A DNA stretch of 64,000 bases from Myxococcota bacterium. GTDB lineage: Bacteria; Myxococcota_A; UBA796; CAJQPC01. Positions 1-64,000 of this stretch are shown here, in pieces (the stretch's first letter is position 1; each line of letters begins with the position of its first letter). The translations under genes and the position numbers were made by a program. The stretch covers positions 253,027 through 317,026 of the forward strand of contig DASCPX010000129.1 of assembly GCA_036012755.1 (NCBI GenBank). Direction: 5' to 3'. A model generated the notes under the pieces. The model was not told the origin of the DNA. It made no database searches and was given only the letters and a program-made list of their open reading frames with translations.

Positions 1-204
1 GGCATCGAGGACCCGGTGATCTACGAGGACGGCGAGGTCATCGTCTTCGCCAGCGAGGAGGGGGTCTTCGTCGAGACCCACCGCTGGAGGGTGGCCCACG
101 ACGTCAGCGAGCTCACCGTCGCCGATCTCACCGGAGACGGCAGGCCGGAGATCATCGCCTGGGCTCCGGGCGAGGAGCGCGCGACGATCCTCGTCCTGGA
201 CTGA
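1..204 (+). CDS. C-terminal part of an FG-GAP/VCBS-repeat protein (5' truncated by window edge)
   Basis: Frame is open from base 1; contains the DLTGDGRPEII Ca-binding FG-GAP-type motif. Confidence 0.65.
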   Translation, partial: GIEDPVIYEDGEVIVFASEEGVFVETHRWRVAHDVSELTVADLTGDGRPEIIAWAPGEERATILVLD

Positions 205-407
205 CGGCCGGGTGGTCGTGAGCGCCGCGTTCACCCGCGAGGCAGCCAATGAGGAGGAGGTCGAGAGACATGACCCATCTTCGGCCAGGTGAGCGCTGAG
301 CGCGATCAATGCTAATCCGGACCTGCCCGCATCACGGCGGACCAGACACACCAGCGAGCGGCCTCGTTGGCCACGGCTGGACGCCGGACTGGTAGCCCAG
401 GAGACAC

Positions 408-578
408 ATGACCAGGTTCCTCATCAAGGACAGCGACGACCTGCTCTCCTTCTGCAAGTGCGACACCGGGCTCGTCGGAGTCCCGGGCCAGCTGGACTGC
501 CCCTGGTGCGGCTGTGGCTGGATGCTCAGCTGCATCGACTGCCGGAAGAGCTTCGTCTTCGCACGATGTCCGAGGTGA
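408..578 (+). CDS. Small Cys-rich ORF (56 aa), probably a truncated Zn-binding protein
   Basis: AGGAGA RBS at 399-404, ATG 408; MTRFLIKDSDDLLSFCKCDTGLVGVPGQLDCPWCGCGWMLSCIDCRKSFVFARCPR; not in ORF track. Confidence 0.5.
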   Translation: MTRFLIKDSDDLLSFCKCDTGLVGVPGQLDCPWCGCGWMLSCIDCRKSFVFARCPR

Positions 579-1216
579 TCTCCGAGGTGCACAGGGCAAG
601 CAAGGGCAACCGTTGGCAGCCGAGCGCTACGGGCTGGACCTTCCGGGGTCTCATCGACGCCTTTCATCGGGTCTGTGAGGCGGTGGCCTACGCCCACAGC
701 CGGGGGGTGGTGCACCGGGATCTCAAGCCTGCCAACGTCATGCTGGGCAACCACGGTGAGGTGCAGGTGGTGGACTGGGGTCTGGCGAAGGTGGGAGGTC
801 GGCCGGACCTGGCGGCGGAAGCTGGTGACCTCGATCCGGTTGTGACCGATCGGTCCCAGGACGATTCGCAGGCCACGCACATGGGCGCTGTGACGGGCAC
901 GCCGGCGTACATGCCGCCCGAGCAGGCACGAGGTGAGATCGACCAGATCGATGCCCGGTCGGACGTGTACTCGCTGGGCGCCCTGCTGTACGAGATCCTG
1001 AGCGGACGCGTTCCGTACGAGGCGGCAAGTGGGTCGGCCGTGCTTGGTATGGTCAAGGCCGGCCCGCCCAAGCCACCAGGCCGGGTGGTGGGGCTGGCCG
1101 ACACCTTCAGCTGGCTCAGGCCCGAGGCGCGAAACGCTCCCACGAGCTTCCGCCGCTGCGGCGCCGAGCACCGGGTTCGCTTGGACATGTTCTGCCTCCT
1201 CCGAACCTCTACGTGA
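566..1216 (+). pseudogene. Ser/Thr (Hanks) protein kinase fragment, C-lobe only
   Basis: HRDLKPANV, VDWGLAK, GTPAYMPPEQARG and SDVYSLG are present; no Gly-rich loop or VAIK lysine; kinase-like sequence ends near 1110. Confidence 0.75.
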
Positions 1217-2289
1217 GGCCGAGGAGCGGTTCAAGATGGATTCGCCGGACGCATACCCGACTGCTTGAGATTCTGTGCACCGCTGAAGCCCTGCTTGAGG
1301 TCTACATGGCAGAGGCGGGATTAGAACCAGGGGTCCGATTCGAGCTGCTTCAGAAGCGGGATGGCCTGCTCCGCGCTCTGGCACGCGACAGCCAGCACTC
1401 GTTGAAGGCTGTCGCGAGCTTCTTACGAGGTGCCTCGGCAGACCTGTACGACTTGGAGGTCGCACTCGTAGCGGCGATGAGGGCGCTGGGGTTCTACGCG
1501 TCCCACGTATCCGGAGCCGGGGAGCCCGACGGGGTTGGCGTCGGTCCCGAGGTTGCGCAGCCAGTTGACGAGGAGGAGGAGGTCACCAGTGCCGCTGTTC
1601 ACTTCGCCCGCTTTGACGCCTTCGTGTTCACCATTGAAGCAAAGAGCTCCAAGAAGGTGCCGGATTTGGGCAATCTGGATTTCGGCGGTCTTCACAGCCA
1701 TCAGGTGGCCGCGGGGGCGACAGCCACGATGTTGGTGGCGCCCAGCTACCCAGGCGGCACGGTTCCGGAGGACAATAGTCAAGCCGCACAGCGTGCCAGA
1801 AACCTCGGTGTCTCGTGTTGGACGATCGAATCCCTGGCCCGTGTCGTCGAAGCTGCCGAAGCCCGTCACGTCACAACCGCCGAAGTTTCGTCGATTGTCC
1901 GTGAGTGCCGCACCCCGAAGCAGGTTGAGGCGGCGGTGGACAGATTGCTGTCCCAAACACCCTGGTCCCAACCCGACCTCTACCGCGCGATCCTCCGCGC
2001 GATCCGCCAGATGGATGGGAGGTTGCGCGACAGGAAACGTTCGATCTCGATGATCGAGACGGCCCTTACGTTCGACGCAGACTTCACTCACGCCGCTGTT
2101 ACTGGGGAAGCCATCGCGGCAGCCCTGCGCGTGCTCGCCAAGACCAGTCGTGGCATGCTTCATGTGACGAGCGACGAGGTCGTGGTCATACGCGGCAGCC
2201 TTGACGAGCTCGAGCGGCGGGTGTCGTCGCTCACGGGCGCAGATGCGGCTTCTCGGCGTCGTGGTCTCTTCGTCGCCGGAGAGGAGTAG
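1213..2289 (+). CDS. Putative PD-(D/E)xK nuclease-domain protein, probably the C-terminal remnant of a larger defence-type gene
   Basis: GEPDG...FTIEAKSS motif; more A/T-ending codons than neighbours; no convincing start or RBS. Confidence 0.45.
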   Translation: MRPRSGSRWIRRTHTRLLEILCTAEALLEVYMAEAGLEPGVRFELLQKRDGLLRALARDSQHSLKAVASFLRGASADLYDLEVALVAAMRALGFYASHVSGAGEPDGVGVGPEVAQPVDEEEEVTSAAVHFARFDAFVFTIEAKSSKKVPDLGNLDFGGLHSHQVAAGATATMLVAPSYPGGTVPEDNSQAAQRARNLGVSCWTIESLARVVEAAEARHVTTAEVSSIVRECRTPKQVEAAVDRLLSQTPWSQPDLYRAILRAIRQMDGRLRDRKRSISMIETALTFDADFTHAAVTGEAIAAALRVLAKTSRGMLHVTSDEVVVIRGSLDELERRVSSLTGADAASRRRGLFVAGEE

Positions 2290-2370
2290 AGGGCGGAATG
2301 GCGCCTAACGCCCGGTCCACCACACCCGGCGTCGCACCGATACGAGCGCCCTCCCGCACCCCACCCGCGC

Positions 2371-3714
2371 CTACCGCCCTCGCCAGAAGACCAGCGCCTG
2401 GCCCGCGGGGCGGATCGGTTCGATGCGCTCCTGGTTTCGGGTCGACGGCATCTCGTAAGTCGAAAGGCTCAGGTTCTGGGCCGCCAGGAGCTCCTGCGGG
2501 AAGACTCCATCGATCACCGAGAGGTGCATCTCTCGCACATCGTCGAGGGCCCCGGAGGCGGCACGCTGGCGGGCGTCGACGACCGCCGCGGAGTGCAGCG
2601 CGTCGATCTCGCCGCCGCGCAGACCGAAGGCCTCGCTGATGTTGAGCAGCTCTTTCTCCTCCTCTTCGTAGGGGAGGATCAGCTCGCCGGAGCGGGCCGC
2701 GAGCAGGTCGGCTGCGAACAGATCCCTGGCCACGCCGTTGTACTGGCCCGGCGCGCGGGCGTCCGCGATCTGCTGGTTGCTGGTCTCGCTGAGGTCTCCG
2801 GCGTCACCGCCGCTCCAGACGACGTCCACGAGCTCGGTGAGGTGGCCGTGGAGCTCCTCTCCCTGGACCTGGCGAATGACGAGGGAGTCGTCGACGCCGT
2901 CGATCCGTACCGGCTGATCCGCGAGGGCGTAGACCACGTTGCGGGGGTCCTCGCCGTTGAAGACGGACAGCCGCATCGGCAGGACCGGCTCGTCCGACCA
3001 GAAGCGGAAGGCCATGCCCTGGACGTGGCCGTCGAAGGTCGAGCCCTTCGGCCTTGTCGTGTCCGCCTCGCGCATGCCCGGGTGCGGTGTCGCCCCCTCG
3101 GCGCCGCCGACCTTGGCCTTGATGGCCACGAAGCACCAGCGGTCGTTGACATAGTCCCCGACGACGTCGTCCATGCCCTCTGGGTAGCGGTAGTCGTTGT
3201 CCGCCATCCAGCGCTCCAGCGCCTTCGGCGAGCCCGCCTCGAGCACGGCGACCTCGTACATGCCGACTGCCTCTTCGCGCAGGACGCGGACCTCTGTGTA
3301 GCCGAGGCCGGCCTCCATCTGGACACTTGGCGCATTGTCCTCCCGCCTCATCGAGAACCTGGAGTTGGAGACCATCTCGAGCAGGTAGGGATCCTGGACC
3401 GTCACCGCGACCTTTGGTGGGTCCACCGCGGCCTCGATGTGGGCGAAGGTGGCGTCGTCGATCTTGCGGATCGTCGGTGGGGTCGGGAAGGGGATGAGCA
3501 TGCCGAAGTCCTCGACATTGCCCACGAACCCGGGGCGCAGCGCCATGGTCTCCATGCCGCCGACACCCGGGATGGTGCGGTGGCTGACATAGGTCCGCTG
3601 GGCGCCGGAGCGCTCGATGGTCGGGACGTCGACCCCGGTGAGGCGGATGGGCGGCACCATGCCGCAGGGATCGGCCTCTCCGAGCTGGACGAGGGCGAGC
3701 ATGACGCCGAGCAT
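2371..3714 (-). CDS. DUF2330-like secreted protein (paralog 2)
   Basis: Signal-like N-terminus ending ADPCGMVPP; FGMLIPFP, VGMYEVAVL, WCFVAIK and VLPMRLS segments. Confidence 0.7.
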   Translation of the reverse strand: MLGVMLALVQLGEADPCGMVPPIRLTGVDVPTIERSGAQRTYVSHRTIPGVGGMETMALRPGFVGNVEDFGMLIPFPTPPTIRKIDDATFAHIEAAVDPPKVAVTVQDPYLLEMVSNSRFSMRREDNAPSVQMEAGLGYTEVRVLREEAVGMYEVAVLEAGSPKALERWMADNDYRYPEGMDDVVGDYVNDRWCFVAIKAKVGGAEGATPHPGMREADTTRPKGSTFDGHVQGMAFRFWSDEPVLPMRLSVFNGEDPRNVVYALADQPVRIDGVDDSLVIRQVQGEELHGHLTELVDVVWSGGDAGDLSETSNQQIADARAPGQYNGVARDLFAADLLAARSGELILPYEEEEKELLNISEAFGLRGGEIDALHSAAVVDARQRAASGALDDVREMHLSVIDGVFPQELLAAQNLSLSTYEMPSTRNQERIEPIRPAGQALVFWRGR

Positions 3715-5060
3715 CAGGACTCCTTGGGAAGCGAGACGGTCGCGGCGGCGGGACGGAGCGGGTCCTCGCGGCGCACGTTCTTCTTCGCGGGCATGCGGTA
3801 GGGAGAGAAGGTCAGGTTCTGTGCGGCAAGGACCTGCTGTGGGAAGACCCCGTCGAGCACGGTGAGGTGCATCTCCTTCACGTCGTCGAGGGCGCCGGCG
3901 ACGGCCTCTGCGCGCAGCTCGGCGAGCTCGTGGGCGTGGAGGCCATCGACCGCCGCACCGCGCAGGCCGAAGCTCTCCGAGATGCGGAGGAGCTCTTTCT
4001 CCTCCTCCTCGTGCTCGAGGCTGAGATCCCCGCCGCGGGCCTTGCGCGTGGCCAGCATGTCGCTGGCGATGAGGTCCCGGGCGACGCCAGAGAACGCCAC
4101 GGGGTCGCGGATGGTGTCGACGTAGTCCTGGTTGCTCTTCGAGAGCTGAGAGCGCTTGCCGTTGTGGTAGGCCACCGGCAACAGCTCCGTGAGGTTGTCG
4201 TAGACCTGCTCACCGCTGATCTGTCGCACCACGAGGTCGGCAGGTACGTCATCGATGCGCATCGGCTCATCGGAGAGCAGGTACACGATGTTGCGAGGGT
4301 CTTCCCCGTTGAAGACGGACAGGCGCATCGGCACCACGGGCTCGTCGACGGGGAAGCGGAAGCCCATCCCCTGGACGTGGCCGTCGAAGGACGAGCCTTC
4401 GGGTCGCTCCGTGGACGCGTGCCGCATGCCGGGGTGCGGGTTCGCCTCTTCTGCGGCGCCCACCTTCGCCTTCACGGCGACGAAGAACCACCGCACATCG
4501 ACGTAGTCCTGGACCACGCCGTCCATGCCGTCCGGGTACTTGTAGCTGTTGTCGGCCATCCAGCGCTCCAGCGCCTTCGGCGAGCCCGCCTCCAGCACCG
4601 CGACCTCGTACATGCCGACCGCCTCCTGGCTGACGACGCGGACCTCGTCCAGCCGCAAGGGGGGCTCTGCACCCTCGCGCTCGGCCATCGACCCGGTGAA
4701 CCTCGCTGGGGCCGCGTCCACCGCCGGCGCGAAGACGTAGGGCTCGTAGAGGTGGACCTGCACCTCTGGCGGATCTACTGCGGCTTCGAGCTGGGCGAAG
4801 GTGTTGTCGTCGATCTTGCGGATGACGGGGGCCGAGGGGAAGGGGATGAGCATCCCAAACTCCTCGACGTCTCCGGTGAAGCCAGGGCGCAGGACCATCG
4901 TCTCGACGCCGCCCACACCCTGCTCGGATCTGTGCATCACGTAGGTGCGCTGGGCGCCGGTGCGCTCGAGCGTCGGGGTGGGACCGCTCAAGGCGATGGG
5001 AGGGACCATGCCGCAGGGGTCGGCCTGGGAGTTCGCCAGCAAGGCGATGAGGGACATCAT
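3714..5060 (-). CDS. DUF2330-like secreted protein (paralog 1)
   Basis: Colinear and highly similar to 2371..3714; TGATG coupling at 3714. Confidence 0.7.
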   Translation of the reverse strand: MMSLIALLANSQADPCGMVPPIALSGPTPTLERTGAQRTYVMHRSEQGVGGVETMVLRPGFTGDVEEFGMLIPFPSAPVIRKIDDNTFAQLEAAVDPPEVQVHLYEPYVFAPAVDAAPARFTGSMAEREGAEPPLRLDEVRVVSQEAVGMYEVAVLEAGSPKALERWMADNSYKYPDGMDGVVQDYVDVRWFFVAVKAKVGAAEEANPHPGMRHASTERPEGSSFDGHVQGMGFRFPVDEPVVPMRLSVFNGEDPRNIVYLLSDEPMRIDDVPADLVVRQISGEQVYDNLTELLPVAYHNGKRSQLSKSNQDYVDTIRDPVAFSGVARDLIASDMLATRKARGGDLSLEHEEEEKELLRISESFGLRGAAVDGLHAHELAELRAEAVAGALDDVKEMHLTVLDGVFPQQVLAAQNLTFSPYRMPAKKNVRREDPLRPAAATVSLPKES

Positions 5061-5221
5061 GAGGGGAACTCCTCGTCTGCGAACTTCACCCGGTACTGGA
5101 TCAGCCCCGGGCCGGAGACCTGTGCGTCACTGAGCCACACTCGACCCAGATCCTGCCAGTCGTCCTCGCCACTCTCGATTACTGTAAACCACGGACCCGC
5201 CGCGAAGTGGACTCCCTCCAG

Positions 5222-5719
5222 TCACCACCGTGACCAGAGGTGGTCGAGTCCTACTCGTTTCACCTTTCCGCCCGTCTCGAGGTGGCCGAGGGACCCGGTC
5301 CCGTCGAAGACGATGTGTTGCTTTTCCTTGAGGGGGATGTCGGTCGGAGGGAGCGTCCCACGGACCTCGCCGTCCTCGTCGAGCAGCCGCATCTCGACCG
5401 TGACGTGATCCCGCGCGAGCTCGCGTTCGATGAACGCCAGGTGGGCGTAGTCGACCGGCGCGACGTTGTCCGCCAGCCAGTCCTCTGTGTCGTGGAAGTA
5501 GAACAGGAGCGTCTCGAGCTCGATCGTGGGCTCGCCGATCGGCTGCAAGGCCCAGTCCTGCAGCAAGACCTCGATCTCCTCGTCGGAGAGGTGGATGTGT
5601 TCCTGCTGGTCGCCCAGGGAGCACGTCGTCTTGCAGTCGACCTGTGTCACTTCGTCGGGCTGGGCCGCATCGACCTCTGGGACCTCTCCCGTCCCGCAGG
5701 CAAGTAGAACAAACACCAT
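5222..5719 (-). CDS. Hypothetical lipoprotein (165 aa; frame stays open past the TGA to 5057)
   Basis: MVFVLLAC lipobox; ATG 5719 overlaps the upstream TGA; CKTTC motif. Confidence 0.7.
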   Translation of the reverse strand: MVFVLLACGTGEVPEVDAAQPDEVTQVDCKTTCSLGDQQEHIHLSDEEIEVLLQDWALQPIGEPTIELETLLFYFHDTEDWLADNVAPVDYAHLAFIERELARDHVTVEMRLLDEDGEVRGTLPPTDIPLKEKQHIVFDGTGSLGHLETGGKVKRVGLDHLWSRW

Positions 5720-6801
5720 CACTTCACCTGGTCGAGGAGTTTCTGGTACTTGACTTCGTCCTTGACGCCGTGCTCTGCGAGGACCTTCTTGAGGGCCTGC
5801 TTGCCCGCCGCCTGTCCGTATTGGACGAGGAGTTCGTTGGTCTCCGTCGAGGGCCAGCCCGGCCAGCCCGCCGCCTGGTGGAGGTTGATGGACTGCAGGT
5901 TGTTGAAGATCTGGTTCTTCTCTGTGTAGTTGCCGCTCAGGTCGCAATACAGATGCCAGCTGACGAGGTGCCCGGCCAGGACCTGGGCCTCCTTCTTCTT
6001 CCACGCCAGAGAGGGCACATACAGCGCCCCGCCCTGCCAGAGGGTCTCCTCTGCGCCGGGTGTGTAGGCGTAGCCCTTCGCGATGTCCATCGCCCGGTCG
6101 CGGTCGGTGCCCGCCCACGAGCCGAGGTAGGCGGCTGCCGTGCGGCGCGTGTTGGTGTCTTCGTGGTGGAACATCACGTCCATCAGGGGTTCGTGACCCT
6201 TGGCGATGATCACCGGTGCCAGGATCGTCGTCAGATCGGCGTTGGCGTTCACGGCGCCGATCGCGCTCCCGATGTCCTGGATCTCGCCGCTGAAGGACTC
6301 GAGCTTCAGCCGGATGGGGCGGTTCAGCGCCGGGTACACAGCGGCAAGCGGAGCCAGCGCGAGCACCTCGTCGGCGCTGTTGGTCCGTTGCACTCGGCCA
6401 GCCGCGGCCCAGGTCCGCACCAGCTCGGGAGCCTGGCCGTAGTCCTGGATGCCCAACAGGGCCGTATCGGCGCTCTCGTCGTCGATCTGTGCCAGGCCCT
6501 GGATGGCCCAGCCCCGTGCGCTCATGTCCGAGCCGTGCAGAGCGGTGTCGCGGAGCGCGGGCACTGCATCCGGGCCCATGGCCACCAGCTTCTCGAGGGC
6601 CGGCTGGGCTGTGTCCGGTTCTGCGAGGGCCAGGGCGAGGCCCGCCTGGTCCTCTGGCAGGTTCACTACGCGCGTCAGCTCGCCGGATTTCGGCTTCTTC
6701 GCCTTTGCGGTAGCGGTGATTTCGGGCTTGTCGGTGTCGAAGACGTCGGCGTCCTTCGTGCATCCACCGAGGGTGAGAGAGAGGAGCAGGGGAGTGATCA
6801 T
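5719..6801 (-). CDS. HEAT/PBS-lyase-repeat lipoprotein
   Basis: GGAGA RBS; MITPLLLSLTLGGC; helical repeats such as LVAMGPDAVPAL and ARGWAIQGLAQI. Confidence 0.7.
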   Translation of the reverse strand: MITPLLLSLTLGGCTKDADVFDTDKPEITATAKAKKPKSGELTRVVNLPEDQAGLALALAEPDTAQPALEKLVAMGPDAVPALRDTALHGSDMSARGWAIQGLAQIDDESADTALLGIQDYGQAPELVRTWAAAGRVQRTNSADEVLALAPLAAVYPALNRPIRLKLESFSGEIQDIGSAIGAVNANADLTTILAPVIIAKGHEPLMDVMFHHEDTNTRRTAAAYLGSWAGTDRDRAMDIAKGYAYTPGAEETLWQGGALYVPSLAWKKKEAQVLAGHLVSWHLYCDLSGNYTEKNQIFNNLQSINLHQAAGWPGWPSTETNELLVQYGQAAGKQALKKVLAEHGVKDEVKYQKLLDQVK

Positions 6802-6873
6802 CGAGTCTCCGGTACCGGGACGGTCGGCCCAGGGAAGATACGCGGGAGCATCCTGGCGGCATACACCCGGGTC

Positions 6874-8310
6874 GTGAGCTGGCAGGATCGCTGCGCCGAG
6901 TACGTCAGGACCGAGGGTCTCGAGATGGCATGCCTGGGCGTGCTGCGGGCCTTCGGTGGGCGCGCCGACGGGCCGACGCCTACCTTGGCTCAGCTCGAGG
7001 TCGACCCGCATCCCCGCGGCGCGCGCATTGTCGAGGTCCTCGACGGAGAGGTCGACAGGGACCAGGCGGAGCTCTTCGCCCGGCGCTTCCTGGCCTGCGC
7101 CGAGCTGCTCCAGCGCATGGGTCGCGGGCCGGCGCGCGTCCTCCGGATCGGGCTGTTGACCCGCATCGGCGAGATCCTCGAGGCGGCCCCTCCTCGGGCG
7201 GTCCGCGTGAGGGCTTGCGTCGACTTCTACACCTCGCACGGCTCGCTGCTGCACCACGCGAGCCCTGGGCTGCCAGGGCTCCCGGAGATCCTCGGCAGCT
7301 GCAGCTGGAGGCGCATCGAGGAGGGGCTCGACCACGTGCTCGTCGCCGCTTCGACCGACCTGGGGCCTGTCCACGTGAACCTCCTCCGAGTCCGGGATCG
7401 GCCGCTCGGGGTGGTCGATCTGCGAGGCGCCGACGGGGACTTCGCGACCCAGGTGCGCGCTCGCGGGGCCCTCGCCGGAGTGAGCGGGGGCTTCTTCCTC
7501 TACAGCGAGCCGGACATCGAGGCCCCCTTCGAGCGCGGCGAACCGGTCGGGCTCCTGGCTGACTCCACCGGCCTCATCTCTCCTCCGGTCTTTCGCCGGG
7601 CCACCCTCGATGCTCGCGACCACCGCATCACCACCGCCAGCCTTGTGGGCTGGGAGCTCCTCGGCCACCGCGTAGAGGCCGTCAACACCCTGCGGGTCGG
7701 GCCCGTGGTCTTCAACCGGGCTTTTGGGCCCCTGGCGCCGGAGGGCAGGGTGTCCGTCGCCATCGCCCACGAGCAGATCCTGGAGGTCACGACAGCTCCA
7801 TGTGCCATCCCCCTCAACGGCTTCGTCCTCAGCCTCCCACGAGGCGAGCGAGTCGGCGAGCCTGTCGGGGAGCTCCGCTGGCCAGACGTGCGAGACCAGA
7901 TCAGCGGAGGCCCCTGGCTGCTGCGCGACGGCGAGCTCGTCCTCGATCTGCTCGCAGAGGACTTCGCCCTCGACGCCCCGCCCGTCACCTTCTCCCGTGA
8001 CGAGACCTTCGACCAGAACCTGCTGCCGCGCATGGCCGTCGGTCGCTGCCCGGACGGGACGCTGATCTTCGCGGCGATCGACGGTCGGAACTTCGAGCGT
8101 GCTCCGGGTATGACCCTCCGCGGGGCCGCCCAGCTGCTGGCTGCCCTCGGGTGCCGGGACGCGATGAACCTCGACGGCGGCAGCTCCAAGCGCATGGTGG
8201 TCGGTGGCCGGGTCGTCGATCTCGCCAGCACTGAGCTCGTTCAGGCTGGCACAGAGACCCGCACGCGGCCTGTTCACAACGGCATCCTCGTGCTACGGGC
8301 AGAGCCATGA
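6874..8310 (+). CDS. Phosphodiester glycosidase (NAGPA/DUF2233) family protein
   Basis: VSGGFF, PRMAVG...AIDGR, GMTL and AMNLDGGSS motifs; GTG start approximate. Confidence 0.8.
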   Translation: MSWQDRCAEYVRTEGLEMACLGVLRAFGGRADGPTPTLAQLEVDPHPRGARIVEVLDGEVDRDQAELFARRFLACAELLQRMGRGPARVLRIGLLTRIGEILEAAPPRAVRVRACVDFYTSHGSLLHHASPGLPGLPEILGSCSWRRIEEGLDHVLVAASTDLGPVHVNLLRVRDRPLGVVDLRGADGDFATQVRARGALAGVSGGFFLYSEPDIEAPFERGEPVGLLADSTGLISPPVFRRATLDARDHRITTASLVGWELLGHRVEAVNTLRVGPVVFNRAFGPLAPEGRVSVAIAHEQILEVTTAPCAIPLNGFVLSLPRGERVGEPVGELRWPDVRDQISGGPWLLRDGELVLDLLAEDFALDAPPVTFSRDETFDQNLLPRMAVGRCPDGTLIFAAIDGRNFERAPGMTLRGAAQLLAALGCRDAMNLDGGSSKRMVVGGRVVDLASTELVQAGTETRTRPVHNGILVLRAEP

Positions 8311-10010
8311 GCTACCAGGCGATCGCTCGCAAGTGGCGGCCGGGCACCTTCGAGGAGATCTGCGGGCAGGGCCACGTCACGCAGACACTCCAGAACGCCC
8401 TGCGGCTCGAGCGCATCCACCACGCGTTCCTCTTCACGGGGGCACGAGGTGTCGGCAAGACCACAGCTGCCCGGACCTTCGCGCGGGCCCTGAACTGCGC
8501 CGAAGGCCCGACCCCGACCCCCTGCGGCGAGTGCTCCTCCTGCAAGGAGATCTCGGGCGGCGGCAGCACCGACGTCATCGAGATCGACGGGGCCTCGAAC
8601 AACTCGGTCGAGGATGTCCGCAGCCTCCGCGACGCGGTCCGCTACCTGCCCGCTCGCGACCGCTACCGCATCTACATCATCGACGAGGTCCACATGCTCT
8701 CGATCGGGGCCTTCAACGCGCTGTTGAAGACCCTCGAGGAGCCACCGGCCCACGTCCTGTTCATCTTCGCGACCACCGAGCCCCAGAAGATCCCCGACAC
8801 GATCCTCAGCCGAGTGCAGCGCTTCGACTTCAAGCGCATCCCCTCCGCCATCGTCGTCGAGCGCCTCGCGAAGATCGCCGTGGCAGAGGGAGCCGACATC
8901 GGCGAGGACGGCCTGAAGCTGATCGCCCGCGCCGGCGAGGGCTCGATGCGTGACGCGCAGTCGCTGCTCGACCAGGTCATCGCCTTCAGCAGCGCCGGCA
9001 TCACGACCGAGGAGGTCGCCCGGGTCCTGGGGCTCGTCGATCGCGGCTTGCTCTACGGCTTCCTGGAGGGGCTCGTCGCCGCCGAGCCGGACCGCTGCCT
9101 CGACGCCATCTCCGCGGTCTACGACTACGGCTACGAGCTCAGCCAGTTCACGACGGAGCTGTTGGAGCTCCTGCGAAATGCGGCGCTGACCGTCCTGAGC
9201 CCTGGCGCGAGGAAGCACATCGACGCCCCGGCAGAGGAGCTCGAGCGCCTCGCTGTCATCACGCGCGGGACCGACGCCGAGACCTTCAGTCGCTGGTTCG
9301 CCGTGATGCTCCAGATCCACGACGAGGTCAGTCGCAGCAGCCGCCCGCGGCTGGTCCTGGAGATGGCGGTCGCCCGGCTGGCCTCGATACGGCCGCTGAA
9401 GCCAGTGGATCAGCTGGTGGTGCGCCTCGAGGAGCTGGAGAAGAAGCTCGCGAAGGAGGGCTATCGGCCCAGGAAGAGCCTCAGCGCGATGGCCGCCGAG
9501 GACTTCGTTCCGGCGCCGCCCGACGTGGTCCCGCCGACCCCGCCGGCGCCCCCGGACGTGGTCCCGCCCGCGCCTCCGGAGGTGGTCTCGCCCCCGCCGA
9601 AGGTGGACAAGCCGGGCCCGGTCCGCTTCCAGGAGCTGCTCGCGAGCATCCCGAAGAAGGCCAGCTTCCGGCCCGTGCTCGAGAACGCCGCCTTCTTGCG
9701 GATGGAGGCTGGCGTCGTTCACCTCGCCGTCCCCGGGGACACGCACCTGACCAAGGCTCAGCGCATCCGCTCGGACGCGGAGCTCCAGGCAGCCGTGATG
9801 GCCCACTTCGGGGTCGGTCGCGTCGAGTTCGAGCTCCGCGCGGAGCACGTCGAGTCCCGCACCACCCGTGAGGCTCGAGACCTGCGGCGCGAGGCCTGGA
9901 AGAAGAAGCTGTGGGAATCGGCGCGCAATGACCCGGCGGTGGCGGCCGCCGAGGACGTCCTCGGCACGAAGCTCGTCGATGTCGAGCTGCCGCTCTTCGA
10001 AGAGGATTGA
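8307..10010 (+). CDS. dnaX: DNA polymerase III subunit gamma/tau
   Basis: ARKWRP, GARGVGKTT, Zn-binding Cys cluster, IIDEVHML, LLKTLEEPP, GSMRDA. Confidence 0.97.
   Translation: MSYQAIARKWRPGTFEEICGQGHVTQTLQNALRLERIHHAFLFTGARGVGKTTAARTFARALNCAEGPTPTPCGECSSCKEISGGGSTDVIEIDGASNNSVEDVRSLRDAVRYLPARDRYRIYIIDEVHMLSIGAFNALLKTLEEPPAHVLFIFATTEPQKIPDTILSRVQRFDFKRIPSAIVVERLAKIAVAEGADIGEDGLKLIARAGEGSMRDAQSLLDQVIAFSSAGITTEEVARVLGLVDRGLLYGFLEGLVAAEPDRCLDAISAVYDYGYELSQFTTELLELLRNAALTVLSPGARKHIDAPAEELERLAVITRGTDAETFSRWFAVMLQIHDEVSRSSRPRLVLEMAVARLASIRPLKPVDQLVVRLEELEKKLAKEGYRPRKSLSAMAAEDFVPAPPDVVPPTPPAPPDVVPPAPPEVVSPPPKVDKPGPVRFQELLASIPKKASFRPVLENAAFLRMEAGVVHLAVPGDTHLTKAQRIRSDAELQAAVMAHFGVGRVEFELRAEHVESRTTREARDLRREAWKKKLWESARNDPAVAAAEDVLGTKLVDVELPLFEED
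9505..9600 (+). repeat. Imperfect Pro-rich coding repeats (PPDVVPP-like) in the DnaX linker
   Basis: FVPAPPDVVPPTPPAPPDVVPPAPPEVVSPPP. Confidence 0.7.
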
Positions 10011-10011
10011 G

Positions 10012-10317
10012 ATGGACATGAATCAGCTCGGCTTGATGGCCGCGCAGCTCCAGCAGGGCATCCAGAGAGCCAAGGAAGAGGCGGCGAAGGCCGAGGTGCA
10101 GGGCCAGGCTGGTGGGGGCCTCGTCGAGGTCGTCGCCACCGGCGACCAGCGCATCGTGAGCGTGCGCATCTCCGAGGCCGCCTACGAGGATCGCGAGATG
10201 CTCGAAGACCTCGTCACCGCCGCGGTGAACGACGCGGTGCGGAAGAGCCAGGAGCTCGTCGCGGCCAAGCTGAAGGAGGCAACCGGCGGCCTCCCGCTGC
10301 CTCCGGGTCTGCTGTAG
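10012..10317 (+). CDS. ybaB: YbaB/EbfC nucleoid-associated protein
   Basis: GQAGGGLVEV...EMLEDLVTAAVNDA; lies between dnaX and recR. Confidence 0.95.
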   Translation: MDMNQLGLMAAQLQQGIQRAKEEAAKAEVQGQAGGGLVEVVATGDQRIVSVRISEAAYEDREMLEDLVTAAVNDAVRKSQELVAAKLKEATGGLPLPPGLL

Positions 10318-10899
10318 GTGGACCCCATCCGGCGGTGCGTCCAGCAGCTCTCCCGCCTCCCCGGCATCGGTGAGAAGACGGCCTGGCGCTTGACGTGGTG
10401 GTTGCTGCGCGCTGACCGGGCGCTTGTCGAGGACCTCGCACGCGCCCTGTCCGAGCTCCGCGACAACGTCGTGGAGTGCGAGCTGTGCTGCACGATCGCG
10501 GCCTCGTCGCCCTGCTCCACCTGCGCCGACTCACGCCGGGACCCCGCGCTGCTCTGCGTCGTCGAGCGCCCACAGGACGTCACCGCCATCGAGGGCAGCG
10601 GCGAGTTCCGCGGGCAGTTCCACGTGCTCCACGGGGCGATCTCCCCCTTGGACGGAGTCGGCCCCGACCAGCTCCGGATCCGGGAGCTGCTCGCCCGGCT
10701 CGAGGGGGTGCGCGAGGTCATCCTCGCCACCGATCCGGATGTCGAAGGAGACGCCACCGCGCTGTATCTCGCCAGGATGTTGAAGCCCCTCGGACCGATG
10801 GTCTCGCGTCTCGCTTTTGGGATCAGCGTCGGCACCGAGATCGAGTACGCCGATCGGGTCTCGCTGATGCGCGCGCTGGAGAACAGGAGGGCCCTCTGA
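10318..10899 (+). CDS. recR: Recombination mediator RecR
   Basis: LPGIGEKTA HhH, C4 Zn finger, TOPRIM EVILATDPDVEGDATA. Confidence 0.97.
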   Translation: MDPIRRCVQQLSRLPGIGEKTAWRLTWWLLRADRALVEDLARALSELRDNVVECELCCTIAASSPCSTCADSRRDPALLCVVERPQDVTAIEGSGEFRGQFHVLHGAISPLDGVGPDQLRIRELLARLEGVREVILATDPDVEGDATALYLARMLKPLGPMVSRLAFGISVGTEIEYADRVSLMRALENRRAL

Positions 10900-11243
10900 G
10901 GGTCCATCACGTCGCCCTCACCACCACTGATGTCGAGGGCATCGCGGCCTTCTACCGGGACGTGCTCGGGCTGGAGGAGCAGACCCGGCACCACGACGAG
11001 GCGGGTCTTCGCAGCGTCTGGCTGAGGCTGGACGGCTCCACCCTGATGATCGAGCGAGGAGCGTCCGGTTCGGGCGGATGGCACCTCCTCGCGCTCGAGA
11101 TCGACCCCAGATCGCGGGAGAGCTGGCGTGTAAGGCTCGTGGAAGCGAGCGCCTACACGCACCACAGCGCCTACACCATCTACGGAAGAGACCCGGACGA
11201 CAACCCCTTCGGGCTGAGCCACTTCCCCGAGCGTGGTGGATAA
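10896..11243 (+). CDS. VOC/glyoxalase family protein (probable CTG start)
   Basis: RVHHVAL...AFYRDVLGL, WHLLAL, YGRDPDDN; AGGAGG at 10885-10890; CTG overlaps the recR TGA. Confidence 0.85.
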   Translation: MRVHHVALTTTDVEGIAAFYRDVLGLEEQTRHHDEAGLRSVWLRLDGSTLMIERGASGSGGWHLLALEIDPRSRESWRVRLVEASAYTHHSAYTIYGRDPDDNPFGLSHFPERGG

Positions 11244-11273
11244 TCCCCCTCTTCTGCACTCCAGCGGGGGTCC

Positions 11274-14200
11274 ATGAAGGACGTCTCGATTCCCATCCCG
11301 GAGCAGATCGGTCCATACCGGGTGCTCCGACCTCTCGCCCAGGGCGGGATGGCTGCGGTCTTCGAGGTCGAGGACCCCAACACGCGCGAGCACCTCGCGC
11401 TGAAGCTGCTCACACACCGCGGCCTCGCGATGCCGCGCTTTGCACGCGAGTTCCGCGCCCTGACCCGGCTGGATCATCCGAACATCGTCCGGGTCTACCG
11501 CTTCGGTGTCCACGACGGCGCGCCCTACCTGACGATGGAGCTGTTGGACGGCGTGCCCGTGCAGGCCTACGCGAAGTCGGTCAGCCGGCCTGGCAAGCCG
11601 GTTCGGACCCGCGAGGTGCTCCGCATCATCGCTTGCGTGGCAGACGCGCTGGACTACCTGCACCAGCGCGGCATCGTCCACCGGGATCTGAAGTCCGCGA
11701 ACATCCTGGTGCTGCACGACCGGAGGGTGAAGCTGCTCGACTTCGGCACCGCCCGCATCATCACCAACAGCGACCACATCACGCGGCACGGCGAGTTCGT
11801 CGGCACCTTCGCCTATGCCTCGCCCGAGCAGATCACCGGTGGCACGGTCGACTCGCGCTCGGACCTCTACTCGATGGGGGCCCTGCTCTACCGACTGTGC
11901 ACCGGCAAGCGGGTGTTCGAGGCGGACACCCCCCACAAGCTGGCGCGCATGCACGTCGAGATCTCCCCGCGTCCGCCTCGGCAGCTCGTGCCCGCCTTGC
12001 CCGAGCCCGTAGAGCAGCTGATCCTGCGGCTGCTGGAGAAGGACCCGGCGAAGCGACCTCCTTCGGCTCGCGCGGTGAGCGACGCAATCCGCGGGCGTCA
12101 CGGCGCCCTCGGGGTCGACCGCGGCGGGCTCGTGCTGGGCAGCCCTTCTCGCCTGGCCGGGCGCGAGGCCGAGCTCGCGGCCATCCGGAGCACGCTGGAG
12201 AAGGGCAAGCCGGCTCGCACGGTGCTCGTCACGGGACCGCCGGGCTCCGGGCGCGGCCGTCTGCTGCGCTCGGCGGTGGCGGAGGCTCGAAAGAAGGGCT
12301 GGCGGGTCTTCGACGGAGGCTTCGCGGGCCTGCCCGGCCTCGGGGTGCTCAGCGAGCTCATCACGAAGTGCTGGCAGTCCCTTCCCCCGGCTGATCGGCT
12401 CGATCTGGACGAAGAGATCACCTGGATCCGCGCAGCCAACGAAAAGGCCCTGTCCGGCGATCTCGACCCCACTCGGCGCGCCGAAGTCGTCCGGTCCATC
12501 GCAGTGGTCCTGCGGGCCCGCTCGATGCGCGACGAGGCCCCGGTCTGCATGGCGCTGTTCGACCTCCATCGCTCCTCTCCCGTCGCCCTCGATGTGCTGG
12601 CGAGCGTTCGGCAGCGCCTCCGCGAGGAGATCGTCCCCGTCGTCTTCCTGTGCTCCTCGACCGACGACAGCGAGGGGCCCGGAGCCGTCATCAAGCAGCG
12701 GCTCCCTGATGCCTGGCGCCTTCGGCTCAAGCCGCTGTCGGTGCGAGAGGTCCAGGAGATGGTCCACCAGATGCTGGGTGGGACCACACCCCCTCCGGAG
12801 CTCGTCTCGAAGCTCCACGAGGTCACGGGCGGACTCCCCGGCTACGTCGAGGAGGTCATGCGGGCCATGGTGCAAGCCGGCCTGATCACGGCCCACCAGG
12901 AGGGGGCGACGCTCACCTGGCTCGACCGGAGCGGGGGTCGCGTCACCATCCCCGGCAGCGCCAGGGAGGCGATCACCTTCCGCCTGGACGGCATCGACAA
13001 GGTGGGGACCCGGGTGCTGGAGGCCCTGGCCGTCGCTGGAGGGACCGCGACGGCAGAGGTCCTCGCCCATGCTCTCGACACGGATCTGGAGGGCATCGTT
13101 CGCAAGCTGGACGGCCTGGTGCTTCGCGGGGTGATCCGCAGCGCGGAGGAGAGCGGCGAGGAGCTCTGGCGCTTCCGCCTCGGCATGACGCGGGACCTCG
13201 TGCTGGAGCGCTTGCGTCCCTCGCGGCGCAGCGTGATGCGGCGGAGGATGGCGGACGTGGTCTCCGGACAGCCCCCCAGCGCGAACAAGATCCTGCTCCT
13301 CGCCGCCGCCGAGCGGGCCGACGAAGCGCTCAGCGACTGTGTTTCATGGGGCCTGCCGCTGTTGGAGTGGAACCGCTGCCTGGAGCTCCTCCCGGTGCTC
13401 GAAGCAGTCGAGCGGATCGTCCCTGCGGCTCACGGCATCAGCCCGGTCCAGCTGGCCAAGTTCTACCTGCTTTTCGGGCGCTGTCTCCAGGTCGTTCGAC
13501 CGGGCGACTCCCGCATGGAGGATTACTTCAAGAAGGCGGGCTCGCTCTCGAACCAGCCCCAGATCCGAGGCGAGGTCGATCTCTATTACGCACGGACCCT
13601 GGTCGATCGCGGGGATCTGGAGGCCGCCCGGATGCGTCTCGACCGGGCTCACGCGGCCCTCCCGGCGGGCGCCAGGCCTCGGGTCCGGAGCCGAATCAGC
13701 CGGGATCTGGGTCGACTGCGGTGGCTCCAGGGTGGCTTCGACGACGCCGAGCGCTGGTTCGACGAGGCCCTCGACGCTGCTCGCCGTGACGGGGACGACC
13801 GAGAGGTCGCGCGCTGTCTGGTCTCGCGGGGAGCGACCTCTCAGGCCAGCGGGCACATGCGGCGCAGCGAGACCCAGCTGCGCGAGGCGATTCGGCTCTA
13901 CGAGACCTGTGGGGACCGCGACGGCGCCTGGGACGCCCAGGCGAATCTGTGCGAGATCCTGCGCCTGTCCTGCCGCTTCTCAGAGGCCCTCGAGATGCTG
14001 GAGGCGGAGCTTCGCGTGGCCCACGCCACCGGGGCGCTCCATCGCTACGCGGTGATGGTCATCAACGTCGCCGAGATCGAGATCGAGATGCTGCGGCTGG
14101 GGCGGGCCCGCGAGCGGCTGAGCGCCCTGCAGGCGGAGCTCGAGCCCGGGACTCACATCCACCTCCAGGCGGCGAGCGCGGTGGCTCGTGGGCGCATCGC

Positions 14201-14729
14201 GATCGCCAGCGGCGAGCACCGGAGCGTCGGACCGCTGCTGGCACCGGTGGTCGAGCTCTGCGAGCAGCGGGGGATCCGCGTGGCGCCGGACCTGATGCGG
14301 GCCTACATGGCCGAGGCTCTCGTGCTCTGCGGTCGAGAGACGGAAGGCGTGGAGCTCTTCGACGAGGCGCTCTCACATCTGCGACGCGACCGGCACGTGC
14401 CCTCCCTCGGCGAGGCCTGCGTCGCGCGCGCCCGGGCCTTCATGGGGCGCGAAGACCCCGAGGTGGCCTTCAAGCCCGTCCTCCGCTGGCTGGGCAAGGA
14501 GCCCGCCGTGTTGATTCGCATGGAGTACCTGCTCGCGGCGGTGCGACACGCGGTGCTGATCGGCAACAGGGAGCGCGCCACGGCCTACCTGCTCGCGACG
14601 CGCGAGCTCCTGGGCGACGTCCGCGGCAACCTCTCCCGGGCCGACCGGGAGACCCTGCGGGTCCACCCGTGGAACCTCTTCGTGAGGCGCGGGCTCAACC
14701 GGTCGGTCGCTGCGAAGCCGGTCCCTTGA
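11274..14729 (+). CDS. Ser/Thr kinase - AAA/STAND-like ATPase - TPR protein
   Basis: LAQGGMAAVF, LALK, HRDLKSAN, DFG; LAGREAEL and GPPGSGRGR P-loop, TGGLP motif; C-terminal helical repeats. Confidence 0.9.
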   Translation: MKDVSIPIPEQIGPYRVLRPLAQGGMAAVFEVEDPNTREHLALKLLTHRGLAMPRFAREFRALTRLDHPNIVRVYRFGVHDGAPYLTMELLDGVPVQAYAKSVSRPGKPVRTREVLRIIACVADALDYLHQRGIVHRDLKSANILVLHDRRVKLLDFGTARIITNSDHITRHGEFVGTFAYASPEQITGGTVDSRSDLYSMGALLYRLCTGKRVFEADTPHKLARMHVEISPRPPRQLVPALPEPVEQLILRLLEKDPAKRPPSARAVSDAIRGRHGALGVDRGGLVLGSPSRLAGREAELAAIRSTLEKGKPARTVLVTGPPGSGRGRLLRSAVAEARKKGWRVFDGGFAGLPGLGVLSELITKCWQSLPPADRLDLDEEITWIRAANEKALSGDLDPTRRAEVVRSIAVVLRARSMRDEAPVCMALFDLHRSSPVALDVLASVRQRLREEIVPVVFLCSSTDDSEGPGAVIKQRLPDAWRLRLKPLSVREVQEMVHQMLGGTTPPPELVSKLHEVTGGLPGYVEEVMRAMVQAGLITAHQEGATLTWLDRSGGRVTIPGSAREAITFRLDGIDKVGTRVLEALAVAGGTATAEVLAHALDTDLEGIVRKLDGLVLRGVIRSAEESGEELWRFRLGMTRDLVLERLRPSRRSVMRRRMADVVSGQPPSANKILLLAAAERADEALSDCVSWGLPLLEWNRCLELLPVLEAVERIVPAAHGISPVQLAKFYLLFGRCLQVVRPGDSRMEDYFKKAGSLSNQPQIRGEVDLYYARTLVDRGDLEAARMRLDRAHAALPAGARPRVRSRISRDLGRLRWLQGGFDDAERWFDEALDAARRDGDDREVARCLVSRGATSQASGHMRRSETQLREAIRLYETCGDRDGAWDAQANLCEILRLSCRFSEALEMLEAELRVAHATGALHRYAVMVINVAEIEIEMLRLGRARERLSALQAELEPGTHIHLQAASAVARGRIAIASGEHRSVGPLLAPVVELCEQRGIRVAPDLMRAYMAEALVLCGRETEGVELFDEALSHLRRDRHVPSLGEACVARARAFMGREDPEVAFKPVLRWLGKEPAVLIRMEYLLAAVRHAVLIGNRERATAYLLATRELLGDVRGNLSRADRETLRVHPWNLFVRRGLNRSVAAKPVP

Positions 14730-15567
14730 ACACCAGCGCCCCCCCCGCGCCGATGACGAGCACGCCGCCGACGAGGACCTCCCAGCCGGGCACGATCGCG
14801 AAGATGGCCACATCGACCAGCGCCGCCCACAGCGGTGAGGTGTAGCTGGTGGCGGCGACCAGCGAGGCCTTCTCCGCTCTGTAGGCCGCGGTCATGGCCA
14901 CCTGGCCGATGGTGGCGAAGAAGCCGACCCCGCCGATGGCGAGCCAGTACTCGGCAGGAGGGACGCGCCAGGACCCTGTAGCGGCGAGAAACGCACCGGC
15001 GAGGACGAAGACCCCCAGCTGGAACCAGAACACGATGGTGGCGGGAGTGTCCGTCCGTCCCAGCCTCCTGAGCGCCATGTGAGCGCCGGTGCTGAACACG
15101 GCAGCGCCGAGGGCCCAGAGCGCGTACACGCCCCCTTCGGAGAGCCCGCCTTCGAACTCGGGCCAGATCAGCAGCCCGCAGCCGGCGAGGCCGCAGGCCA
15201 TCACCCCCCACACGAGCTTGCCGGAGCGTTCACCCAGGAAGATCGGCGCGAAGATCGCGACGAGGCTCGGCTGGAGCCGGGAGATCAGCGCCAGGTTCGC
15301 CAGCGGCAGCCCCTTCGCGGCGGTGAAGAAGCAGACCATCGCGGTCAGTCCGAGCACCAGCCTCAGGCCGAAGACCCGGCGGTTCTGCAGACGGAGCCCC
15401 CCGCGCCAGGCCAGGGCCAGGGCCAGGGGCACGGCCACGACGCAGCGCCAGTGGATGATCTCGAGCGCGTCGAGTTCCTCTCGGCAGATCTTCACCAACG
15501 TGACCATGACGGTGAAGGCAATGGAGCTGCCGACGCCGAGGAGCGCGCCGATGCGGATCCGGCTCAC
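14695..15567 (-). CDS. DMT/EamA family transporter
   Basis: About 10 hydrophobic segments; LFLGE-like IFLGER and AYRAEKASLVA motifs. Confidence 0.88.
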   Translation of the reverse strand: MSRIRIGALLGVGSSIAFTVMVTLVKICREELDALEIIHWRCVVAVPLALALAWRGGLRLQNRRVFGLRLVLGLTAMVCFFTAAKGLPLANLALISRLQPSLVAIFAPIFLGERSGKLVWGVMACGLAGCGLLIWPEFEGGLSEGGVYALWALGAAVFSTGAHMALRRLGRTDTPATIVFWFQLGVFVLAGAFLAATGSWRVPPAEYWLAIGGVGFFATIGQVAMTAAYRAEKASLVAATSYTSPLWAALVDVAIFAIVPGWEVLVGGVLVIGAGGALVFKGPASQRPTG

Positions 15568-15848
15568 TGGAGGTGGGCCGCGTCCACCCTGCGAGCACAG
15601 AGCTCGGCGTGGTCCCCGTCGAGGAGCCCGCAGAGCTCCCGGAGCTTCGCGCGATCCGCGTCCCGGTGGTCCTCGACCCAGGACAGCACCGCGGCGTGCC
15701 TCACGATGCGGTCCTCCAGCTGCCTGGCGAGCGCCGTGGCGAGGTCGACGTCGCCCTCCTCCGACATCCTCTCGGCGAGGCAGGTGTCCCGCTCCAGGCC
15801 GAGCCGCTCCTCGCAGGGGAGCGTGCAGGCGAGCAACAGAGTGATCAG
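15564..15848 (-). CDS. Small Cys-containing hypothetical lipoprotein (CTG 15848 or TTG 15836 start)
   Basis: (M)ITLLLAC lipobox; coupled to flanking genes at both ends. Confidence 0.6.
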   Translation of the reverse strand: MITLLLACTLPCEERLGLERDTCLAERMSEEGDVDLATALARQLEDRIVRHAAVLSWVEDHRDADRAKLRELCGLLDGDHAELCARRVDAAHLQ

Positions 15849-17182
15849 AGGAGGAACCCGCGGGTCCCCGGGGGCAGCTCCTCGCGCAGGCGCTCGATGG
15901 GATCGAGGCCGACCTCGCCAGGGCTGGTCAACAGCGCCTCGTCGGCGATCACCAGGCTCAGCATGCGCAAGCGGTGGGTTCGGCGGAGGTCGGCGAGGGC
16001 CTCTGCGAGGTCGAGCACGTCATGAGAGGTCGCCCTCAGCACCGGACCGGGCTCACCCTCTGGGAGCACCACGTCTGCCGGCGCGACGACCACGACCGGT
16101 CCATGGCGCGAGCGAGTGAGGATCAGCGGCCCGAGCTCGTCTTCGAGGCGCTCCAGCGAGCTGCCCTCGGGTGCGTGGGCCCACTCGAGGGCGCCGGGCA
16201 GTCCAGCGCGCATGCGGCGTCCCAGCCAGACACCGCCTGCGAGGGTGAGCACCGCGAGCAGGAGCGACCACCAGGAGGCCCCACCCGGTGGACGACCCTG
16301 GGGTGCGCCTCCTCGAGGCTGGTCGGGCTGCGAGCCCTGTGGAGCCTCCATCTGCGGCAATGAGGGGCCCTGTGGAGCCTCCATCTGCGGCCTCTCCATC
16401 TGCGGCAATGCGGGGCCCTGTGGAGCCTCCATCTGCGGCCTCTCCATCTGCGGCAATGGGACAGGCGCCGGCTCCAGCCCGGGCTCCGGGACGTCCTCTT
16501 GCGGCGCTGCCGCTGACAGGTCGAGCCGCGGCGGGAGGAGGGGCCAATCGGTGGCCTCGAGGCTGCCGTGGTCGTAGCGAGCCATCACCACGCCGGCACC
16601 ACGGTCGAAGGCGATGCTCAGGTCGATCTGTCCTGTGTGGGTGCGGATCTGGACGGAGAGATCGGTGCCCGGGGCCACACCCCCGCAGGTGGCGATGTCG
16701 TCGTTCAGCACCCGGTCGGGGAACTCGCCGTTGTCCTGGCAGCCCAACTGGGCCTGCCCCTCCCCCTGGAGCAGGACGACCGGCGCCTGGCTCAGGGGAC
16801 CGGCGTCGATCTCGATGATCACCGCCTGTCGGGGTTGCCTCGGCGTCGTGGGGTCGCGCGCCTCGGGGCGCCCCTTTGTGACGATGAGGTCGTCGCCGCC
16901 GAGGCTCAAGGTGATGTCGCCGTCCGGGAGCTCGCCGTGAGCGCTCGAGTAGATCGAGTCTCCGTCGACGAGCAGGGCCACTCGCAGCTCTCCCTGACCT
17001 GGAATGTCGCTGCAGGCCCAGACGCCGTCCCCGGGCTCCGCGTCCTGGCCCTGACCGTCATCGGCGCAGAGGCCGAGGTGCTCGCCTTCTTTGTCCTCGA
17101 TGACGACGACGACGCTGGTGGCGTCGAGGTCCTCGACCCAGACACCTGCACCCGCGATCGGAACGAGGAGCAGCGACAGCAA
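15845..17182 (-). CDS. Secreted/membrane-anchored protein with two DDG-type (choice-of-anchor-X-like) motifs and a Pro/Gln repeat stalk
   Basis: CADDGQGQDAEPGDGVW and CQDNGEFPDRVLNDDI; PQMERPQMEAPQG repeats; TM segment WWSLLLAVLTLAGGVWLGRR; start uncertain (TTG 17182 favoured). Confidence 0.6.
   Translation of the reverse strand: MLSLLLVPIAGAGVWVEDLDATSVVVVIEDKEGEHLGLCADDGQGQDAEPGDGVWACSDIPGQGELRVALLVDGDSIYSSAHGELPDGDITLSLGGDDLIVTKGRPEARDPTTPRQPRQAVIIEIDAGPLSQAPVVLLQGEGQAQLGCQDNGEFPDRVLNDDIATCGGVAPGTDLSVQIRTHTGQIDLSIAFDRGAGVVMARYDHGSLEATDWPLLPPRLDLSAAAPQEDVPEPGLEPAPVPLPQMERPQMEAPQGPALPQMERPQMEAPQGPSLPQMEAPQGSQPDQPRGGAPQGRPPGGASWWSLLLAVLTLAGGVWLGRRMRAGLPGALEWAHAPEGSSLERLEDELGPLILTRSRHGPVVVVAPADVVLPEGEPGPVLRATSHDVLDLAEALADLRRTHRLRMLSLVIADEALLTSPGEVGLDPIERLREELPPGTRGFLL
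16334..16458. repeat. Coding tandem repeat (48/33/15-bp nested units)
   Basis: GCCCTGTGGAGCCTCCATCTGCGGC three times; core CTCCATCTGCGGC five times. Confidence 0.9.
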
Positions 17183-17204
17183 GGTGCTAGGATAGCCCGC
17201 CGCC
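17183..17204. promoter_or_regulatory. Putative bidirectional promoter with overlapping -10 boxes
   Basis: TGcTAGGAT (+, 17185-17193) and TATCCT (-, 17194-17189) in a 22-bp gap between divergent starts. Confidence 0.5.
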
Positions 17205-18041
17205 GTGCTCATCCTGCTGCTCCCCATCGCCTGCGATGCCGATCTGCCGGTGGCCGAGACGGATCCGACACCGCTGGAGATCTCGGAGACCAGCACGCTG
17301 GTCCAGGCGCTCTATGCCGGGGAGACCGTCCCGAACCCGCAGGGGGACCGGCTTCGGCTGATGGCGTGGCTGGCCTCGCTGGAGGCCACGGACCAGGAGC
17401 TCGGTGCCATCCGCGAAGCCGCCGTGCGGGTCTCTGACCAGAAGCGCCGCTACCGCCTGGATCTCGAGGCCGCTGGCGTGGAGGAGGCGGCGGCGCTCGC
17501 CGAGGTCTATGGCGAGCTGGAAGAGCGCCTGGTCGACGGGCTCGACGAAGAGGAGGCCGCCGCCTTCGCCGTGCGGGTGGAGGAGGCCCGTGGAGGCCTG
17601 ACAGACGCGCGGGCGCTCCACGTCGCTTACGTCGAAGAGGTCCTCGCAGAGGGCAGGAAGGTGGCTTCGATGCTCGGGCCTGCGCGCACCCAGGCGATGG
17701 CGAACGCGCTCTTCGTCTTGCGCTCGGAGCTCGGCGAGGGAGTCCGCCCTGCCTTGTACTCGGACCTCGTCGGCCGCCCGTGGAGGGCCGGGGACTTCGC
17801 GACCCTGAAGCGCTCGGAGCTCGACGAGGACGCCTCTCAGCTGGATCCGGGCGGGATCTTCACGCTGGACGCCGGAGCCACACAGGTCAACGCGGGTCTG
17901 GACTCCACTCGGACCGCCGTGCTGGTGGCCATGGTGCTCGAAGACCCCGAGCTGGTCTCGGCCATCGACCGCATGCTGGGCGTCGTGCCCGAGCCCGCCG
18001 AGGCCGTCGAGGTCGTCGAGCCGGAGGAGCTCGAGGAGTGA
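17205..18041 (+). CDS. Hypothetical acidic helical lipoprotein
   Basis: MLILLLPIAC lipobox; typical codon bias; coupled to the next gene. Confidence 0.7.
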   Translation: MLILLLPIACDADLPVAETDPTPLEISETSTLVQALYAGETVPNPQGDRLRLMAWLASLEATDQELGAIREAAVRVSDQKRRYRLDLEAAGVEEAAALAEVYGELEERLVDGLDEEEAAAFAVRVEEARGGLTDARALHVAYVEEVLAEGRKVASMLGPARTQAMANALFVLRSELGEGVRPALYSDLVGRPWRAGDFATLKRSELDEDASQLDPGGIFTLDAGATQVNAGLDSTRTAVLVAMVLEDPELVSAIDRMLGVVPEPAEAVEVVEPEELEE

Positions 18042-20167
18042 GGCCCTGGCTGCTCGCGCTGGGGGTCTACGCCCTGGGCTCGGTCGTGTTCACCCTGCCC
18101 ATGCCGCTGGAGCTCGACAGCTCGATCTGGGGGGACCGCTTCGACGCCTGGACGACGATCTGGCTCATCTGGCACCTCGCGGACGGCATCCTCAGCGGAC
18201 AGCTGCAGGAGGTCACGGAGCTCATCTTCTACCCAGTGGGCTACAACCTCTGGAGCTTCGGCCACATGGGCATCCAGCTCCTGGGCATTCCGCTGATCGC
18301 CCTCGGCGTTGGGCTGACCGCGACCTACAACCTGCTGTTGTTGGGCGCCTTCACGGCGAGCGGGCTCTGCGGGCACGCCCTCGGTCACCGGCTCAGCGGC
18401 TCCCACTGGGGAGGCTTCCTCGCCGGCGCGATCTTCGCCTGGAATCCATACACCTACGGCGAGATGAGCGCGGGCTGTGTCGAGCTCGTCGGCGCCTGGT
18501 TCATCCCGCTCTATGCCCTGATGCTCATCCGGGTCTGCGACAAGCCGACATGGCAAAGGGCGGCCTGGGCCGCGGTCGTGCTGGCCTGCGTCGGGCCCTT
18601 CAACTGGTACTACACGGCCTTTCTCGGGATGTTCACCGGGGTCTTCCTCGCCTGGCGGGTCCTCGCCGGCGGTCGGAATCGGAACAAGGCCGTGGCCTGG
18701 ATCGTCGTGGCGGCGCTGGTGGCCGGGGTCTCGAACGTCCCGCTGATCTCCAAGGCTCGGCGGGAGACCCCCTCGCGATCCCTGATCACGGCCGAGACCT
18801 TCAGCCCCGAGAACTGGGCGGAGGCCAACCGGATCGCGAACGGCAGCGTGCCGCTCGAGGACCTCGACGTCGAACTCCTCGAGCTGAACGACGCGATGCA
18901 GGTGGCGATCAACTCGACCTCGCTCGTGAACTTGACGAAGGCGGCTTTTCCTCCGAACCCGCTGGAGTCGACACCTGGCCGGATGGCCTACGCCTTTGGG
19001 CTCTTCGGGCTGGTGATGGCTGGTCGCCGAGGTCGTCCCTGGGCGCTCATGGCCCTTGGCTTCAGCGTGCTGACGCTCGGGCCCTACCTGCAGATCGACG
19101 CCACCCCCCCGATCCCGGACTGGTCACTGGCCTCGCCGCTGCCCTACTACGGCCTCTACAACGAAGTGCCCTTCTTCGCGAAGGCATACCGTCCCTACCG
19201 GATCGGCGTCATCGTGCTGCTCTGTCTGTCGGCCCTGGCCGCCACGGGTCTCGCGCGGATGCGCTGGCGCTGGCGCTTCGCGGTGCCCGTGGCGGCTGTC
19301 CTGTTGTGCTGCACCCAGCCCCACTGGAGCGGTGTGTCGGCGCGGGAGATGAGCGACGCGGAGATCCCCGTCGTCTACGAGCAGGTGGCGGAGCTGGAGC
19401 CCGGAGCCATCATCGAGCTGCCGCTGCACTACCAGCCCGTGACCCCCGCCAACGCGCGCTTCCAGTACTACCAGGTGGTCCATGGCAAGCCGCTGTTGAA
19501 TTGCAACCAGCTCATCCGGCGAACCGACCTGGCCCGCTTCCAGGAGTACGTGGCGGCCAACTCCTTCGTCGAGACCGTGCTCGATCTCGGACGCAAGGAG
19601 GGACCCTATTCGTGGCTCGGCGAGGACCTCGAGAGCCTCCATGAGCAAGGATTCCGCTACGTCATCGCCCACACGAGCGTCGAGCGTGACTCGGTCCACC
19701 TCGGCGGCTTCAACGCGGACGCGGATCGGCTGAAGCAGCCGGCGTGGGACATGCTCCGGGAGACCTTCGGCGAGCCTCTGCTGGTCGGCGAGGACGGCAC
19801 CTGGGTCTACGCCGTGCCCTCGCAGATCGAGCCTGGCGAGCACCGCTGGGAGGCGACGTGGGAGGACGTCCCGGTGGAGTGGGCGGAGCTCGACCTGCCG
19901 GTGACGCTGGCTGGTGACGGGCTGCTCCTGGAGCTCGGAGGACCGGCGGAGCGCTTGTCCTTCTGGGTGCTGGCAGAGGGTGAGTTCGTCGTCGAAGCTG
20001 GCGAGCCCATTCCGGTCGTCACGCGCGAGGGGGCCTGGACCTGGGTCGAGGTCGAGCTGGGCGGCGCCTCCTCGGTCATGCTCTCGCCGCGGAGCGAGGA
20101 GCTCGTCTTGCGCCTGGACGCGGTGCAGGTGCTGCCCTCGGCAGATTCAGCGGTGGCGTCCCGATGA
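18038..20167 (+). CDS. GT-C-fold-like polytopic membrane glycosyltransferase (YfhO-like)
   Basis: GTGA overlap start; many TM segments; acidic first loop (WGDRFD); IFYPVG; C-terminal GAIIELP...YYQVVHGKPL. Confidence 0.65.
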   Translation: MRPWLLALGVYALGSVVFTLPMPLELDSSIWGDRFDAWTTIWLIWHLADGILSGQLQEVTELIFYPVGYNLWSFGHMGIQLLGIPLIALGVGLTATYNLLLLGAFTASGLCGHALGHRLSGSHWGGFLAGAIFAWNPYTYGEMSAGCVELVGAWFIPLYALMLIRVCDKPTWQRAAWAAVVLACVGPFNWYYTAFLGMFTGVFLAWRVLAGGRNRNKAVAWIVVAALVAGVSNVPLISKARRETPSRSLITAETFSPENWAEANRIANGSVPLEDLDVELLELNDAMQVAINSTSLVNLTKAAFPPNPLESTPGRMAYAFGLFGLVMAGRRGRPWALMALGFSVLTLGPYLQIDATPPIPDWSLASPLPYYGLYNEVPFFAKAYRPYRIGVIVLLCLSALAATGLARMRWRWRFAVPVAAVLLCCTQPHWSGVSAREMSDAEIPVVYEQVAELEPGAIIELPLHYQPVTPANARFQYYQVVHGKPLLNCNQLIRRTDLARFQEYVAANSFVETVLDLGRKEGPYSWLGEDLESLHEQGFRYVIAHTSVERDSVHLGGFNADADRLKQPAWDMLRETFGEPLLVGEDGTWVYAVPSQIEPGEHRWEATWEDVPVEWAELDLPVTLAGDGLLLELGGPAERLSFWVLAEGEFVVEAGEPIPVVTREGAWTWVEVELGGASSVMLSPRSEELVLRLDAVQVLPSADSAVASR

Positions 20168-20874
20168 CCCGTCGCGAGCAGGTGTCGCTGATCGCGCTGG
20201 CGCTCACGCTGTCGTGGTTCGCCTACCCGGCGAAGCAGGTCTCGGCGGAGTTCTCCGAGCAGCGGGCGGAGGCCCTGCGCGGGACCACCGTCGAGGACCT
20301 CGTCCGGGCGGTCCTCGTCGCCCCGATCGGGCAGCTGCCACCTGGTCCAGAAGGACATCGAGCTGGTGAGATGCTGGAGGAGGCGATGTCACTCTACGAG
20401 CTGCAGGCTGGATGGAGCGAGCGGGCGCTCGTGGGTCTGGGCGAGGACAACCTCGCGGTGGTCGCGGAGCAGCGCTCGTCTGCCGGGGAGCGGTCGCGCT
20501 CCCACCCACACACGCCGCCGGAGATGTTGCGCATCGTCGAGCTCCTCGTGCAGGAGCATGGTCCCTCGGCGGTGCCCGTACCCGGGTTGCCGGAGGAGTC
20601 GCCTTTTCCCAGCCTGCCTCCGCAGGAGCTGGGCTCGGGCTTGCTGGCCCTGGCTGAGAGCGGCTCGATGTCAGAGGACGAGGCACACGGGGTTCTCTCC
20701 GCCACCCTGGCCGGAATCGGGGCTCACGAGCGGGCCCCGGTCCTGGTCGAGGAGCTGGAGTTGCTGCTCGGTGACGAGGTGGTCGCGCTGGCGTCATCGG
20801 GACCGCGACCGCGGGACCGGCACGAGCTATCGTCGATGAGCGAGGCTGCGGTGCAGAGGTTGAAGGAGCGCTGA
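20164..20874 (+). CDS. Hypothetical protein with N-terminal TM segment
   Basis: ATGA overlap with upstream gene; typical codon usage. Confidence 0.65.
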   Translation: MTRREQVSLIALALTLSWFAYPAKQVSAEFSEQRAEALRGTTVEDLVRAVLVAPIGQLPPGPEGHRAGEMLEEAMSLYELQAGWSERALVGLGEDNLAVVAEQRSSAGERSRSHPHTPPEMLRIVELLVQEHGPSAVPVPGLPEESPFPSLPPQELGSGLLALAESGSMSEDEAHGVLSATLAGIGAHERAPVLVEELELLLGDEVVALASSGPRPRDRHELSSMSEAAVQRLKER

Positions 20875-21749
20875 TGGATCGGGGAAAGCCCTTCGTTGTT
20901 GCCCTCCTCGTCTGTGGGCTGGTCGGAGTCGTCGTGGCCGGGCTCATCTTCTCGTTCTTTCCCAGCGACTGGACGAAGAGGGCGCCGGAGTCGGCGGAGT
21001 GAGCTGTCGTCCTGGACTTCGCCGACGGGCTGCGACGGGACGAGACCGAGATCCGGAAGGCATACGAGCAGGCCTGTGTGGACGGTTGGGACCCCGCGTG
21101 CTCCTACGAGGACTTCCAGGGTGATCTCCTCGTCGCGGAGGCCGAGCTGGCCGATCGCTGCGACGGGGACGAGGCGCCGTCCTGCCTGGTGCTGGGCTGG
21201 GCGCGCACACAGCTGACGGAGGAGGGCGGTCCCCCGCCGGAGACCGACGACTTCACCTGGGCCGGCATGAACGAAACCGCTCGCACGCTCTACGTGGAGC
21301 GCGAGTGGCGGGGAGCGGACGCCTTCGACACGGCCTGCAAGTCCGGCAACGCGAGGGCCTGCGCGGAGCTTGGCCGCTGCGTTGGGTGGGGAGTCGGTCG
21401 AAAGCACTCCCCAGAGGACGCGAGGACGCTGTTCGAGCTGTCCTGCGCGATGGGGGCCCCTGAGGGCTGCAACTGGGCGGGCGATGCCTCGATGCGGCTG
21501 GGCGGCGACACCGTCGGTTGGTTCGAGAAGGCCTGTGACATGGGCCTCGAGGACGGCTGCCGCAACCTCTCGATCCGAGACGGTTCTACAGAGGAGGAGC
21601 GAGAGACCATCTACCTCCGAGGCTGCGAGACCGACGCCCGCAGCTGCCACTTCCTCGGCCAGCACTACCTCGATCTCGACCAACAGGACCTGGCAGTGGA
21701 GTACTTCGCGCTCGCCTGCGAGGCCGGGATCTCCGGCTCCTGCCAGTAA
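20874..21749 (+). pseudogene. Sel1-like repeat protein interrupted by an in-frame TGA at 21000-21002
   Basis: ATG 20874 (TGATG coupling) gives a TM anchor; the same frame continues into ACKSGNARAC and FEKACDMGLEDGC repeats. Confidence 0.65.
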
Positions 21750-21751
21750 CA

Positions 21752-21780
21752 GACGGGGTCAGACCCCCCCCTGTCCCGTC
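21752..21780. terminator. Hairpin between convergent genes
   Basis: GGGGTCAGACCCC (21755-21767), with alternative GACGGG/CCCGTC pairing. Confidence 0.45.
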
Positions 21781-23434
21781 ACTGACCCAATGAGAAGAGG
21801 ACTTGGTCGCCCACCACCCGGCCCGGGCCGCAGATCAGCTCGAGCTCCGCGAGGACCTTGTCGCGTGTGTGGGGTGGGTAGGCGCGCAGGTGCACCACGA
21901 TGGCGGAGAAGCCGGCGTCGACCAGGCGCTGGCGGCCCAGGATCAAGTCCAGGGTGGGCCGGGTCGGCGGCAGCGAGGCGACCCCGCTCCGCTCCAGGTC
22001 GATGAGGCTGCGGGTCAGGGGGTTGTCGTCCAGCCACTGGGGGGTCGGGTCGTTGAGTCCGTATGGAATCGGCCGTCGATGAGAGACCTGGTAGAGGTTG
22101 TAGCGGCTACGGTCCAGGACCTGGAGCGACACGGGCAGATCCAGCACGGCGCCGTCTGTCGAGATCTGTGAGTACACAGCTGGGACCGCGACCTCGGATG
22201 TCGCCACGGGCCAGGTGGCGGGTGAGAACAACAGCACCTCGACGAGGAAGGCCGGGATCAGGAGCCAGCCCCATCGGCCACGAATCCACAGAGCCGCACA
22301 GACTCCGAGGGCCAGCTGCATCGGGATGGCGAATCGGTAGGCGTGCGAGATCGGTGAGAAGAGAGGGATCACCTCGAAGAAAGCGAGGAAGGGGAGGGGC
22401 ACCCAGGTGCCGCCCGGGAGCTGCCAGTAGCCGCCTCCCAGGTACAGGAAGGGGCCCAGCGCGAAGACGAATGACACCAGGGCCAAGACCGCCCACCACC
22501 GCGCGCGACGCACCCGCCATGCCCCGAAGAGGGCTGGAACCAACAGGATCCAGCCGACGTAGACGACGACCTGGAGGTGCTCGTCGAAGAGCTCGAACAG
22601 GTCCGGGCTGTGGAAGTCACCGGGGTGGAAGAAGGCGAGCAGGTCCACCATGTTGTGACCGACCAGCGAGGCGTAGACGAACTCCGGGTCGCGACTGACC
22701 AGCGCCTCCGGAGACGAGAGCGTCCCGCTGAAGACCCACAACAACGGAAGGAGCGGGAGGCCGCCGAGGACCACCCAGCCGAGCTGACGGAGGACCAGCC
22801 GACCACGAGCCCGTGGGAGGAGCGTCCAGACCCCCGCTGCCGCCCAGATCAAGCCCAGGAACAGGCCGTAGTAGAAGTTCGCGAAGCCGCAGACGGCCAC
22901 GAGTCCTCCGGCGATGAGCCCGTTGTTGCGCCCGGGCTCGCGCCAGAAGCGCACCAGGCCCCAGAGACCCAGCGGCAGCCATCCCACGCTCAGGGTCTCG
23001 GAGATGCCGTTGTGGAGCTGACCGAGCAGCTGGGGCACGGCCGCGTATGTGACTCCGGCGAAGGCCGAGCCCGCCTCCGAGCTCCCCAGTCTCCTCGCCA
23101 GAAGCCAGGCGGCGAAGCCGGCCAGCACCAGGTTCGCCCACATCGCGAGGTCGTAGGCCACGACCGGGCCGGCCAGGAGCTGGATTGGCAGCGTCCACAA
23201 GGCCCCGAAGAGATCGATGAACCACAGCGCGCCCCCCTGGGGCCACCCGATGTTGTCCGTCCACAGCGGCGACTCCCCAGAGAGCAGCGCGTCCCGGACC
23301 TGCCAGAAGCCCCAGACGTGGTTGTAGGTGTCGGCCTGTGGGTGGCCGAGTGCCTCGCCGGAGAGCGCCGGGAACACCAGGAGCGTCGCGAGCACCGCGA
23401 AGCCGAAAACTGCGAGGGCGTGCGGGCAGCGCAT
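21779..23434 (-). CDS. GT-C-fold-like polytopic membrane glycosyltransferase (paralog of 18038..20167)
   Basis: ADTYNHVWGFW, GWPQGG, ALGPFL, GAVLDLP...LYQVSHRRPI. Confidence 0.65.
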   Translation of the reverse strand: MRCPHALAVFGFAVLATLLVFPALSGEALGHPQADTYNHVWGFWQVRDALLSGESPLWTDNIGWPQGGALWFIDLFGALWTLPIQLLAGPVVAYDLAMWANLVLAGFAAWLLARRLGSSEAGSAFAGVTYAAVPQLLGQLHNGISETLSVGWLPLGLWGLVRFWREPGRNNGLIAGGLVAVCGFANFYYGLFLGLIWAAAGVWTLLPRARGRLVLRQLGWVVLGGLPLLPLLWVFSGTLSSPEALVSRDPEFVYASLVGHNMVDLLAFFHPGDFHSPDLFELFDEHLQVVVYVGWILLVPALFGAWRVRRARWWAVLALVSFVFALGPFLYLGGGYWQLPGGTWVPLPFLAFFEVIPLFSPISHAYRFAIPMQLALGVCAALWIRGRWGWLLIPAFLVEVLLFSPATWPVATSEVAVPAVYSQISTDGAVLDLPVSLQVLDRSRYNLYQVSHRRPIPYGLNDPTPQWLDDNPLTRSLIDLERSGVASLPPTRPTLDLILGRQRLVDAGFSAIVVHLRAYPPHTRDKVLAELELICGPGRVVGDQVLFSLGQ

Positions 23435-23478
23435 GCGTTGCCGCCCGAGTATATGTGAGCCGTCCTCGGAGGCTCCGA

Positions 23479-24303
23479 ATGCTGCTGCTCCTCTTCATGG
23501 CTTGTCCGCCGCCCTCCGATGCCGATCCGGACGACTCCACGGTCGTGACGGACGACTCCACGGGCGAGACAGACGACAGCACCGACTACGTGGCCTGCGA
23601 CCCCAAGACCGACAGCGTGTCCACCGTCGGGATCTTCGGCGTCGTGCTCACGGATGAGGGAGACCCCGTCCAGTGCCTCCGGGCCCAGTTCTGCAACAGC
23701 GCCTGCACGGTCGGCGACAACAACGCCGACGGCGAGTACAGCGTCGTCTCGGACGAGGCCGGGACCGGCGCCTTCGAGATCTTCCCGCTGACGGACGACT
23801 ACTCGGAGTACTTCGTCGCCCACACCTTCTGGGACAACGCGCCTGGGACCGACACGAACCTCGACATCGTGCTCCAGAAGGTCGACGGCGGGTGGAAGGA
23901 GATGCCGGCTTCGGCCACCCCGACGGAGATGGGCGAGGGCCTCACGGTGGCTCTGGGCTCCGACTTGCTCTCGCTGCCATTCGGCACTGACGTCGACACG
24001 GTCGGCGCGGCGGTCATGTCCAGCGGGGAGCGCCTGCCTCTAGCGGACTTCCCCTCCTCCGGTGAGATCGTGCTGGCATACACGCTCTCTCCCTTCGACG
24101 GCCACGCCTCCAGTGGCATGGCCTGGAGCATCGACCACAGCTCGATCGAGGACGGCACCACCTACGAGATCTGGCAGATGGAGCTCGACACGACCGCGGT
24201 CGTCTACGAGTGGGGCAGCCTCGGCACTGCGACCGCGTCGGGCACGACGCTCGAGGGCGACGGCCTCACCTACCTGACCACTCTGATCGTAGTCGAACCC
24301 TGA
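23479..24303 (+). CDS. Hypothetical acidic lipoprotein with Asp/Thr linker and beta-rich domain
   Basis: GGAGG RBS; MLLLLFMAC; DDST repeats. Confidence 0.75.
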   Translation: MLLLLFMACPPPSDADPDDSTVVTDDSTGETDDSTDYVACDPKTDSVSTVGIFGVVLTDEGDPVQCLRAQFCNSACTVGDNNADGEYSVVSDEAGTGAFEIFPLTDDYSEYFVAHTFWDNAPGTDTNLDIVLQKVDGGWKEMPASATPTEMGEGLTVALGSDLLSLPFGTDVDTVGAAVMSSGERLPLADFPSSGEIVLAYTLSPFDGHASSGMAWSIDHSSIEDGTTYEIWQMELDTTAVVYEWGSLGTATASGTTLEGDGLTYLTTLIVVEP

Positions 24304-24312
24304 GCACCGCCC

Positions 24313-25059
24313 GTGCGGCGCATCCTCCTCTGGCTGAACTCCCCCTTCGCGTGGGGCATCTTCCTCTCGGTGTCCCTCGTGAACATCGTCGTGGGTGTCG
24401 TCTGCCAGCTGCTCGCGCTGCCACTGGATCCTCAGCGACGGGTCGCGTTGAAGATCAACCACTGGATCTGGGGGCGCGGTCTCTTCGCCGCCGAGCCGGG
24501 CTGGCCGACCACCTGGGAGGGCCTCGAGAACATCGGCGAGGGCCCCTACGTCATCGTCGCCAACCACAGCTCCGTGCTCGACATCCCGGTCTTGATGGGC
24601 CTGCCGATGCCGATGCGCGTGCTGGCCAAGAAGGAGCTCGTCAGGGCTCCGATCATGGGCTGGTACATCGGTTTCTCTGGCCAGATCCCCATCGACATGA
24701 GCCGCGATGGCGGCGTCGAGGAGGCCTTCATGCGCTGCCGCGAGAGCCTGGAGCAGGGCATCTCCCTCGTCATCTTCCCAGAGGGCACCCGGAGCGAGGA
24801 CTGCCAGCTGGCCAGGTTCCGCACCGGCGCCTTCCGGCTGGCAAAGGACACGGGGGTGCCGGTCCTGCCGGTCAGCATCTTCGGCACCCACAAGCTGATG
24901 AAGAAGGGCACCTTCCTGCCCCAGTCGCTCTACCATCCCATCAGGTGCCGGGTGCTGTCGCCCATCTCGGGCGAGGGTCTCTCCACGGCTCGGAAGCTCA
25001 AGAACCGGGTGCGCGAGGCCATCTCCACAAACCTCGATGAGCTCCGCGCCAATGCGTGA
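24313..25059 (+). CDS. 1-acyl-sn-glycerol-3-phosphate acyltransferase (PlsC family)
   Basis: NHSSVLD (HX4D) and FPEGTRS motifs. Confidence 0.93.
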   Translation: MRRILLWLNSPFAWGIFLSVSLVNIVVGVVCQLLALPLDPQRRVALKINHWIWGRGLFAAEPGWPTTWEGLENIGEGPYVIVANHSSVLDIPVLMGLPMPMRVLAKKELVRAPIMGWYIGFSGQIPIDMSRDGGVEEAFMRCRESLEQGISLVIFPEGTRSEDCQLARFRTGAFRLAKDTGVPVLPVSIFGTHKLMKKGTFLPQSLYHPIRCRVLSPISGEGLSTARKLKNRVREAISTNLDELRANA

Positions 25060-25708
25060 GGCCATCGAGACCGCGAGCGCCCGCTACCTCGTCGCTGGAC
25101 GCTGGGCCCATGGCTTCGCCCGCGGCAAGATGAGCGGAGATCCGGCCTACCGTCGCGTGCTGGAGCTGATCGACTGCGATGAGGGCACTTTTGTCGACAT
25201 CGGCTGCGGCGAAGGCCACCTCCTCGCGCTCGTGCGCGCGCTTCACCCGGGCCTGTCTCTGGTGGGCCTCGACCACGACGCCAGCCGCGTGGAGACCGCC
25301 AGGGTGGTGCTCGGAGAAGAAGCGAGGATCCAGCTGCATCTCGGCGACGTTCGCGACTTCGAGCTACCAGAGGCCCAGCTGATCGCTTGCCTCGACGTGC
25401 TCCACTACATGACTCCCGAGGAGCAGGACACGCTCCTGTCCCGCTTTGCTGTGGCCCTGGCCGCCGGTGGCGTGCTCCTCATCCGGGACGGACGCAGCGA
25501 AGCGGGCTTCGCGAGCACCATCACCCGCTGGTCCGAACAGCTGGCGGTGGCCTTCGGACGGCACAAGGGCGACGGCGTGTTCTTCCGTCCGGCCGAGGAC
25601 ACCCGAGCCACCCTCGAGGCTGCGGGCCTGCGGGTCGAGCTCTCCGACTGCAGCGAGGGCACCCCCTTCGCCAACATGCTCTGGGTCGGCCGCAAGGAGG
25701 GCTCGTGA
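25052..25708 (+). CDS. Class I SAM-dependent methyltransferase
   Basis: VDIGCGEG, GLDHD, DVLHY; alternative start at 25037. Confidence 0.9.
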   Translation: MREAIETASARYLVAGRWAHGFARGKMSGDPAYRRVLELIDCDEGTFVDIGCGEGHLLALVRALHPGLSLVGLDHDASRVETARVVLGEEARIQLHLGDVRDFELPEAQLIACLDVLHYMTPEEQDTLLSRFAVALAAGGVLLIRDGRSEAGFASTITRWSEQLAVAFGRHKGDGVFFRPAEDTRATLEAAGLRVELSDCSEGTPFANMLWVGRKEGS

Positions 25709-26793
25709 TCGCCGTCACGGGTCTCGGCGCGGTCAGCCCCCTCGGGCGGGACCCGGAGACCCTGTTCGCCCGACTCTGCGCCGGGCAGAGCGCTCTGTCG
25801 ATCGTCCAGGGCTTTCCGGCGAAGGGGCCCGTGGCGGCCCTGGGGCGTCGGGTCACCAGCAGCGAGCTAGCCCTCGAGGTGGCGCGCCAGGCCATGCCCG
25901 ACCACCGCGGCGGCGAGCTCGCGGTCGTCGGGGCGAGCACCAGCGGGGACATGTCCGTCGGAGAGAAGGCCTTCGCCACGCGCCTTCGCGGCGAGGTCCT
26001 CGAGGACCCGAGCAACCTCTTCTTCCGCCAGCTCTGCCACGCCCCGACCCGCGCCGTCGCAGAGGCCCTCGGAGCGTCGATCAGCTTCACGCTGTCGACG
26101 GCCTGCACCAGCGGCCTGTGTGCGATCGGGGCCGCCGCCGACCTCGTCCACTCCGGTTTGGTCCCGATGGCCCTGGCTGTGGGCGCTGATGCCCTCTGCG
26201 ACATCACGCTCGCCGGCTTCGGCACCCTGGGTGTCTACGCTCCAGAGCCCTGCAGGCCCTTCGATCGCGAGCGCCAGGGCATGAACATCGGCGAAGGCGC
26301 CGGCGCGCTGTTGCTCGAGGACCTCGACCACGCCCTGGCCCGAAACGCTCCCATCCTGGCCCTCCTCGGCCGCTACAGCGACACCTCGGACGCCCACCAC
26401 CTCTCTGCTCCCCACCCCGAAGGCGAGGGCGCCATCCGGGCGATCCGCGAGGTCCTCGACTGCCCCGTTCAGTACGTGAACGCCCACGCCACCGCGACCC
26501 GACTCAACGACGAGATGGAGGCCCTCGCCCTGGCGGCGACCCTGCCAGAGGCCGCGATCAGCGGCAGCAAGGGCGCCATCGGTCACACCCTGGGCGCCGC
26601 CGGCGTGCTCGAGGCGGTCGTGGCCATCGGAGCCCTGCGTCACCAGCGGCTCCCACCGACCGTGGGTTGCACGGACCCCGAGCCGGAGCTCGACATCGTG
26701 CTGGAGGCGCGCGAGGCGAAGATCGACGCCGCGCTCACCGTCAACTTCGCCTTCGGTGGCAACAACGCCGCCGCGGTGTTTCGGAGAGCCTGA
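25705..26793 (+). CDS. Beta-ketoacyl-ACP synthase (KS)
   Basis: TGLGAVSPLG, STACTSG (Cys), NAHATAT, GHTLG, NFAFGGNN. Confidence 0.93.
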   Translation: MIAVTGLGAVSPLGRDPETLFARLCAGQSALSIVQGFPAKGPVAALGRRVTSSELALEVARQAMPDHRGGELAVVGASTSGDMSVGEKAFATRLRGEVLEDPSNLFFRQLCHAPTRAVAEALGASISFTLSTACTSGLCAIGAAADLVHSGLVPMALAVGADALCDITLAGFGTLGVYAPEPCRPFDRERQGMNIGEGAGALLLEDLDHALARNAPILALLGRYSDTSDAHHLSAPHPEGEGAIRAIREVLDCPVQYVNAHATATRLNDEMEALALAATLPEAAISGSKGAIGHTLGAAGVLEAVVAIGALRHQRLPPTVGCTDPEPELDIVLEAREAKIDAALTVNFAFGGNNAAAVFRRA

Positions 26794-27590
26794 TGCTCGA
26801 AGCGGTCCTCCTCGATGCAAGGGTCCTGGTGCCTGGCGAAGGCGACCTCGCCGAAGACCTGCTGTCCGGGCGCCGGCGACAGGGGCGCATCGAGCTCCGC
26901 CGCTTGCCCACCATCGCTGGAGGCAGCTGGCGACGCATGAGCCGCCTCTCCCGCATGGTCGCCACGGCTGCCGCCGACCTCGCGGCCGAGGACGTGCCCG
27001 TCGTCTTCGGGACCGCCATCGGCGAGATCGTGCCGACGACACGCTTCCAGGACCGGCTCTACACAGAGGGCCCCGACCGCGCCTCGCCGCTGGCCTTCCA
27101 GAACAGCGTCTACAACGCCCCCGCCGGTCACCTCAGCATCGCGCTCGGCCTCCGCTCCCTCTCCGAGACCGTCGCCGCGGGCGGCGCCACCGGGCTCTCT
27201 GCGCTGCTACGCGGCATGACCTTGTTGCGGCAGCATGACGAGGTCCTCGTCATCGCTGCCGACGACGACAACGAACACATCGCCGCCGCCTGCGCCACCA
27301 ACGGCCTGCCGGCGCCGGGGGAAGCGGTGGCTGCCGTTCGGATCGGCCGCGCGGGCGAGGGCCCCAGGATCCGTCTTGGGGCCGGTGTCGATGGGGACGC
27401 CATCTTGACCCGGCGGACGCGCCTCCCGCGCGAGCAGGCCCTCGCCAGCGCCCCTGGAGCACCGATCGAAGCCTGCCTCGGGATCTGTCTCAGCTCCGGC
27501 CTCGCGGCGCTGTTGGCGCTGCGGCACCGAGGCGGCTGTGTCGTCGATCTCGACGGGAGGAGCGCGCTGTCTGCGAGGATCTGCCTGTGA
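26793..27590 (+). CDS. KS chain-length-factor-like protein (catalytically incomplete)
   Basis: WRRMSRLSR and SPLAFQNSVYNAPAGHLSI; no catalytic Cys/His/His; coupled to the KS. Confidence 0.82.
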   Translation: MLEAVLLDARVLVPGEGDLAEDLLSGRRRQGRIELRRLPTIAGGSWRRMSRLSRMVATAAADLAAEDVPVVFGTAIGEIVPTTRFQDRLYTEGPDRASPLAFQNSVYNAPAGHLSIALGLRSLSETVAAGGATGLSALLRGMTLLRQHDEVLVIAADDDNEHIAAACATNGLPAPGEAVAAVRIGRAGEGPRIRLGAGVDGDAILTRRTRLPREQALASAPGAPIEACLGICLSSGLAALLALRHRGGCVVDLDGRSALSARICL

Positions 27591-30190
27591 TCCAGCTGCT
27601 CGTCGCCCTCGCCCTCGCCCAAGAACCCCCAGCCGACGAGGTCGTTCCACCGACGGTCAAGGTCGACGTGACCCCCGACTACCCGCCAGAGGCGCGAGAC
27701 GCAGGCATCGAGGGCGACGTCCTCCTGCTGTTGACCATCGGCGCCGACGGCCTCGTCTACGACGTCGAGCTCGTGCAGGGGCCCCACAGCTTGCTGAACT
27801 TCGCGGCCATGGACGCCGCCGACATGCTTTTCTTCGAGCCGGCGACCAAGGACGGCGTGCCCGTCGGCGTGCAGATCAACTACCGCTTCAGCTTCGACCT
27901 GGGCCTCGCGGACGAGACCGGTCTGCCGATCCCAGGCAGCCTCCATGGCGTGGTCGTCGATCCTGACGGCTACGAGATCCCCAACGCCAAGGTCCGCGTC
28001 GAGGGCGTCGATGTCCCAGACTTCGAGCCGCTGGACATGACGGCGAAGGCGGACGGGTCCTTCCGCGCCACCTTCCTCCCGAGCGGGACCTACAACGTCA
28101 CCGTCACGGTTCCTGGCTTCACCCCGACCACGTCAGTGGTGGAGATCGAGGCCGGAGAGAACCTCTCTCGCGGCTTCACGGTCGTGCCGGAGGGCGAGTT
28201 CACCATCATCGTGCGCTGGGAGGAGAAGACCTGGCGCGAGGTCGAGCGAGCCCCGCTCGAGCCCAACGAGGGCACCGTCACTTCCAGCTACACGCTGACG
28301 CGGCGGGACATCGAGACCACCCCGGGCTCGATGGAGGACGTCAGTCGAGCGGTCCACGCCTTGCCCGGCATCGTCAGTGACGGGGACATGCTCGCCACCT
28401 TCAACGCCCGCGGCGGCGAGACCTCGGACGTCGTCTTCCTGCTGGATCGCGTCCCGCTCTCGAACCCCTTCCACCTCGCGGGCTTCAACAGCCTCTTCAA
28501 CCCGGACCTCATCAGCGAGGTGCAGTTCAACGCTGGCGCCGCCCCCGCGAATGTGCCGGCTGCCACGAGCGCCGTGCTCGCGGTCGAGACCTGGGACGGC
28601 ACCCCACGCCAGGACGGAGGGGACATCGACGGCGCCTTCGACATCAGCGCCTCGAGCCTTCGCGTGCTCGTCATGGGTCCGATCGGCTCGCGGTCCAGCG
28701 TCGCCCTGGCCGCCCGGCGCTCCTACCTCGAGTCCTACTTCCAGGTCATGAAGTGGGCCAACGTCATCGACACCAGCTTCGCGGCGCCCGAGTTCAGCGA
28801 GCTGTCGGCTCGCTTCGCGTGGCATCCAGCCGATCGCCACCGGGTCATGGTCACGGCGATGCGCTCCGGTGACAGCCTCGCCATCGTCGACTCCGCCGAC
28901 GACAGCCTGATCACCGTCGACGCGACCTTCCAGCTGGAGAACTCGTTGTCCCTGTTTTCCCTCGATCACCGCTTCGAGGCCTCAGAGGACGTCACCTGGC
29001 AGAGCACCACCGCCTGGACTCGGGACCGTGCCTTCATGCTCCGCGATCTCGGCGGCGAGTTCCGAGAGGACGTCACCTCCCACCGCTGGTTCGCGCGGAC
29101 CGACCTGTCGCTGACCCCGATGAAGCACGAGGTCCTCGCCGGAGTCGACGGGTCCTATGTCCTCGTCGACGCGAAGGGCTCCATCGAGGATCGTCGGGCC
29201 CGGCCCACCTGGCACATGGCTCCCCTCGCCGAGTACGACTCCAGCATCGTCGAGCTCGACGGCGCCCTGGCCTACCCGGAGACCAGCGCCTACATCCAGG
29301 AGACCTGGAACGGTCCCGTGCGGATCCGCGCCGGTGGCCGCGCCACCTTGACCGGTGCCACCGGGGAGCTGCTGTTGAGCCCCAGAGCCGGGTTCAGCGT
29401 GCCGCTGCCCACCGGGACCGTTCCCAAGGCCAGCTGGGGCATCTACCACAAGACTCCCCAGGACCCGAGGGTGCTCGACGCGGAGCTGGGAAACCCCGAC
29501 ATCGGCTCGGAGCGGGCGGTCCACTACGTCGTGGGCCTCGACCAGGGCTTCCCACTGCCGGGCGAGGAGGCCGGCGGTCTGGTCCGAGTCGAGGGCTATC
29601 GGATCGAGCTGTCCGACCTAGTGGTGAACCCGGACACCCAGGACGCTGTCGACGCCGGCACCACCTTCGAGAACGCCGGCACTGGCCGGAACCAGGGCAT
29701 CGATGTGCTCGTCGGTGCACGGGCAGGTCGGATCAGCGGCATGGCGACCTACAGCTACCTCGTCGCCACGCGCCACAACCCCCTGAACAGCTCCTTCTCC
29801 CAGGACCTGGCCCCGGCCCAGGACCAGCGCCACACCCTCGGCACCAGCCTGGAGTACCAGCTCACCCCTCGCTGGCGCGGCACGGTTCGCTACAGCTTCC
29901 ACACGGGCCGCCCCACATCCAGCGTCCAGCCCTCGGGCACGGACGACTTCCTCGAGCTCACCGGGCTGAACAACCAGCGCCTGGGCGACTACCACAACGT
30001 CGACGTGCGGGCCGAGTGGCGTCGGGCGATGGACAACTACAGGCTGGCTGTCTACGTCGAGGTCCTCAACGTGGCGAATCTCAAGAGCGACTTCGTCCCG
30101 ATAGCCACGATCGAGGACGGCCAGCTGACCGAGAGCATGCTCTATCACCTGCCGATCCGGCCCTTCCTGGGCGTTCGGGCGGACTTCTAG
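27587..30190 (+). CDS. TonB-dependent receptor with N-terminal TonB-C domain
   Basis: PDYPPEARDAGIEGDVLL...FEPA TonB-C; carboxypeptidase-regulatory-like domain; plug ALPGIV...NARGG; C-terminal LGVRADF. Confidence 0.9.
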   Translation: MIQLLVALALAQEPPADEVVPPTVKVDVTPDYPPEARDAGIEGDVLLLLTIGADGLVYDVELVQGPHSLLNFAAMDAADMLFFEPATKDGVPVGVQINYRFSFDLGLADETGLPIPGSLHGVVVDPDGYEIPNAKVRVEGVDVPDFEPLDMTAKADGSFRATFLPSGTYNVTVTVPGFTPTTSVVEIEAGENLSRGFTVVPEGEFTIIVRWEEKTWREVERAPLEPNEGTVTSSYTLTRRDIETTPGSMEDVSRAVHALPGIVSDGDMLATFNARGGETSDVVFLLDRVPLSNPFHLAGFNSLFNPDLISEVQFNAGAAPANVPAATSAVLAVETWDGTPRQDGGDIDGAFDISASSLRVLVMGPIGSRSSVALAARRSYLESYFQVMKWANVIDTSFAAPEFSELSARFAWHPADRHRVMVTAMRSGDSLAIVDSADDSLITVDATFQLENSLSLFSLDHRFEASEDVTWQSTTAWTRDRAFMLRDLGGEFREDVTSHRWFARTDLSLTPMKHEVLAGVDGSYVLVDAKGSIEDRRARPTWHMAPLAEYDSSIVELDGALAYPETSAYIQETWNGPVRIRAGGRATLTGATGELLLSPRAGFSVPLPTGTVPKASWGIYHKTPQDPRVLDAELGNPDIGSERAVHYVVGLDQGFPLPGEEAGGLVRVEGYRIELSDLVVNPDTQDAVDAGTTFENAGTGRNQGIDVLVGARAGRISGMATYSYLVATRHNPLNSSFSQDLAPAQDQRHTLGTSLEYQLTPRWRGTVRYSFHTGRPTSSVQPSGTDDFLELTGLNNQRLGDYHNVDVRAEWRRAMDNYRLAVYVEVLNVANLKSDFVPIATIEDGQLTESMLYHLPIRPFLGVRADF

Positions 30191-31233
30191 ACCTTCTTGC
30201 AGCGCCAGAGCGTGTGGCCCCCGACGCCCAGGCGCTCGTACTCACCGACGATCTCCAGCCCCGCATCGTGGATGCACTCGAGGAGGTGCTCCGCGCTGTA
30301 GATGCGGCTCGTGCCGTTGGCCAGGGCCGTGAAGTAGATGCTCGTGCCGTGGAGGGCGTAGCGGGCCACGTCGTTGCGCTGGCGGTCCCAGTAGTTGTCC
30401 ATGATCCAGACGGAGCCGCCGTCAGCCAGCGCTTCGGTCGCACGGGTGAGGATGTGCCGGATCTCTTCGAGGGCGAAGCAGACCAGGAACTGGCTCATCC
30501 AGACGACATCGAAGCCGCCGGGGAAGGGTGCCTCGGCGTCCAGGATGTTGATGGGGTGGCCCACGATGCGATCTGCGAAGCCGGCCTCCTCCACGTTCGC
30601 GGCCGCCTTCTCCAGCTGCCCCGGGAGATCGAGGATGGTGATCTCCACATCCGGGTCGTAGTCGCAGCACTTCAGGGCCCACCTTCCGGTGTTGCCGCCG
30701 ATGTCGAGCAGGCGCTTGGGCTTGTCGGCGAAGACCCGCGGCAGCACTCGCGGAAAGGCGCCGTCGCTGTAGAAGTGATCGAAGGCGAACCAGCTCCCCC
30801 GGGCCTTGTCCGGGAGCTCTGAGAGCGCCTCGTAGATCGTGGGCCAGTCACCGAAGACCTTCAACCCGGCGGCGTTGCCTTCGTCGATGGCCTTGTCGAG
30901 GTGGAAGAGGCCCTTGTAGCAGACGTCATGGATGAAGTTCATGTTGACCCGGACCATGGGGTCGTTCTGCACGTAGAAGCCGGCTTTCGTGGCCTTCCAG
31001 GTCCCCTCGTCCAGCTCGCAGAGTCCAAAAGAGATGCCCGCCTCGCACAGGGTCTCCACGGCGTACCGGGAGAGGCCGGTAGCCTCCATCGCCTCCTCTG
31101 TGGTCTTCGGGCCGGCGTCGAGGGCCTCGAGGAGCCCCCGCTCCCGCATGACCCGGGCCACCTGGAAGGCGACAGGGGCGAAGGTGAGGCGGGTGGCCTC
31201 GAAGAGGGCTGCGCGTTGGCTGGCGTGCTTCAT
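30187..31233 (-). CDS. SAM-dependent O-methyltransferase of the aryl-polyene-cluster type
   Basis: TFAPVAFQ, WFAFDHFYSD, LLDIGGNTG, WMSQFL, YWDRQR, YFTALANG. Confidence 0.88.
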   Translation of the reverse strand: MKHASQRAALFEATRLTFAPVAFQVARVMRERGLLEALDAGPKTTEEAMEATGLSRYAVETLCEAGISFGLCELDEGTWKATKAGFYVQNDPMVRVNMNFIHDVCYKGLFHLDKAIDEGNAAGLKVFGDWPTIYEALSELPDKARGSWFAFDHFYSDGAFPRVLPRVFADKPKRLLDIGGNTGRWALKCCDYDPDVEITILDLPGQLEKAAANVEEAGFADRIVGHPINILDAEAPFPGGFDVVWMSQFLVCFALEEIRHILTRATEALADGGSVWIMDNYWDRQRNDVARYALHGTSIYFTALANGTSRIYSAEHLLECIHDAGLEIVGEYERLGVGGHTLWRCKKV

Positions 31234-31287
31234 CACCGGAGCATCCTGGTACCCGGCTTCTGTAAGCTGATGGGGATGTGAGGACGA

Positions 31288-32181
31288 ATGTCGCTGCTGA
31301 TCATTCTCGGGTGCCAGGAGCCACGCTACGTCGATCCCCCTGGTCGTGACAGCGAACCAGTCGAGAGCGAGCCGGTCGTCGATGACAGCCCGAGCGACTC
31401 GGAGCGGCTCCACCCCGAGGGCTTCGAGGACCCGGCGGTCCATGGCGTCGAGGCCAAGCAGCAGAGCCAGGTCTGCGTCGACTGCCACGGGAGCACGTTG
31501 GAAGGTGAGGGCGCCGCCGTGACATGTGACAACTGTCATCGGCCCGGATGGCGAACCGACTGCACCTTCTGCCACGGCGGATCGGACAACTCGACGGGCG
31601 CACCCCCGCTGCACATCTCTGGCGTCGACGATGGCGAGAGCGCCACCTTCGCGCCCCACTCGGCTCACGTCGAGGACACCGAGCTGCATGCGGCCTTCGA
31701 CTGCACGGCCTGCCACGACAAGCCCGACGATCCGCTGTCGGAGGGGCACCTCTTCGTCGGCGACTCGACGCCGGGGCGGGCCGAGGTGGAGTTCTCGGGC
31801 GGCATCGCCGCCGGCAGCGAGTGGGACGGCGAGGGCCTGTGCTCGAACCTCTACTGCCATGGAGACGGCGCGGACCGCCGAGGCGAGAAGGGTCACATCG
31901 GCAGCCTCGAGGCCTGCGGAGAGAGCTGCCACTGGACCTCTGAGAACCAGGGGCAGTCGGTCCTGGGTGGAGAGCACGATCGCCACCTGGGCGAGTCAGG
32001 CATCGGCTGCGTGGACTGCCACAACGACACGGTCGACAGCGACGAGGGCATCTCGGACACCTCGCTCCACGTGAACGGCTCGCTCGACGTCGCGCTCGTG
32101 AGCTCGCTGGAGTGGAGCGGGTCGACCTGCACGGGTGGGTGTCACGGCAAGAACCATCAAGGGAAGGCCTGGAGCGACTGA
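31288..32181 (+). CDS. Multiheme cytochrome c lipoprotein (CxxxxCH/CxxCH family, up to 8 hemes)
   Basis: MSLLIILGC; CVDCH, CDNCH, CTFCH, CTACH, CSNLYCH, CGESCH, CVDCH, CTGGCH. Confidence 0.9.
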   Translation: MSLLIILGCQEPRYVDPPGRDSEPVESEPVVDDSPSDSERLHPEGFEDPAVHGVEAKQQSQVCVDCHGSTLEGEGAAVTCDNCHRPGWRTDCTFCHGGSDNSTGAPPLHISGVDDGESATFAPHSAHVEDTELHAAFDCTACHDKPDDPLSEGHLFVGDSTPGRAEVEFSGGIAAGSEWDGEGLCSNLYCHGDGADRRGEKGHIGSLEACGESCHWTSENQGQSVLGGEHDRHLGESGIGCVDCHNDTVDSDEGISDTSLHVNGSLDVALVSSLEWSGSTCTGGCHGKNHQGKAWSD

Positions 32182-32214
32182 TGGGTTAGACGCCGTCTGC
32201 GCTTGGAGGCGGCC

Positions 32215-32469
32215 ATGGAACTGAAGGTTCAGCTCAAGGAGCTCATCATCGAGGCCCTCATGATCGAGGACCTCGAGCCTGCGGATCTCGAGAACGCCGC
32301 GCCCCTGTTCGGTGACGGCCTCGGCCTCGACTCTGTCGACGCGCTGGAGCTCGCCATGGAGATCGAGCGGGTCTTCGGCGTCACCATTCCCGAGAGCGAG
32401 GAGAGCCGCGAGGTCTTCCGCTGCGTCGACACGCTCGCTGCCTACATCTCCGAGAACCGGGCCGCTTGA
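32215..32469 (+). CDS. Acyl carrier protein
   Basis: GGAGG RBS; PLFGDGLGLDSVDALEL phosphopantetheine motif. Confidence 0.95.
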   Translation: MELKVQLKELIIEALMIEDLEPADLENAAPLFGDGLGLDSVDALELAMEIERVFGVTIPESEESREVFRCVDTLAAYISENRAA

Positions 32470-32475
32470 AGCCGG

Positions 32476-32976
32476 CTACTGACTGGCCTCGCTCTCGCCC
32501 TCGGCCTGCCCGGTCTGTTCGCCCTTGGCCTCGGCCTGCTCCTCCTCGGTCTGCTGGAGCTTGACCGGAGCTACCGGTCCTGTGCCTGGGACTCGCGTCA
32601 TCTCCCAGTCCAGGGTGCCGAGGCTCTCGCCTTCGCTGTGGACGGCCATCACGATGTCTTTGTCGCCCTCGGAGGGCTTGAAGGTGTGTTCGAGCTCGCC
32701 CATGGTGCTCGTGGGTCCGATGGTGCCGAAGGTGAGGACCTTGCCATTCCACAGGACGTCGTAGGTGCGGAAGGCTCGCCCGGTCGTCTGGTCCCAGCCG
32801 TGTACTGCCAGCTCCCCACCCTCGTTCCTCAGCTGCCACTTGTAGGAGTTGTCGGGGGTCTCCCAGGTCCCCGTCAGATCGAGGGCCTCGAACGCGGGGG
32901 GTGTCTCCGCTTCGGTCTCCTGGCCGCATCCTTGCAGTGCCACCAGAGCCACCAGAGCCAACATCATGCGTGCCAT
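32476..32976 (-). CDS. Hypothetical lipoprotein (beta-barrel-like)
   Basis: MARMMLALVALVALQGC; DLTGTW motif. Confidence 0.7.
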   Translation of the reverse strand: MARMMLALVALVALQGCGQETEAETPPAFEALDLTGTWETPDNSYKWQLRNEGGELAVHGWDQTTGRAFRTYDVLWNGKVLTFGTIGPTSTMGELEHTFKPSEGDKDIVMAVHSEGESLGTLDWEMTRVPGTGPVAPVKLQQTEEEQAEAKGEQTGQAEGESEASQ

Positions 32977-33046
32977 CAAGTGAGCGATGCTACTGATTCG
33001 CTCTCCCGTTGTGCAAGTACGTCGCCCTCAATGGCTTACATATGGA

Positions 33047-33493
33047 TTACCTGGCCGCGCGGCGACGGGCCCACACGAACACGACGGGCCCGATCAACAG
33101 GCCGAGCAGGGCACCCAGCACGGCGTCTCCGAGCAGGCAGGACAAGAAGAGGTCGGGCAGCTCCCAGGAGAACAGCGCGAGCTTCTCGAGGAAGTCCTCT
33201 CCCTGGCTCACGTCGATGGTGCGCCAGGTGCCGAAGCGTAGGAACTCGCCGATCGCGATGCCCGCAGCGACCAGCAGCGGCGCCAACAGCGGGTTGCTGA
33301 TGTTGGCGGCGAGGTAGACCGTGATCTTGTTCAAGCGAGCCAGCCAGGCCACTCCGATGCAGATCGGCAGGTGGAGCCCATAGAGCGGCAGCGTGCCGAT
33401 GAACAGGCCCAGCGCGACGGCCCAGCCGAGCTTCGTGGGCTCCCGATGCTCTTGGAGCAGGTGCTTGAACAGCTTGCGGATCGCCTTGCGCAT
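33047..33493 (-). CDS. DUF2062 domain membrane protein
   Basis: PTKLGWAVALGLFIGTLPLYG, RLNK...ANISNP. Confidence 0.85.
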   Translation of the reverse strand: MRKAIRKLFKHLLQEHREPTKLGWAVALGLFIGTLPLYGLHLPICIGVAWLARLNKITVYLAANISNPLLAPLLVAAGIAIGEFLRFGTWRTIDVSQGEDFLEKLALFSWELPDLFLSCLLGDAVLGALLGLLIGPVVFVWARRRAAR

Positions 33494-33548
33494 CGGGGCT
33501 TTCCTATCGCGTCGATGGACCCCCGTGATCGGCGCGATATCCGCATCC

Positions 33549-34280
33549 ATGTTTCGCGTGGTGCTCCTGCTGCATGTCCTCGCCGCTGTCGCTGGCGCCT
33601 GGTTCGTGGGTCCCTGGTTTCCCGTAGCGGTCGTGTCCTCGCTCCTGCTCTTCATCGGCTTCGCTTCGAGCCACCCTGGTTGGGGCCTGTTCGGGCCGGC
33701 CGTGGTTCGGGGCGCCGGGGGCGATCGGGTCTCGCTCACCTTCGATGACGGGCCTCATCCAGACTCGACGCCAGCGCTCCTCCAGGCCCTGCGCGATGCC
33801 GAGATGCGCGCCACCTTCTTCGTCCTCGTCGATCGCTGTGAGCAGTGGCCGGAGCTGTTGAGCGCGATCGCGGCGGAGCACGAGGTCGGCCTGCACGGGC
33901 TCCGGCACCATCCCTGGATCGCGCTCTGGCCACCGGAAAGAGGCGCAGAGGAGCTGCGGGAGGCCAGGCGGCGCCTCGCTGAACTCTGCGGAGAGGAGAT
34001 CGCTCTGTACCGTCCCCCCTTCGGCATCACCTCGCCCAGGATGGTCGAGGCCGTCAAGGCGGTGGGGCTCCGCACGATCTGGTGCTCCATGCGGCCTCTC
34101 GATGGCATCTCCGGGGAGCCCGACCGCCTCCTGCACCTGTGCAAGGAGGCGCGCGGCGGTGACATCGTCCTCTTGCACGAGGGCCCGAACCGGCCCGCGG
34201 CTGGTGTGCTCGCGGATGTCCTCGCCGACTTCCGACAGCGGGGCTTGCGCTCCGTCACCGTGGGGGAGCTGCTCGCATGA
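33549..34280 (+). CDS. Polysaccharide deacetylase (NodB family) with N-terminal TM segments
   Basis: LTFDDGP, ATFFV, HEVGLHGLRH, YRPPFG, IVLLHE; start approximate. Confidence 0.92.
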   Translation: MFRVVLLLHVLAAVAGAWFVGPWFPVAVVSSLLLFIGFASSHPGWGLFGPAVVRGAGGDRVSLTFDDGPHPDSTPALLQALRDAEMRATFFVLVDRCEQWPELLSAIAAEHEVGLHGLRHHPWIALWPPERGAEELREARRRLAELCGEEIALYRPPFGITSPRMVEAVKAVGLRTIWCSMRPLDGISGEPDRLLHLCKEARGGDIVLLHEGPNRPAAGVLADVLADFRQRGLRSVTVGELLA

Positions 34281-35914
34281 AGCTGCTGGTGACCGGAATA
34301 GGCGCCTGGAGCGCCGCTGGTCGCGGAACGGGTGCCCTGGTCGAGCTCCTCGAGTCTCGCCGAGCCGCCTTCTCCGCGGAGCCGCCCTACCCGAGCGAAG
34401 GTCTCTACGCGCCCCGCTGCGGCCTGACCGAGGTCGAGCGCGACCGGCCCGCCGAGACCCTGCTCCTCGGCGCGGTCAGGGAGGCCCTGGCCCACGCCTC
34501 CTTCGGCGAGGGTCGCCTGGGCCTGGTCGTCGGCACTTCCAGCGGCAACATCTGCGGACCCTGGGAGCGCTGGCATCGCGCCCACCTCGCCGGAGAGCCT
34601 GCCAGCGAGGAGGGGACCTGGCGCCAGGACCCCACCAAGGTGGTCGCAGAGGCCATCGGCGCTACCCGCCATGCCACCGTCAGCGTCGCTTGCGCCAGCG
34701 GCACCGCCGGCTTCGTGCTGGCCCAGGGATGGCTCGCGGATGACCTCGTCGATGCCGTCGTCGTGGCCGGGGTCGATGCCCTCTCTCTCTACGTGCACGC
34801 CGGCTTCAACGGGCTTGGTGCACTCTCGAAGAGCCAGCCCCGGCCCTTCCATACCGAGCGGGACGGGCTCCTGCTCGGCGAGGGCGCGGCTGCGGTCCTC
34901 GTCGAGGTCGAGGCTCATGCCTGGGGCCGCGGCGCTACGTCGCTCTGCGAGCTCTGCGGCACGGGTCTGTCCGCGGATGCGGTCCACATGACCGCTCCGG
35001 ATCGCCAGGGAGGCGGTGCCGCTCGGGCGATGCAGGCTGCCCTGGACGACGCAGGGGTGGGAGCCGAGGCCATCGATCTGGTCTCCCTCCATGGCACGGC
35101 CACCTCCTTCAACGACGCGATGGAAGCCCACGCTCTGCAGCGTGTCTTCGGGGATCGCCCGCTGCCGCTCTTCGGCGTGAAGCAGGCCGTCGGCCACACC
35201 CTTGGTGCTGCCGGGTCCCTCGAGGCCACCGTCGTGGTCGAGGTCCTCTGCAGCGGACGGGTCCCACCGGCCCCGGAGATCGACGAGGAGCTGCCTGTGT
35301 CCTCGCAGCGGTTTCCTTCGGCCCCGCGGATTGCGATCTCGACGAACTCTGCCTTTGGGGGGGCCAACGCAGCGGCGGTCCTTGCTGCGCCGGGCGCTGT
35401 CCCCGAGTTGGTTCGCGAGCCCCGAGAGGTCATCGAGCTGGCTTCTGCCAGAGTGGAGATCCCCGAAGGCAAGGTGGACTGGAGTGCCCTCTGGGCAGCG
35501 CCGCCGGAGCGCTTCAAGAGGCTCAATCGCTATGTGCGCGTCGCGCTGGTGGCGATGAACCGTGTGCTGTCGGAGGTCGAGATCGGCCCGGACATCGGGG
35601 TCGTGCTGGCGTCGGAGAGCAACTGCCGGGCGACGGATCTGCGCTACCACCAGAAGCTGCTCCAGCGTGGGGCGGCCCAGGCGCCGAGGGTGGAGTTCAT
35701 CTACACGATCCCTGGGGCGCCGAGTGGAGAGGCAGCGATCCTCTGGGGGCTGCAGGGGCCCTCGATGGTCCTCTGCGGGCCGATGTCGGAGGCCGTGGAG
35801 GAGGCCAAGCGGATGATCCGGTGGGGCAGGGCTTCTCGGCTCGTGGCGCTGGGCATCGAGGCTCCGGAGCCCAGGGGTGCGGCCTGGGCGGAGGCGGTGC
35901 TGCTCGGTCACTGA
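34277..35914 (+). CDS. Beta-ketoacyl synthase fused to a C-terminal CLF-like domain
   Basis: SVACASG, LHGTAT, GHTLG, NSAFGG, then about 170 aa with RFKRLNR...EFIYTIPGAPSGE..ILWGLQGP. Confidence 0.88.
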   Translation: MKLLVTGIGAWSAAGRGTGALVELLESRRAAFSAEPPYPSEGLYAPRCGLTEVERDRPAETLLLGAVREALAHASFGEGRLGLVVGTSSGNICGPWERWHRAHLAGEPASEEGTWRQDPTKVVAEAIGATRHATVSVACASGTAGFVLAQGWLADDLVDAVVVAGVDALSLYVHAGFNGLGALSKSQPRPFHTERDGLLLGEGAAAVLVEVEAHAWGRGATSLCELCGTGLSADAVHMTAPDRQGGGAARAMQAALDDAGVGAEAIDLVSLHGTATSFNDAMEAHALQRVFGDRPLPLFGVKQAVGHTLGAAGSLEATVVVEVLCSGRVPPAPEIDEELPVSSQRFPSAPRIAISTNSAFGGANAAAVLAAPGAVPELVREPREVIELASARVEIPEGKVDWSALWAAPPERFKRLNRYVRVALVAMNRVLSEVEIGPDIGVVLASESNCRATDLRYHQKLLQRGAAQAPRVEFIYTIPGAPSGEAAILWGLQGPSMVLCGPMSEAVEEAKRMIRWGRASRLVALGIEAPEPRGAAWAEAVLLGH

Positions 35915-36831
35915 CGCCCCGAGATCTCTCCTTGGGTCACCTTGTCGATGAAGGGCACTGAAGCGTTCGCCAGCAGCACGCCCAGGAGCACGCCATCCGG
36001 GTAGGGCGTGTAGTAGCGAAGGAGCATGGCGTAGCCGGCCGCCAGCACGCAGAAGATCAGCCGTCCGGGTCGCGAGAAGGGGGTCGTCACCGGGTCGGTC
36101 ACGATGAAGAACGCTGCGAGCAGGGCGCCGCCTCCGAAGAGCTGGAGGAGGGGGTCGCCCTCCAGCCAGGGCGCGTGGCCCTCCATGCGTGCTCCGGCTG
36201 GGAGGAGGAGGGCGCAGACCGACACCGCAGCGAGGTAGACCAGCGGCATGCGGAAGTCGATGGTCCGCAGTCCGATCAGCAGGATCCCGCCTGCGATCAA
36301 GGCAAGAGGTGCCGCCTCGCCCAGGGCGACCGAGGCTTCTCCCAGGACCATTCCGCCCAGCGCTGGAGCGCTGGACCCCAGCTCGGTGGAGAGGGGCGTA
36401 GCGTGGCTGATGCCGTCCACTTCCCACTCGGGCTTCAGGAAGACGGAGGGAGCGACCCCCATCATCACGGCCAGACCCAGGGCCGCCGGGTTGAAGGGGT
36501 TCTTGCCCAGGCCGCCGAAGGCGTGCTTGCCGACGAGGATGGCGAGCGCGCTTCCGCCCACCGCGGCCCACCACGGAGCAGTGATGGGCAGCATGAGCGC
36601 CACGAGCAGGCCGGTGAGCACCGCGCTGCCGTCCAGCGCCTGTTGGCGGTCACAGATCGCGTCCAGGACCCAGGCTGTGGCGATGGCCAGGCCGAGGAGC
36701 ATCAGCGCGTCGGCGCCATGTCGCCAGACCGCAGCGACACACACAGGCGCCAGGGCGACGAGCACCTGGACCATGAGCGTGCGGGTCCGTCGCCCGCTGT
36801 GGATGGCCGGCCCGGCTCCGTGCTCGGTCAC
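35908..36831 (-). CDS. rnfD: RnfD/NqrB-family membrane subunit
   Basis: KHAFGGLGKNPFNPAA, VDGISHATPL (FMN-Thr site), FFIVTDPVTTP, YPDGV...LLAN. Confidence 0.9.
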   Translation of the reverse strand: MTEHGAGPAIHSGRRTRTLMVQVLVALAPVCVAAVWRHGADALMLLGLAIATAWVLDAICDRQQALDGSAVLTGLLVALMLPITAPWWAAVGGSALAILVGKHAFGGLGKNPFNPAALGLAVMMGVAPSVFLKPEWEVDGISHATPLSTELGSSAPALGGMVLGEASVALGEAAPLALIAGGILLIGLRTIDFRMPLVYLAAVSVCALLLPAGARMEGHAPWLEGDPLLQLFGGGALLAAFFIVTDPVTTPFSRPGRLIFCVLAAGYAMLLRYYTPYPDGVLLGVLLANASVPFIDKVTQGEISGRQ

Positions 36832-37238
36832 AGGTAGAACAGGGGCCCGAGGGCGTAGTAGATGCAGCCGACCACCAGTACTCGAAGGACCGCGCTGCGC
36901 CGTGGGTTGCTCTCGTCGTCGAGTCGTCGTCGCCAACCGTCCACCAGCGCCCCGCCGACGAGCCAGACCGCTGCGGCGACGAGGGCCGACGCCAGGTCAG
37001 GGTAGGCGGGCAGGGCGAGCAGGAAGACCGCCGGGGCCAGTCTCGGCGCCCGAGCACACACGACGAGGCCCACAGCAAGCGGCACTGCAAAGGGGGGCAG
37101 CGCTACGAGGTGCTGGATCGCCCAGGCCAGCACCGGCACCAGGGCAGCCAGCTGCCAGCGTCGCGAGCGCTCCTTGAGGAACAAGGCGCTGACCGCGAGG
37201 GCGGCACACACGGCGCTCGCGGGGACCATCAACGTCAC
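36828..37238 (-). CDS. Small polytopic membrane protein, possibly a divergent RnfA/E-like subunit
   Basis: 136 aa hydrophobic; coupled on both sides; VCAALAVS and LVVGCIYY segments. Confidence 0.55.
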   Translation of the reverse strand: MTLMVPASAVCAALAVSALFLKERSRRWQLAALVPVLAWAIQHLVALPPFAVPLAVGLVVCARAPRLAPAVFLLALPAYPDLASALVAAAVWLVGGALVDGWRRRLDDESNPRRSAVLRVLVVGCIYYALGPLFYL

Positions 37239-37630
37239 TGGTCGACCCCGGTGGTGGAACGCCAGGCGGCGAGCCGCTCGTCGAGTGCCGCGGCCAGGAC
37301 CCTGGACGAAACGGTGGCGCCGCTCACGGCATCGACAACTGTCGGTGGGGTGGCTTCCTGGCCTTGGTAGGCGGCGAGGTGCTCCACGCTGAGGGCGTCG
37401 TGCTCCAGGCCTTCCCGGGAGCGGAGGAGGACCACCTCCTCGATGCGCTCGCCTCGGATCACCACCAGTCCCTCGATCGGTCCCTGCATTCCATCAGCGC
37501 AGAAACACACCACCGCATCCCCGGAGCTCGCCTGCCGCTGTTGCGCCACCTGCTCGCAGGGTGCGGGCGAGCTGACCCAGACCAGACCTGCCGCTGCCAC
37601 CAGGCCCAGCGCGGTCATGCCGCGCTTCAT
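37235..37630 (-). CDS. FMN-binding domain protein (RnfG-like, short)
   Basis: N-terminal TM; DGMQGPI; VDAVSGATVSS flavinylation motif; ATGA overlap. Confidence 0.85.
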   Translation of the reverse strand: MKRGMTALGLVAAAGLVWVSSPAPCEQVAQQRQASSGDAVVCFCADGMQGPIEGLVVIRGERIEEVVLLRSREGLEHDALSVEHLAAYQGQEATPPTVVDAVSGATVSSRVLAAALDERLAAWRSTTGVDQ

Positions 37631-38742
37631 CCCCCTGCTCCGAGCCGGACCTTCACCGCGCGCAACCTCTCTACCAGGGGCAGGTGCGCCGCACAGGAGT
37701 ACTCGCAGACGCCGCACTCGATGCACAGCAGCGCGCTCGGGTGGGGATGGTCGACGAGGAGCCCAGCGGGCAGGTCGAAGGGACATGCCTGGAGACAGTC
37801 GCCACAGCGCAGGCAGGAGCCGGTGGAGGTGTGGCGGGTCTGGGCCCGAGTCAGGGCCAGGATGGCGGTCGTTCCCGCTGTCACTGGAGCATCCAAGGCC
37901 ACGGGGGACCCCATCATCGGCCCGCCAGCGAGGACCGCCGCGGCGCGGTCCAGATCCGTCCTGCAGTGATCGAGCACGCGACCCACCTCGGTGCCGACAG
38001 GGACGATGTAGTTCCCAGGCTGGCCGACCGCCTCGCCGTCCACCGTGATCACCCGTTCCAGGAGCGGGCGGCGCTCGCACACCGCCAGGTGGAGGTGACG
38101 GGCCGTCTGTGTATTGATGACCAGCGCGCCGACATCCGCGGGGCGGCCTCCCGGTGGCACCTTTCGCCCCGTGAAGTCCTGCACCAGGAGCGTCTCGTAG
38201 CCGTGGGGGTAGCCCTTGTCGTCCCGGGCGATGAGACCGTTGTCCGCGCCCACCGCCCGCATCGCGATGCGCAAGCCGCACTCCACCTCGTCGCGGTGCT
38301 CGACCAGGACGCGCCCGTCTGCGGTGACGAAGGGCTCGCTCTCCCGGCCATTGACGAGCACCGTGTCGATCGGTGTCCCGACCGCCAGCTTCGCCCACGT
38401 GGGGAACATGGCACCGCCCATTCCCACCAGACCTGCGTCACGAACGAGGTCCACGAGCTCGCCTGGCGACAGTTGGTCCGGATCCCGGTGGGTGTCGCTC
38501 CGCTCCGGAGGTTCCCAGACACCCTCGATGGCGATCCGGGACTCATCCACGCCGACCACCACCCCGCTCAGCGGCGTGTGACGACTCGCCCCCTCCCTGG
38601 AGCGCGCGACCAGCATGCCGGCCGTCACGGACTGGCCAGGCCGCACCACCGGCTCCAGCTCTTCGATGGGCAGACGTACGCCGAGTGGTGCGATCGGGCG
38701 GATCGGCAGGTCCGCGCACCCCTTGTTGGCCGGGATCCTCAG
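37627..38742 (-). CDS. rnfC: RnfC-like NADH/FMN/2x[4Fe-4S] subunit (probable CTG start)
   Basis: HTPLSGVV, AGLVGMGGAMFPT, NGRESEPFVTAD, GGPMMG, CLRCGDCLQACP, CIECGVCEYSC. Confidence 0.88.
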   Translation of the reverse strand: MRIPANKGCADLPIRPIAPLGVRLPIEELEPVVRPGQSVTAGMLVARSREGASRHTPLSGVVVGVDESRIAIEGVWEPPERSDTHRDPDQLSPGELVDLVRDAGLVGMGGAMFPTWAKLAVGTPIDTVLVNGRESEPFVTADGRVLVEHRDEVECGLRIAMRAVGADNGLIARDDKGYPHGYETLLVQDFTGRKVPPGGRPADVGALVINTQTARHLHLAVCERRPLLERVITVDGEAVGQPGNYIVPVGTEVGRVLDHCRTDLDRAAAVLAGGPMMGSPVALDAPVTAGTTAILALTRAQTRHTSTGSCLRCGDCLQACPFDLPAGLLVDHPHPSALLCIECGVCEYSCAAHLPLVERLRAVKVRLGAGG

Positions 38743-39035
38743 GGACTCATCTCGTCGGGCCGGTGGCACTCTGCACACTGGGCGTGGAAGCCGGATTCAT
38801 GACAGGTCAGGCAGGAGCCGGCGTGGGCCGAGGCCACCAGCGAGTGCTCGTCCCTGGCCTCCGGGCTTTCCCACGGTCGTCGGAAGGCAGTCGTGTGGGT
38901 GGAGGGCACGAACCGAGCGTGGCAGTCCCCACATGCTCCGGCGCTGTCGTGTGTGGGCCCGGGCGCCGGCCTCGCCAGCGAGCCCAGGGACACGAGCGCC
39001 AGCGCCGAGGCTCCGAAGAGGAGCGACCACCTCAT
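38739..39035 (-). CDS. Small periplasmic triheme cytochrome c
   Basis: Signal peptide; CGDCH, CLTCH, CAECH. Confidence 0.88.
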   Translation of the reverse strand: MRWSLLFGASALALVSLGSLARPAPGPTHDSAGACGDCHARFVPSTHTTAFRRPWESPEARDEHSLVASAHAGSCLTCHESGFHAQCAECHRPDEMSP

Positions 39036-42000
39036 CGGGTGGCCCCCAGGTCGATCCAGCGGATCAACGCAAGCAGCTCATCCTCCGCGAGCACGGTGGG
39101 GTGTGCGGGCAGGTCCCGCGGTGCGTCCAGCTCCTCTGCGGTGAGCACCTCGATCAGCCAACTCCGGCTCGCGAGGGCTTCGCTGTGGGCGACATGCTCT
39201 CGGAGCTGCTCGAAGGCGTCTTCGCCCTGCAGATCCAGCGAGCTGTCTTCGCCGTGGCAGTCCGTGCAGCGCGCCTCGATGATCGGTCCAATGTCCTCGT
39301 CGAAGATCACCGAAGTCAGCTCCAGATCCTCACCGTAGTTGACCGGCTCCGTCTTGTGGTGGCCCGGGTCGTCCCAGGTCGCCGCGGTGCGCGAGGCCGA
39401 GGTCACCGCATCGACCGTGCCGAAGGTGTCGCTCGGCCGACCGGTCAAGGAGCCGTGGCAGCCGCCGCAAGCCTGTGGGAACAGCGTGTACGGGACCGAC
39501 ATCGAGAACTCCTCGCCGGGGAGGCCGTACATCCAGCGACCCATGGATCGCAGCGCCATGAACCGGGAGTTCAGGGCCTGGAGGGTGAAGCTCAGGCCCG
39601 AAGGCACGACGAAGTGGGCCGATCCGTCCTCTTCGAGCGGCACCTCGATGACCAGCGCTCGACGGGGCGGCCCGGTGTCGCCCTCGCGCTGGGGCAAGGC
39701 TGCCACCACCCGTAGCGCAGCCACCCGGTCCTCCTCTGGCACGGGCTGCCCCGAAATCGGGTCGATCGGTAGCGCGATGCTCTTTGGCCCCTGCGGATAC
39801 GGGCGCTCGAAGATCGCATCGACCAGCCTGTAGTCGTAGACCTTCACGACCATGGGGACGTCATCGGGGTAGCCCTCGAAGCCGCGCACCTGTCCGACGG
39901 GGCCGCTGTGGTGTTCCGCGGCAACGAGCCGCTTGTCCACGGACTCCTTGGCCCGCACGACCACGGGCCGCGGCCACAGCTCTGCCCGGTCGGAGCTCAC
40001 CTCCACCACACGCTGGTAGGGACCAGCCGCGAAGCCGTCTTCGGACTGCAGCGAGGGGTCCGGGATCAGCCTCAGGATGTCGAAGTCCGGCGCCTCGTCA
40101 GGATCCGACAGGTCGATCGGACCTGGCGCATGGGCCACGAGCAGGCTGCCGTCGGGCAGTGGATAGGGGTCGCGGTAGGCCCCGCCGCTGGAGATGCCCT
40201 TGAAGGTGACGGCGGGATCGAGCTGGATCCAGCCAGGGACGAAGCGGTGCGCAGCGCTCTGGGCCGCTGGCTCGGGGTGATCGAGGTCGTCGACCGGGTT
40301 GTCCGGTTCGACGGTGACGCCGAGCTGGTGATCGGCCAACAGCAGCGTGCCGCCCCACCAGGAGTCTGCGTCGCGGCCGATGCGGACCTCGAGCCCGTTT
40401 GGCAGTTCCCGGTCGTCGCTGTGGATCGGTACTCCCGAGCGGTTTCCGTTGTGTGGGTGGAAGTCCGACCCGTCCACGTGGAGGCGGAACAGCGCGCCGT
40501 TGAAGTAGGGGCGGTCCTGCTCCCAGCCGACGCGCAAGAAGGTCATCACCGGGGATCCGTCCGAGCGCATGGTGGGACGTCGGACCTGGTCGACGCTGTA
40601 GGTCATGCGCTTGAGCGAACGCTCGAAGGTGGAGCGCTCGGCGCCTGGGGTGGCCAGTCGAAGACGGAACGCGTCGTAGCGGGGAGCCATGCGCTGCTCG
40701 GCTTCGATCGCGAAGTGGGTGGTGGAATCGCAGGGTGCGGGCAGCGGCCGATCCAGCTCGAGGTGACCGGCCGTGTGGCGCGCGACGCGGCGGATCTCCC
40801 CGGCGTTGGTGCCGCGCACGAACGCGATGCGCCGGCCGTCGAAGGTGCCAGGACGCTCGGTGAGCTGCCGGTCCTCGACCGTGAGCGTCGAGCCGCCTTC
40901 GGCCTCGCCCAGGATCGCCTCCGGGCTGCTGCGTGCCCACTCGTCGAGGTGGTTGGACATCACGATCAGGTCCACCCGGGAGAGGTCGAGGCCGTCGCGA
41001 TCGTCCTCGTCGGGCACATACAGCGGCTCTACGAAGTGGTGGCGACTGTCATTCGAGAAAGTGAGCTGCCGCGCCTCGCCGGTGGCCAGCTCGATCTCCC
41101 AGATGTCGAAGGGCTCCTCCTCCGAGCGCCGCATCGCGAAGGCCACGCGGGAGGCGTCGTAGCTGACGTCCGGCGCCCGGATGTCCGCTTCGCCTGCGGG
41201 TGACAGGGCCGCCGAGAGCACCGTCTGGCCGTCGTCCTGCTGCCAGATCAGCTCCGCGCCCGGGTAGTAGGTGTCTGACTCGAAGAAGCGCTCGGGGGTG
41301 TGGCGGTCGCGGCGGACGAAGATCAGGCCGCGCTGCTCTCCCAGGGGTGCTCCGGCGCGCTCCGTCAGCTCAGCCGCTTCCAGCTCGAGCCAGCGGACCA
41401 GCACCTCGAAGTCCGGGTCTCCCCGGGAGAGGAACTGGTTGCCCCCCTTGTGGACGACGCCGCCCTCGCTCACGGGGATGTTCTTCAAGAGCTGCTTGGA
41501 CTGCGTCACGTCCCCGGACAGGTGGACGAGGCGGGTGGTCTCGCCGAGCATCGCCTGGCGGTTCGCCTCGAGCATCGCAGGGGTGAAGCGGCCCGGGAGC
41601 GAGGGCAAGCCCGGGTCCAGCTTGAGATCGTTGAAGGCCATCGTCCCGTGACAGCTGCTGCCCATGCAGGTCTTGCGGGCGAGGATCGGCGTCACCTCGG
41701 CGCCGAAGAAGCGGCCCGCCTCGGTGGGCTCGGGAGCAGGGGTTCGCTGGTCGACCGCCGAGCGCTCGGCCTCGATCCAGTCCAACAGCGCCCGGTACCC
41801 GGGGTCCTCCTCGTCTGTGAAGACCTCGGGGTGCGAGCGGGGGTAGTTCGACAGCACAGCTGCCAGCGGGGCGCGGGCGAGGGGGCTGGCCGGCGCAGGC
41901 GCGCCGAGGTCCAGGGGCTGCAGCAGGTCTTCACCCGCTCTGCCGGTGCAGCGGTCGTAGGCAGTCTGGATGTGTTCCGCGGGAACCCGGCCGCTGGGGT

Positions 42001-42202
42001 CCACCGGCCAGACGAGCAGCCAGGGGTCGTCGGCGTCCTGTTGCAGCTCGGCGAAGGTCTCCCTCGACACGCCGTGGCAGTTGCCACACCGCGCGTCCAG
42101 CACCGGCACCACCTCGCTCGCGAAGCGGGACAGGGGAGTCACCTCGGTCGGGCGCTCGGCGCAGGCGAGCAGGACCGCAGCGACGGCACCGGAGTGGGTC
42201 AT
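39032..42202 (-). CDS. Hydrazine synthase alpha (HzsA)-like multiheme lipoprotein
   Basis: MTHSGAVAAVLLAC; TolB-like propeller (PDVSYDASRVAFAMR, RQLT); YRDPYPLPDG; VPLEEDGSAHFVVPSG...LQALN...CGGCH; hemes CGNCH, CMGSSCH, CGGCH, CTDCH. Confidence 0.72.
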   Translation of the reverse strand: MTHSGAVAAVLLACAERPTEVTPLSRFASEVVPVLDARCGNCHGVSRETFAELQQDADDPWLLVWPVDPSGRVPAEHIQTAYDRCTGRAGEDLLQPLDLGAPAPASPLARAPLAAVLSNYPRSHPEVFTDEEDPGYRALLDWIEAERSAVDQRTPAPEPTEAGRFFGAEVTPILARKTCMGSSCHGTMAFNDLKLDPGLPSLPGRFTPAMLEANRQAMLGETTRLVHLSGDVTQSKQLLKNIPVSEGGVVHKGGNQFLSRGDPDFEVLVRWLELEAAELTERAGAPLGEQRGLIFVRRDRHTPERFFESDTYYPGAELIWQQDDGQTVLSAALSPAGEADIRAPDVSYDASRVAFAMRRSEEEPFDIWEIELATGEARQLTFSNDSRHHFVEPLYVPDEDDRDGLDLSRVDLIVMSNHLDEWARSSPEAILGEAEGGSTLTVEDRQLTERPGTFDGRRIAFVRGTNAGEIRRVARHTAGHLELDRPLPAPCDSTTHFAIEAEQRMAPRYDAFRLRLATPGAERSTFERSLKRMTYSVDQVRRPTMRSDGSPVMTFLRVGWEQDRPYFNGALFRLHVDGSDFHPHNGNRSGVPIHSDDRELPNGLEVRIGRDADSWWGGTLLLADHQLGVTVEPDNPVDDLDHPEPAAQSAAHRFVPGWIQLDPAVTFKGISSGGAYRDPYPLPDGSLLVAHAPGPIDLSDPDEAPDFDILRLIPDPSLQSEDGFAAGPYQRVVEVSSDRAELWPRPVVVRAKESVDKRLVAAEHHSGPVGQVRGFEGYPDDVPMVVKVYDYRLVDAIFERPYPQGPKSIALPIDPISGQPVPEEDRVAALRVVAALPQREGDTGPPRRALVIEVPLEEDGSAHFVVPSGLSFTLQALNSRFMALRSMGRWMYGLPGEEFSMSVPYTLFPQACGGCHGSLTGRPSDTFGTVDAVTSASRTAATWDDPGHHKTEPVNYGEDLELTSVIFDEDIGPIIEARCTDCHGEDSSLDLQGEDAFEQLREHVAHSEALASRSWLIEVLTAEELDAPRDLPAHPTVLAEDELLALIRWIDLGATR

Positions 42203-45033
42203 TCGATCGAGCGGAGGTAGCGAACCAGGCACTCCAGCTCCCAGATGGACAGCTGCGAGGTGGTTCCGTGGGTGTCGATCAGGCCGTTGTGCTCGTTGAG
42301 GCCCGTTTCGCCGGGACGCAGGGCCGGGTGGTCGGGGGTGGCAACCACCTCTCGCAGGCTCAGGGCGCCGCCGTGGTGCAGGAAGCGGGGTGGCCGGGAC
42401 CACAGACCGCGGAGCGATGGCGCGACGAAGTGGCCCTCGTGAGCCTCGACGCGCCCCTCGTCTCCAGTGTCCCAGTAGCGCGAGAAGCCGTTGATCCAGT
42501 CGATGCGGTCTGCGCTGACCAGGCTGTGCACGTTGTCCCGAGCCGCCGGGGTGACGAGCGGCGGGAAGGCCTTGTTGTCGTTGTGCACGTGGACCTTGTC
42601 GGTGAAGGTGGGCGCCGGGTGGCAGCCGGAGCACCCCGTCGTGGGGCTCTCGAAGAGCTGTCGCCCCTGCGCCACCATCGGGTCGTCAGGTGACACCGGG
42701 TTTGGGAGCAGCCGGGGCTCCGCTCCTTGATAGACGCCGATGAAGCGCTGGAGGTCCCGAAAACCCCAGGGCTGGCCGAAGACCTCCTCGGACGTGCGCT
42801 GGAAGAACACCTCCCGCCGATACACGAGATCGGCGACTTCGGAGTCCAGTCGCGTCCCCGCCGTCACCAGGGTGTCGGCGGAGTGGGAGAAGGACTCGCG
42901 CTCTTCCGCTGGCGCGAACATCGCGCTGAAGTCACCCACTGGTGTGTCGCCCTGGAAGTCCACCAGCGGGTTGTGCTCCATCATCATCGTGAGCGGCTCA
43001 TCGATCGAGAGCACGCCCTCCTGGAAGAACGGCACCTCCTGGAAGAGGTTGCGGATGTCGGGCACCGCCCGGCTCCCCCCGGTCCGCTCGGCTCCGCCTC
43101 GGCTCTGGCCCATCACCTGGCTGACGCTCCAGGCCTGGCCGTCCGACGTGTCGCGGTAGTGGCAGTGCACGCAGCTCTGGTCTCGATCAACCGAGAACAA
43201 GCTCGTCTGGACGAAGAGCTCGCCGCGTTCGAAGTCGTCGGCCGGGAACCGAGGGGCGTCCGGCTCCAGCACGAGCTCGTCCCGCTCACCGGTCTCGAGA
43301 TCGACGAAGCTGAGTGTGTCGCCGAGCTGATCCGCCACCACGAGCTCGTCGCCGGCTACCGCCAGTCCGACCGGCTTGAGCCCGGTGTCGAAGACCAGGC
43401 CGGGCGTCAGGTGCTGGGGGCCCGCTACGCGCCACTGTTGGACCTGGGAGGTTCCGGACATCGTCACGTAGAGGTGCTCGCCACTCCGCTCGATCTGCTC
43501 CGGGAAGGCGCCCACCACCTGCATCAGCTCCGGGGCCACGTCCCCCTTGATGTCCCCGGCCATGGCCTCGAAGGTGTCGGAGGTGTACCGGGTGAAGTCC
43601 GGGTTCGAGACGTAGGCGGCGACCGAGTCGACCGAGGGGTCGAGGACCACGATGTCGTTGCTGATGTCGCGGAACTTCTCCTGGGCGGTCCCGTCCACGG
43701 CCTCGTAGGGCCCGAGCGGCTCCTGCTGTGCCAGCGGCAGCACACGGCCGGTGTCCGGATCGCGGAACATCGTGAACTCGGTCTCCGGGTGGTCCCGATC
43801 GGTGCTCTCGCGTCCGGGGTCGTGCTCCTTGGGGTGGCCCGAGCCCACGCCGAGGGTGGCGAAGACGAGCCAGTCATCGACGGCCGCGATGTCGTTGACA
43901 GGTGACCGGGTGAAGATGCGGCGAGTCTCCTCCAGCGTCGCGACGTCGATCACCGAGACGTCCAGCGTGCCGGTGTTGGCTACGTACAAGGTCCCGCCAT
44001 CCGGCGACAGCGCCAGGTCCCGCGGCCCGTGGCCCACAGAGATTCCGGGACCCTCTGTGCCTGCGGCGATCCAGGCCCGCAGCCGCTGGAGGTCCGGGTC
44101 CTCCGGATCGTCGAAGACCACGCCCCCTGCGTGGTGGCGGCCGTCGGCGGCGTCGGCGGTGCCTCCGTCGGCAACAGACAGGCCGATGCGGATCAGCGAG
44201 CTCGCCTCTGGTTCGCCCGGGAACACGTGGACGATCGCGCTGCTCAGCGCCTCTTCCGCGTCCGGTCCGGCCACGAAGCCCCCTGCCCGGTATTGGTGGC
44301 AGCCCGAGGTGCCGCATCGAGCGCGCAGGATCGAGCGCAGGCCGGCCGAGGTGCGTCGGGCGGGGGTCTTGCCATCCGCCGAGGTGGGCTCTGTCGGGCC
44401 GAGGAAGGCCTCGCGGTCGAAACCGAGCGTCACGACGGATCCCGCCAGCGTTTCCCCGCGCTGGTCCAGCTCGACGACCAGGACCTGGTTGTGCCAGGAG
44501 TTCGTGACGAAGAGGCGCTCGCCGTCTATGCCGAACACCAGGTCTTCACAGTAGAAGGGGACCGGGATCTCGCTGGTGACCCGATCGGTGGCGGTGTCGA
44601 TCACGGACATGAAGTTCGAGAACCGGTTCGTCACCACCAGCCAGCGGCCGCTCGGGTGGAGCGCCATCCCCTGGGGGGAGTGCCCCACCTCGATCCGGCC
44701 CCGCTCCACGTGGGAGCGGACATCGACCAGCACCAGCGACGAGCCCGGCCTGCTCTCCGTCCCCGAGAGCGTGACCCACGCCCAGGCACCATCGGCGCTG
44801 GCCACGACCCGCTGGGGCCGCGCTCGCGGGATGCGTTCCCCCGCGCCCGGATCGGGATTCGCGACGGGCTCCAGGGAATGGCGGGCCCAGGCATCGACAG
44901 GTCCGTCGGCCTCTGGCGGATCGACGCGGGCCTCACCCAGCAGGGAGACGCAGATCCCCACCACCAGCGCGGCCACGGACAGGCCCACGACGACGCGGTC
45001 GCCGGGCCAGAGCCGCGCGAAGTCGCCGCTCAA
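42199..45033 (-). CDS. YncE/YVTN beta-propeller fused to a diheme CCP/MauG-like domain (HzsBC-like architecture)
   Basis: N-terminal TM; VGHSPQGMAL and LYVANTG...VSVID repeats; CGTSGCH, SCVHCH, GCSGCH; APSLRGLW...FLHHG. Confidence 0.8.
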   Translation of the reverse strand: MSGDFARLWPGDRVVVGLSVAALVVGICVSLLGEARVDPPEADGPVDAWARHSLEPVANPDPGAGERIPRARPQRVVASADGAWAWVTLSGTESRPGSSLVLVDVRSHVERGRIEVGHSPQGMALHPSGRWLVVTNRFSNFMSVIDTATDRVTSEIPVPFYCEDLVFGIDGERLFVTNSWHNQVLVVELDQRGETLAGSVVTLGFDREAFLGPTEPTSADGKTPARRTSAGLRSILRARCGTSGCHQYRAGGFVAGPDAEEALSSAIVHVFPGEPEASSLIRIGLSVADGGTADAADGRHHAGGVVFDDPEDPDLQRLRAWIAAGTEGPGISVGHGPRDLALSPDGGTLYVANTGTLDVSVIDVATLEETRRIFTRSPVNDIAAVDDWLVFATLGVGSGHPKEHDPGRESTDRDHPETEFTMFRDPDTGRVLPLAQQEPLGPYEAVDGTAQEKFRDISNDIVVLDPSVDSVAAYVSNPDFTRYTSDTFEAMAGDIKGDVAPELMQVVGAFPEQIERSGEHLYVTMSGTSQVQQWRVAGPQHLTPGLVFDTGLKPVGLAVAGDELVVADQLGDTLSFVDLETGERDELVLEPDAPRFPADDFERGELFVQTSLFSVDRDQSCVHCHYRDTSDGQAWSVSQVMGQSRGGAERTGGSRAVPDIRNLFQEVPFFQEGVLSIDEPLTMMMEHNPLVDFQGDTPVGDFSAMFAPAEERESFSHSADTLVTAGTRLDSEVADLVYRREVFFQRTSEEVFGQPWGFRDLQRFIGVYQGAEPRLLPNPVSPDDPMVAQGRQLFESPTTGCSGCHPAPTFTDKVHVHNDNKAFPPLVTPAARDNVHSLVSADRIDWINGFSRYWDTGDEGRVEAHEGHFVAPSLRGLWSRPPRFLHHGGALSLREVVATPDHPALRPGETGLNEHNGLIDTHGTTSQLSIWELECLVRYLRSIE

Positions 45034-45164
45034 GGCCCCCCCGAGCCCCCGACATCGGCCTGGCTCAACAGGGCGATGAGCTTGGGGTCGCCTTGGGCCA
45101 CGGCGTCGTGCACCGCTGCAGCCCGCAGGACGAATCTGCGAGAGGGCTTGGCTTCGTCGGACAT
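45030..45164 (-). CDS. Putative 44-aa leader ORF of the Hzs-like operon
   Basis: MSDEAKPSRRFVLRAAAVHDAVAQGDPKLIALLSQADVGGSGGP; TGA overlaps the next TTG; TAGGCT 8 nt upstream. Confidence 0.45.
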   Translation of the reverse strand: MSDEAKPSRRFVLRAAAVHDAVAQGDPKLIALLSQADVGGSGGP

Positions 45165-45218
45165 GGGGGCCAAGCCTACTCTCGGCGGTGCGAGCGGGTC
45201 ATGGGCGACAATGGGCCC
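45165..45218. promoter_or_regulatory. Putative divergent, near-leaderless promoters
   Basis: TAGGCT (-, 45178-45173) 8 nt before ATG 45164; GACAAT (+, 45207-45212) 6 nt before ATG 45219; no SD. Confidence 0.4.
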
Positions 45219-45911
45219 ATGCTTGCCTCACCGATCGCCTCCTCTGCCTTGTTCCTGCTGCTGCTCCCTCTGCTCGGAGCTGCCCGCGGCGAACCTGCCG
45301 CCGAGGTCGTCGAGGGGGTTGCGGGGGACGCCAAGGGAGGTGCCATCCTGATCACCGAGGACGGTCGCGTCTTGTACCTGGTGGGCCTGGACTCCTGGCC
45401 ATCCTGGGCGCTGGGCCATCCCGTGACAGCGACCGGGACCGTCTCGGAGCAGGACTACCTGCCCAAGGCCACGCAGGACAAGGACGGCGCCTGGACCCAG
45501 GGCACCACCGGCGGCAAGGACACGGTCCTGCAGAGCACCGGCTGGTACATGCACGCGCCCCCAGCGCCCTGGAGCGTCAGCTACTCGGACGGCTCTGGCA
45601 ACGCCTCGCGTCTCTGGGCCGACGAGGAAGGCGTGGGCTGGAGCTACGACCCGGTGCAGCCCGCCCAGAGCTCGAGCGGGACCTACTCCGGCGGAGAGCC
45701 AGCGGCAGGAAGCCTCGAGCCGGAGCAGGCTGGACAGCTCTGGAGCAGGATGGTGGAGCTGGAGGTCTCTCCGCAGCACCACGCCCCCCAGCGAGCGAAG
45801 GGGACGGGGGCTTTCTCCATCACGACGCCAGACGGCGAGCGCGGCTTCCTGGTGGTCTCGGACGCGGCCTCTGGCTTCGACGTGATGTTGAAGCAGCTCC
45901 GAGGGCTCTGA
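45219..45911 (+). CDS. Hypothetical secreted protein
   Basis: Signal peptide ...LLLLPLLGAARG; DGSGN...YDPVQPAQSSSGTYSGG segment. Confidence 0.7.
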   Translation: MLASPIASSALFLLLLPLLGAARGEPAAEVVEGVAGDAKGGAILITEDGRVLYLVGLDSWPSWALGHPVTATGTVSEQDYLPKATQDKDGAWTQGTTGGKDTVLQSTGWYMHAPPAPWSVSYSDGSGNASRLWADEEGVGWSYDPVQPAQSSSGTYSGGEPAAGSLEPEQAGQLWSRMVELEVSPQHHAPQRAKGTGAFSITTPDGERGFLVVSDAASGFDVMLKQLRGL

Positions 45912-45914
45912 AGG

Positions 45915-48833
45915 TCAGCTCGGCCGCACGACGACCCCCACCCCCGAGGAGGCGTGGATGCGAGCCTCGAGGGGCTCTGGCAGTCGCACGTGGCGGACCC
46001 CCTCCGACTCCGCGACCACGGGCAGCGACTCGAGCCAGTCGAGGTCGATGCTGCCGTCGCCGGTGGCGAGGTCGATGGTGAAGTAGGCGACTCGGAGCGA
46101 GGTGATGTTGTGGAAGAAGTGCGTGCCCAGTGATGGGTCCACGCGGAAGCCGGGGGAGGCCAGCTCGACCATCACGCGGGCGGCCGAGATCTGGTGCCAT
46201 GCGACCGGGATGCCGAGGTGGGGATCGGCGGTGCCCCACCGTCCGGGGGCGACGAGCAGGTAGGGCCGACCAGCTGCGGAGAGGCCGGCGTTCATGGAGT
46301 CGATCACGCGGGCCATAGCTCGAGTTCGAGGCACCTCGAAGCGCTGAGGGTGGACATAGATGACGTCCTGGATGTCGCTCACGACGCCGTGGCCCATTGC
46401 GCTCCCCCTCACCAGCGCCAGCTCGCCTTCTCGGATTCCCGCGGGCTCCGCCTCCTCTGGGAAGCGCTCGCGGACGAAGGGCCGGAGCTGGACGACGGCG
46501 AGCTCTGGCACTCCCCGGGCGCCCACCAGGTCCACGGCGAACTCGATCTCCACCGGAGTGCCGAAGCCGGCGGTGCCCATGTCCAACAGATCGCTGAGCA
46601 ACGGAGCGAGCGGAAAGCCGTCGTAGCGCAGGATGCTGGAGAAGTTGACGAGACGGGTCCCGGGGACATGGATCGAGTCCACGACGCGGTCATCTGCGGC
46701 TACGTAGGTAGCGCCCACAGGCGCCAGGGTCCCGTCGGCTTCGGCCACCGACAGCGGGCAGCGCGTCAGGCCCGGCTCTGCAGCGAGGAAGGGGCTGGCC
46801 ATGTCGAGAGCCAGGAACTCGCGCTGTGAGTACCTCAGCGCCGCGGCGGGCGAGGAGAGCTGGATCTCCAGAGCCGGGCGTCGGGGACAGAATCTGTATG
46901 CATTCTCCCCGTCCGCCACGACCTGACCCAGCCCGAGGGCGCTCACGGCGAGCCCGTCGTCGGGGTCCAGGCGCCCGATGGGGTAGAAGTTCCGCGACTG
47001 GGCGACCCCGGCGAAGTCCGGGTAGAAGCGATCTCCGTGACGCCGGCCCACGAGCCGCTGCACGATCACCCCCATCTTCTCCTCCTCCGAGCGCATGCCC
47101 GCTGCGCTCATGGAGCGCTGCGGACCGGTGAAGAAGGTGGAGGCGAAGACGATGCGGATCGCGCGGGACAGCTGCTCCAGTCGTTGTCGGGCGTCTGGGG
47201 CGTTGTTGGGGAGCAGGATCGTGCGATAGAGCCCGGCGAAGGGCTGGAACGGGGAGTCCTCGTAGAGACTGGAGGAGCGGACGGCCAGCGGGTACTGCAC
47301 GTTGGCGAGGAGGGCCTCGAGGTCGTGGGCGAGGCCCGTCCCCAGCGGGTGGCGCAGGAAGAGGGCCGCGATGTCCTCGTCGGAGTCCATCTGGAGCGCC
47401 TGCTCCCGAAGACCGTGGCGGTCGCACCAGGCGTCGAACACATCAGTGCAGATCGCGGTCGCTCGGGGAACGAAGACCCGGACATCCGGGTAGCGCTCGG
47501 CGATACCCGCGCTCGCGAGCTGGGCCGAGGCGAAGGCGATCCCGCGGCCCTTGCCGCCCATGGAGCCGCTGCCGAGGCGGGTGAAGTCCACGCTGAGGTG
47601 ATCCGCACCGCGCACGTAGTCCGCCACCTGGCCGCGCTGGCGGGCCTCCAGGAAGCGGCTGAAGATGTCGTGCAGCCACTGGCGGGCGCCCTCCGGATCG
47701 TCGAACTCGGCGTAGGTGCGGGCCCGGACCTTTCCGGCGAGATCGAAGAGCCCACGCGCCATCAGCCAGTTCGAGAAGTGGTTCCGCTCGGCGTGGTAGC
47801 GAAGCGAGCTCCCCGGGATGCTGTCGAGGATCTCGATCATCGCCCGCAGATCCTTCGCCTTGGTGACCATCTGGCCGTCTTCGCCCCGGAACACGAAGGC
47901 CCCGAAGCCGAGGTGGTCGAGCATGAACTGCCGCAACTCCTTGAGGAGCTCCGGCGAGTTCTTGTCGGCCCAGCCGACCTCCAGCTGCTCTGCGGTGACG
48001 TCGAGCTCGTCTTCGGCCGACTGGAGCAGGACGGCGAGATCCGGCATCCGGTTGCGGACGCGCCGGACGAGACGGATGCCCGCGGTCGGATCGAGCTTGC
48101 CCTTTCGCGGGAACTGCAGGTCGCAGACGATCCCGAGCAGGTAGTTCTGGTAGCGGCGGAGCAGCTTGTCGGCCTCTTCATAGGTTCGCGCAAGCAGGAT
48201 TCGCGGCCGAGCCCGCATGCGGTACATGCGGTCGGCCTCGTTCAGGCCTGCCGGCATCAGCGAGCGGGTCTGCTCCATCAGCTCGCGGTACATGATCGGC
48301 AGGTAGGAGGAGTAGAAGGCGGGGGAGTCCTCGACGAGGATCAGGACCCGTACGTTCCCCTTGCGCGTGTCACGGGCGACGTTCTCCAGGTCCTCGACCA
48401 GCTTGACCATGGCGAACAAGACCCCCGGGTCGCCGGTCCACTGGAAGACGTGATCGAAGGGGTCGCCGCGGTCCAGGTAGCTCCGGGCCGTGACCTGGTC
48501 GTGGCTGAGCATCACGACCGGGAGCTCCGGGAGCTTCCGCTTCAGCTCTCGGACGAAGCGCGTCGGGGTCAACTCGGCGCAGTTGGGAGTGGTCACGACG
48601 AGGTCGGGGCGCTTCTCTCGTGCGAGGCGCAGGGCGTGCCGGGCGGAGGTCACCTGGTGAAACCGCGGTGACGACGCGAGGTTGAGCCGGATGTACTCCG
48701 CGAACAGCCGCTCCCCGAAGCGGCCGTCTTCCTCCAGGACGAAGCAGTCGTAGGGGCTGGCGACGAGGAGGATGTCCTCGACCCGGTGGCGCATCAGCGA
48801 CCGGTAGGCGCTGAAGCCAGTGGGCTCGGCCAC
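45915..48833 (-). CDS. Receiver-domain / PEP-pyruvate-binding (PPDK_N) domain protein
   Basis: ILLVASPYD, ILVEDS receiver, GGKGRG, LAVRSSSLYED...FAGLY, PGRWGTADP, SLGTHFFHN. Confidence 0.9.
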   Translation of the reverse strand: MAEPTGFSAYRSLMRHRVEDILLVASPYDCFVLEEDGRFGERLFAEYIRLNLASSPRFHQVTSARHALRLAREKRPDLVVTTPNCAELTPTRFVRELKRKLPELPVVMLSHDQVTARSYLDRGDPFDHVFQWTGDPGVLFAMVKLVEDLENVARDTRKGNVRVLILVEDSPAFYSSYLPIMYRELMEQTRSLMPAGLNEADRMYRMRARPRILLARTYEEADKLLRRYQNYLLGIVCDLQFPRKGKLDPTAGIRLVRRVRNRMPDLAVLLQSAEDELDVTAEQLEVGWADKNSPELLKELRQFMLDHLGFGAFVFRGEDGQMVTKAKDLRAMIEILDSIPGSSLRYHAERNHFSNWLMARGLFDLAGKVRARTYAEFDDPEGARQWLHDIFSRFLEARQRGQVADYVRGADHLSVDFTRLGSGSMGGKGRGIAFASAQLASAGIAERYPDVRVFVPRATAICTDVFDAWCDRHGLREQALQMDSDEDIAALFLRHPLGTGLAHDLEALLANVQYPLAVRSSSLYEDSPFQPFAGLYRTILLPNNAPDARQRLEQLSRAIRIVFASTFFTGPQRSMSAAGMRSEEEKMGVIVQRLVGRRHGDRFYPDFAGVAQSRNFYPIGRLDPDDGLAVSALGLGQVVADGENAYRFCPRRPALEIQLSSPAAALRYSQREFLALDMASPFLAAEPGLTRCPLSVAEADGTLAPVGATYVAADDRVVDSIHVPGTRLVNFSSILRYDGFPLAPLLSDLLDMGTAGFGTPVEIEFAVDLVGARGVPELAVVQLRPFVRERFPEEAEPAGIREGELALVRGSAMGHGVVSDIQDVIYVHPQRFEVPRTRAMARVIDSMNAGLSAAGRPYLLVAPGRWGTADPHLGIPVAWHQISAARVMVELASPGFRVDPSLGTHFFHNITSLRVAYFTIDLATGDGSIDLDWLESLPVVAESEGVRHVRLPEPLEARIHASSGVGVVVRPS

Positions 48834-48837
48834 GGCC

Positions 48838-50220
<1,383 letters not shown>

Positions 50221-50470
50221 TCAGGATAATGCCTGCGGCGCCTCGAGCGATCGACACTGCGCTCGCCCGTGGGGGGCCTTTCGCGCATTTGGCGCCATCG
50301 ACCTTCCCAACGGCGAGATCGGCCTGTTTGGCGACGGCGCGGTCCCCCGCCCTCCCCAACGAAGCGCCCGCTACGGAGCCTTCGAATCGAGCGCGGTGAG
50401 CACCATGAGCAGCTCGTCCCTGAACGAGGTCAAGGCACCCTCGTCGAAGCCCCCGTTGGGGGTCCCATGC

Positions 50471-51315
50471 TCAGTCGCTGAAAAACCCCTCTTCGAAGTG
50501 GTCCGTGAACCGCTCCAGCGCCACGTAGGCCCCGTAGCGCTGGAGCACGTGCATCATCGCCAGCCAGTCGGTGCCCTGCTCGGGGTAGTCCCGACCTGAC
50601 GCCAGCAAGGAGAGCGCTGTCGACGGCTCCACCACCGGCAGTCTCCACCGGCGACGAGCGTTCGCCTCGGACTTGTCCCACACCACCTGTGCTGTGTCGA
50701 AGGCGAGGATCTGTTGCCAGCGCAGGGGCCCATGGGGGTCTCCGGAGTTGTAGACCAGCGAGGCGATCACGAACTGTTCGTCCAGGGGGCGGGTCTCCAG
50801 CGCGGCTTCGCCCGAGCGCCTCAGCTTCCGGGCCGCGATGTCCTTCTCCCAGGCCCACATCAGCGCCGTGCCCGCGATGGCCTCTGAAAGGTCCATGTCT
50901 CGGGCGAGGTAGGGCACCAGGCTCCCGTCCCGCCCTTGCAGACGCGGCTTCGCGACCCCGGGCGGGCCCCAGGTCACCAGCTCGCCCAGGCCGGTTCCCA
51001 GCGCCGAGTCGAGCGGAGCACGCGCTCCTCCTCGGCCGTGTCCAACTCGCCGTCGAGGTAGCCGAAGTAGCGCTTCGGCGTCACGCCGCTCGTCACGTAG
51101 GTCTGGAGCTTGAAGGCCTCGTAGTCGACGATGTCCCGCCGCACCCGCTCGGGGGTCAGAAGCTCCGAGGGGTAGCCCTCGAGTCGCCGCCTGACCTGGC
51201 GCTCGAGGACCTCGGAGATCACGACGACATCAGCCTCGAGAGCCCCTGCGACCTCGGCCGCGCGGGCCTCGATGCGGGTGGGAGCGGCGACAGCGAGGGA
51301 CAGCGACAACAGCAT
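50471..51315 (-). pseudogene. Hypothetical secreted protein, apparently split (ORFs 50974..51315 and 50471..50977)
   Basis: Signal-bearing ORF loses coding character near 51010; the adjacent frame reads LDSALGTGLGELVTW into the second ORF. Confidence 0.5.
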
Positions 51316-51462
51316 GCTCAGTCGAACAAGCCGATGCGCTCCCAGGTTCCGGGAATCTGCGCGTCTTCGACGTGCAGGGCCAGTGCTTCGATGGAGGCTT
51401 CTCGCTGGGCCTTCATCGACGGTTATAGGCCCCGGTCCGTCTCCGCCGACAAAAGAGGTTCA

Positions 51463-52692
51463 GTGCAGCGCGTCGTCGTCACAGGCATCGGCCTGACCAG
51501 CTGCCTGGGGCAGGACCTCGCGACGGTGGCAGGGGCGCTGAGAGCGGGGGACTCTGGCATCGTGCGCGACCCGGAGCGCGTCGCCCTCGGATTCCGGAGT
51601 CCGCTGACCGGCCAGCTCACCGGCTTCGATCCCAAGGCGCTCCTGGGGCGCAAGGAGCGGCGCTCGATGAACGAGCCGGCGCTCTACGCGGGCTGCTCGG
51701 CGGTGAAGGCGCTCTCCGACGCGCGGCTCGACCGCTCGGAGGTGTCCGGCCCGATGGTCGGGGTGATCCTCGGGAACGACTCGCAGGTCGGGGACGCCAG
51801 CGCGGTGGTCGATCGGACTCGCGGAGATGGCGGGACCCGCAACCTGGGCTCCTCCGCCGTCGTCGACTGCATGAACTCCTCCCCCAGCATCAACCTGAGC
51901 GTCCTGCTCAAGAGCCAGGGCGCCTGCTGGACCCTGTCGGCAGCGTGTGCCTCCGGTGCCCACGCCATCGGCCAGGCCTGGGGCCTCATCGCCACCGGCC
52001 AGCAGGACGTCGTCGTCTGCGGCGGCGTGCAGGAGATCGGCTGGCGGGGCATGGCCGGCTTCGACGGGCTCGGGGCCTTCTCCACCCACGAGGGAGACCC
52101 TGGAGACGCTGTCCGGCCCTTCAGCCACGATCGGGACGGGCTCGTGCCGAGCGGTGGCGGGGCCGTGCTCATCCTCGAGAGCCTGGACCACGCCCGGGCT
52201 CGGGACGCCCGGGTCCGCGCAGAGGTGCTGTCCTACGCCTTCTCCAGCGATGGCCACCACGTGACCTCTCCCAGCGGAGCTGGCGCCGCCCGCTGCATCC
52301 GCAGCGCCATCGAGCGCGCGGGCTTGGGGCCCTCGGACATCGACTACCTCAACGCCCACGCCGCCGGGACCCGAGTCGGAGACGAGATCGAAGCCAGGGC
52401 CATCGTCGAGGTCTTCGGCGGCGCCTGCCCACCGGTGAGCTCCACGAAGTCGCTGACCGGTCACGAGTGCTGGATGGCCGGAGCGAGCGAGGTTGCCTAC
52501 TCGCTGCTCATGGCAGAGGGCGGCTTCCTCGCCCCGAACCGCAACTTCAGCGGCGCCGACGAGGGGCTCGAGAGCCTGGACGTCGTCGCGGCCCCGCGGG
52601 ATGTGTCCAGCCGCTACCTCCTCTCCAACAGCTTCGGCTTCGGCGGCACGAACGCTTGCCTCGTCCTCGACGCGGAGCCTGGCCTTGTCTGA
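51463..52692 (+). CDS. Beta-ketoacyl-ACP synthase (FabB/F-like)
   Basis: AGAGG RBS; RVVVTGIG, SAACASG, NAHAAGT, GHECWMAG, SNSFGFGG. Confidence 0.95.
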   Translation: MQRVVVTGIGLTSCLGQDLATVAGALRAGDSGIVRDPERVALGFRSPLTGQLTGFDPKALLGRKERRSMNEPALYAGCSAVKALSDARLDRSEVSGPMVGVILGNDSQVGDASAVVDRTRGDGGTRNLGSSAVVDCMNSSPSINLSVLLKSQGACWTLSAACASGAHAIGQAWGLIATGQQDVVVCGGVQEIGWRGMAGFDGLGAFSTHEGDPGDAVRPFSHDRDGLVPSGGGAVLILESLDHARARDARVRAEVLSYAFSSDGHHVTSPSGAGAARCIRSAIERAGLGPSDIDYLNAHAAGTRVGDEIEARAIVEVFGGACPPVSSTKSLTGHECWMAGASEVAYSLLMAEGGFLAPNRNFSGADEGLESLDVVAAPRDVSSRYLLSNSFGFGGTNACLVLDAEPGLV

Positions 52693-53107
52693 GCTCCCGG
52701 CGGTCGAAGACTGCATTCCTCATCGCGGAAGGTGGCTGCTCATCGAGCGCCTCACCTCGCTGACCGAGACGACCGTCACCGCCGAGGGCTCCTTCACCGG
52801 GGAGCAGGTCGAGGGGCACTTCCCCGGCCAGCCGGTGGTCCCCGGCGTGATGTTGCTGGAGGCCCTCGCCCAGACCATGGCGTGCCTCCACGTGCAGCTC
52901 CAGGAGGCCGAGGGCACCCCCTTCCTCGCCGGCTTCGAGAAGGTGCGCTTCAAGGCCCCCGTGCTCCCGCCGGCCACCTGCACCTTCGAGATCAAGCTGA
53001 CCGAGCAGCGCTTCGGCCTGACCCGCGCTTCGGGCGTGGTGAGGTGCCAGGGACGCAAGGTCTGCCAGGCCCGCCTCACCGGCGCGATCCTCCCAGATGC
53101 CCGCTGA
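52685..53107 (+). CDS. fabZ: 3-hydroxyacyl-ACP dehydratase (FabZ family)
   Basis: IPHR..LLIE, GHFPGQPVVPGVMLLEALAQ. Confidence 0.92.
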   Translation: MSELPAVEDCIPHRGRWLLIERLTSLTETTVTAEGSFTGEQVEGHFPGQPVVPGVMLLEALAQTMACLHVQLQEAEGTPFLAGFEKVRFKAPVLPPATCTFEIKLTEQRFGLTRASGVVRCQGRKVCQARLTGAILPDAR

Positions 53108-54605
53108 GACCCCGACCGCCCTCGTCATCGGTGCGGGCATGGGAGGGCTCACCGCCGCCGTCCTGCTCGGAATGCACGGCTACCGCGTGACCGTGCACGA
53201 GCAGCACTTCCGCCCTGGCGGGCTGCTCCACCGCTTCTTTCGCGAGGGAGCCCCTTACGACACGGGCTTCCACTACTGCGGCGGCGTCGCCCGCGAGGAC
53301 ATCCTCGGACGCTGCCTGAGGCACCTCGGCGTCTTTGACGAGATCCGCTTCCACCCCATGGACCCAGAGGGCTTCGACCGCATCATCGTGCAGGACACCG
53401 AGTTCCGCGTGCCGGTCGGCTGGGAGCGCTACCGCGACCGCCTCGTCGATGCCTTCCCGCACGAGAAGGCAGGCCTCGACGCCCTCTTCCGCGACATGCT
53501 GCGCGCTATCGGCCAGTACGGTCTGTACGTCTTCAAGATCGACGTCGACGTCGGCGAGTTCCTGAAGTGGGAGGGCACCGCGCTGATCGAGAAGATCCGC
53601 GAGCACATCCGGGATCCGTTGCTCATCGCCGTGCTCTGCGGACAGGGCGTGCTCTACGGGGTCCGGCCTTGCGATGCCCCCTTCGGGCTCCACAGCGTCA
53701 TCATCCACCACTTCGTCCGCGGCGCCCACCGGGTGACCGGCGGCGGGGATCGGCTCGCGAAGGTGATGGTGAACCGCATCGCAGAGCTCGGCGGCACGGT
53801 TCGCCTGCGCAGTCGGGTCCGAGAGATCATCGTCGAGGACAAGGTCGCCAAGGGGGTCCTGCTCGACAGCGGCGAGGTCCAGCGGGCCGACCTCGTCATC
53901 TCGAACATGCACCCCCGTGTGCTTTTGGACCACCTCCCCCAGGGTTCGGTCCGAAGGGCCTATCGGAACCGCGTCCTCGGCCAGCGGGTCGGCATCGCCC
54001 ACCTCGGCGTCTACATGCAGATCGACGGTACCGCCGAGACGATCGGCAACGCCAACATCTACCGCCACTTCAGCCTGGATCCCGAGCGTAGCCACGACGC
54101 GATGACGGTGGATGGGCCCCTGCCCTTCTACTTCGCCACCGCGCCGAACGAGGCCTACGAAGCGGAGGAGCGCAGGCGTCACGACGTCGTGCTCATGCTG
54201 CTCGCCCTGACCTGGAAGGACGTCGCCCGCTGGCACGGCACCCGCACGGGCCAGCGCGGAGCGGACTACGACGCCTTCAAGGCCGCCCTCCAACAGCGCG
54301 CCGTCGACGCTCTCCTTGGAGACCACCCGAGCCTCGCAGGGCGCGTCCTGCGGGTCGAGTCCAGCACCGGGCTCACGACCCAGCACTACACGGCGACCCC
54401 GGAGGGAGCCATGTACGGGCACTACCACTCGGTCGATCAGATGGGCAAGTACCGACCGAGCCAGGTCATCCGCGTTCGGAATCTCGTGCAGGTCGGCCAG
54501 GGAGTGTTCACCCCCGGCGTGCTGGGCGCGACGCTCTCGGCCTATTACGGGTGCGGCTTCCACCTGGGTCTGGAGAACCTGCTCGCGGAGCTTGAAGCAG
54601 CATGA
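53097..54605 (+). CDS. Phytoene-desaturase-like FAD-dependent oxidoreductase
   Basis: VIGAGMGGL, YDTGFHY, STGLT...EGAMYG, NLVQVGQ. Confidence 0.88.
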   Translation: MPAETPTALVIGAGMGGLTAAVLLGMHGYRVTVHEQHFRPGGLLHRFFREGAPYDTGFHYCGGVAREDILGRCLRHLGVFDEIRFHPMDPEGFDRIIVQDTEFRVPVGWERYRDRLVDAFPHEKAGLDALFRDMLRAIGQYGLYVFKIDVDVGEFLKWEGTALIEKIREHIRDPLLIAVLCGQGVLYGVRPCDAPFGLHSVIIHHFVRGAHRVTGGGDRLAKVMVNRIAELGGTVRLRSRVREIIVEDKVAKGVLLDSGEVQRADLVISNMHPRVLLDHLPQGSVRRAYRNRVLGQRVGIAHLGVYMQIDGTAETIGNANIYRHFSLDPERSHDAMTVDGPLPFYFATAPNEAYEAEERRRHDVVLMLLALTWKDVARWHGTRTGQRGADYDAFKAALQQRAVDALLGDHPSLAGRVLRVESSTGLTTQHYTATPEGAMYGHYHSVDQMGKYRPSQVIRVRNLVQVGQGVFTPGVLGATLSAYYGCGFHLGLENLLAELEAA

Positions 54606-55822
54606 AGCGCGTCGTGGTCACAGGCATGGGTCTGCGCAGCCCGCTGGGCTCGCACCCCGATGAGCTCTTCGATCGGCTCCTGGCCGGTGAGAGCGCGGTG
54701 CGTGCCTTTCCGGAGTGGTCCGACATCGACGAGCTCAAGTCCCTGGTCGCTGGCTCCGTCAGCGGCTTCGACCCGAAGGAGCTCCCGCGTAAGCACCGCC
54801 GCACCATGGGCCGCGTGGCGATGTACGCCGTCGGCGCCGCGGTCGACGCGGTGGGGCAGGCTGGGCTGGACGAGGAGCTGCTCAAGGGCGGTCGCACCGG
54901 GGTCGTCGCGGGCAGCACGACCGGCAGCAACCACGCCGACGAGGCCTTCTGGCGGCACTTCATCTCCGTCCGCTCCTGCCGCGGCATCAAGGGCACCCTC
55001 TTCTTCCAGGTCATGGCCCACACCGTCGCCACCAACCTCGCGATGTACTTCGGTGTCACCGGAGAGACGGTCTCTACCAACGCCGCCTGCGCGAGCTCGA
55101 CCCAGGCGATGGGCCACGCGCTGGACCGCATCCGCAGTGGGCGCGCCGACGTGGTCCTCGCCGGAGGCGCCGACGAGCTCCACGTCGCCGCGACCATGAC
55201 CTTCGACAGCATGATGGGTGCCTCCCGGGGCTTCAACGACCGGCCCTCGGAGACACCGCGGCCCTTCGATCGGCGTCGCGACGGCATCGTGGTCAGCGAG
55301 GGCGGCGCGGTGCTGGTCCTGGAGGAGCGTGACCACGCCCTGGCCCGGGGTGCCACCGTCCTGGCCGAGGTCCTCGGCTACGGCGGGAGCTCCGACGCCG
55401 TGAACATGGCCGCCCCTGCGCCAGAGGGCATGAAGACCGCTATCGAGGTCGGCCTCCGAGACGCGGGCGTGGCGGCCGCGGACATCGACTATGTCTGCGC
55501 CCACGCCACCGGCACCATCATCGGAGACGCCGCGGAGGCAGAGGCGCTTCATCGTGTCTTCGGGGACGGCGTGCCCGTGTCCTCGCTCAAGGGGCACCTC
55601 GGCCACATGCTCGGCGCTTGCGGCGCCGTCGAGGCCATCGCCTCTATCGTCGCCATGCGGCGCGGCGTCGTGCCCCACACACGCAACCTCGAAGACCCGG
55701 ACGTCGCCCCGATCCAGCTCCCTCGGGAGCCGCTGGAGCGGGTGGTCCGACGCGTCCTCTCCACGAACTTCGCCTTCGGTGGAGTCAACACCGCGCTGGT
55801 CCTGGGCCGGCCCGAGGAGTGA
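54602..55822 (+). CDS. Beta-ketoacyl-ACP synthase (FabF-like)
   Basis: RVVVTGMG, NAACASS, CAHATGT, GHMLG, NFAFGG. Confidence 0.95.
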   Translation: MKRVVVTGMGLRSPLGSHPDELFDRLLAGESAVRAFPEWSDIDELKSLVAGSVSGFDPKELPRKHRRTMGRVAMYAVGAAVDAVGQAGLDEELLKGGRTGVVAGSTTGSNHADEAFWRHFISVRSCRGIKGTLFFQVMAHTVATNLAMYFGVTGETVSTNAACASSTQAMGHALDRIRSGRADVVLAGGADELHVAATMTFDSMMGASRGFNDRPSETPRPFDRRRDGIVVSEGGAVLVLEERDHALARGATVLAEVLGYGGSSDAVNMAAPAPEGMKTAIEVGLRDAGVAAADIDYVCAHATGTIIGDAAEAEALHRVFGDGVPVSSLKGHLGHMLGACGAVEAIASIVAMRRGVVPHTRNLEDPDVAPIQLPREPLERVVRRVLSTNFAFGGVNTALVLGRPEE

Positions 55823-55824
55823 AC

Positions 55825-56553
55825 ATGGAGCTCGAAGGCAAGGTCGCCATCGTCACAGGGGGCGGTCGCGGCATCGGCAGGGCGATCGCCCTGGAGCTGG
55901 CGCGCGGTGGCGCCAAGGTGGTGGTGAACTACCGCCAGGACTCAGAGGCCGCCGCCGCGGTCGCCGCCGAGACCAAGGGCCTGGCCGTCTGCGCCGACGT
56001 CTCGACGACAGAGGGCTGCGAGGGCCTCGTCGCGGCCGCCGAGGAGCACTTCGGCCCCATCGACATCGTCATCAACAACGCGGGCATCACCCGCGACGGG
56101 CTGCTCATGCAGATGAGCGACGAAGACTGGGAGAGCGTGCTGGCGACCAACGCCGGGGGCTGCTTCCGCATGTGTCGCGCGGTCATGGGTGGCATGGTCC
56201 GCCGTCGGGCCGGCTGCATCGTGAACCTCACCAGCATCAGCGGAATCCGGGGAAACTCGGGGCAGGCGAACTACTCGGCCAGCAAGGCGGCCATCATCGG
56301 CATGACCCGCTCGATGGCCAAGGAGGTGGCCAAGCGCAAGATCCGCATCAACGCGGTCGCGCCTGGCTTCATCGAGACCGACATGACCAAGGTGCTGCCG
56401 GATCTGGTGATCGACGGCGCTCGGAGGGCGGTCCCGATGCGTCGCCTCGGTCAGCCTGAAGAGATCGCGCCCATCGTTCGTTTCCTGTGTGGACCCGGGG
56501 CCACCTACATCACGGGCCAGCTGTTCGTAGTGGACGGAGGAATGTCCTGCTGA
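55825..56553 (+). CDS. fabG: 3-oxoacyl-ACP reductase
   Basis: TGGGRGIG, NNAGITRD, GQANYSASK, VAPGFIETDMT. Confidence 0.95.
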   Translation: MELEGKVAIVTGGGRGIGRAIALELARGGAKVVVNYRQDSEAAAAVAAETKGLAVCADVSTTEGCEGLVAAAEEHFGPIDIVINNAGITRDGLLMQMSDEDWESVLATNAGGCFRMCRAVMGGMVRRRAGCIVNLTSISGIRGNSGQANYSASKAAIIGMTRSMAKEVAKRKIRINAVAPGFIETDMTKVLPDLVIDGARRAVPMRRLGQPEEIAPIVRFLCGPGATYITGQLFVVDGGMSC

Positions 56554-56556
56554 TAG

Positions 56557-56574
56557 TTCGGGTGGCCGCCCGAA
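56557..56574 (+). promoter_or_regulatory. Intergenic hairpin before ACP
   Basis: TTCGGGTGGCCGCCCGAA inverted repeat. Confidence 0.45.
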
Positions 56575-56596
56575 AGCAGAGACAGGGGTACGATCG

Positions 56597-56887
56597 ATGA
56601 CCGCCGAACAGATCATCGCCAAGGTCGATGAGATCCTCGTCGAGGAGTTCGAACTGGACGAAGCGAGCGTCGTCCCGGGGGCCACCCTCCGAGAAGACCT
56701 CGACCTCGACAGCCTCGACGCCGTCGATCTCATCGTCGCGCTCGAGAAGGCCTTTGGCTTCCGCATCGACGAGCAGGTCGTCGTCGAGATGAAGACCGTC
56801 GGTGACATCCACGGCTACATCCGCGACCACTTCGGCAGCGACGCCCAGGTCGAGGCCGCCGCAAAGAAGGTCCAGGCCTCCGCCTAG
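56597..56887 (+). CDS. Acyl carrier protein
   Basis: EDLDLDSLDAVDL motif. Confidence 0.95.
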   Translation: MTAEQIIAKVDEILVEEFELDEASVVPGATLREDLDLDSLDAVDLIVALEKAFGFRIDEQVVVEMKTVGDIHGYIRDHFGSDAQVEAAAKKVQASA

Positions 56888-58491
56888 ACGTCGATCCAGG
56901 GATCGTGGAAGTTGAACCACTGGAGGGGCCAGCGCTCCGTCCACTGCTCCAGCTGCGCCGCGAACTCCGCCCCCCAACGCTGCAGGTCCTGCTGCCGGTC
57001 CTTGCGCGAGGTGAAGCGGTAGGTGCGGGGCTCTGTCGCGATGACCTTGTAGGTCCCGGCGCTCTCCTTGAAGCAGCCGAGGATGAACACGGGCGCCTTC
57101 GACAGCGCCGCGAGCAGGAAGGGCCCGGACGGGAGCTCGATGGTGCCGCCGAGGAAGGGCACCTCGACCATGCGGTCGTCCACCGTGCGGTCGGCCTTGA
57201 TGGCCACGATCTCTCCGCGGCGCAGCGCCCGGACCACCTCCAGCGAGGCCATGTCGTTGCCCTCGTTCAGCGCGATGACACGCGGGGCGCTCTCTCCGAG
57301 CAGCTCCCTCATCAGGACCACGTAGGGGTCGCCTCCAGCCTGGTACGAGATGAGGTTGACCTGGCGTTGGACCGGCGAGGTAGCTCGCAGCGCCGCGGCG
57401 CCCAGGTCTGGGTTGCCGAGGTGGGCGCTCAGGATGATGGCTCCTCGCTCGGCCAGCAGCTCCTGGGCCGCCTCCGTGCTCTCTCGCTCGTAGCAGAAGG
57501 CCTGGGCGCCGTGGTGCATGGCGAGGAAGCGGTCGATGAGCGAGCAGGCGAAGACGTAGAAGGTCTGCCAGCACTTCGACTGCAGCTCGAGCGCCCCGGC
57601 CTCGGGGAAGCGCCGCCGCAGGTAGGCCACGCAGCCCCGGCGATGGTCGCTGCCCATGAGGTAGTAGAAGCTCGCCAGGATCACCATGCCTGCGTAGGCC
57701 GGCCAGCGCCCGGTGAGGGCGACGAGGCTGGAGAAGAAGCGCCAGCCCCAGAGCCGCCCGCGGTGGCCACCCTGCCAGGTGCCGCCGGGCTCCGGCACGC
57801 GGTTGACCCAGCGCGGCGGCCAGAGCATGCGTCCCAGGACCAGCCGCGTGTTGAGCAGGCTGATGCGGAGGTTGTCCCAGAAGGGGCGGAAGCTCGAGAC
57901 GCGCTCCTCCTCCGGCGGGTAGAAGACCCGGCAGCTCACGTCGCGAACGGCGATACCAGCCCAGAGGGCACGGGTCAGGACCTCGACCTCCCACTCGTAG
58001 CGTCCCTTGGGCAGGGCGAGGCTGAGCACCGGCTCGACCGGGTAGACGCGGTAGCCCGTCTGGCTGTCCCCGACGTGGTGGCCGGTCTCGACCCAGATCC
58101 AGAAGTTCGAGAACTTGCGCCCGAACTGCGAGGAGCCAGGCGCCGTCGACATGTCCCGCACGCCCAGGTGGATCGCCCAGGGGTCCTTGCGCATCGCCTC
58201 GAGGAACAGCGGCAGGTCCTCTGGGAGGTGCTGGCCGTCGGCGTCGACCGCGATGAGATGGGAGAACCCCCTGGCGGCCGCATGCCGGAGGGCCGTGGTG
58301 AGCGCCGCGCCCTTGCCGAGGTTCTCTTCGTGGGTCAGCACCTCGACGAGCTCCGCGGCTGCTCTTCCTGTGCCGTCGGCGCTCCCGTCGTCGACCACCA
58401 CGACGTCTGGCACGTACTCGAGGCAGCGACGGGCGACCTCGGCGATGGTCCCCACGTTGTCCTTGCTCGGGATGACGACGAGGGGCTTCAC
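56884..58491 (-). CDS. GT2 glycosyltransferase fused to an LpxL-like acyltransferase
   Basis: VVDDGSADG, NLGKG, DADGQH, DSQTGYRVYP; SAHLGN, KADR, WPLQWFNF. Confidence 0.92.
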   Translation of the reverse strand: MKPLVVIPSKDNVGTIAEVARRCLEYVPDVVVVDDGSADGTGRAAAELVEVLTHEENLGKGAALTTALRHAAARGFSHLIAVDADGQHLPEDLPLFLEAMRKDPWAIHLGVRDMSTAPGSSQFGRKFSNFWIWVETGHHVGDSQTGYRVYPVEPVLSLALPKGRYEWEVEVLTRALWAGIAVRDVSCRVFYPPEEERVSSFRPFWDNLRISLLNTRLVLGRMLWPPRWVNRVPEPGGTWQGGHRGRLWGWRFFSSLVALTGRWPAYAGMVILASFYYLMGSDHRRGCVAYLRRRFPEAGALELQSKCWQTFYVFACSLIDRFLAMHHGAQAFCYERESTEAAQELLAERGAIILSAHLGNPDLGAAALRATSPVQRQVNLISYQAGGDPYVVLMRELLGESAPRVIALNEGNDMASLEVVRALRRGEIVAIKADRTVDDRMVEVPFLGGTIELPSGPFLLAALSKAPVFILGCFKESAGTYKVIATEPRTYRFTSRKDRQQDLQRWGAEFAAQLEQWTERWPLQWFNFHDPWIDV

Positions 58492-58640
58492 CGTGTCTTC
58501 CACCAGGCGTAGAGGCACCACGCCGCGTTGAGGCAGAGCACGGCGAGCAGGCGATGGCCTCCGCCCAGCTGTCCCCGGCCGAAGTAGATCGCGAGGATCC
58601 CGGCGCTCAGGGCGGCGACGACGTAGAGGCTAGTGCGCAA
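58488..58640 (-). CDS. Small two-TM membrane protein (50 aa)
   Basis: TTG with upstream GAGG; MRTSLYVVAALSAGILAIYFGRGQLGGGHRLLAVLCLNAAWCLYAWWKTR; TGA overlaps the next GTG; not in ORF track. Confidence 0.6.
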   Translation of the reverse strand: MRTSLYVVAALSAGILAIYFGRGQLGGGHRLLAVLCLNAAWCLYAWWKTR

Positions 58641-59097
58641 CGATGGCCTCGCTCAGGACGGTGAGCGTGTAACGGCGGCGGGGGTCTTCGAGCACGGCCT
58701 CGCCGTCGGTCACGACCACGGTCGCGGGGCCACCCTGTCCCCGGTAGCGGCGCTCGATGCCCTCTTCGGTGAGGCGCTGCCTGACCATTCCGCCCTCCAC
58801 CTCGCAGCGCTGGGGGCATGACCAGCGGTAGACCAGGTGCATGTCGCGGGAGAAGGGGATGAGCTCCAGGGTCTCCGCCCAGCCCTCGTCCGGCGCGCTG
58901 ACCTCGTCGCCCTCTACCGTGAAGAGCGCCACACCAGCAGGGGTGAGCGCCTGGAGCACGAAGACCTCGTCGAGGCTCACCACCGCCACGCCGGCGAGGG
59001 TGCCGAAGGGGCTCTCCAGCTTGAACTGCTGCACCGCCTCGACCGGCGGTCCGAGCTCGATCGGGGTCTTCACGCAGGCCAGGAGGATCAGCGGCAT
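58630..59097 (-). CDS. DUF3261-like lipoprotein
   Basis: MPLILLAC; LQALTPAGVALF motif; position in an APE-like export operon. Confidence 0.6.
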   Translation of the reverse strand: MPLILLACVKTPIELGPPVEAVQQFKLESPFGTLAGVAVVSLDEVFVLQALTPAGVALFTVEGDEVSAPDEGWAETLELIPFSRDMHLVYRWSCPQRCEVEGGMVRQRLTEEGIERRYRGQGGPATVVVTDGEAVLEDPRRRYTLTVLSEAIVAH

Positions 59098-62000
59098 CGC
59101 TTCAGCTCCTCGACCCGCCGGGCCTGTTCGGCGTACTCCGCGGGGGCCACTCGATCGAGCAGCTCGATCGCCTCGTCGTCGCACTGACCGTCCTCGATGA
59201 GGGCCTCTGCGAGGGCCACCAGCGCCTGGGGGTGGTCTGGCATCAACAGCAGCGCTCGACGAGCAGCCTCGACGCCCTCTTCCTCTGCCAGGATGCGCCG
59301 GCCGCGGTGGATGTCGATGGTGCGCCGCACGTCCAGGGCCTCGACGACCTCGACGGGCTCGATGTCTCCAGAGAGCCCCGCGTCGAGGTCGTAGGCCACG
59401 TAGCCCCCGGCGGTGTTCGGGTAGCGGCTGACCCAGATCGTCCCGGAGGTCGCGTCCATCACGACCGAGTGGGTGGCGATGTCGGCGTTGAGCGCCCAGC
59501 GATGACCGGCCGGCAGCTGGCGCCCGCCGGCCCCCTCCCGGTCCCGCAGGATCGCGACGGCGACCTCCATGTCGATCGAACCGCGGTGCTCGTCGAGGAG
59601 CTCGTCCATGCGGGCTTGCCGGTGGGCGGTCGTGCTCTCCTCGAGTCTCCAGCGCGTCTGCTCGTCCCCGGCGAAACTCTCGCTGCGGAAGTGGTTGGCT
59701 ACGCTGAGATCGGTCGTGATCGGGACACGCTCCAGCCGCGAGGAGCTGACCTCGAACAGCGCCGCCTCTCCGACCTTGCCGTCGATGACCATCACGTTCT
59801 CGGAGACGAAGCCCCGGCGGGCGGCGAGGATGGCCTCGACCTCGTCCAGGCTGGAGGCGGACTCGAGCACCTCCCGCATCACCATCGTCATCGGCGTGGA
59901 GGCGACGGGCGGATCGTCGCTCCCGGAGGCGTTGATGGCCACGGCGATGCGCTCGCTGTTCATTCCGGTCACGACACCGACGAAGCCGATGAACGTGACG
60001 CTCGCGAAGGCGTAGCCCGTCTCCGGGACCACGAAGCTGACGACCTTGTCCCGATCGAAGACGGTGCCGCCGTCGAAGTCGAAGTTGCGGCCGACGATCC
60101 AGTGACCCTCGGCGGTGGCCTCCGAACCTGCAACGAAGCCCGTGCAGCCGACGACGAAGGGCGTGTCCAGGTAGGCCTGACCGAAGTCGTGGAGCGCGTG
60201 GTAGTAGACCTTGCGCGTGTAGGCGGGGCCGAGCAACGCGAAGAGGTCGTCGCCCACGTCGACGCCGCCTGCGATCTCCTCGAGGTGGTGGGGGAGGAGG
60301 AAGCGGTCCAGCCGCGGCGCCCACAGCCCGGTTCCGCGCAGCAGGACGTAGCGACCGATGGGGCTCGGCACGCTCTTGTGGAAGGCCTCCAGGGTCTGGT
60401 CCTCCAGCCGCTTGCGCAGGTCCGGGCTCATGAGCGCCGAGGCGTAGCCGCGCTCGTGTGCGGAGCCGCGCGTGTACTGGGTCCAGATGCCCTCGCGGCT
60501 GAGCAGGCGGTGGGGACCGAAGCGTCGGTCCCCCGGGCTCGGCTCCTCGAGCTCGTGGGCTGGAGGCTCCTGCGACGGTGGCGGAGTCAGGTACCAGAGC
60601 TGCTGTGCGATCAGATCGAGGTTCACCGCGATCACGATGGCGATGGCGATTCGGTGGCCCCAGCGAGAGGCGCGCTCGGAGACCAGGGGCTCGCCGGCTG
60701 CGAGGGCAGGCGTCAACGACAGGGCCGTGGTGAGGGCACCAGCGATGCCGACGAGGACAGCCAGGCCCACACCGAAGAGCGCCGGGCTGCGGGTGATGAC
60801 CAGGATGCCGAAACCGACCGCGGTGGTGGCTGCGGACATGAGCACCGCGTAGCCCGTGTGACCCCGATCCCGGGACCCGACCATGAAGACCCCGTAGTCG
60901 AGGCCCAGGCCGAGGATGAGGATCATCCCGCAGGCGCTCACGGCGTTCCAGGGCGTGCCGGAGAGCGCCATGGCGCCCATCGCCCAGGCGGCTGCGACCA
61001 GGCAGGGTGTCATCGCGGCGAGGACGCGCCGGGGGTCCCTGTAGACGAGGGCGAGGACCAGCGCCACGCCGGCCAGCGCCAGGGCTCCAAGCCGGGTGAG
61101 CTCTTGTACGATGTCCTCGACCCCTTGGGTCGCGAAGCGGCCGGGCATCACGAAGCTGGCGTCGGGCCAGGTCGCTCGCACGGTGGCCTCGACCGCCTCT
61201 GTCAGCGAGTCGTCCGCCAGGACCAGGCCCAGCATCACGGTGTCCGCGTCGAGGTGCTGGCCGAGGCGCTCGACGGGGGTGCCGAGCCAGGTGTCGCCTG
61301 GCAGATCGGTCGGTCCGGAGGCCAGCTCTGCGGCGAGCCCCTCGAAGAGCTCCGGGGTGAAGCCGACCTCGTCAGCGGCGCCGTCGATGCGCTCTTGGAG
61401 CTCCTCGACCGAGGGGAGGGCGGCGTGTCGCTCCTCGCGGGTCTCGGGACCGGGCAGCAGCGCGGCCGGACCGACCACGTCGACTCCGGCGAGGCTCTCC
61501 AGGGCGGCGGTCACGGCGACGGCGGCGTCGCGGGCCTCGCCCTCGCTCTGGCCGGTCAACGCCACCATGCCGCCGGTGCCGAAGCCCCCGTAGCGGGCTG
61601 ACAGCTCGGCCTGGAGGGCCTTCGTCTCGGGCTTGGCGGGGCTCAGGTCGCGAGGATCTCCGTTGAAGGTAGAGCCAGAGGACAGCACCACCGCGAGCAC
61701 GACGCTGCCCAGCACCGCGAGGCGGGCGCCTTTTCCCGCGCGTCCGAGCGCGAGCTTCGGCAGGGGCCGGCTGCCGAAGAGCGCGTAGGCCACCGGGCCC
61801 AGCAGGAAGGTGCCGGCCAGCGCACCCCCAGCGGCGGCGACGCCCATGGCGCCGAGGTCGTGGACGACCGGGTAGCGCGAGAGCATCAGCACGCCGCAGG
61901 CGCCCATGGTCGAGCCTGCGCTGAGCAAGAGCGCTGGTGTGATCTCCTTCAGCGCCGCCTGGCCGGCCGCGAGACGCCCGCCGATGCCCTGGGATGGAGG

Positions 62001-62960
62001 CTGCGCGGCGGCGGCGACGTAGAGGTGGACCCAGTAGTCGACGGCCAGGCCCAACAGGGCCGCGGCGAAGCCCATGCTGATGCCGTGGATAGGCGACAGC
62101 AGGGCGGCGACGGCCCCGGCTGCCGCGGCCGCGGTGGCGGTGGAGGCCAGGGAGCCCAGCACCGGTCGCACGCTCCGGAAGCCGATGGCGAAGAGCAGCA
62201 CCAGGAGGACCGACCCGAGCATCACCGCCCGCTTCACGTCCTCCTGGATCAGGGCGCTGGCTTCGTAGGCCATGCGATGCCCGCCGAGGTAGCGAGCTGG
62301 CAGCGGGCTGTCCTCGATGGCCTCGTGGAGCGCGAGCATCAGCGGGTGGTCGGGGCCCATGCCCAGAGACGGCACCGTGGGCTGGGCGATGATCAGCGCC
62401 CGCTCGCCGGCGCGGTCCATGAAGTGACCGGCCTCGATCTTCATCGCGAAGGGTCCGGAGGCCGCGCGGACGTGCTCGAGTGCCAGTCCGGCCAGGTCCA
62501 ACGGGTCCTGACGGATGGCTCCCTCGAACATCGAGCCTCCAGGCCCGTAGAGCCGAGCGAGCTGGCGTCGCATGACCTGCCGCAGGCCCTCCTCGGAGAG
62601 GCGGTCGTGGAGGTCTTCTTCGGGGATCAGGGAGACGGCGTGTGGCAGGGCGGCCCCCTGCAGGGCGATGCCGTCATCGACCTCGACCCGGTAGCGCACC
62701 GGCCCGAACATCGGCTCCTCGCGCAGCCTCTCGCCGAGGTCGTCAGTGGCCTCCAGGAGCTCCGACCTGCTCACCTGGCTGCCGTCCACCTCGATGAGCA
62801 GCGTGTCGGCGACCCTGAAGCGTTCGAGGGCCTCGATCGCCTCCGGGAGATCCCCCTCGGCAGGCAGGAGCCGCGACAGGTCGTTGGTCAGCTCGACCTG
62901 GCGCGCGAACACGGAGAGCACGGCCAGGAGCACGAGCCCGAGGGCTGTACGCCATCTCAT
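59088..62960 (-). CDS. MMPL/RND lipid exporter fused to a C45 (Ntn) acyltransferase/peptidase domain
   Basis: GLAVDYW and GLGLDYG TM motifs; then YYHALHD, GCTGF (Ntn Cys), GRNFDF, TGMNSE, VANHF; C-terminal TPR-like tail. Confidence 0.9.
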   Translation of the reverse strand: MRWRTALGLVLLAVLSVFARQVELTNDLSRLLPAEGDLPEAIEALERFRVADTLLIEVDGSQVSRSELLEATDDLGERLREEPMFGPVRYRVEVDDGIALQGAALPHAVSLIPEEDLHDRLSEEGLRQVMRRQLARLYGPGGSMFEGAIRQDPLDLAGLALEHVRAASGPFAMKIEAGHFMDRAGERALIIAQPTVPSLGMGPDHPLMLALHEAIEDSPLPARYLGGHRMAYEASALIQEDVKRAVMLGSVLLVLLFAIGFRSVRPVLGSLASTATAAAAAGAVAALLSPIHGISMGFAAALLGLAVDYWVHLYVAAAAQPPSQGIGGRLAAGQAALKEITPALLLSAGSTMGACGVLMLSRYPVVHDLGAMGVAAAGGALAGTFLLGPVAYALFGSRPLPKLALGRAGKGARLAVLGSVVLAVVLSSGSTFNGDPRDLSPAKPETKALQAELSARYGGFGTGGMVALTGQSEGEARDAAVAVTAALESLAGVDVVGPAALLPGPETREERHAALPSVEELQERIDGAADEVGFTPELFEGLAAELASGPTDLPGDTWLGTPVERLGQHLDADTVMLGLVLADDSLTEAVEATVRATWPDASFVMPGRFATQGVEDIVQELTRLGALALAGVALVLALVYRDPRRVLAAMTPCLVAAAWAMGAMALSGTPWNAVSACGMILILGLGLDYGVFMVGSRDRGHTGYAVLMSAATTAVGFGILVITRSPALFGVGLAVLVGIAGALTTALSLTPALAAGEPLVSERASRWGHRIAIAIVIAVNLDLIAQQLWYLTPPPSQEPPAHELEEPSPGDRRFGPHRLLSREGIWTQYTRGSAHERGYASALMSPDLRKRLEDQTLEAFHKSVPSPIGRYVLLRGTGLWAPRLDRFLLPHHLEEIAGGVDVGDDLFALLGPAYTRKVYYHALHDFGQAYLDTPFVVGCTGFVAGSEATAEGHWIVGRNFDFDGGTVFDRDKVVSFVVPETGYAFASVTFIGFVGVVTGMNSERIAVAINASGSDDPPVASTPMTMVMREVLESASSLDEVEAILAARRGFVSENVMVIDGKVGEAALFEVSSSRLERVPITTDLSVANHFRSESFAGDEQTRWRLEESTTAHRQARMDELLDEHRGSIDMEVAVAILRDREGAGGRQLPAGHRWALNADIATHSVVMDATSGTIWVSRYPNTAGGYVAYDLDAGLSGDIEPVEVVEALDVRRTIDIHRGRRILAEEEGVEAARRALLLMPDHPQALVALAEALIEDGQCDDEAIELLDRVAPAEYAEQARRVEELKRCR

Positions 62961-63550
62961 CACGGCAGAACGAAGGCCCCCTCCGGCAGCGCGGCGTCGA
63001 GCTTCACGTTCTCGAAGGCGATGCGGACGGTGTCACCGTCAGGCTCGGTGATCACCACCTCCGAGATCTGAGGGGTGGTGTCGATGTGGAGCTCGAGGGT
63101 GGAGATGATCGAGCGGAGCCGCTCGTCTTTCGGCTCGAGCAGCGCCGTCGTCGGTGGTCCGGGCGTCCAGGTCAGGGTGTAGTCCTGCTGCACCTGGTCG
63201 AGATCGCCGCCGAGCCAGACCATCATGCTGGTGACCAGCGAGGCCACCTCCGCGTTGGTCCCGAGATCGATCTCCTCGCGGACGCCGAGATCGGGGTAGC
63301 TCATGCCGACCTTCGTACCGTCCACGACGAAAGTCGACGACAACGGCGCCGTCGTCGTCCATGCCATCTTCTGCGGCCGGGAGAAGACGAGGCGGCCCTT
63401 GGTCTCCAGCGGCTCCTTCAACAGGCTGCTGGTGCGGATCTGCGTGAAGTCGGCCTGGAGCGTCCCCGGGCGATTGAGGGCATCCCAGGTTGTGACCGCG
63501 TCTGCGGGGAGTTCCGCTGCGAGGCCAAGGGCCAGAACGCTCAGCAACAT
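62960..63550 (-). CDS. LolA-like outer-membrane carrier protein
   Basis: GGAGG RBS; signal peptide; LQADFTQ...GRLVFSRPQKMAW; C-terminal AFVLP. Confidence 0.88.
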   Translation of the reverse strand: MLLSVLALGLAAELPADAVTTWDALNRPGTLQADFTQIRTSSLLKEPLETKGRLVFSRPQKMAWTTTAPLSSTFVVDGTKVGMSYPDLGVREEIDLGTNAEVASLVTSMMVWLGGDLDQVQQDYTLTWTPGPPTTALLEPKDERLRSIISTLELHIDTTPQISEVVITEPDGDTVRIAFENVKLDAALPEGAFVLP

Positions 63551-63668
63551 GGGCGCCTCCTAACGTGTCTGCTTTCGGGACACGGCAGCCGAAACGTGTA
63601 ATCCTGGCGGCGCGCGCGCTCATCTTCGAGCCTGGCGCAACTCCCCTGAGAAAGTTGAGAGGCACATC

Positions 63669-64000
63669 GTGAGCGCCAAGCTCTTCGTCGGCGGGCTGGC
63701 TTGGGCCACCGACGATCGCGGGCTTGCCGATGCCTTCGCCGAGTATGGCGAGGTGCGTGAGGCCGTCGTGATCAAGGACCGTGACACCGGCCGCAGCCGC
63801 GGCTTCGGGTTCGTCACATATGAAGACCAGGACTCCGCAGCCGCAGCCATCAAGGCGATGGACGGCCAGGAGCTCGACGGCCGGCGCATTCGCGTCAACG
63901 CGGCCGAAGAACGTCGCGGCGGTGGTGGCCGCGGCGGCGGCGGCGGCGGTCGCGGCGGTGGCGGCGGTGGTCGCGGCGGCTACGGCGGCGGCGGCGGTGG
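63669..64000 (+). CDS. RRM RNA-binding protein with Gly/Arg-rich tail (3' truncated)
   Basis: GAGAGG RBS; KLFVGGL (RNP2) and RGFGFVT (RNP1); absent from the ORF track because no stop is in the window. Confidence 0.95.
   Translation, partial: MSAKLFVGGLAWATDDRGLADAFAEYGEVREAVVIKDRDTGRSRGFGFVTYEDQDSAAAAIKAMDGQELDGRRIRVNAAEERRGGGGRGGGGGGRGGGGGGRGGYGGGGG

Follow-up and report, generated by a model that had tools for sequence, protein, structure and literature searches.

Results

A seven-gene operon combining hydrazine synthase homologs with a reduced Rnf-type module

The window, a stretch of 64,000 nucleotides from a Myxococcota bacterium (GCA_036012755.1, DASCPX010000129.1:253027-317026), carries an operon that probably encodes a periplasmic multiheme oxidoreductase built from homologs of hydrazine synthase (HZS) and wired, through a triheme cytochrome, to a pared-down transmembrane route for electrons that relies on flavins. 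The operon spans positions 35908-45033 of the minus strand and consists of seven genes in the same direction, here named A to G. All seven genes listed in an earlier note on this DNA are present on that strand as called here. Dozens of unrelated genomes show the same gene order, which places the arrangement far beyond chance. A scan for promoters and terminators returned nothing exceeding the shuffled expectation.

The genes had been described as joined by a 4-nt start/stop overlap at every junction. This holds for five of the six junctions (ATGA or GTGA) and fails between C and D, where no ATG, GTG or TTG start codon for D is present at the 4-nt point, only CTG. Because D homologs align from residue 4 of the form of D that starts at GTG 38778, and because the C and D matches in other loci overlap by ~12-36 nt, we place the C/D overlap at ~31-40 nt. 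The upper boundary of the system also needed correction: position 45164, previously proposed as the end, falls on the ATG of an ORF of 44 codons (45030..45164, minus strand) that lies in a different frame from A and is not conserved. Its TGA overlaps the TTG start of A at 45033 (TTGA), it has no significant match in 51 related loci (best E value 0.19), and it probably lies outside the system. ATG 45164 was ruled out as the start of A, being out of frame and unconserved; the start of A is 45033, with GTG 44988 as a possible alternative. The reported total of 10 heme motifs is reached if two conserved CX4CH motifs are counted, and not on CxxCH motifs alone. Protein A contains three motifs (one CX4CH and two CxxCH), B contains four (one CX4CH and three CxxCH), and C contains three CxxCH.

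Proteins A and B are distant homologs of hydrazine synthase

Protein A (42199..45033, minus strand; 944 aa) is membrane-anchored and comprises a YVTN/HZS-β-like seven-bladed propeller followed by an HZS-γ-like diheme domain. Pfam and NCBIfam detect propeller families and a weak CCP_MauG match (PF03150, 17.6 bits, under the gathering score of 25.6), and an MbnH-family match in the γ-like domain is likewise below its cut-off (22.1 bits). The family profile of A matched 5c2v_B at 5.3e-23 and 5c2v_C at 5.4e-10, the latter in four collinear stretches of which the first, second and fourth bear the score. HZS-β and HZS-γ are thus both matched, in the correct order, in agreement with the propeller plus diheme makeup first ascribed to A. 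When the γ-like part alone was compared with all PDB sequences, only HZS-γ was found, with no CCP or MauG chain at E ≤ 10. The heme motifs of A are C240x4C245H246, which lies in a helical insert within the propeller, and two CxxCH. All of them are invariant or nearly so across 33 homologs, with no variation at C245, H246, C621, C624, H625, C801, C804 or H805. The AlphaFold model of A (pLDDT 72.8) has 5c2v_B as its best Foldseek match (1.4e-16, TM 0.67 by target). Its γ-like part is poor, with pLDDT below 50 across much of residues 622-928, where the active-site geometry is unreadable. An equivalent of γ-His144 or of the CCP/MauG tryptophan was not placed, as the HMMER alignment ends just before this position and the A model is unreliable there.

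Protein B (39032..42202, minus strand) is an HzsA-like lipoprotein of 1056 aa with an LLAC lipobox. From the N terminus it consists of a helical two-heme extension of ~290 aa, then a propeller resembling TolB, the HZS_alpha middle domain and, at the C terminus, a heme domain. The HZS_alpha middle domain, named as a check when B was first described as HzsA-like, is recognized by PF18582 at 31.3 bits (cut-off 26.6), and the B family profile matched HZS-α (5c2v_A) at 9.1e-24 over five collinear stretches. A structural match to HZS, also anticipated, was found with the AlphaFold model of B (pLDDT 84.0): the best PDB match in Foldseek is 5c2v_A (9.7e-26, TM 0.60 by target), which leads TolB by 16 orders of magnitude. 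The heme motifs of B, C179x4C184H185 and three CxxCH, are all invariant or nearly so in 24 homologs. The same genome encodes, on contig C117, a paralogous HzsA-like protein within an imelysin / DHOR diheme / DUF3570 / ApbE cluster.

By sequence and fold, A and B are true, distant homologs of HZS, sharing the fold and domain order of its α-, β- and γ-subunits in both profile and Foldseek comparisons. Judged from their sequences, they are not hydrazine synthase. The HZS equivalog HMMs are missed approximately 20-fold: the α model NF052339 scored 40.7 against 800, the β-γ model NF052342 47.0 against 1250, and the β model NF052340 46.6 against 560. The NF052339 match on B is a single local stretch, residues 962-1010. 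In HZS, γ-Cys165 provides a third covalent heme bond, and heme α-I has a Tyr ligand four residues past the motif His, that His being on Zn (PMC12758564). There is no Cys in A between C624 and C801, and none is invariant there in 33 homologs; the third heme thioether is therefore impossible in A. In B, the C-terminal motif C912-G-G-C-H916-G-S-L-T920 places Thr at the position of the α-Tyr ligand, four after the heme His, and the consensus of 24 sequences is CxGCHGxLTG without Tyr. As these catalytic features are missing, HZS chemistry is not transferable to A and B.

A triheme cytochrome and a predicted flavin-based membrane module complete the operon

Protein C (38739..39035, minus strand) is a secreted triheme cytochrome c of 98 aa with a signal peptide. 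Across 18 sequences from both clades of the family, H64 and the last two CxxCH motifs never vary, and the first CxxCH is nearly invariant. Protein D (37627..38778, minus strand; start GTG 38778 or 38769) is an RnfC-type cytoplasmic subunit for NAD(H), FMN and two [4Fe-4S] clusters. The RnfC assignment made earlier survives the subfamily model (TIGR01945 rnfC, 256.3 against a cut-off of 245.95); D also matches Complex1_51K at 98.3 bits and contains two CxxCxxCxxxC motifs. Protein E (37235..37630, minus strand), in the RnfG/NqrC position, is a periplasmic FMN_bind protein anchored to the membrane at its N terminus. It was previously called an RnfG-like FMN protein, of which the FMN-binding part stands (PF04205, 37.2 bits, with an SGAT flavinylation motif) and the rnfG HMM is failed (TIGR01947, 16.1 against 102). 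Protein G (35908..36831, minus strand; 307 aa) is an RnfD-type membrane subunit, as had been proposed, scoring 263.7 bits with PF03116 and 218.6 with TIGR01946 rnfD (cut-off 207.05). What we take to be the flavin-attachment motifs are kept in 20/20 homologs of E (S-[GS]-A-[TS]) and, as a putative FMN site, in 19/19 sequences of G (A-[TS]).

Protein F (36828..37238, minus strand) is a small polytopic membrane protein of 136 aa that belongs to no known family and has no match in Pfam or NCBIfam. It is kept in 10 other loci at 28-45% identity, and a protein atlas search gave no lead, its hits being nothing more than unnamed clusters under 0.9 and weakly similar structures. The idea that F is a degenerate RnfA/E was rejected, with no detectable relation to the RnfA/E proteins of the genome (hhalign probability 7%). 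A complex prediction of G and E with F as partner scored 0.31, the mark being 0.32. None of the seven operon proteins matches RnfA/RnfE (PF02508) and none passes an RnfB model, the C-terminal 4Fe-4S region of D scoring far below the RnfB cut-offs. PF02508 matches in the genome are confined to two other contigs (C63 and C71), where two complete loci of RnfD plus two RnfA/E genes are found. Since these complete loci stand elsewhere, the Rnf genes of the operon are not a remnant of the housekeeping Rnf.

Linkage to an NAD(H)/flavin-type membrane module is conserved across phyla

The 51 related loci fall into the clade of the window (n=30), with the order A-B-C-D-E-F-G, and a sister clade (n=21), with the order B-A-...-C-RnfD. 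A adjoins B in 38 of 39 evaluable loci (25/25 in the window's clade, 13/14 in the sister clade). Within the window's clade, 24 of the 26 loci having at least 1.7 kb downstream contain C, and as many contain RnfC; RnfD is present in 17 of 19 evaluable loci; the two exceptions without a nearby RnfD are L033, which has A and B only, and L015, which ends after E. RnfD is present in 12/12 evaluable loci of the sister clade. Linkage of Rnf genes to these cytochromes, initially seen at one locus, is therefore borne out in many other genomes, and the association with a NAD(H)/flavin membrane module spans at least six phylum-level record labels: Acidobacteria, Planctomycetota, Myxococcota, Verrucomicrobia (Akkermansiaceae), Bacteroidota (Maribacter, Reichenbachiella, Saprospiraceae) and Gammaproteobacteria (Chromatiales, Thiotrichaceae, Thiomargarita, Parabeggiatoa).

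In the sister clade, a NuoF-like protein (Complex1_51K plus NADH_4Fe-4S) takes the place of RnfC; it comes after RnfD, as does a Fer2_4 plus 4Fe-4S protein. Of the 10 sister-clade loci with the NuoF-like domain, 6 encode it in a single frame with RnfD, and in an eleventh locus (L028) RnfD is fused to Fer2_4 plus 4Fe-4S. The NAD(H) link is thus retained even with parts exchanged between the clades. A fusion of the triheme C with RnfD in the sister clade was ruled out; the two genes are in different frames in 12/12 loci and are merely adjacent.

Flavinylation machinery accompanies the system. ApbE was found inside the operon in 3/3 gap ORFs tested from the window's clade and in 11/11 scanned sister-clade loci, one a weak partial match, and in P0027 a B homolog is fused to ApbE. 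No ApbE was found upstream of B in the gap of ~1 kb at L023 and L041, and the operon of the window contains none; the window's genome has three ApbE genes elsewhere. Among 18 flanks examined, a Cache-type sensor kinase is adjacent in seven, an NnrS-DUF1858(-ScdA_N) gene adjoins the operon in two and NnrU in one. A canonical CCP gene is found near the operon at one locus, L041.

The operon lies within a block of ~14.8 kb (35915..50688) between two ketosynthase genes, which also contains an unassigned ORF, a receiver-PPDK_N protein and glutamate dehydrogenase. The host genome resembles that of a large heterotroph, with fatty-acid/polyene clusters. It is that of a high-GC Gram-negative bacterium, and the nearest named homologs of a flanking ketosynthase bear inconsistent labels, Proteobacteria and Alphaproteobacteria, then Myxococcota at 56-59%. 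In a genome of the same genus (G002, contig C24), the matching interval is only about 2 kb and the operon-bearing block is absent: orthologs of 34277-35914 and 50689-52692 are ~2.5 kb apart as matched, and allowing for match starts at residues 35 and 259 brings the true interval nearer 2 kb. Both same-genus genomes that were searched (73% and 100% complete) lack the operon, and 39 of 40 relatives lack it as a full-length ortholog. The core physiology of the lineage does not require it. Patchy in distribution and marked by an indel against the same-genus genome, the gene set acts as an accessory module that is horizontally mobile.

Discussion

We suggest that A, a β-γ fusion, and the α-like B would form a periplasmic enzyme complex supplied from the cytoplasm. 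RnfC (D) would bind NAD(H), FMN and two [4Fe-4S] clusters on the cytoplasmic side, RnfD (G) would hold in the membrane an FMN attached by ApbE, and E would carry a flavinylated FMN on the periplasmic side, with F a presumed accessory membrane subunit. Electrons would pass from NADH through RnfC, RnfD-FMN and E-FMN to triheme C and the seven hemes of A and B, where a small periplasmic substrate would be reduced. As a leading guess, this substrate would be a nitrogen oxide or else hydroxylamine (NO/NH2OH), and the NnrS/NnrU genes in 3 of 18 flanks hint toward NO; hydrazine would not be the product. A bolder proposal, which we consider doubtful, is a horizontally mobile system, new to the literature, by which uncultured bacteria from many phyla, nitrate-storing giant sulfur bacteria among them, would spend or gain NAD(H) electrons on periplasmic chemistry of N-O or N-N bonds, using a scaffold ancestral to anammox HZS.

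The same parts could also work with electron flow reversed, a reading that we judge unlikely. A and B would then oxidize a very low-potential periplasmic donor, and electrons would pass from C via E-FMN, RnfD and RnfC to NAD+, with possible Na+/H+ export through RnfD; the operon would be a lithotrophic NAD+-reducing module. The NuoF-like and Fer2_4/4Fe-4S modules of the sister clade are consistent with this, being of a type also found in NAD+-reducing enzymes. The NAD+/NADH potential lies close to -330 mV. Near that value, according to the available part of PMC12607021, the entry hemes α-II and γ-II of genuine HZS titrate; this closeness accords with the NADH-driven reading too. The natural downhill flow over RnfD/NqrB in Rnf (ferredoxin to NAD+) and Nqr, as given in the accessible part of PMC12174285, is from the periplasmic flavin inward, RnfG/NqrC-FMN to RnfD/NqrB-FMN, with an ion path in NqrB, so that the reverse direction fits at least as well. 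However, neighboring genes suggest no candidate donor, RnfA/E, part of the coupling machinery of Rnf, are absent, and partial Rnf/Nqr-like modules have been read, in the accessible part of PMC8238504, as running outward from NAD(P)H.

Other readings change the role of the heme enzyme itself. If the γ-like diheme domain acted as a bacterial cytochrome c peroxidase, the remainder of the operon would be an electron supply from NADH; the CCP-like diheme spacing, the weak CCP_MauG and MbnH-family matches and the CCP gene near L041 point that way. We think this very unlikely, as both matches are under their cut-offs, the γ-like part finds HZS-γ and neither CCP nor MauG in the PDB, and a peroxidase has no need for a conserved 1056-aa, four-heme α-like partner. 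Action on a protein or metal, either MauG/MbnH-like modification of a partner or reduction of Fe or Cu for uptake, a role suggested for other envelope systems tied to ApbE, appears highly improbable. It draws on the imelysin/DHOR setting of the paralog on contig C117 and on the tie between flavinylated clusters and iron assimilation in the accessible part of PMC8238504, whereas the Rnf-linked operon has no conserved transporter, imelysin, P19 or VIT1 gene beside it and no conserved candidate substrate protein. A genuine hydrazine synthase, that is, cryptic anammox-type chemistry outside Brocadiia, is effectively refuted: the fold and domain order, the β-γ then α gene order of anammox bacteria (PMC12758564) and the adjoining triheme cytochrome gene would fit, but the equivalog HMMs fail, the γ-Cys165 thioether cannot exist in A, Thr stands in place of the Tyr ligand, and the host resembles a heterotroph.

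To our knowledge, hydrazine synthase was long thought to be without relatives, and the only reports of homologs outside anammox bacteria that we know of date from 2023-2025 and lack functional context. The operon gives this family a putative electron partner (the triheme cytochrome), a membrane wire (RnfD plus RnfC or a NuoF-like protein, with ApbE-dependent flavins) and a redox pool, NAD(H), by which it becomes biochemically approachable. It also represents a new architecture among flavinylated transmembrane electron paths and shows how an Rnf half-complex can be repurposed. If the substrate is NO or hydroxylamine, the marine and sediment nitrogen cycle would have in this system an unrecognized sink or source; if the N-O/N-N proposal is true, hydrazine-synthase chemistry would gain in effect a non-anammox branch that had been missing, one with a flavin-based membrane wire to itself.

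Comparison with known systems

The closest known relative is the HZS of anammox bacteria (Kuenenia stuttgartiensis, 5C2V/5C2W), the best PDB match of A and B in sequence and fold, at ~13-17% identity in structural alignment. The HZS cluster also encodes a small triheme cytochrome and a membrane electron module. Common to both enzymes are the propeller with a diheme γ-like part, the α-like propeller, middle domain and C-terminal heme, and the order β-γ then α. They differ in that A and B have seven heme motifs, two of them CX4CH, against four in HZS; that the 290-aa two-heme N-terminal extension is found on B only; that A and B lack equivalents of γ-Cys165 and α-Tyr591; and that electron exchange is proposed here to be with NAD(H) via flavins, the HZS module being quinol-linked. 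Non-anammox HZS clusters (Hagglund et al. 2025, PMC12758564, clades I-IV; "hzs-like" genes, PMC10732223) likewise have co-located α-like and fused β-γ-like genes and have lost key HZS residues. Clades I-III of PMC12758564 have α upstream of β-γ, an FG-GAP/CRTAC1 gene and ABC binding proteins, and clade I has eight extra N-terminal hemes on β-γ, none of which is seen here; some clade IV members may belong to the present family. The main text of PMC12758564 does not mention Rnf (outside its reference list), ApbE, FMN, NADH or flavin, and that of PMC10732223 does not mention Rnf. Our literature searches agree with the earlier view that no system of this composition has been described: HZS homologs (PMC12758564, PMC10732223) and partial Rnf/Nqr-like modules (PMC8238504, in its available part) are in print separately and were never found together.

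Relative to Rnf (RnfABCDGE) and Na+-NQR, D and G pass the NCBI subfamily cut-offs for RnfC and RnfD, an FMN_bind protein with a flavinylation motif occupies the RnfG position, and a presumed dependence on ApbE is shared. Unlike those complexes, the operon lacks RnfA, RnfE and RnfB, E fails the RnfG HMM, the membrane protein F is additional, and c-type cytochromes would be the partners of the periplasmic flavin. Transfer of electrons by an Rnf-type complex to a multiheme c-type cytochrome has a precedent in MmcA of Methanosarcina acetivorans (PMC12174285; 10.1101/2022.07.20.500911); that system is a complete RnfABCDGE drawing on ferredoxin, and its cytochrome, unrelated in role, serves methanophenazine or extracellular acceptors. 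The concept of a flavin-based one-way transmembrane path is shared with the partial NQR/RNF-like systems of Meheust et al. 2021 (PMC8238504; modeled in 10.1101/2024.03.13.584918). As described in the accessible part of PMC8238504, these are two-gene systems, mainly of Actinobacteria and CPR, that take electrons from NAD(P)H and deliver them to an FMN-binding protein outside the cytosol via an RnfD/NqrB homolog, which is fused to NqrF-type PF00175 and has no RnfD flavinylation site. In the operon of the window, by contrast, G is PF03116 only, RnfC is separate (NuoF-like, not PF00175, in the sister clade), the RnfD flavinylation site is kept, and the partner is a heme enzyme.

A seven-gene operon for haem proteins and Rnf-type subunits

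Genes in the window, whose G+C content of ~69% gives rise to many long spurious ORFs, were called from third-position G+C together with family matches. Seven consecutive minus-strand genes were found at 35908-45033, the same set that an earlier sequence-only note had recognised: A (42199-45033, 944 aa), B (39032-42202, 1056 aa), C (38739-39035, 98 aa), D (37627-38778, 383 aa), E (37235-37630, 131 aa), F (36828-37238, 136 aa) and G (35908-36831, 307 aa). The earlier note described a 4-nt overlap at every junction. This holds at five junctions (ATGA or GTGA) but not at C/D, where CTG is the sole codon at the four-base position. Because alignments of D homologues start at residue 4 of the form beginning with GTG-38778, and the C and D matches in other loci share about 12-36 nt, we place the D/C overlap at about 31-40 nt. 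The upper end previously assigned to the operon, 45164, is instead the ATG of an out-of-frame 44-codon ORF (45030-45164, minus strand) with no counterpart among 51 related loci. Its stop overlaps the TTG start of A (TTGA), and its product contains a twin-arginine-like stretch, SRRFVLR; it may have arisen by chance in a leader of high G+C, or it may serve to couple translation locally.

Families were assigned to the seven proteins with Pfam and NCBIfam. A matches YVTN/YncE-type propeller repeats and, weakly, the hydrazine synthase (HZS) beta (46.6 bits) and beta-gamma fusion (47 bits) models; its CCP_MauG (17.6) and MbnH (22.1) scores are under cut-off. B passes the Pfam cut-off for the HZS_alpha middle domain (31.3 vs 26.6), and its C-terminal haem domain has a local match to hydrazine_alpha. 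D passes the NCBI subfamily cut-off for RnfC and G that for RnfD, E matches FMN_bind and not RnfG, and F matches no family in either database. The ten haem motifs counted earlier are all present, with one CX4CH and two CxxCH in A, three CxxCH and one CX4CH in B, and three CxxCH in C. All three residues of the B CX4CH motif are invariant among 24 B homologues; in the A CX4CH motif, the second Cys and the His do not vary among 33 A homologues, and the first Cys is nearly invariant. Judged from their N-termini, A and E are each predicted to have one hydrophobic anchor, B is a predicted lipoprotein (LLAC box), C has a signal peptide and D has none, and F and G are predicted polytopic membrane proteins.

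D contains a Nuo51-type FMN/NADH domain and two CxxCxxCxxxC motifs. The S-[GS]-A-[TS] motif is kept in 20/20 E homologues, and the A-[TS] within a DG-x-[ST]-x-A-[TS]-P/L-L stretch in 19/19 G homologues; from the NqrC/RnfG and NqrB/RnfD literature, we take both to be putative ApbE attachment sites, with support in general terms from 10.1101/2024.03.13.584918 and PMC12174285. There is no ApbE gene within the operon, and three copies are present in the genome, together with two complete RnfD and RnfA/E loci on other contigs. The copy in the window is 31-33% identical to those two loci, and is an extra, specialised one. F, which is conserved in 10 other loci, had no detectable relative in a protein-atlas search or by hhalign against the RnfA/E proteins of the genome.

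A and B are relatives of hydrazine synthase

The kinship of A and B with HZS proposed in the earlier note is borne out by profile and structure matches to the anammox enzyme (5c2v), and the two proteins are true HZS relatives. Built from 24 B homologues, a profile matches HZS-alpha (5c2v_A) at 9.1e-24 over five stretches in collinear order; the second-ranked PDB match is at 0.013. With a profile of 33 A homologues, the N-terminal half matches HZS-beta at 5.3e-23 and the C-terminal third matches HZS-gamma at 5.4e-10, also collinearly. When the gamma-like part of A alone was compared with the whole PDB, HZS-gamma was the sole match (5e-4), and neither CCP nor MauG was matched. The AlphaFold2 model of B (pLDDT 84.0, pTM 0.86) has 5c2v_A as its top match at 9.7e-26, with TolB the next fold at 2.3e-9. 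The model of A (pLDDT 72.8) has 5c2v_B as its top match at 1.4e-16; its propeller is modelled well and its gamma-like part poorly.

We reject the identification of A and B as hydrazine synthase itself, since scores against the equivalog models fall short more than tenfold. According to PMC12758564, Cys165 of HZS-gamma forms a third haem thioether, and a Tyr four residues past the motif His ligates haem alpha-I. The stretch of A that separates its two C-terminal haem motifs is free of cysteine, which makes the third thioether impossible, and the alpha-I Tyr position is threonine both in B and in the family consensus.

Linkage to Rnf components recurs in two clades

In a large protein collection (8000 candidates scored), 91 homologues of B were detected at E <= 1e-3, and those with names are labelled "hypothetical" or "mono/di-haem cytochrome c family". 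When 1.84 billion representatives were searched with a profile, the number of proteins detected was 177 at 1e-30, rising to 1643 at 1e-10 and to 8703 at 1e-3, indicating that the wider HzsA-like superfamily is large.

One genome per species was scanned, yielding 51 related loci, all from metagenome-assembled genomes, which were divided into clades by tblastn with the seven window proteins. The clade of the window comprises 30 loci with B identities of at least 45% and the order A-B-C-D-E-F-G, and a sister clade comprises 21 loci with B identities of 32-40% and the order B-A-...-C-RnfD. Linkage was counted where there was enough flanking DNA. A adjoins B in 25/25 loci of the window's clade and 13/14 of the sister clade, and C and RnfC are each present in 24/26 loci of the window's clade. 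The linkage of Rnf genes to these cytochromes, noted earlier for the window, recurs elsewhere: RnfD is present in 17/19 evaluable loci of the window's clade and 12/12 of the sister clade. The two exceptions are L033, where A and B are followed by unrelated genes, and L015, where the operon ends after E.

Pfam scans of the ORFs between core genes identified ApbE (flavin transferase) between A and B in three loci (L002, L005, L017), and in the B homologue P0027 ApbE is fused to the N-terminus. The fuller sister-clade order is B, A, an FGE-sulfatase-domain protein, ApbE, trihaem C, RnfD, a NuoF-like flavoprotein and a Fer2_4 plus 2x[4Fe-4S] protein, with ApbE often fused to a second FGE domain. 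RnfD and the NuoF-like protein form a single reading frame in L031, L032, L034, L036, L047 and L048 and are separate genes in L038, L039, L042 and L043, whereas the fusion partner of RnfD in L028 is the Fer2_4/4Fe-4S domain. A trihaem-RnfD fusion in the sister clade was rejected by a frame check, the genes being separate in 12/12 loci. Although the NAD(H)-binding module differs between the two clades, the HZS-like pair stays linked to RnfD, ApbE and the trihaem cytochrome, and we regard this as the best evidence for functional wiring.

In the sister clade, genes for one or two FGE-sulfatase (formylglycine-generating-enzyme-like) proteins separate the HZS-like pair from the trihaem/RnfD genes (e.g., L031 16232-19095, L036 16374-19078, L047 17206-19188); the window's clade has none. 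In several loci of the latter, the FMN_bind gene and the F homologue are separated by an extra ORF without a Pfam family (e.g., L005 15262-15963, L013 14984-15421, L002 14988-15614); it is missing in the window and in the two acidobacterial loci.

Genomic setting

The operon lies within a fatty-acid/polyene-type cluster, whose other genes encode ketosynthases, ACPs, a ketoreductase, LolA and an acyltransferase. A genome of the same genus (G002) has the two flanking ketosynthase genes in collinear order, but about 2 kb apart vs 14.8 kb in the window. The interval, 35915-50688, breaks the ketosynthase/ACP/LolA (aryl-polyene-like) lipid cluster and comprises the operon and three further genes: an ORF without a family (45093-45911), a receiver plus PPDK_N protein (45915-48833) and a glutamate dehydrogenase (48838-50196). 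Among 40 relatives, a full-length B orthologue is found only in G013 (54% identity), the remaining matches being paralogue-level pieces (32-38%). The system is widely but patchily distributed. The short interval in G002, the rarity among relatives and the spread across phyla point to horizontal movement of the operon, with gain in the window or loss in G002 both possible.

The host is rich in multihaem cytochromes. Several more proteins, each containing 7-9 CxxCH motifs, are encoded on contigs C27 (346845-356251, where they are clustered), C190 and C137. Contig C117 (4012-12157; L064) encodes another HzsA-like protein, a paralogue of B with 963 aa and 31-33% identity, together with imelysin (Peptidase_M75), a DHOR di-haem oxidoreductase, two unassigned ORFs, DUF3570 and ApbE, and it ends in a transposase fragment. 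This one genome thus has two different pairings of HzsA-like proteins with a di-haem enzyme and ApbE-dependent flavin systems. In the window, 31288-32181 (plus strand) encodes a lipoprotein-type multihaem cytochrome (LGC lipobox; Cytochrome_C7, 28.7 bits) with five CxxCH and CX4CH- and CX3CH-like motifs, antisense to the first ~230 codons of a called 599-aa methyltransferase. Since Pfam matches of the methyltransferase ORF begin at residue 264, its true start is probably further downstream, and the cytochrome gene is probably genuine. An unusual 867-aa protein at 27587-30190 (plus strand) combines a TonB C-terminal domain with CarboxypepD_reg, Plug and a TonB-dependent-receptor barrel.

Proposed function and direction of electron flow

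The set of parts allows one coherent reading, an NAD(H)-connected periplasmic haem enzyme. A and B would form a periplasmic seven-haem enzyme, joined through the trihaem cytochrome C and two putative covalent flavins to cytoplasmic NAD(H). We favour outward electron flow with NADH as donor, the direction in which partial Rnf/Nqr-like modules are read in PMC8238504; likewise, PMC12607021 presents HZS-gamma as a reductive NO-binding site. Inward flow, towards NAD+, is a serious rival: the downhill path across RnfD/NqrB in Rnf and Nqr runs inward (PMC12174285), and the HZS entry haems lie near -330 mV (PMC12607021). No neighbouring gene suggests a lithotrophic donor, which again favours outward flow.

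Among 18 flanks examined, NnrS-DUF1858(-ScdA_N) adjoins both acidobacterial loci, NnrU adjoins L005, and a Cache-type sensor kinase adjoins seven; carriers include, by their record labels, nitrate-storing sulfur bacteria. On these hints we put NO/NH2OH reduction first as the substrate reaction, with low absolute confidence.

Comparison with described systems

The families, the HZS homology and the recurring Rnf linkage confirm the overall observation of the earlier note and support its interpretation, and its statement that it knows of no such described system is in line with our literature searches. In these we found no description of HZS homologues combined with Rnf, ApbE or RnfC/RnfD/RnfG-multiheme clusters, and the supplements of PMC12758564 and PMC8238504 could list members under other headings. 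A different partial Rnf/Nqr-like system is described in PMC8238504 and a follow-up preprint. Non-anammox HZS homologues are described in PMC10732223 and in PMC12758564, whose conclusion about its homologues, that they are not hydrazine synthase, matches ours. The present system, in a combination not found described, is made of two known kinds of parts.

Follow-up and report, generated by a model that had tools for sequence, protein, structure and literature searches.

The Rnf complex (RnfABCDEG; PDB 7ZC6, 8AHX, 9ERI) is known from solved structures, from which an electron path running FMN(C)-2[4Fe-4S]-riboflavin(D)-FMN(D)-FMN(G) can be taken, and for its ion path, models via RnfD and via RnfA/E are both proposed in PMC12174285. 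A simpler arrangement is found in the Nqr/Rnf-like two-subunit systems, which comprise a single Rnf/Nqr arm with a proposed one-way path from NAD(P)H to the outside and an FMN-binding partner (PMC8238504; PMC11334425). These systems, mainly from Actinobacteria and CPR, contain a fusion of RnfD with NqrF (PF00175) (Meheust 2021, PMC8238504), and their RnfD is described as being without the flavinylated Thr (Huang 2024, PMC11334425). The locus examined here also resembles anammox hydrazine synthase (HZS; alpha-beta-gamma, PDB 5C2V), in which Tyr591 is the proximal ligand of haem alpha-I (Hagglund 2025, PMC12758564). According to that paper, non-anammox homologues of HZS (clades I-IV) have co-located alpha-like and fused beta-gamma-like proteins, no Tyr591, and FG-GAP proteins and ABC-binding proteins as neighbours; Rnf is mentioned there only twice, at least once in a reference. 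Finally, the Rnf of Methanosarcina, like the system examined here, reportedly has a multihaem cytochrome (MmcA) as its partner. This Rnf/MmcA complex is reported to keep RnfA, B and E and to draw its electrons from ferredoxin.

In the window (the whole 64,000-nucleotide stretch of a Myxococcota genome analysed here), elements of these systems are combined in a run of seven genes on the minus strand, with a 4-base overlap at all six junctions. In the order of transcription, these encode a 944-aa HZS beta-gamma-like fusion (42199..45033, start codon uncertain), a 1056-aa HZS alpha-like protein (39032..42202, PF18582 above cut-off), an exported triheme c7-like cytochrome of 98 aa with three CxxCH motifs (38739..39035), a 371-aa RnfC-like NAD(H)/FMN/2[4Fe-4S] subunit (37627..38742), a short RnfG-like FMN-binding protein of 131 aa (37235..37630), a 136-aa protein with six predicted helices (36828..37238) and a 307-aa RnfD-like flavin-bearing membrane subunit (35908..36831). 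The last four genes had been recognised as C, a short G, a small membrane protein and D by the first-pass annotation, and profile searches bear this out; the unit, however, is larger than was then proposed, as two HZS-like haem proteins are encoded upstream of the cytochrome. One contig assembled from sequencing run X6 spans 35500-41638 with zero differences to the window, which verifies the assembly and not an independent occurrence, given that this run shares its study with the possible source runs. No sigma-70-type promoter was found at the cassette and terminators occur only at chance level, and inspection of the flanks by eye, where the genes vary between loci, revealed no further conserved gene. 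Among the titles and abstract openings that literature searches brought up, none describes this combination, although the large cluster table of PMC8238504 may list such clusters.

The cassette shares with Rnf the C, D and G-type FMN subunits together with their cofactor residues, the gene order C-G-(E)-A-D and a recognisable putative descendant of RnfA. It differs from Rnf in having no RnfB, no [2Fe-2S] ligands of RnfA/E, an RnfA apparently cut to 136 aa, shortened RnfC and RnfG, an invariant periplasmic His loop in RnfD and no gene in the RnfE slot of the host. Given the absence of RnfB and of the [2Fe-2S] ligands and the shortened subunits, neither a U-shaped path nor ferredoxin is expected in the cassette system. 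In effect, nature has dissected Rnf here: C, D and G are kept and the RnfB and RnfA/E iron-sulfur arm is dropped, so the cassette offers a direct test of whether ions pass through RnfD or RnfA/E.

The RnfC-like subunit scores 256 bits with TIGR01945 (cut-off 246), matches RnfC in PDB with E 2e-55 and has its glycine-rich FMN loop, ExEP and GGPMMG intact, with none of the eight Cys of the two [4Fe-4S] motifs lost. Its start is probably the CTG that overlaps the stop of the cytochrome gene, the alternative being an upstream GTG at 38778; most relatives have ATG or GTG at the position of this CTG. A clade-specific deletion has removed 21-28 residues from the NuoF-like domain: the segment after the end of the acidic strand is absent in all 13 aligned cassette RnfC and present in all 7 canonical ones, and the former have YxxGYE where the latter have YP[QMI]G[AG]E. 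We assume that the deleted RnfC binds NADH. The ESEP in place of the usual ECEP, singled out in the first-pass annotation, is present but not peculiar to the host, being family-wide and identical to the motif of Aquifex NuoF, which carries E95-S96-E97 (PMC6560083); it is thus ruled out as a defect. Among the 13 aligned cassette RnfC, that of the host alone has an Arg preceding ESEP.

The RnfG-like protein is recognised by PF04205 (E 4.6e-9), whereas its TIGR01947 score, just 16 bits, is far below the cut-off (102); it has an N-terminal anchor and, in the family alignment, an SGAT flavinylation motif. RnfD, with PF03116 as its sole Pfam domain, reaches 219 bits with TIGR01946 (cut-off 207). Its T145, N114 and D246 align with T156, N123 and D249 of Acetobacterium woodii (the FMN-bearing Thr and the riboflavin Asn/Asp); the FMN site is Thr in 33 and Ser in 11 of 44 homologues, and N114 and D246 are found in all 44, as is H219 within a periplasmic GHAPW insertion. 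The channel-lining residues F242, D246 and D296 are retained; the equivalent of Glu185 is Glu in 25 and Gln in 15 of the 44, and that of Asn90, a residue that canonical RnfD also do not all have, is absent from every one. In trees built with a narrow canonical comparison set, the cassette C and D form clades separate from the host's own Rnf, and among the 60 nearest relatives no close match to this RnfD was found (best 109 bits). Compared with the Nqr/Rnf-like systems, the cassette has a separate RnfC as input, no PF00175 fusion and the flavinylated residue kept, and it adds the apparent RnfA remnant, a multihaem cytochrome and an attached HZS-like enzyme.

The 136-aa protein is, judging from profile comparison, a shortened remnant of RnfA. 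No Pfam or NCBIfam model matches it, none of its family members matches PF02508 singly, and a search with the single sequence recovers only itself. A profile of 45 homologues, in contrast, has three PDB matches, all RnfA/NqrE (best 2.9e-5); the two weakest of 48 matches in a library search with the family are PF02508, and hhalign of the family against RnfA yields 90%, E 1.6e-6 and a score of 43, compared with at most 15 for 30 shuffles. The monomer model (pLDDT 74, pTM 0.53) has only generic helical structural matches (VIA), with no Foldseek match at E<=0.001 and no named family in the Atlas. The remnant appears to retain the C-terminal helix that in RnfA contacts RnfD helix V in 7ZC6 (PMC9588780). 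The [2Fe-2S] Cys, by contrast, are gone: two columns are Cys in 17 of 17 sequences in each canonical set, and the best column of the remnant, out of register, has Cys in 20 of 45. In most relatives (14 of 17 distinct loci reaching rnfG) a second small membrane gene, absent from the host cassette, sits in the RnfE slot. No sequence or profile match links its product to RnfE or RnfA, and in a fold search NqrE, RnfE and RnfA (Z 5.1-5.4, rmsd 6.2-6.6, 123-124 aligned) rank below unrelated proteins. Two PDB profile matches of this protein to peptide transporters (E 0.001-0.01) are taken as chance.

The cassette is conserved across phyla. Of the 16 distinct loci retrieved via the alpha-like gene, 15 have rnfC after it, and in the 16th the contig ends first. 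Profiles of RnfB, RnfA and RnfE find nothing in 25 cassette loci and succeed in 3 of 3 control loci. The earlier statement that RnfB and full-length RnfA/E are lacking holds for positions 25000-55000 of the window, where neither occurs, with the amendment that the 136-aa protein is a likely RnfA remnant. The host genome has four Rnf-Nqr genes and a single RnfB-type FeS gene, all within complete Rnf and Nqr operons (C71 and C63), which rules out an orphan rnfABE that would complete the module. In four of five genomes with the same cassette there is no PF02508 match and the only RnfD is that of the cassette (one of these genomes, G322, is 92% complete, and G422-G424 are about 9 Mb). The idea that C-D-G alone conducts electrons between NAD(H) and the periplasm therefore stands as regards independence from canonical RnfA/E, but the putative RnfA remnant is kept alongside. 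The gene for ApbE lies inside the cassettes of many relatives; it is absent from that of the host, which has three ApbE genes elsewhere.

A sister cassette (L079, L081-L083) has, in place of RnfC and RnfG, an RnfD-NuoF fusion with a complete NuoF domain set and a 2Fe-2S/4Fe-4S protein, and it retains the same cytochrome family and the RnfD His loop. Thus, an NAD(H) site, RnfD and the cytochrome recur in two architectures. The cytochrome has a weak Cytochrome_C7 match and 2-5 CxxCH motifs across relatives, and its family accompanies the module in each of 20 distinct loci. This constancy agrees with the earlier proposal that it substitutes for the RnfB arm, although it most likely relays electrons onward to the HZS-like enzyme and is not itself the end point.

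As in anammox HZS, the beta-gamma gene precedes alpha, the two homologues are encoded together and both C-terminal haem motifs of alpha are present. The profile of the alpha-like protein, which has a lipobox-like N-terminus and four haem motifs (39, 179, 912 and 979), has HZS alpha as its sole PDB match (5C2V_A, E 9.8e-14). The beta-gamma-like protein, a fusion as in non-anammox homologues, matches NCBIfam hydrazine_BC with E 1e-12, far below its cut-off; its family profile matches 5C2V_B (5.5e-24) and 5C2V_C (5.9e-9), the best match being a generic YVTN surface protein. It consists of an N-terminal hydrophobic anchor, a YVTN beta-propeller, into which a Cx4CH domain is inserted, and a CCP/MauG-like dihaem domain, with haem motifs at 240, 621 and 801. 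Unlike anammox HZS, the cassette proteins have extra N-terminal haem domains and no Tyr at His+3/His+4 after the alpha-I haem motif (5 of 5 aligned have L/F then T/S); genes of the haem-copper oxidase family occur in their hosts, and a putative NAD(H)-linked wire is attached. The catalytic tyrosine of HZS is missing and the scores lie far below the NCBIfam cut-offs; the reading as a true hydrazine synthase is rejected. Two positions ahead of the invariant G673, in the column that we equate by motif spacing with the CCP/MauG inter-haem Trp, all 13 aligned sequences have V, F, Q, S, I or L. The alignment to 5C2V is unreliable around the zinc ligand Cys303 and where haem gamma-I has its third Cys bond. 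The comparison with clades I-IV is by description. Of 15 more distant HZS-like loci, one ends early and 10 others have none of RnfC, RnfD and RnfG over 13-20 kb, which suggests that such enzymes do not always need the wire. A survey of 11 cassette genomes for NrfA (present in 4), cd1-family (2) and NosZ (6) found no nitrogen-oxide metabolism shared at the level of these three, and the host genome has none of them.

From these data we infer both electron transfer by the module and its direction. A trans-membrane wire, in whichever direction, is highly probable, and outward flow seems the better bet. Specifically, we favor, with some reservation, a one-way wire in which electrons would pass from cytoplasmic NADH to RnfC, then to RnfD and RnfG, the small multihaem cytochrome and the periplasmic HZS-like two-protein haem enzyme. 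Outward flow is suggested by the downhill step from NADH (-320 mV) to usual c-type haems and by the membrane potential, which draws electrons outward. The predicted periplasmic alpha/beta-gamma pair would be the acceptor and catalyze a reduction other than hydrazine synthesis; the RnfA remnant may be a scaffold packed on RnfD; RnfG, or the His loop of RnfD, would pass electrons to the cytochrome; and one of the three ApbE proteins could attach the flavins. A predicted complex of RnfD, the RnfG domain, the cytochrome and three haems gave no answer (score 0.01, mark 0.32) and is counted neither way. A more elaborate proposal, which we consider speculative and quite unlikely in its entirety, is that the NAD arm, split from Rnf in evolution, became a dedicated cable, assisted by the membrane potential, that carries electrons below the NADH potential to an HZS-like enzyme. 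In bacteria of several phyla that tolerate oxygen and are not anammox organisms, this enzyme would perform an N-O or N-N reduction that has yet to be described; RnfD would have been recruited for this on two occasions, once alongside RnfC/G and once in the NuoF fusion, with its His loop serving as the cytochrome dock.

The same wire might run inward, with the HZS-like enzyme oxidizing a periplasmic substrate and electrons passing from the cytochrome through G and D to C and on to NAD+. This would be either an energy-conserving loop with a very low-potential donor or an uphill transfer driven by ion flow through RnfD. In its favour, C-D-G is the NAD+-reducing arm of canonical Rnf in forward mode (PMC12174285), and RnfD retains N114 and the channel-lining D246, F242 and D296, which ion-coupled inward flow could also use. 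Without ion coupling, however, the donor would have to lie below -320 mV, and the elements proposed for coupling, the RnfB shuttle and the RnfA/E [2Fe-2S] switch, are gone; the variable Glu185 position and the missing Asn90 (the latter not universal canonically) also count against it. Moreover, the sister cassette employs a NuoF-type domain, and such domains usually oxidize NADH, so that inward flow appears unlikely, albeit worth considering. The family-wide RnfC deletion and the altered YxxGYE motif could mean instead that the wire is real and its cytoplasmic partner is NADPH or another carrier, an improbable reading in view of the retained FMN loop, ExEP, GGPMMG and eight Cys and of the complete NuoF domain set occupying this slot in the sister cassette.

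A normal ferredoxin:NAD+ Rnf, formed with RnfA/E/B borrowed from the complete Rnf in the host genome or with an iron-sulfur site rebuilt by a dimer of the 136-aa protein (which has two Cys, one in the column with Cys in 20 of 45 homologues), deserves very little credence: four of the five cassette genomes have no canonical A/E, RnfB is missing from all 25 loci, Cys11 occurs in 1 of 45 homologues, 6 of 45 are Cys-free, and C113 of RnfA aligns with Pro, four residues off the part-conserved Cys. It is equally far-fetched that the cassette is genuine in relatives and decaying in the host, as the loss of apbE, the second small membrane gene and two haems, the CTG start and the unique Arg might imply. 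All seven frames are open, the overlaps are intact and the end branches are no longer than those of the sister (D 0.33 vs 0.35; C 0.65 vs 0.68). The losses also recur elsewhere: apbE is absent from L104-L107 and L113, the second membrane gene from L100, and three haems are found in L019, L020, L104-L108 and L113.

The cassette would also provide a first functional handle on the non-anammox HZS homologues; a dedicated NAD(H) link, if real, points to a redox enzyme that turns over steadily and bears on the origin of HZS. The host version, with seven genes, is the smallest seen in this analysis and should be the easiest to reconstitute.

The gene content of the cassette is directly observed, and the positions proposed in the first-pass annotation for its four Rnf-type genes, all on the minus strand, are borne out. 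RnfC (37627-38742) and RnfD (35908-36831) score over the respective TIGRFAM cut-offs, the 131-aa RnfG-like FMN-binding protein (37235-37630) is recognized by Pfam FMN_bind only, and the 136-aa membrane protein is encoded at 36828-37238. The genes 5' of rnfC encode a triheme cytochrome (98 aa) and two larger proteins (1056 and 944 aa), with a 4-base overlap at all six junctions of the cassette. The overlap between the cytochrome and RnfC genes reads CTGA in the window and ATGA or GTGA in most relatives, so CTG is probably the start codon of this RnfC. The region 35500-41638 is identical (0 differences) in one contig of the sequencing run X6, which comes from the same study as the possible source runs; all six runs that contain nearly the whole window are labeled marine metagenome.

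No single member of the 136-aa family matches Pfam Rnf-Nqr (PF02508) by itself. Searching 1.84 billion proteins with a profile of the family yielded 48 matches, the weakest two of which are PF02508 members. When a profile of 45 homologues that leaves out those two was compared with 177,635 PDB sequences, there were three matches, RnfA or NqrE every time, with A. woodii RnfA 80-184 as the top match (E 2.9e-5). Alignment of the family to RnfA by hhalign yielded 90% with a score of 43, whereas 30 shuffles scored no higher than 15; no match to RnfE was detected. The final two helices give the strongest match. According to PMC9588780, the C-terminal helix of RnfA touches RnfD helix V in the C. tetanomorphum structure. 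Fold searches with a model of the 136-aa protein returned nothing beyond generic helical matches. The canonical sets contain two Cys columns, each filled in 17/17 sequences; the best Cys column of the 136-aa homologues is filled in 20/45 and lies four residues off the aligned position of RnfA C113, and six of the 45 have no Cys at all. Judging from these alignments, the 136-aa protein is an RnfA remnant that has lost the cluster ligands, and we infer that it functions as a scaffold.

The cassette had initially been read as a C-D-G wire without RnfB, a proposal at odds with any orphan rnfABE genes elsewhere; there are none. The genome (96% complete) encodes four Rnf-Nqr family, three RnfD-family, one RnfB-type FeS and three apbE genes, and its Rnf/Nqr subunit genes, the window RnfD aside, all belong to a complete Rnf operon (contig C71) and a complete Nqr operon (contig C63). 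Among five other cassette-bearing genomes checked for the PF02508 and RnfD families, four (G322, 92% complete, and G422-G424, ~9 Mb each, completeness not given) have no PF02508 match and a single RnfD-family gene; in the fifth, a 3.7-Mb assembly, one A/E-type pair adjoins the sole RnfD-family gene on a separate contig. Phylogeny, envisaged in the same annotation, also sets the cassette apart: 13 cassette RnfD (96/91) and, in a quick tree, 20 cassette RnfC (99) form clades separate from the genome's own Rnf, with a narrow canonical sample and midpoint rooting. Judging from translations, rnfB is separated from rnfC in the canonical operon (C71:105809-113911) by large 2-oxoacid:ferredoxin oxidoreductase-like genes, a spacing that recurs in L077, L088 and L089.

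Loci for comparison were drawn from three sources: species genomes searched with RnfC, where 4 of 48 loci were close; 401 genomes of the phylum searched with the alpha-like protein, of which 66 matched and part had their regions fetched; and a metagenome scan, which contributed 18 loci. Altogether 25 loci are of the cassette type, 20 of them distinct once near-identical ones are merged; the cassette-gene profiles were built from these 25 loci, where detection is by construction. The cytochrome is present in 20/20 distinct loci, and RnfC comes next in 15 of the 16 found via the alpha-like gene, a route that is not circular for RnfC; the 16th contig stops earlier. The 136-aa protein and RnfD are both encoded in 13/20, with contig ends cutting six of the remaining seven; in the seventh, the L018/L098/L112 group, rnfG is followed by unrelated genes, and in L100 the pair is placed upstream instead. 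Independent profiles for RnfB, RnfA and RnfE matched 0/25 cassette loci versus 3/3 control loci. Of the 17 loci that extend to G, 14 have a further small membrane gene between G and the 136-aa gene, in the RnfE slot by position; this gene is absent from the window's cassette, L100 and the L018 group, and a profile search found no match in the window's genome. In three loci (L019:11453-12070, L020:9124-9741 and L109:11891-12481) its product is extended at the N-terminus by a soluble domain of ~70 aa.

By record names, the relatives belong to Myxococcota and Planctomycetota, with close RnfD matches in Parabeggiatoa and Bdellovibrionaceae; judging by neighbor genes, L107 and L113 look like Bacteroidota. 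Given that none of the 60 nearest genomes has a close RnfD match, the distribution of the cassette is patchy. In L100 (2537-5397), a PAS histidine kinase and an ANTAR response regulator are encoded between rnfD and the beta-gamma-like gene, and a similar pair lies upstream in L098 (99-2731); use of nitrogen compounds is often under ANTAR regulators. L020 alone encodes, near the cassette (14859-18623), a molybdopterin oxidoreductase, by eye nitrate/nitrite oxidoreductase-like, with a 4Fe-4S partner.

Retention of cofactor-site residues is directly observed. By alignment to 9ERI and 7ZC6, and with the roles given in PMC11889175, RnfD T145 is the site of FMN, and riboflavin is bound by N114 and D246; all 44 RnfD have Thr/Ser, Asn and Asp, respectively. 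The equivalent of Glu185 is Glu in 25/44 and Gln in 15/44. Inserted between helices VII and VIII of the family is a loop with an invariant His219 (44/44), and the helix assignments in PMC9588780 lead us to put this loop on the periplasmic side; its GH[ATV][PS] pattern is found in 0/22 canonical RnfD/NqrB rows. In RnfC, the FMN loop is intact and none of the eight Cys is missing, but 21-28 residues have been lost from the NuoF-like domain and 9-10 from the ferredoxin domain. The ESEP motif noted earlier in place of ECEP is indeed present, in 12 of 13 aligned cassette RnfC (of 20 collected) versus ECEP in 7/7 aligned canonical RnfC (of 21 collected); however, Aquifex NuoF has E95-S96-E97, with S96 reported as not conserved (PMC6560083, available text), and the change is therefore unremarkable. 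Among the aligned cassette RnfC, an Arg precedes ESEP in the window's genome only.

The sole PDB match of the 1056-aa family is hydrazine synthase (HZS) alpha, and the 944-aa family matches the HZS beta and gamma chains, which rank below a generic YVTN propeller. All five aligned 1056-aa family proteins lack the alpha-I Tyr ligand. It is likewise missing in the non-anammox HZS homologues of PMC12758564, in the accessible text of which the neighborhoods described include no Rnf genes. A heme-copper oxidase-family gene is present in 11/11 cassette genomes tested, among which NrfA, cd1-family and NosZ genes are patchy, with none found in the window's genome. Taken together, the absence of the Tyr ligand, the oxidase genes and this patchiness make hydrazine synthesis by the HZS-like pair unlikely. 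The window's genome encodes a second, distant HZS alpha-like gene (L090, C117:2657-12157), whose cluster also contains imelysin, a di-heme DHOR protein, a thioredoxin-like protein, DUF3570 and apbE and resembles one for iron uptake or flavinylation.

In four of 15 more distant HZS-like loci (L079:12928-18895, L081:2629-8796, L082 and L083), the cytochrome family of the cassette adjoins a fusion of RnfD with a NuoF-type domain set; for L079 and L081, both this fusion and a 2Fe-2S/4Fe-4S neighbor are confirmed by Pfam. This sister cassette has neither G nor the RnfA remnant and keeps the His loop. Ten of the 15 have no Rnf parts within the stretch fetched, and one more ends early. Given that both architectures contain an NAD(H) site, RnfD and the cytochrome, these are the recurring core, which is not present with every HZS-like pair. 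The sister cassette also encodes FGE-sulfatase-like proteins, an ApbE with a C-terminal FGE-like extension and a pentaheme cytochrome; in L081, the 2Fe-2S/4Fe-4S protein is fused to a VKGC-like domain.

According to the available text of PMC12174285, the solved Rnf path leads from FMN in G through FMN and riboflavin in D to two [4Fe-4S] clusters and FMN in C, and then to NAD. With RnfB and the A/E cluster both absent, the path would terminate at periplasmic G, with the co-encoded cytochrome the obvious candidate for the next carrier; its docking and the chemistry of the enzyme are likewise proposals. We favor outward flow because NADH is at -320 mV, small bis-His c7-type cytochromes usually have higher potentials and the membrane potential draws electrons outward; inward flow through the same carriers is possible. 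Read as an outward path, the cassette would act as the one-way conduit proposed for Nqr/Rnf-like systems in the accessible parts of PMC8238504 and PMC11334425. It is nevertheless distinct from those systems, which are RnfD-NqrF fusions without the Thr, from Rnf, which has RnfB and the A/E cluster, and from hydrazine synthase; the survey in those papers took RnfB as defining Rnf, so the cassette would lie outside all its Rnf/Nqr classes. A literature search, with subscription journals and large supplements outside its reach, found no publication on the combined cassette. New here are the minimal seven-gene cassette, the RnfA assignment of the 136-aa protein with controls, the test of the cassette in genomes without RnfA/E, and the invariant RnfD His loop common to both architectures.

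Elsewhere in the window, ketosynthases, acyl carrier proteins, acyltransferases, a glycosyltransferase, DUF2062 and LolA flank the cassette region on both sides (24313-35914 and 53097-63550), resembling an aryl-polyene-type lipid cluster. A multiheme cytochrome with GSu-type Cx4CH/CxxCH domains (31288-32181, plus strand) is encoded near a TonB-dependent receptor (27587-30190) and a methyltransferase. On the minus strand, genes for glutamate dehydrogenase and, after it, a receiver-domain/PPDK_N fusion (45915-50196) lie next to the 5' end of the cassette, and two DUF2330 genes are arranged in tandem at 2371-5060.
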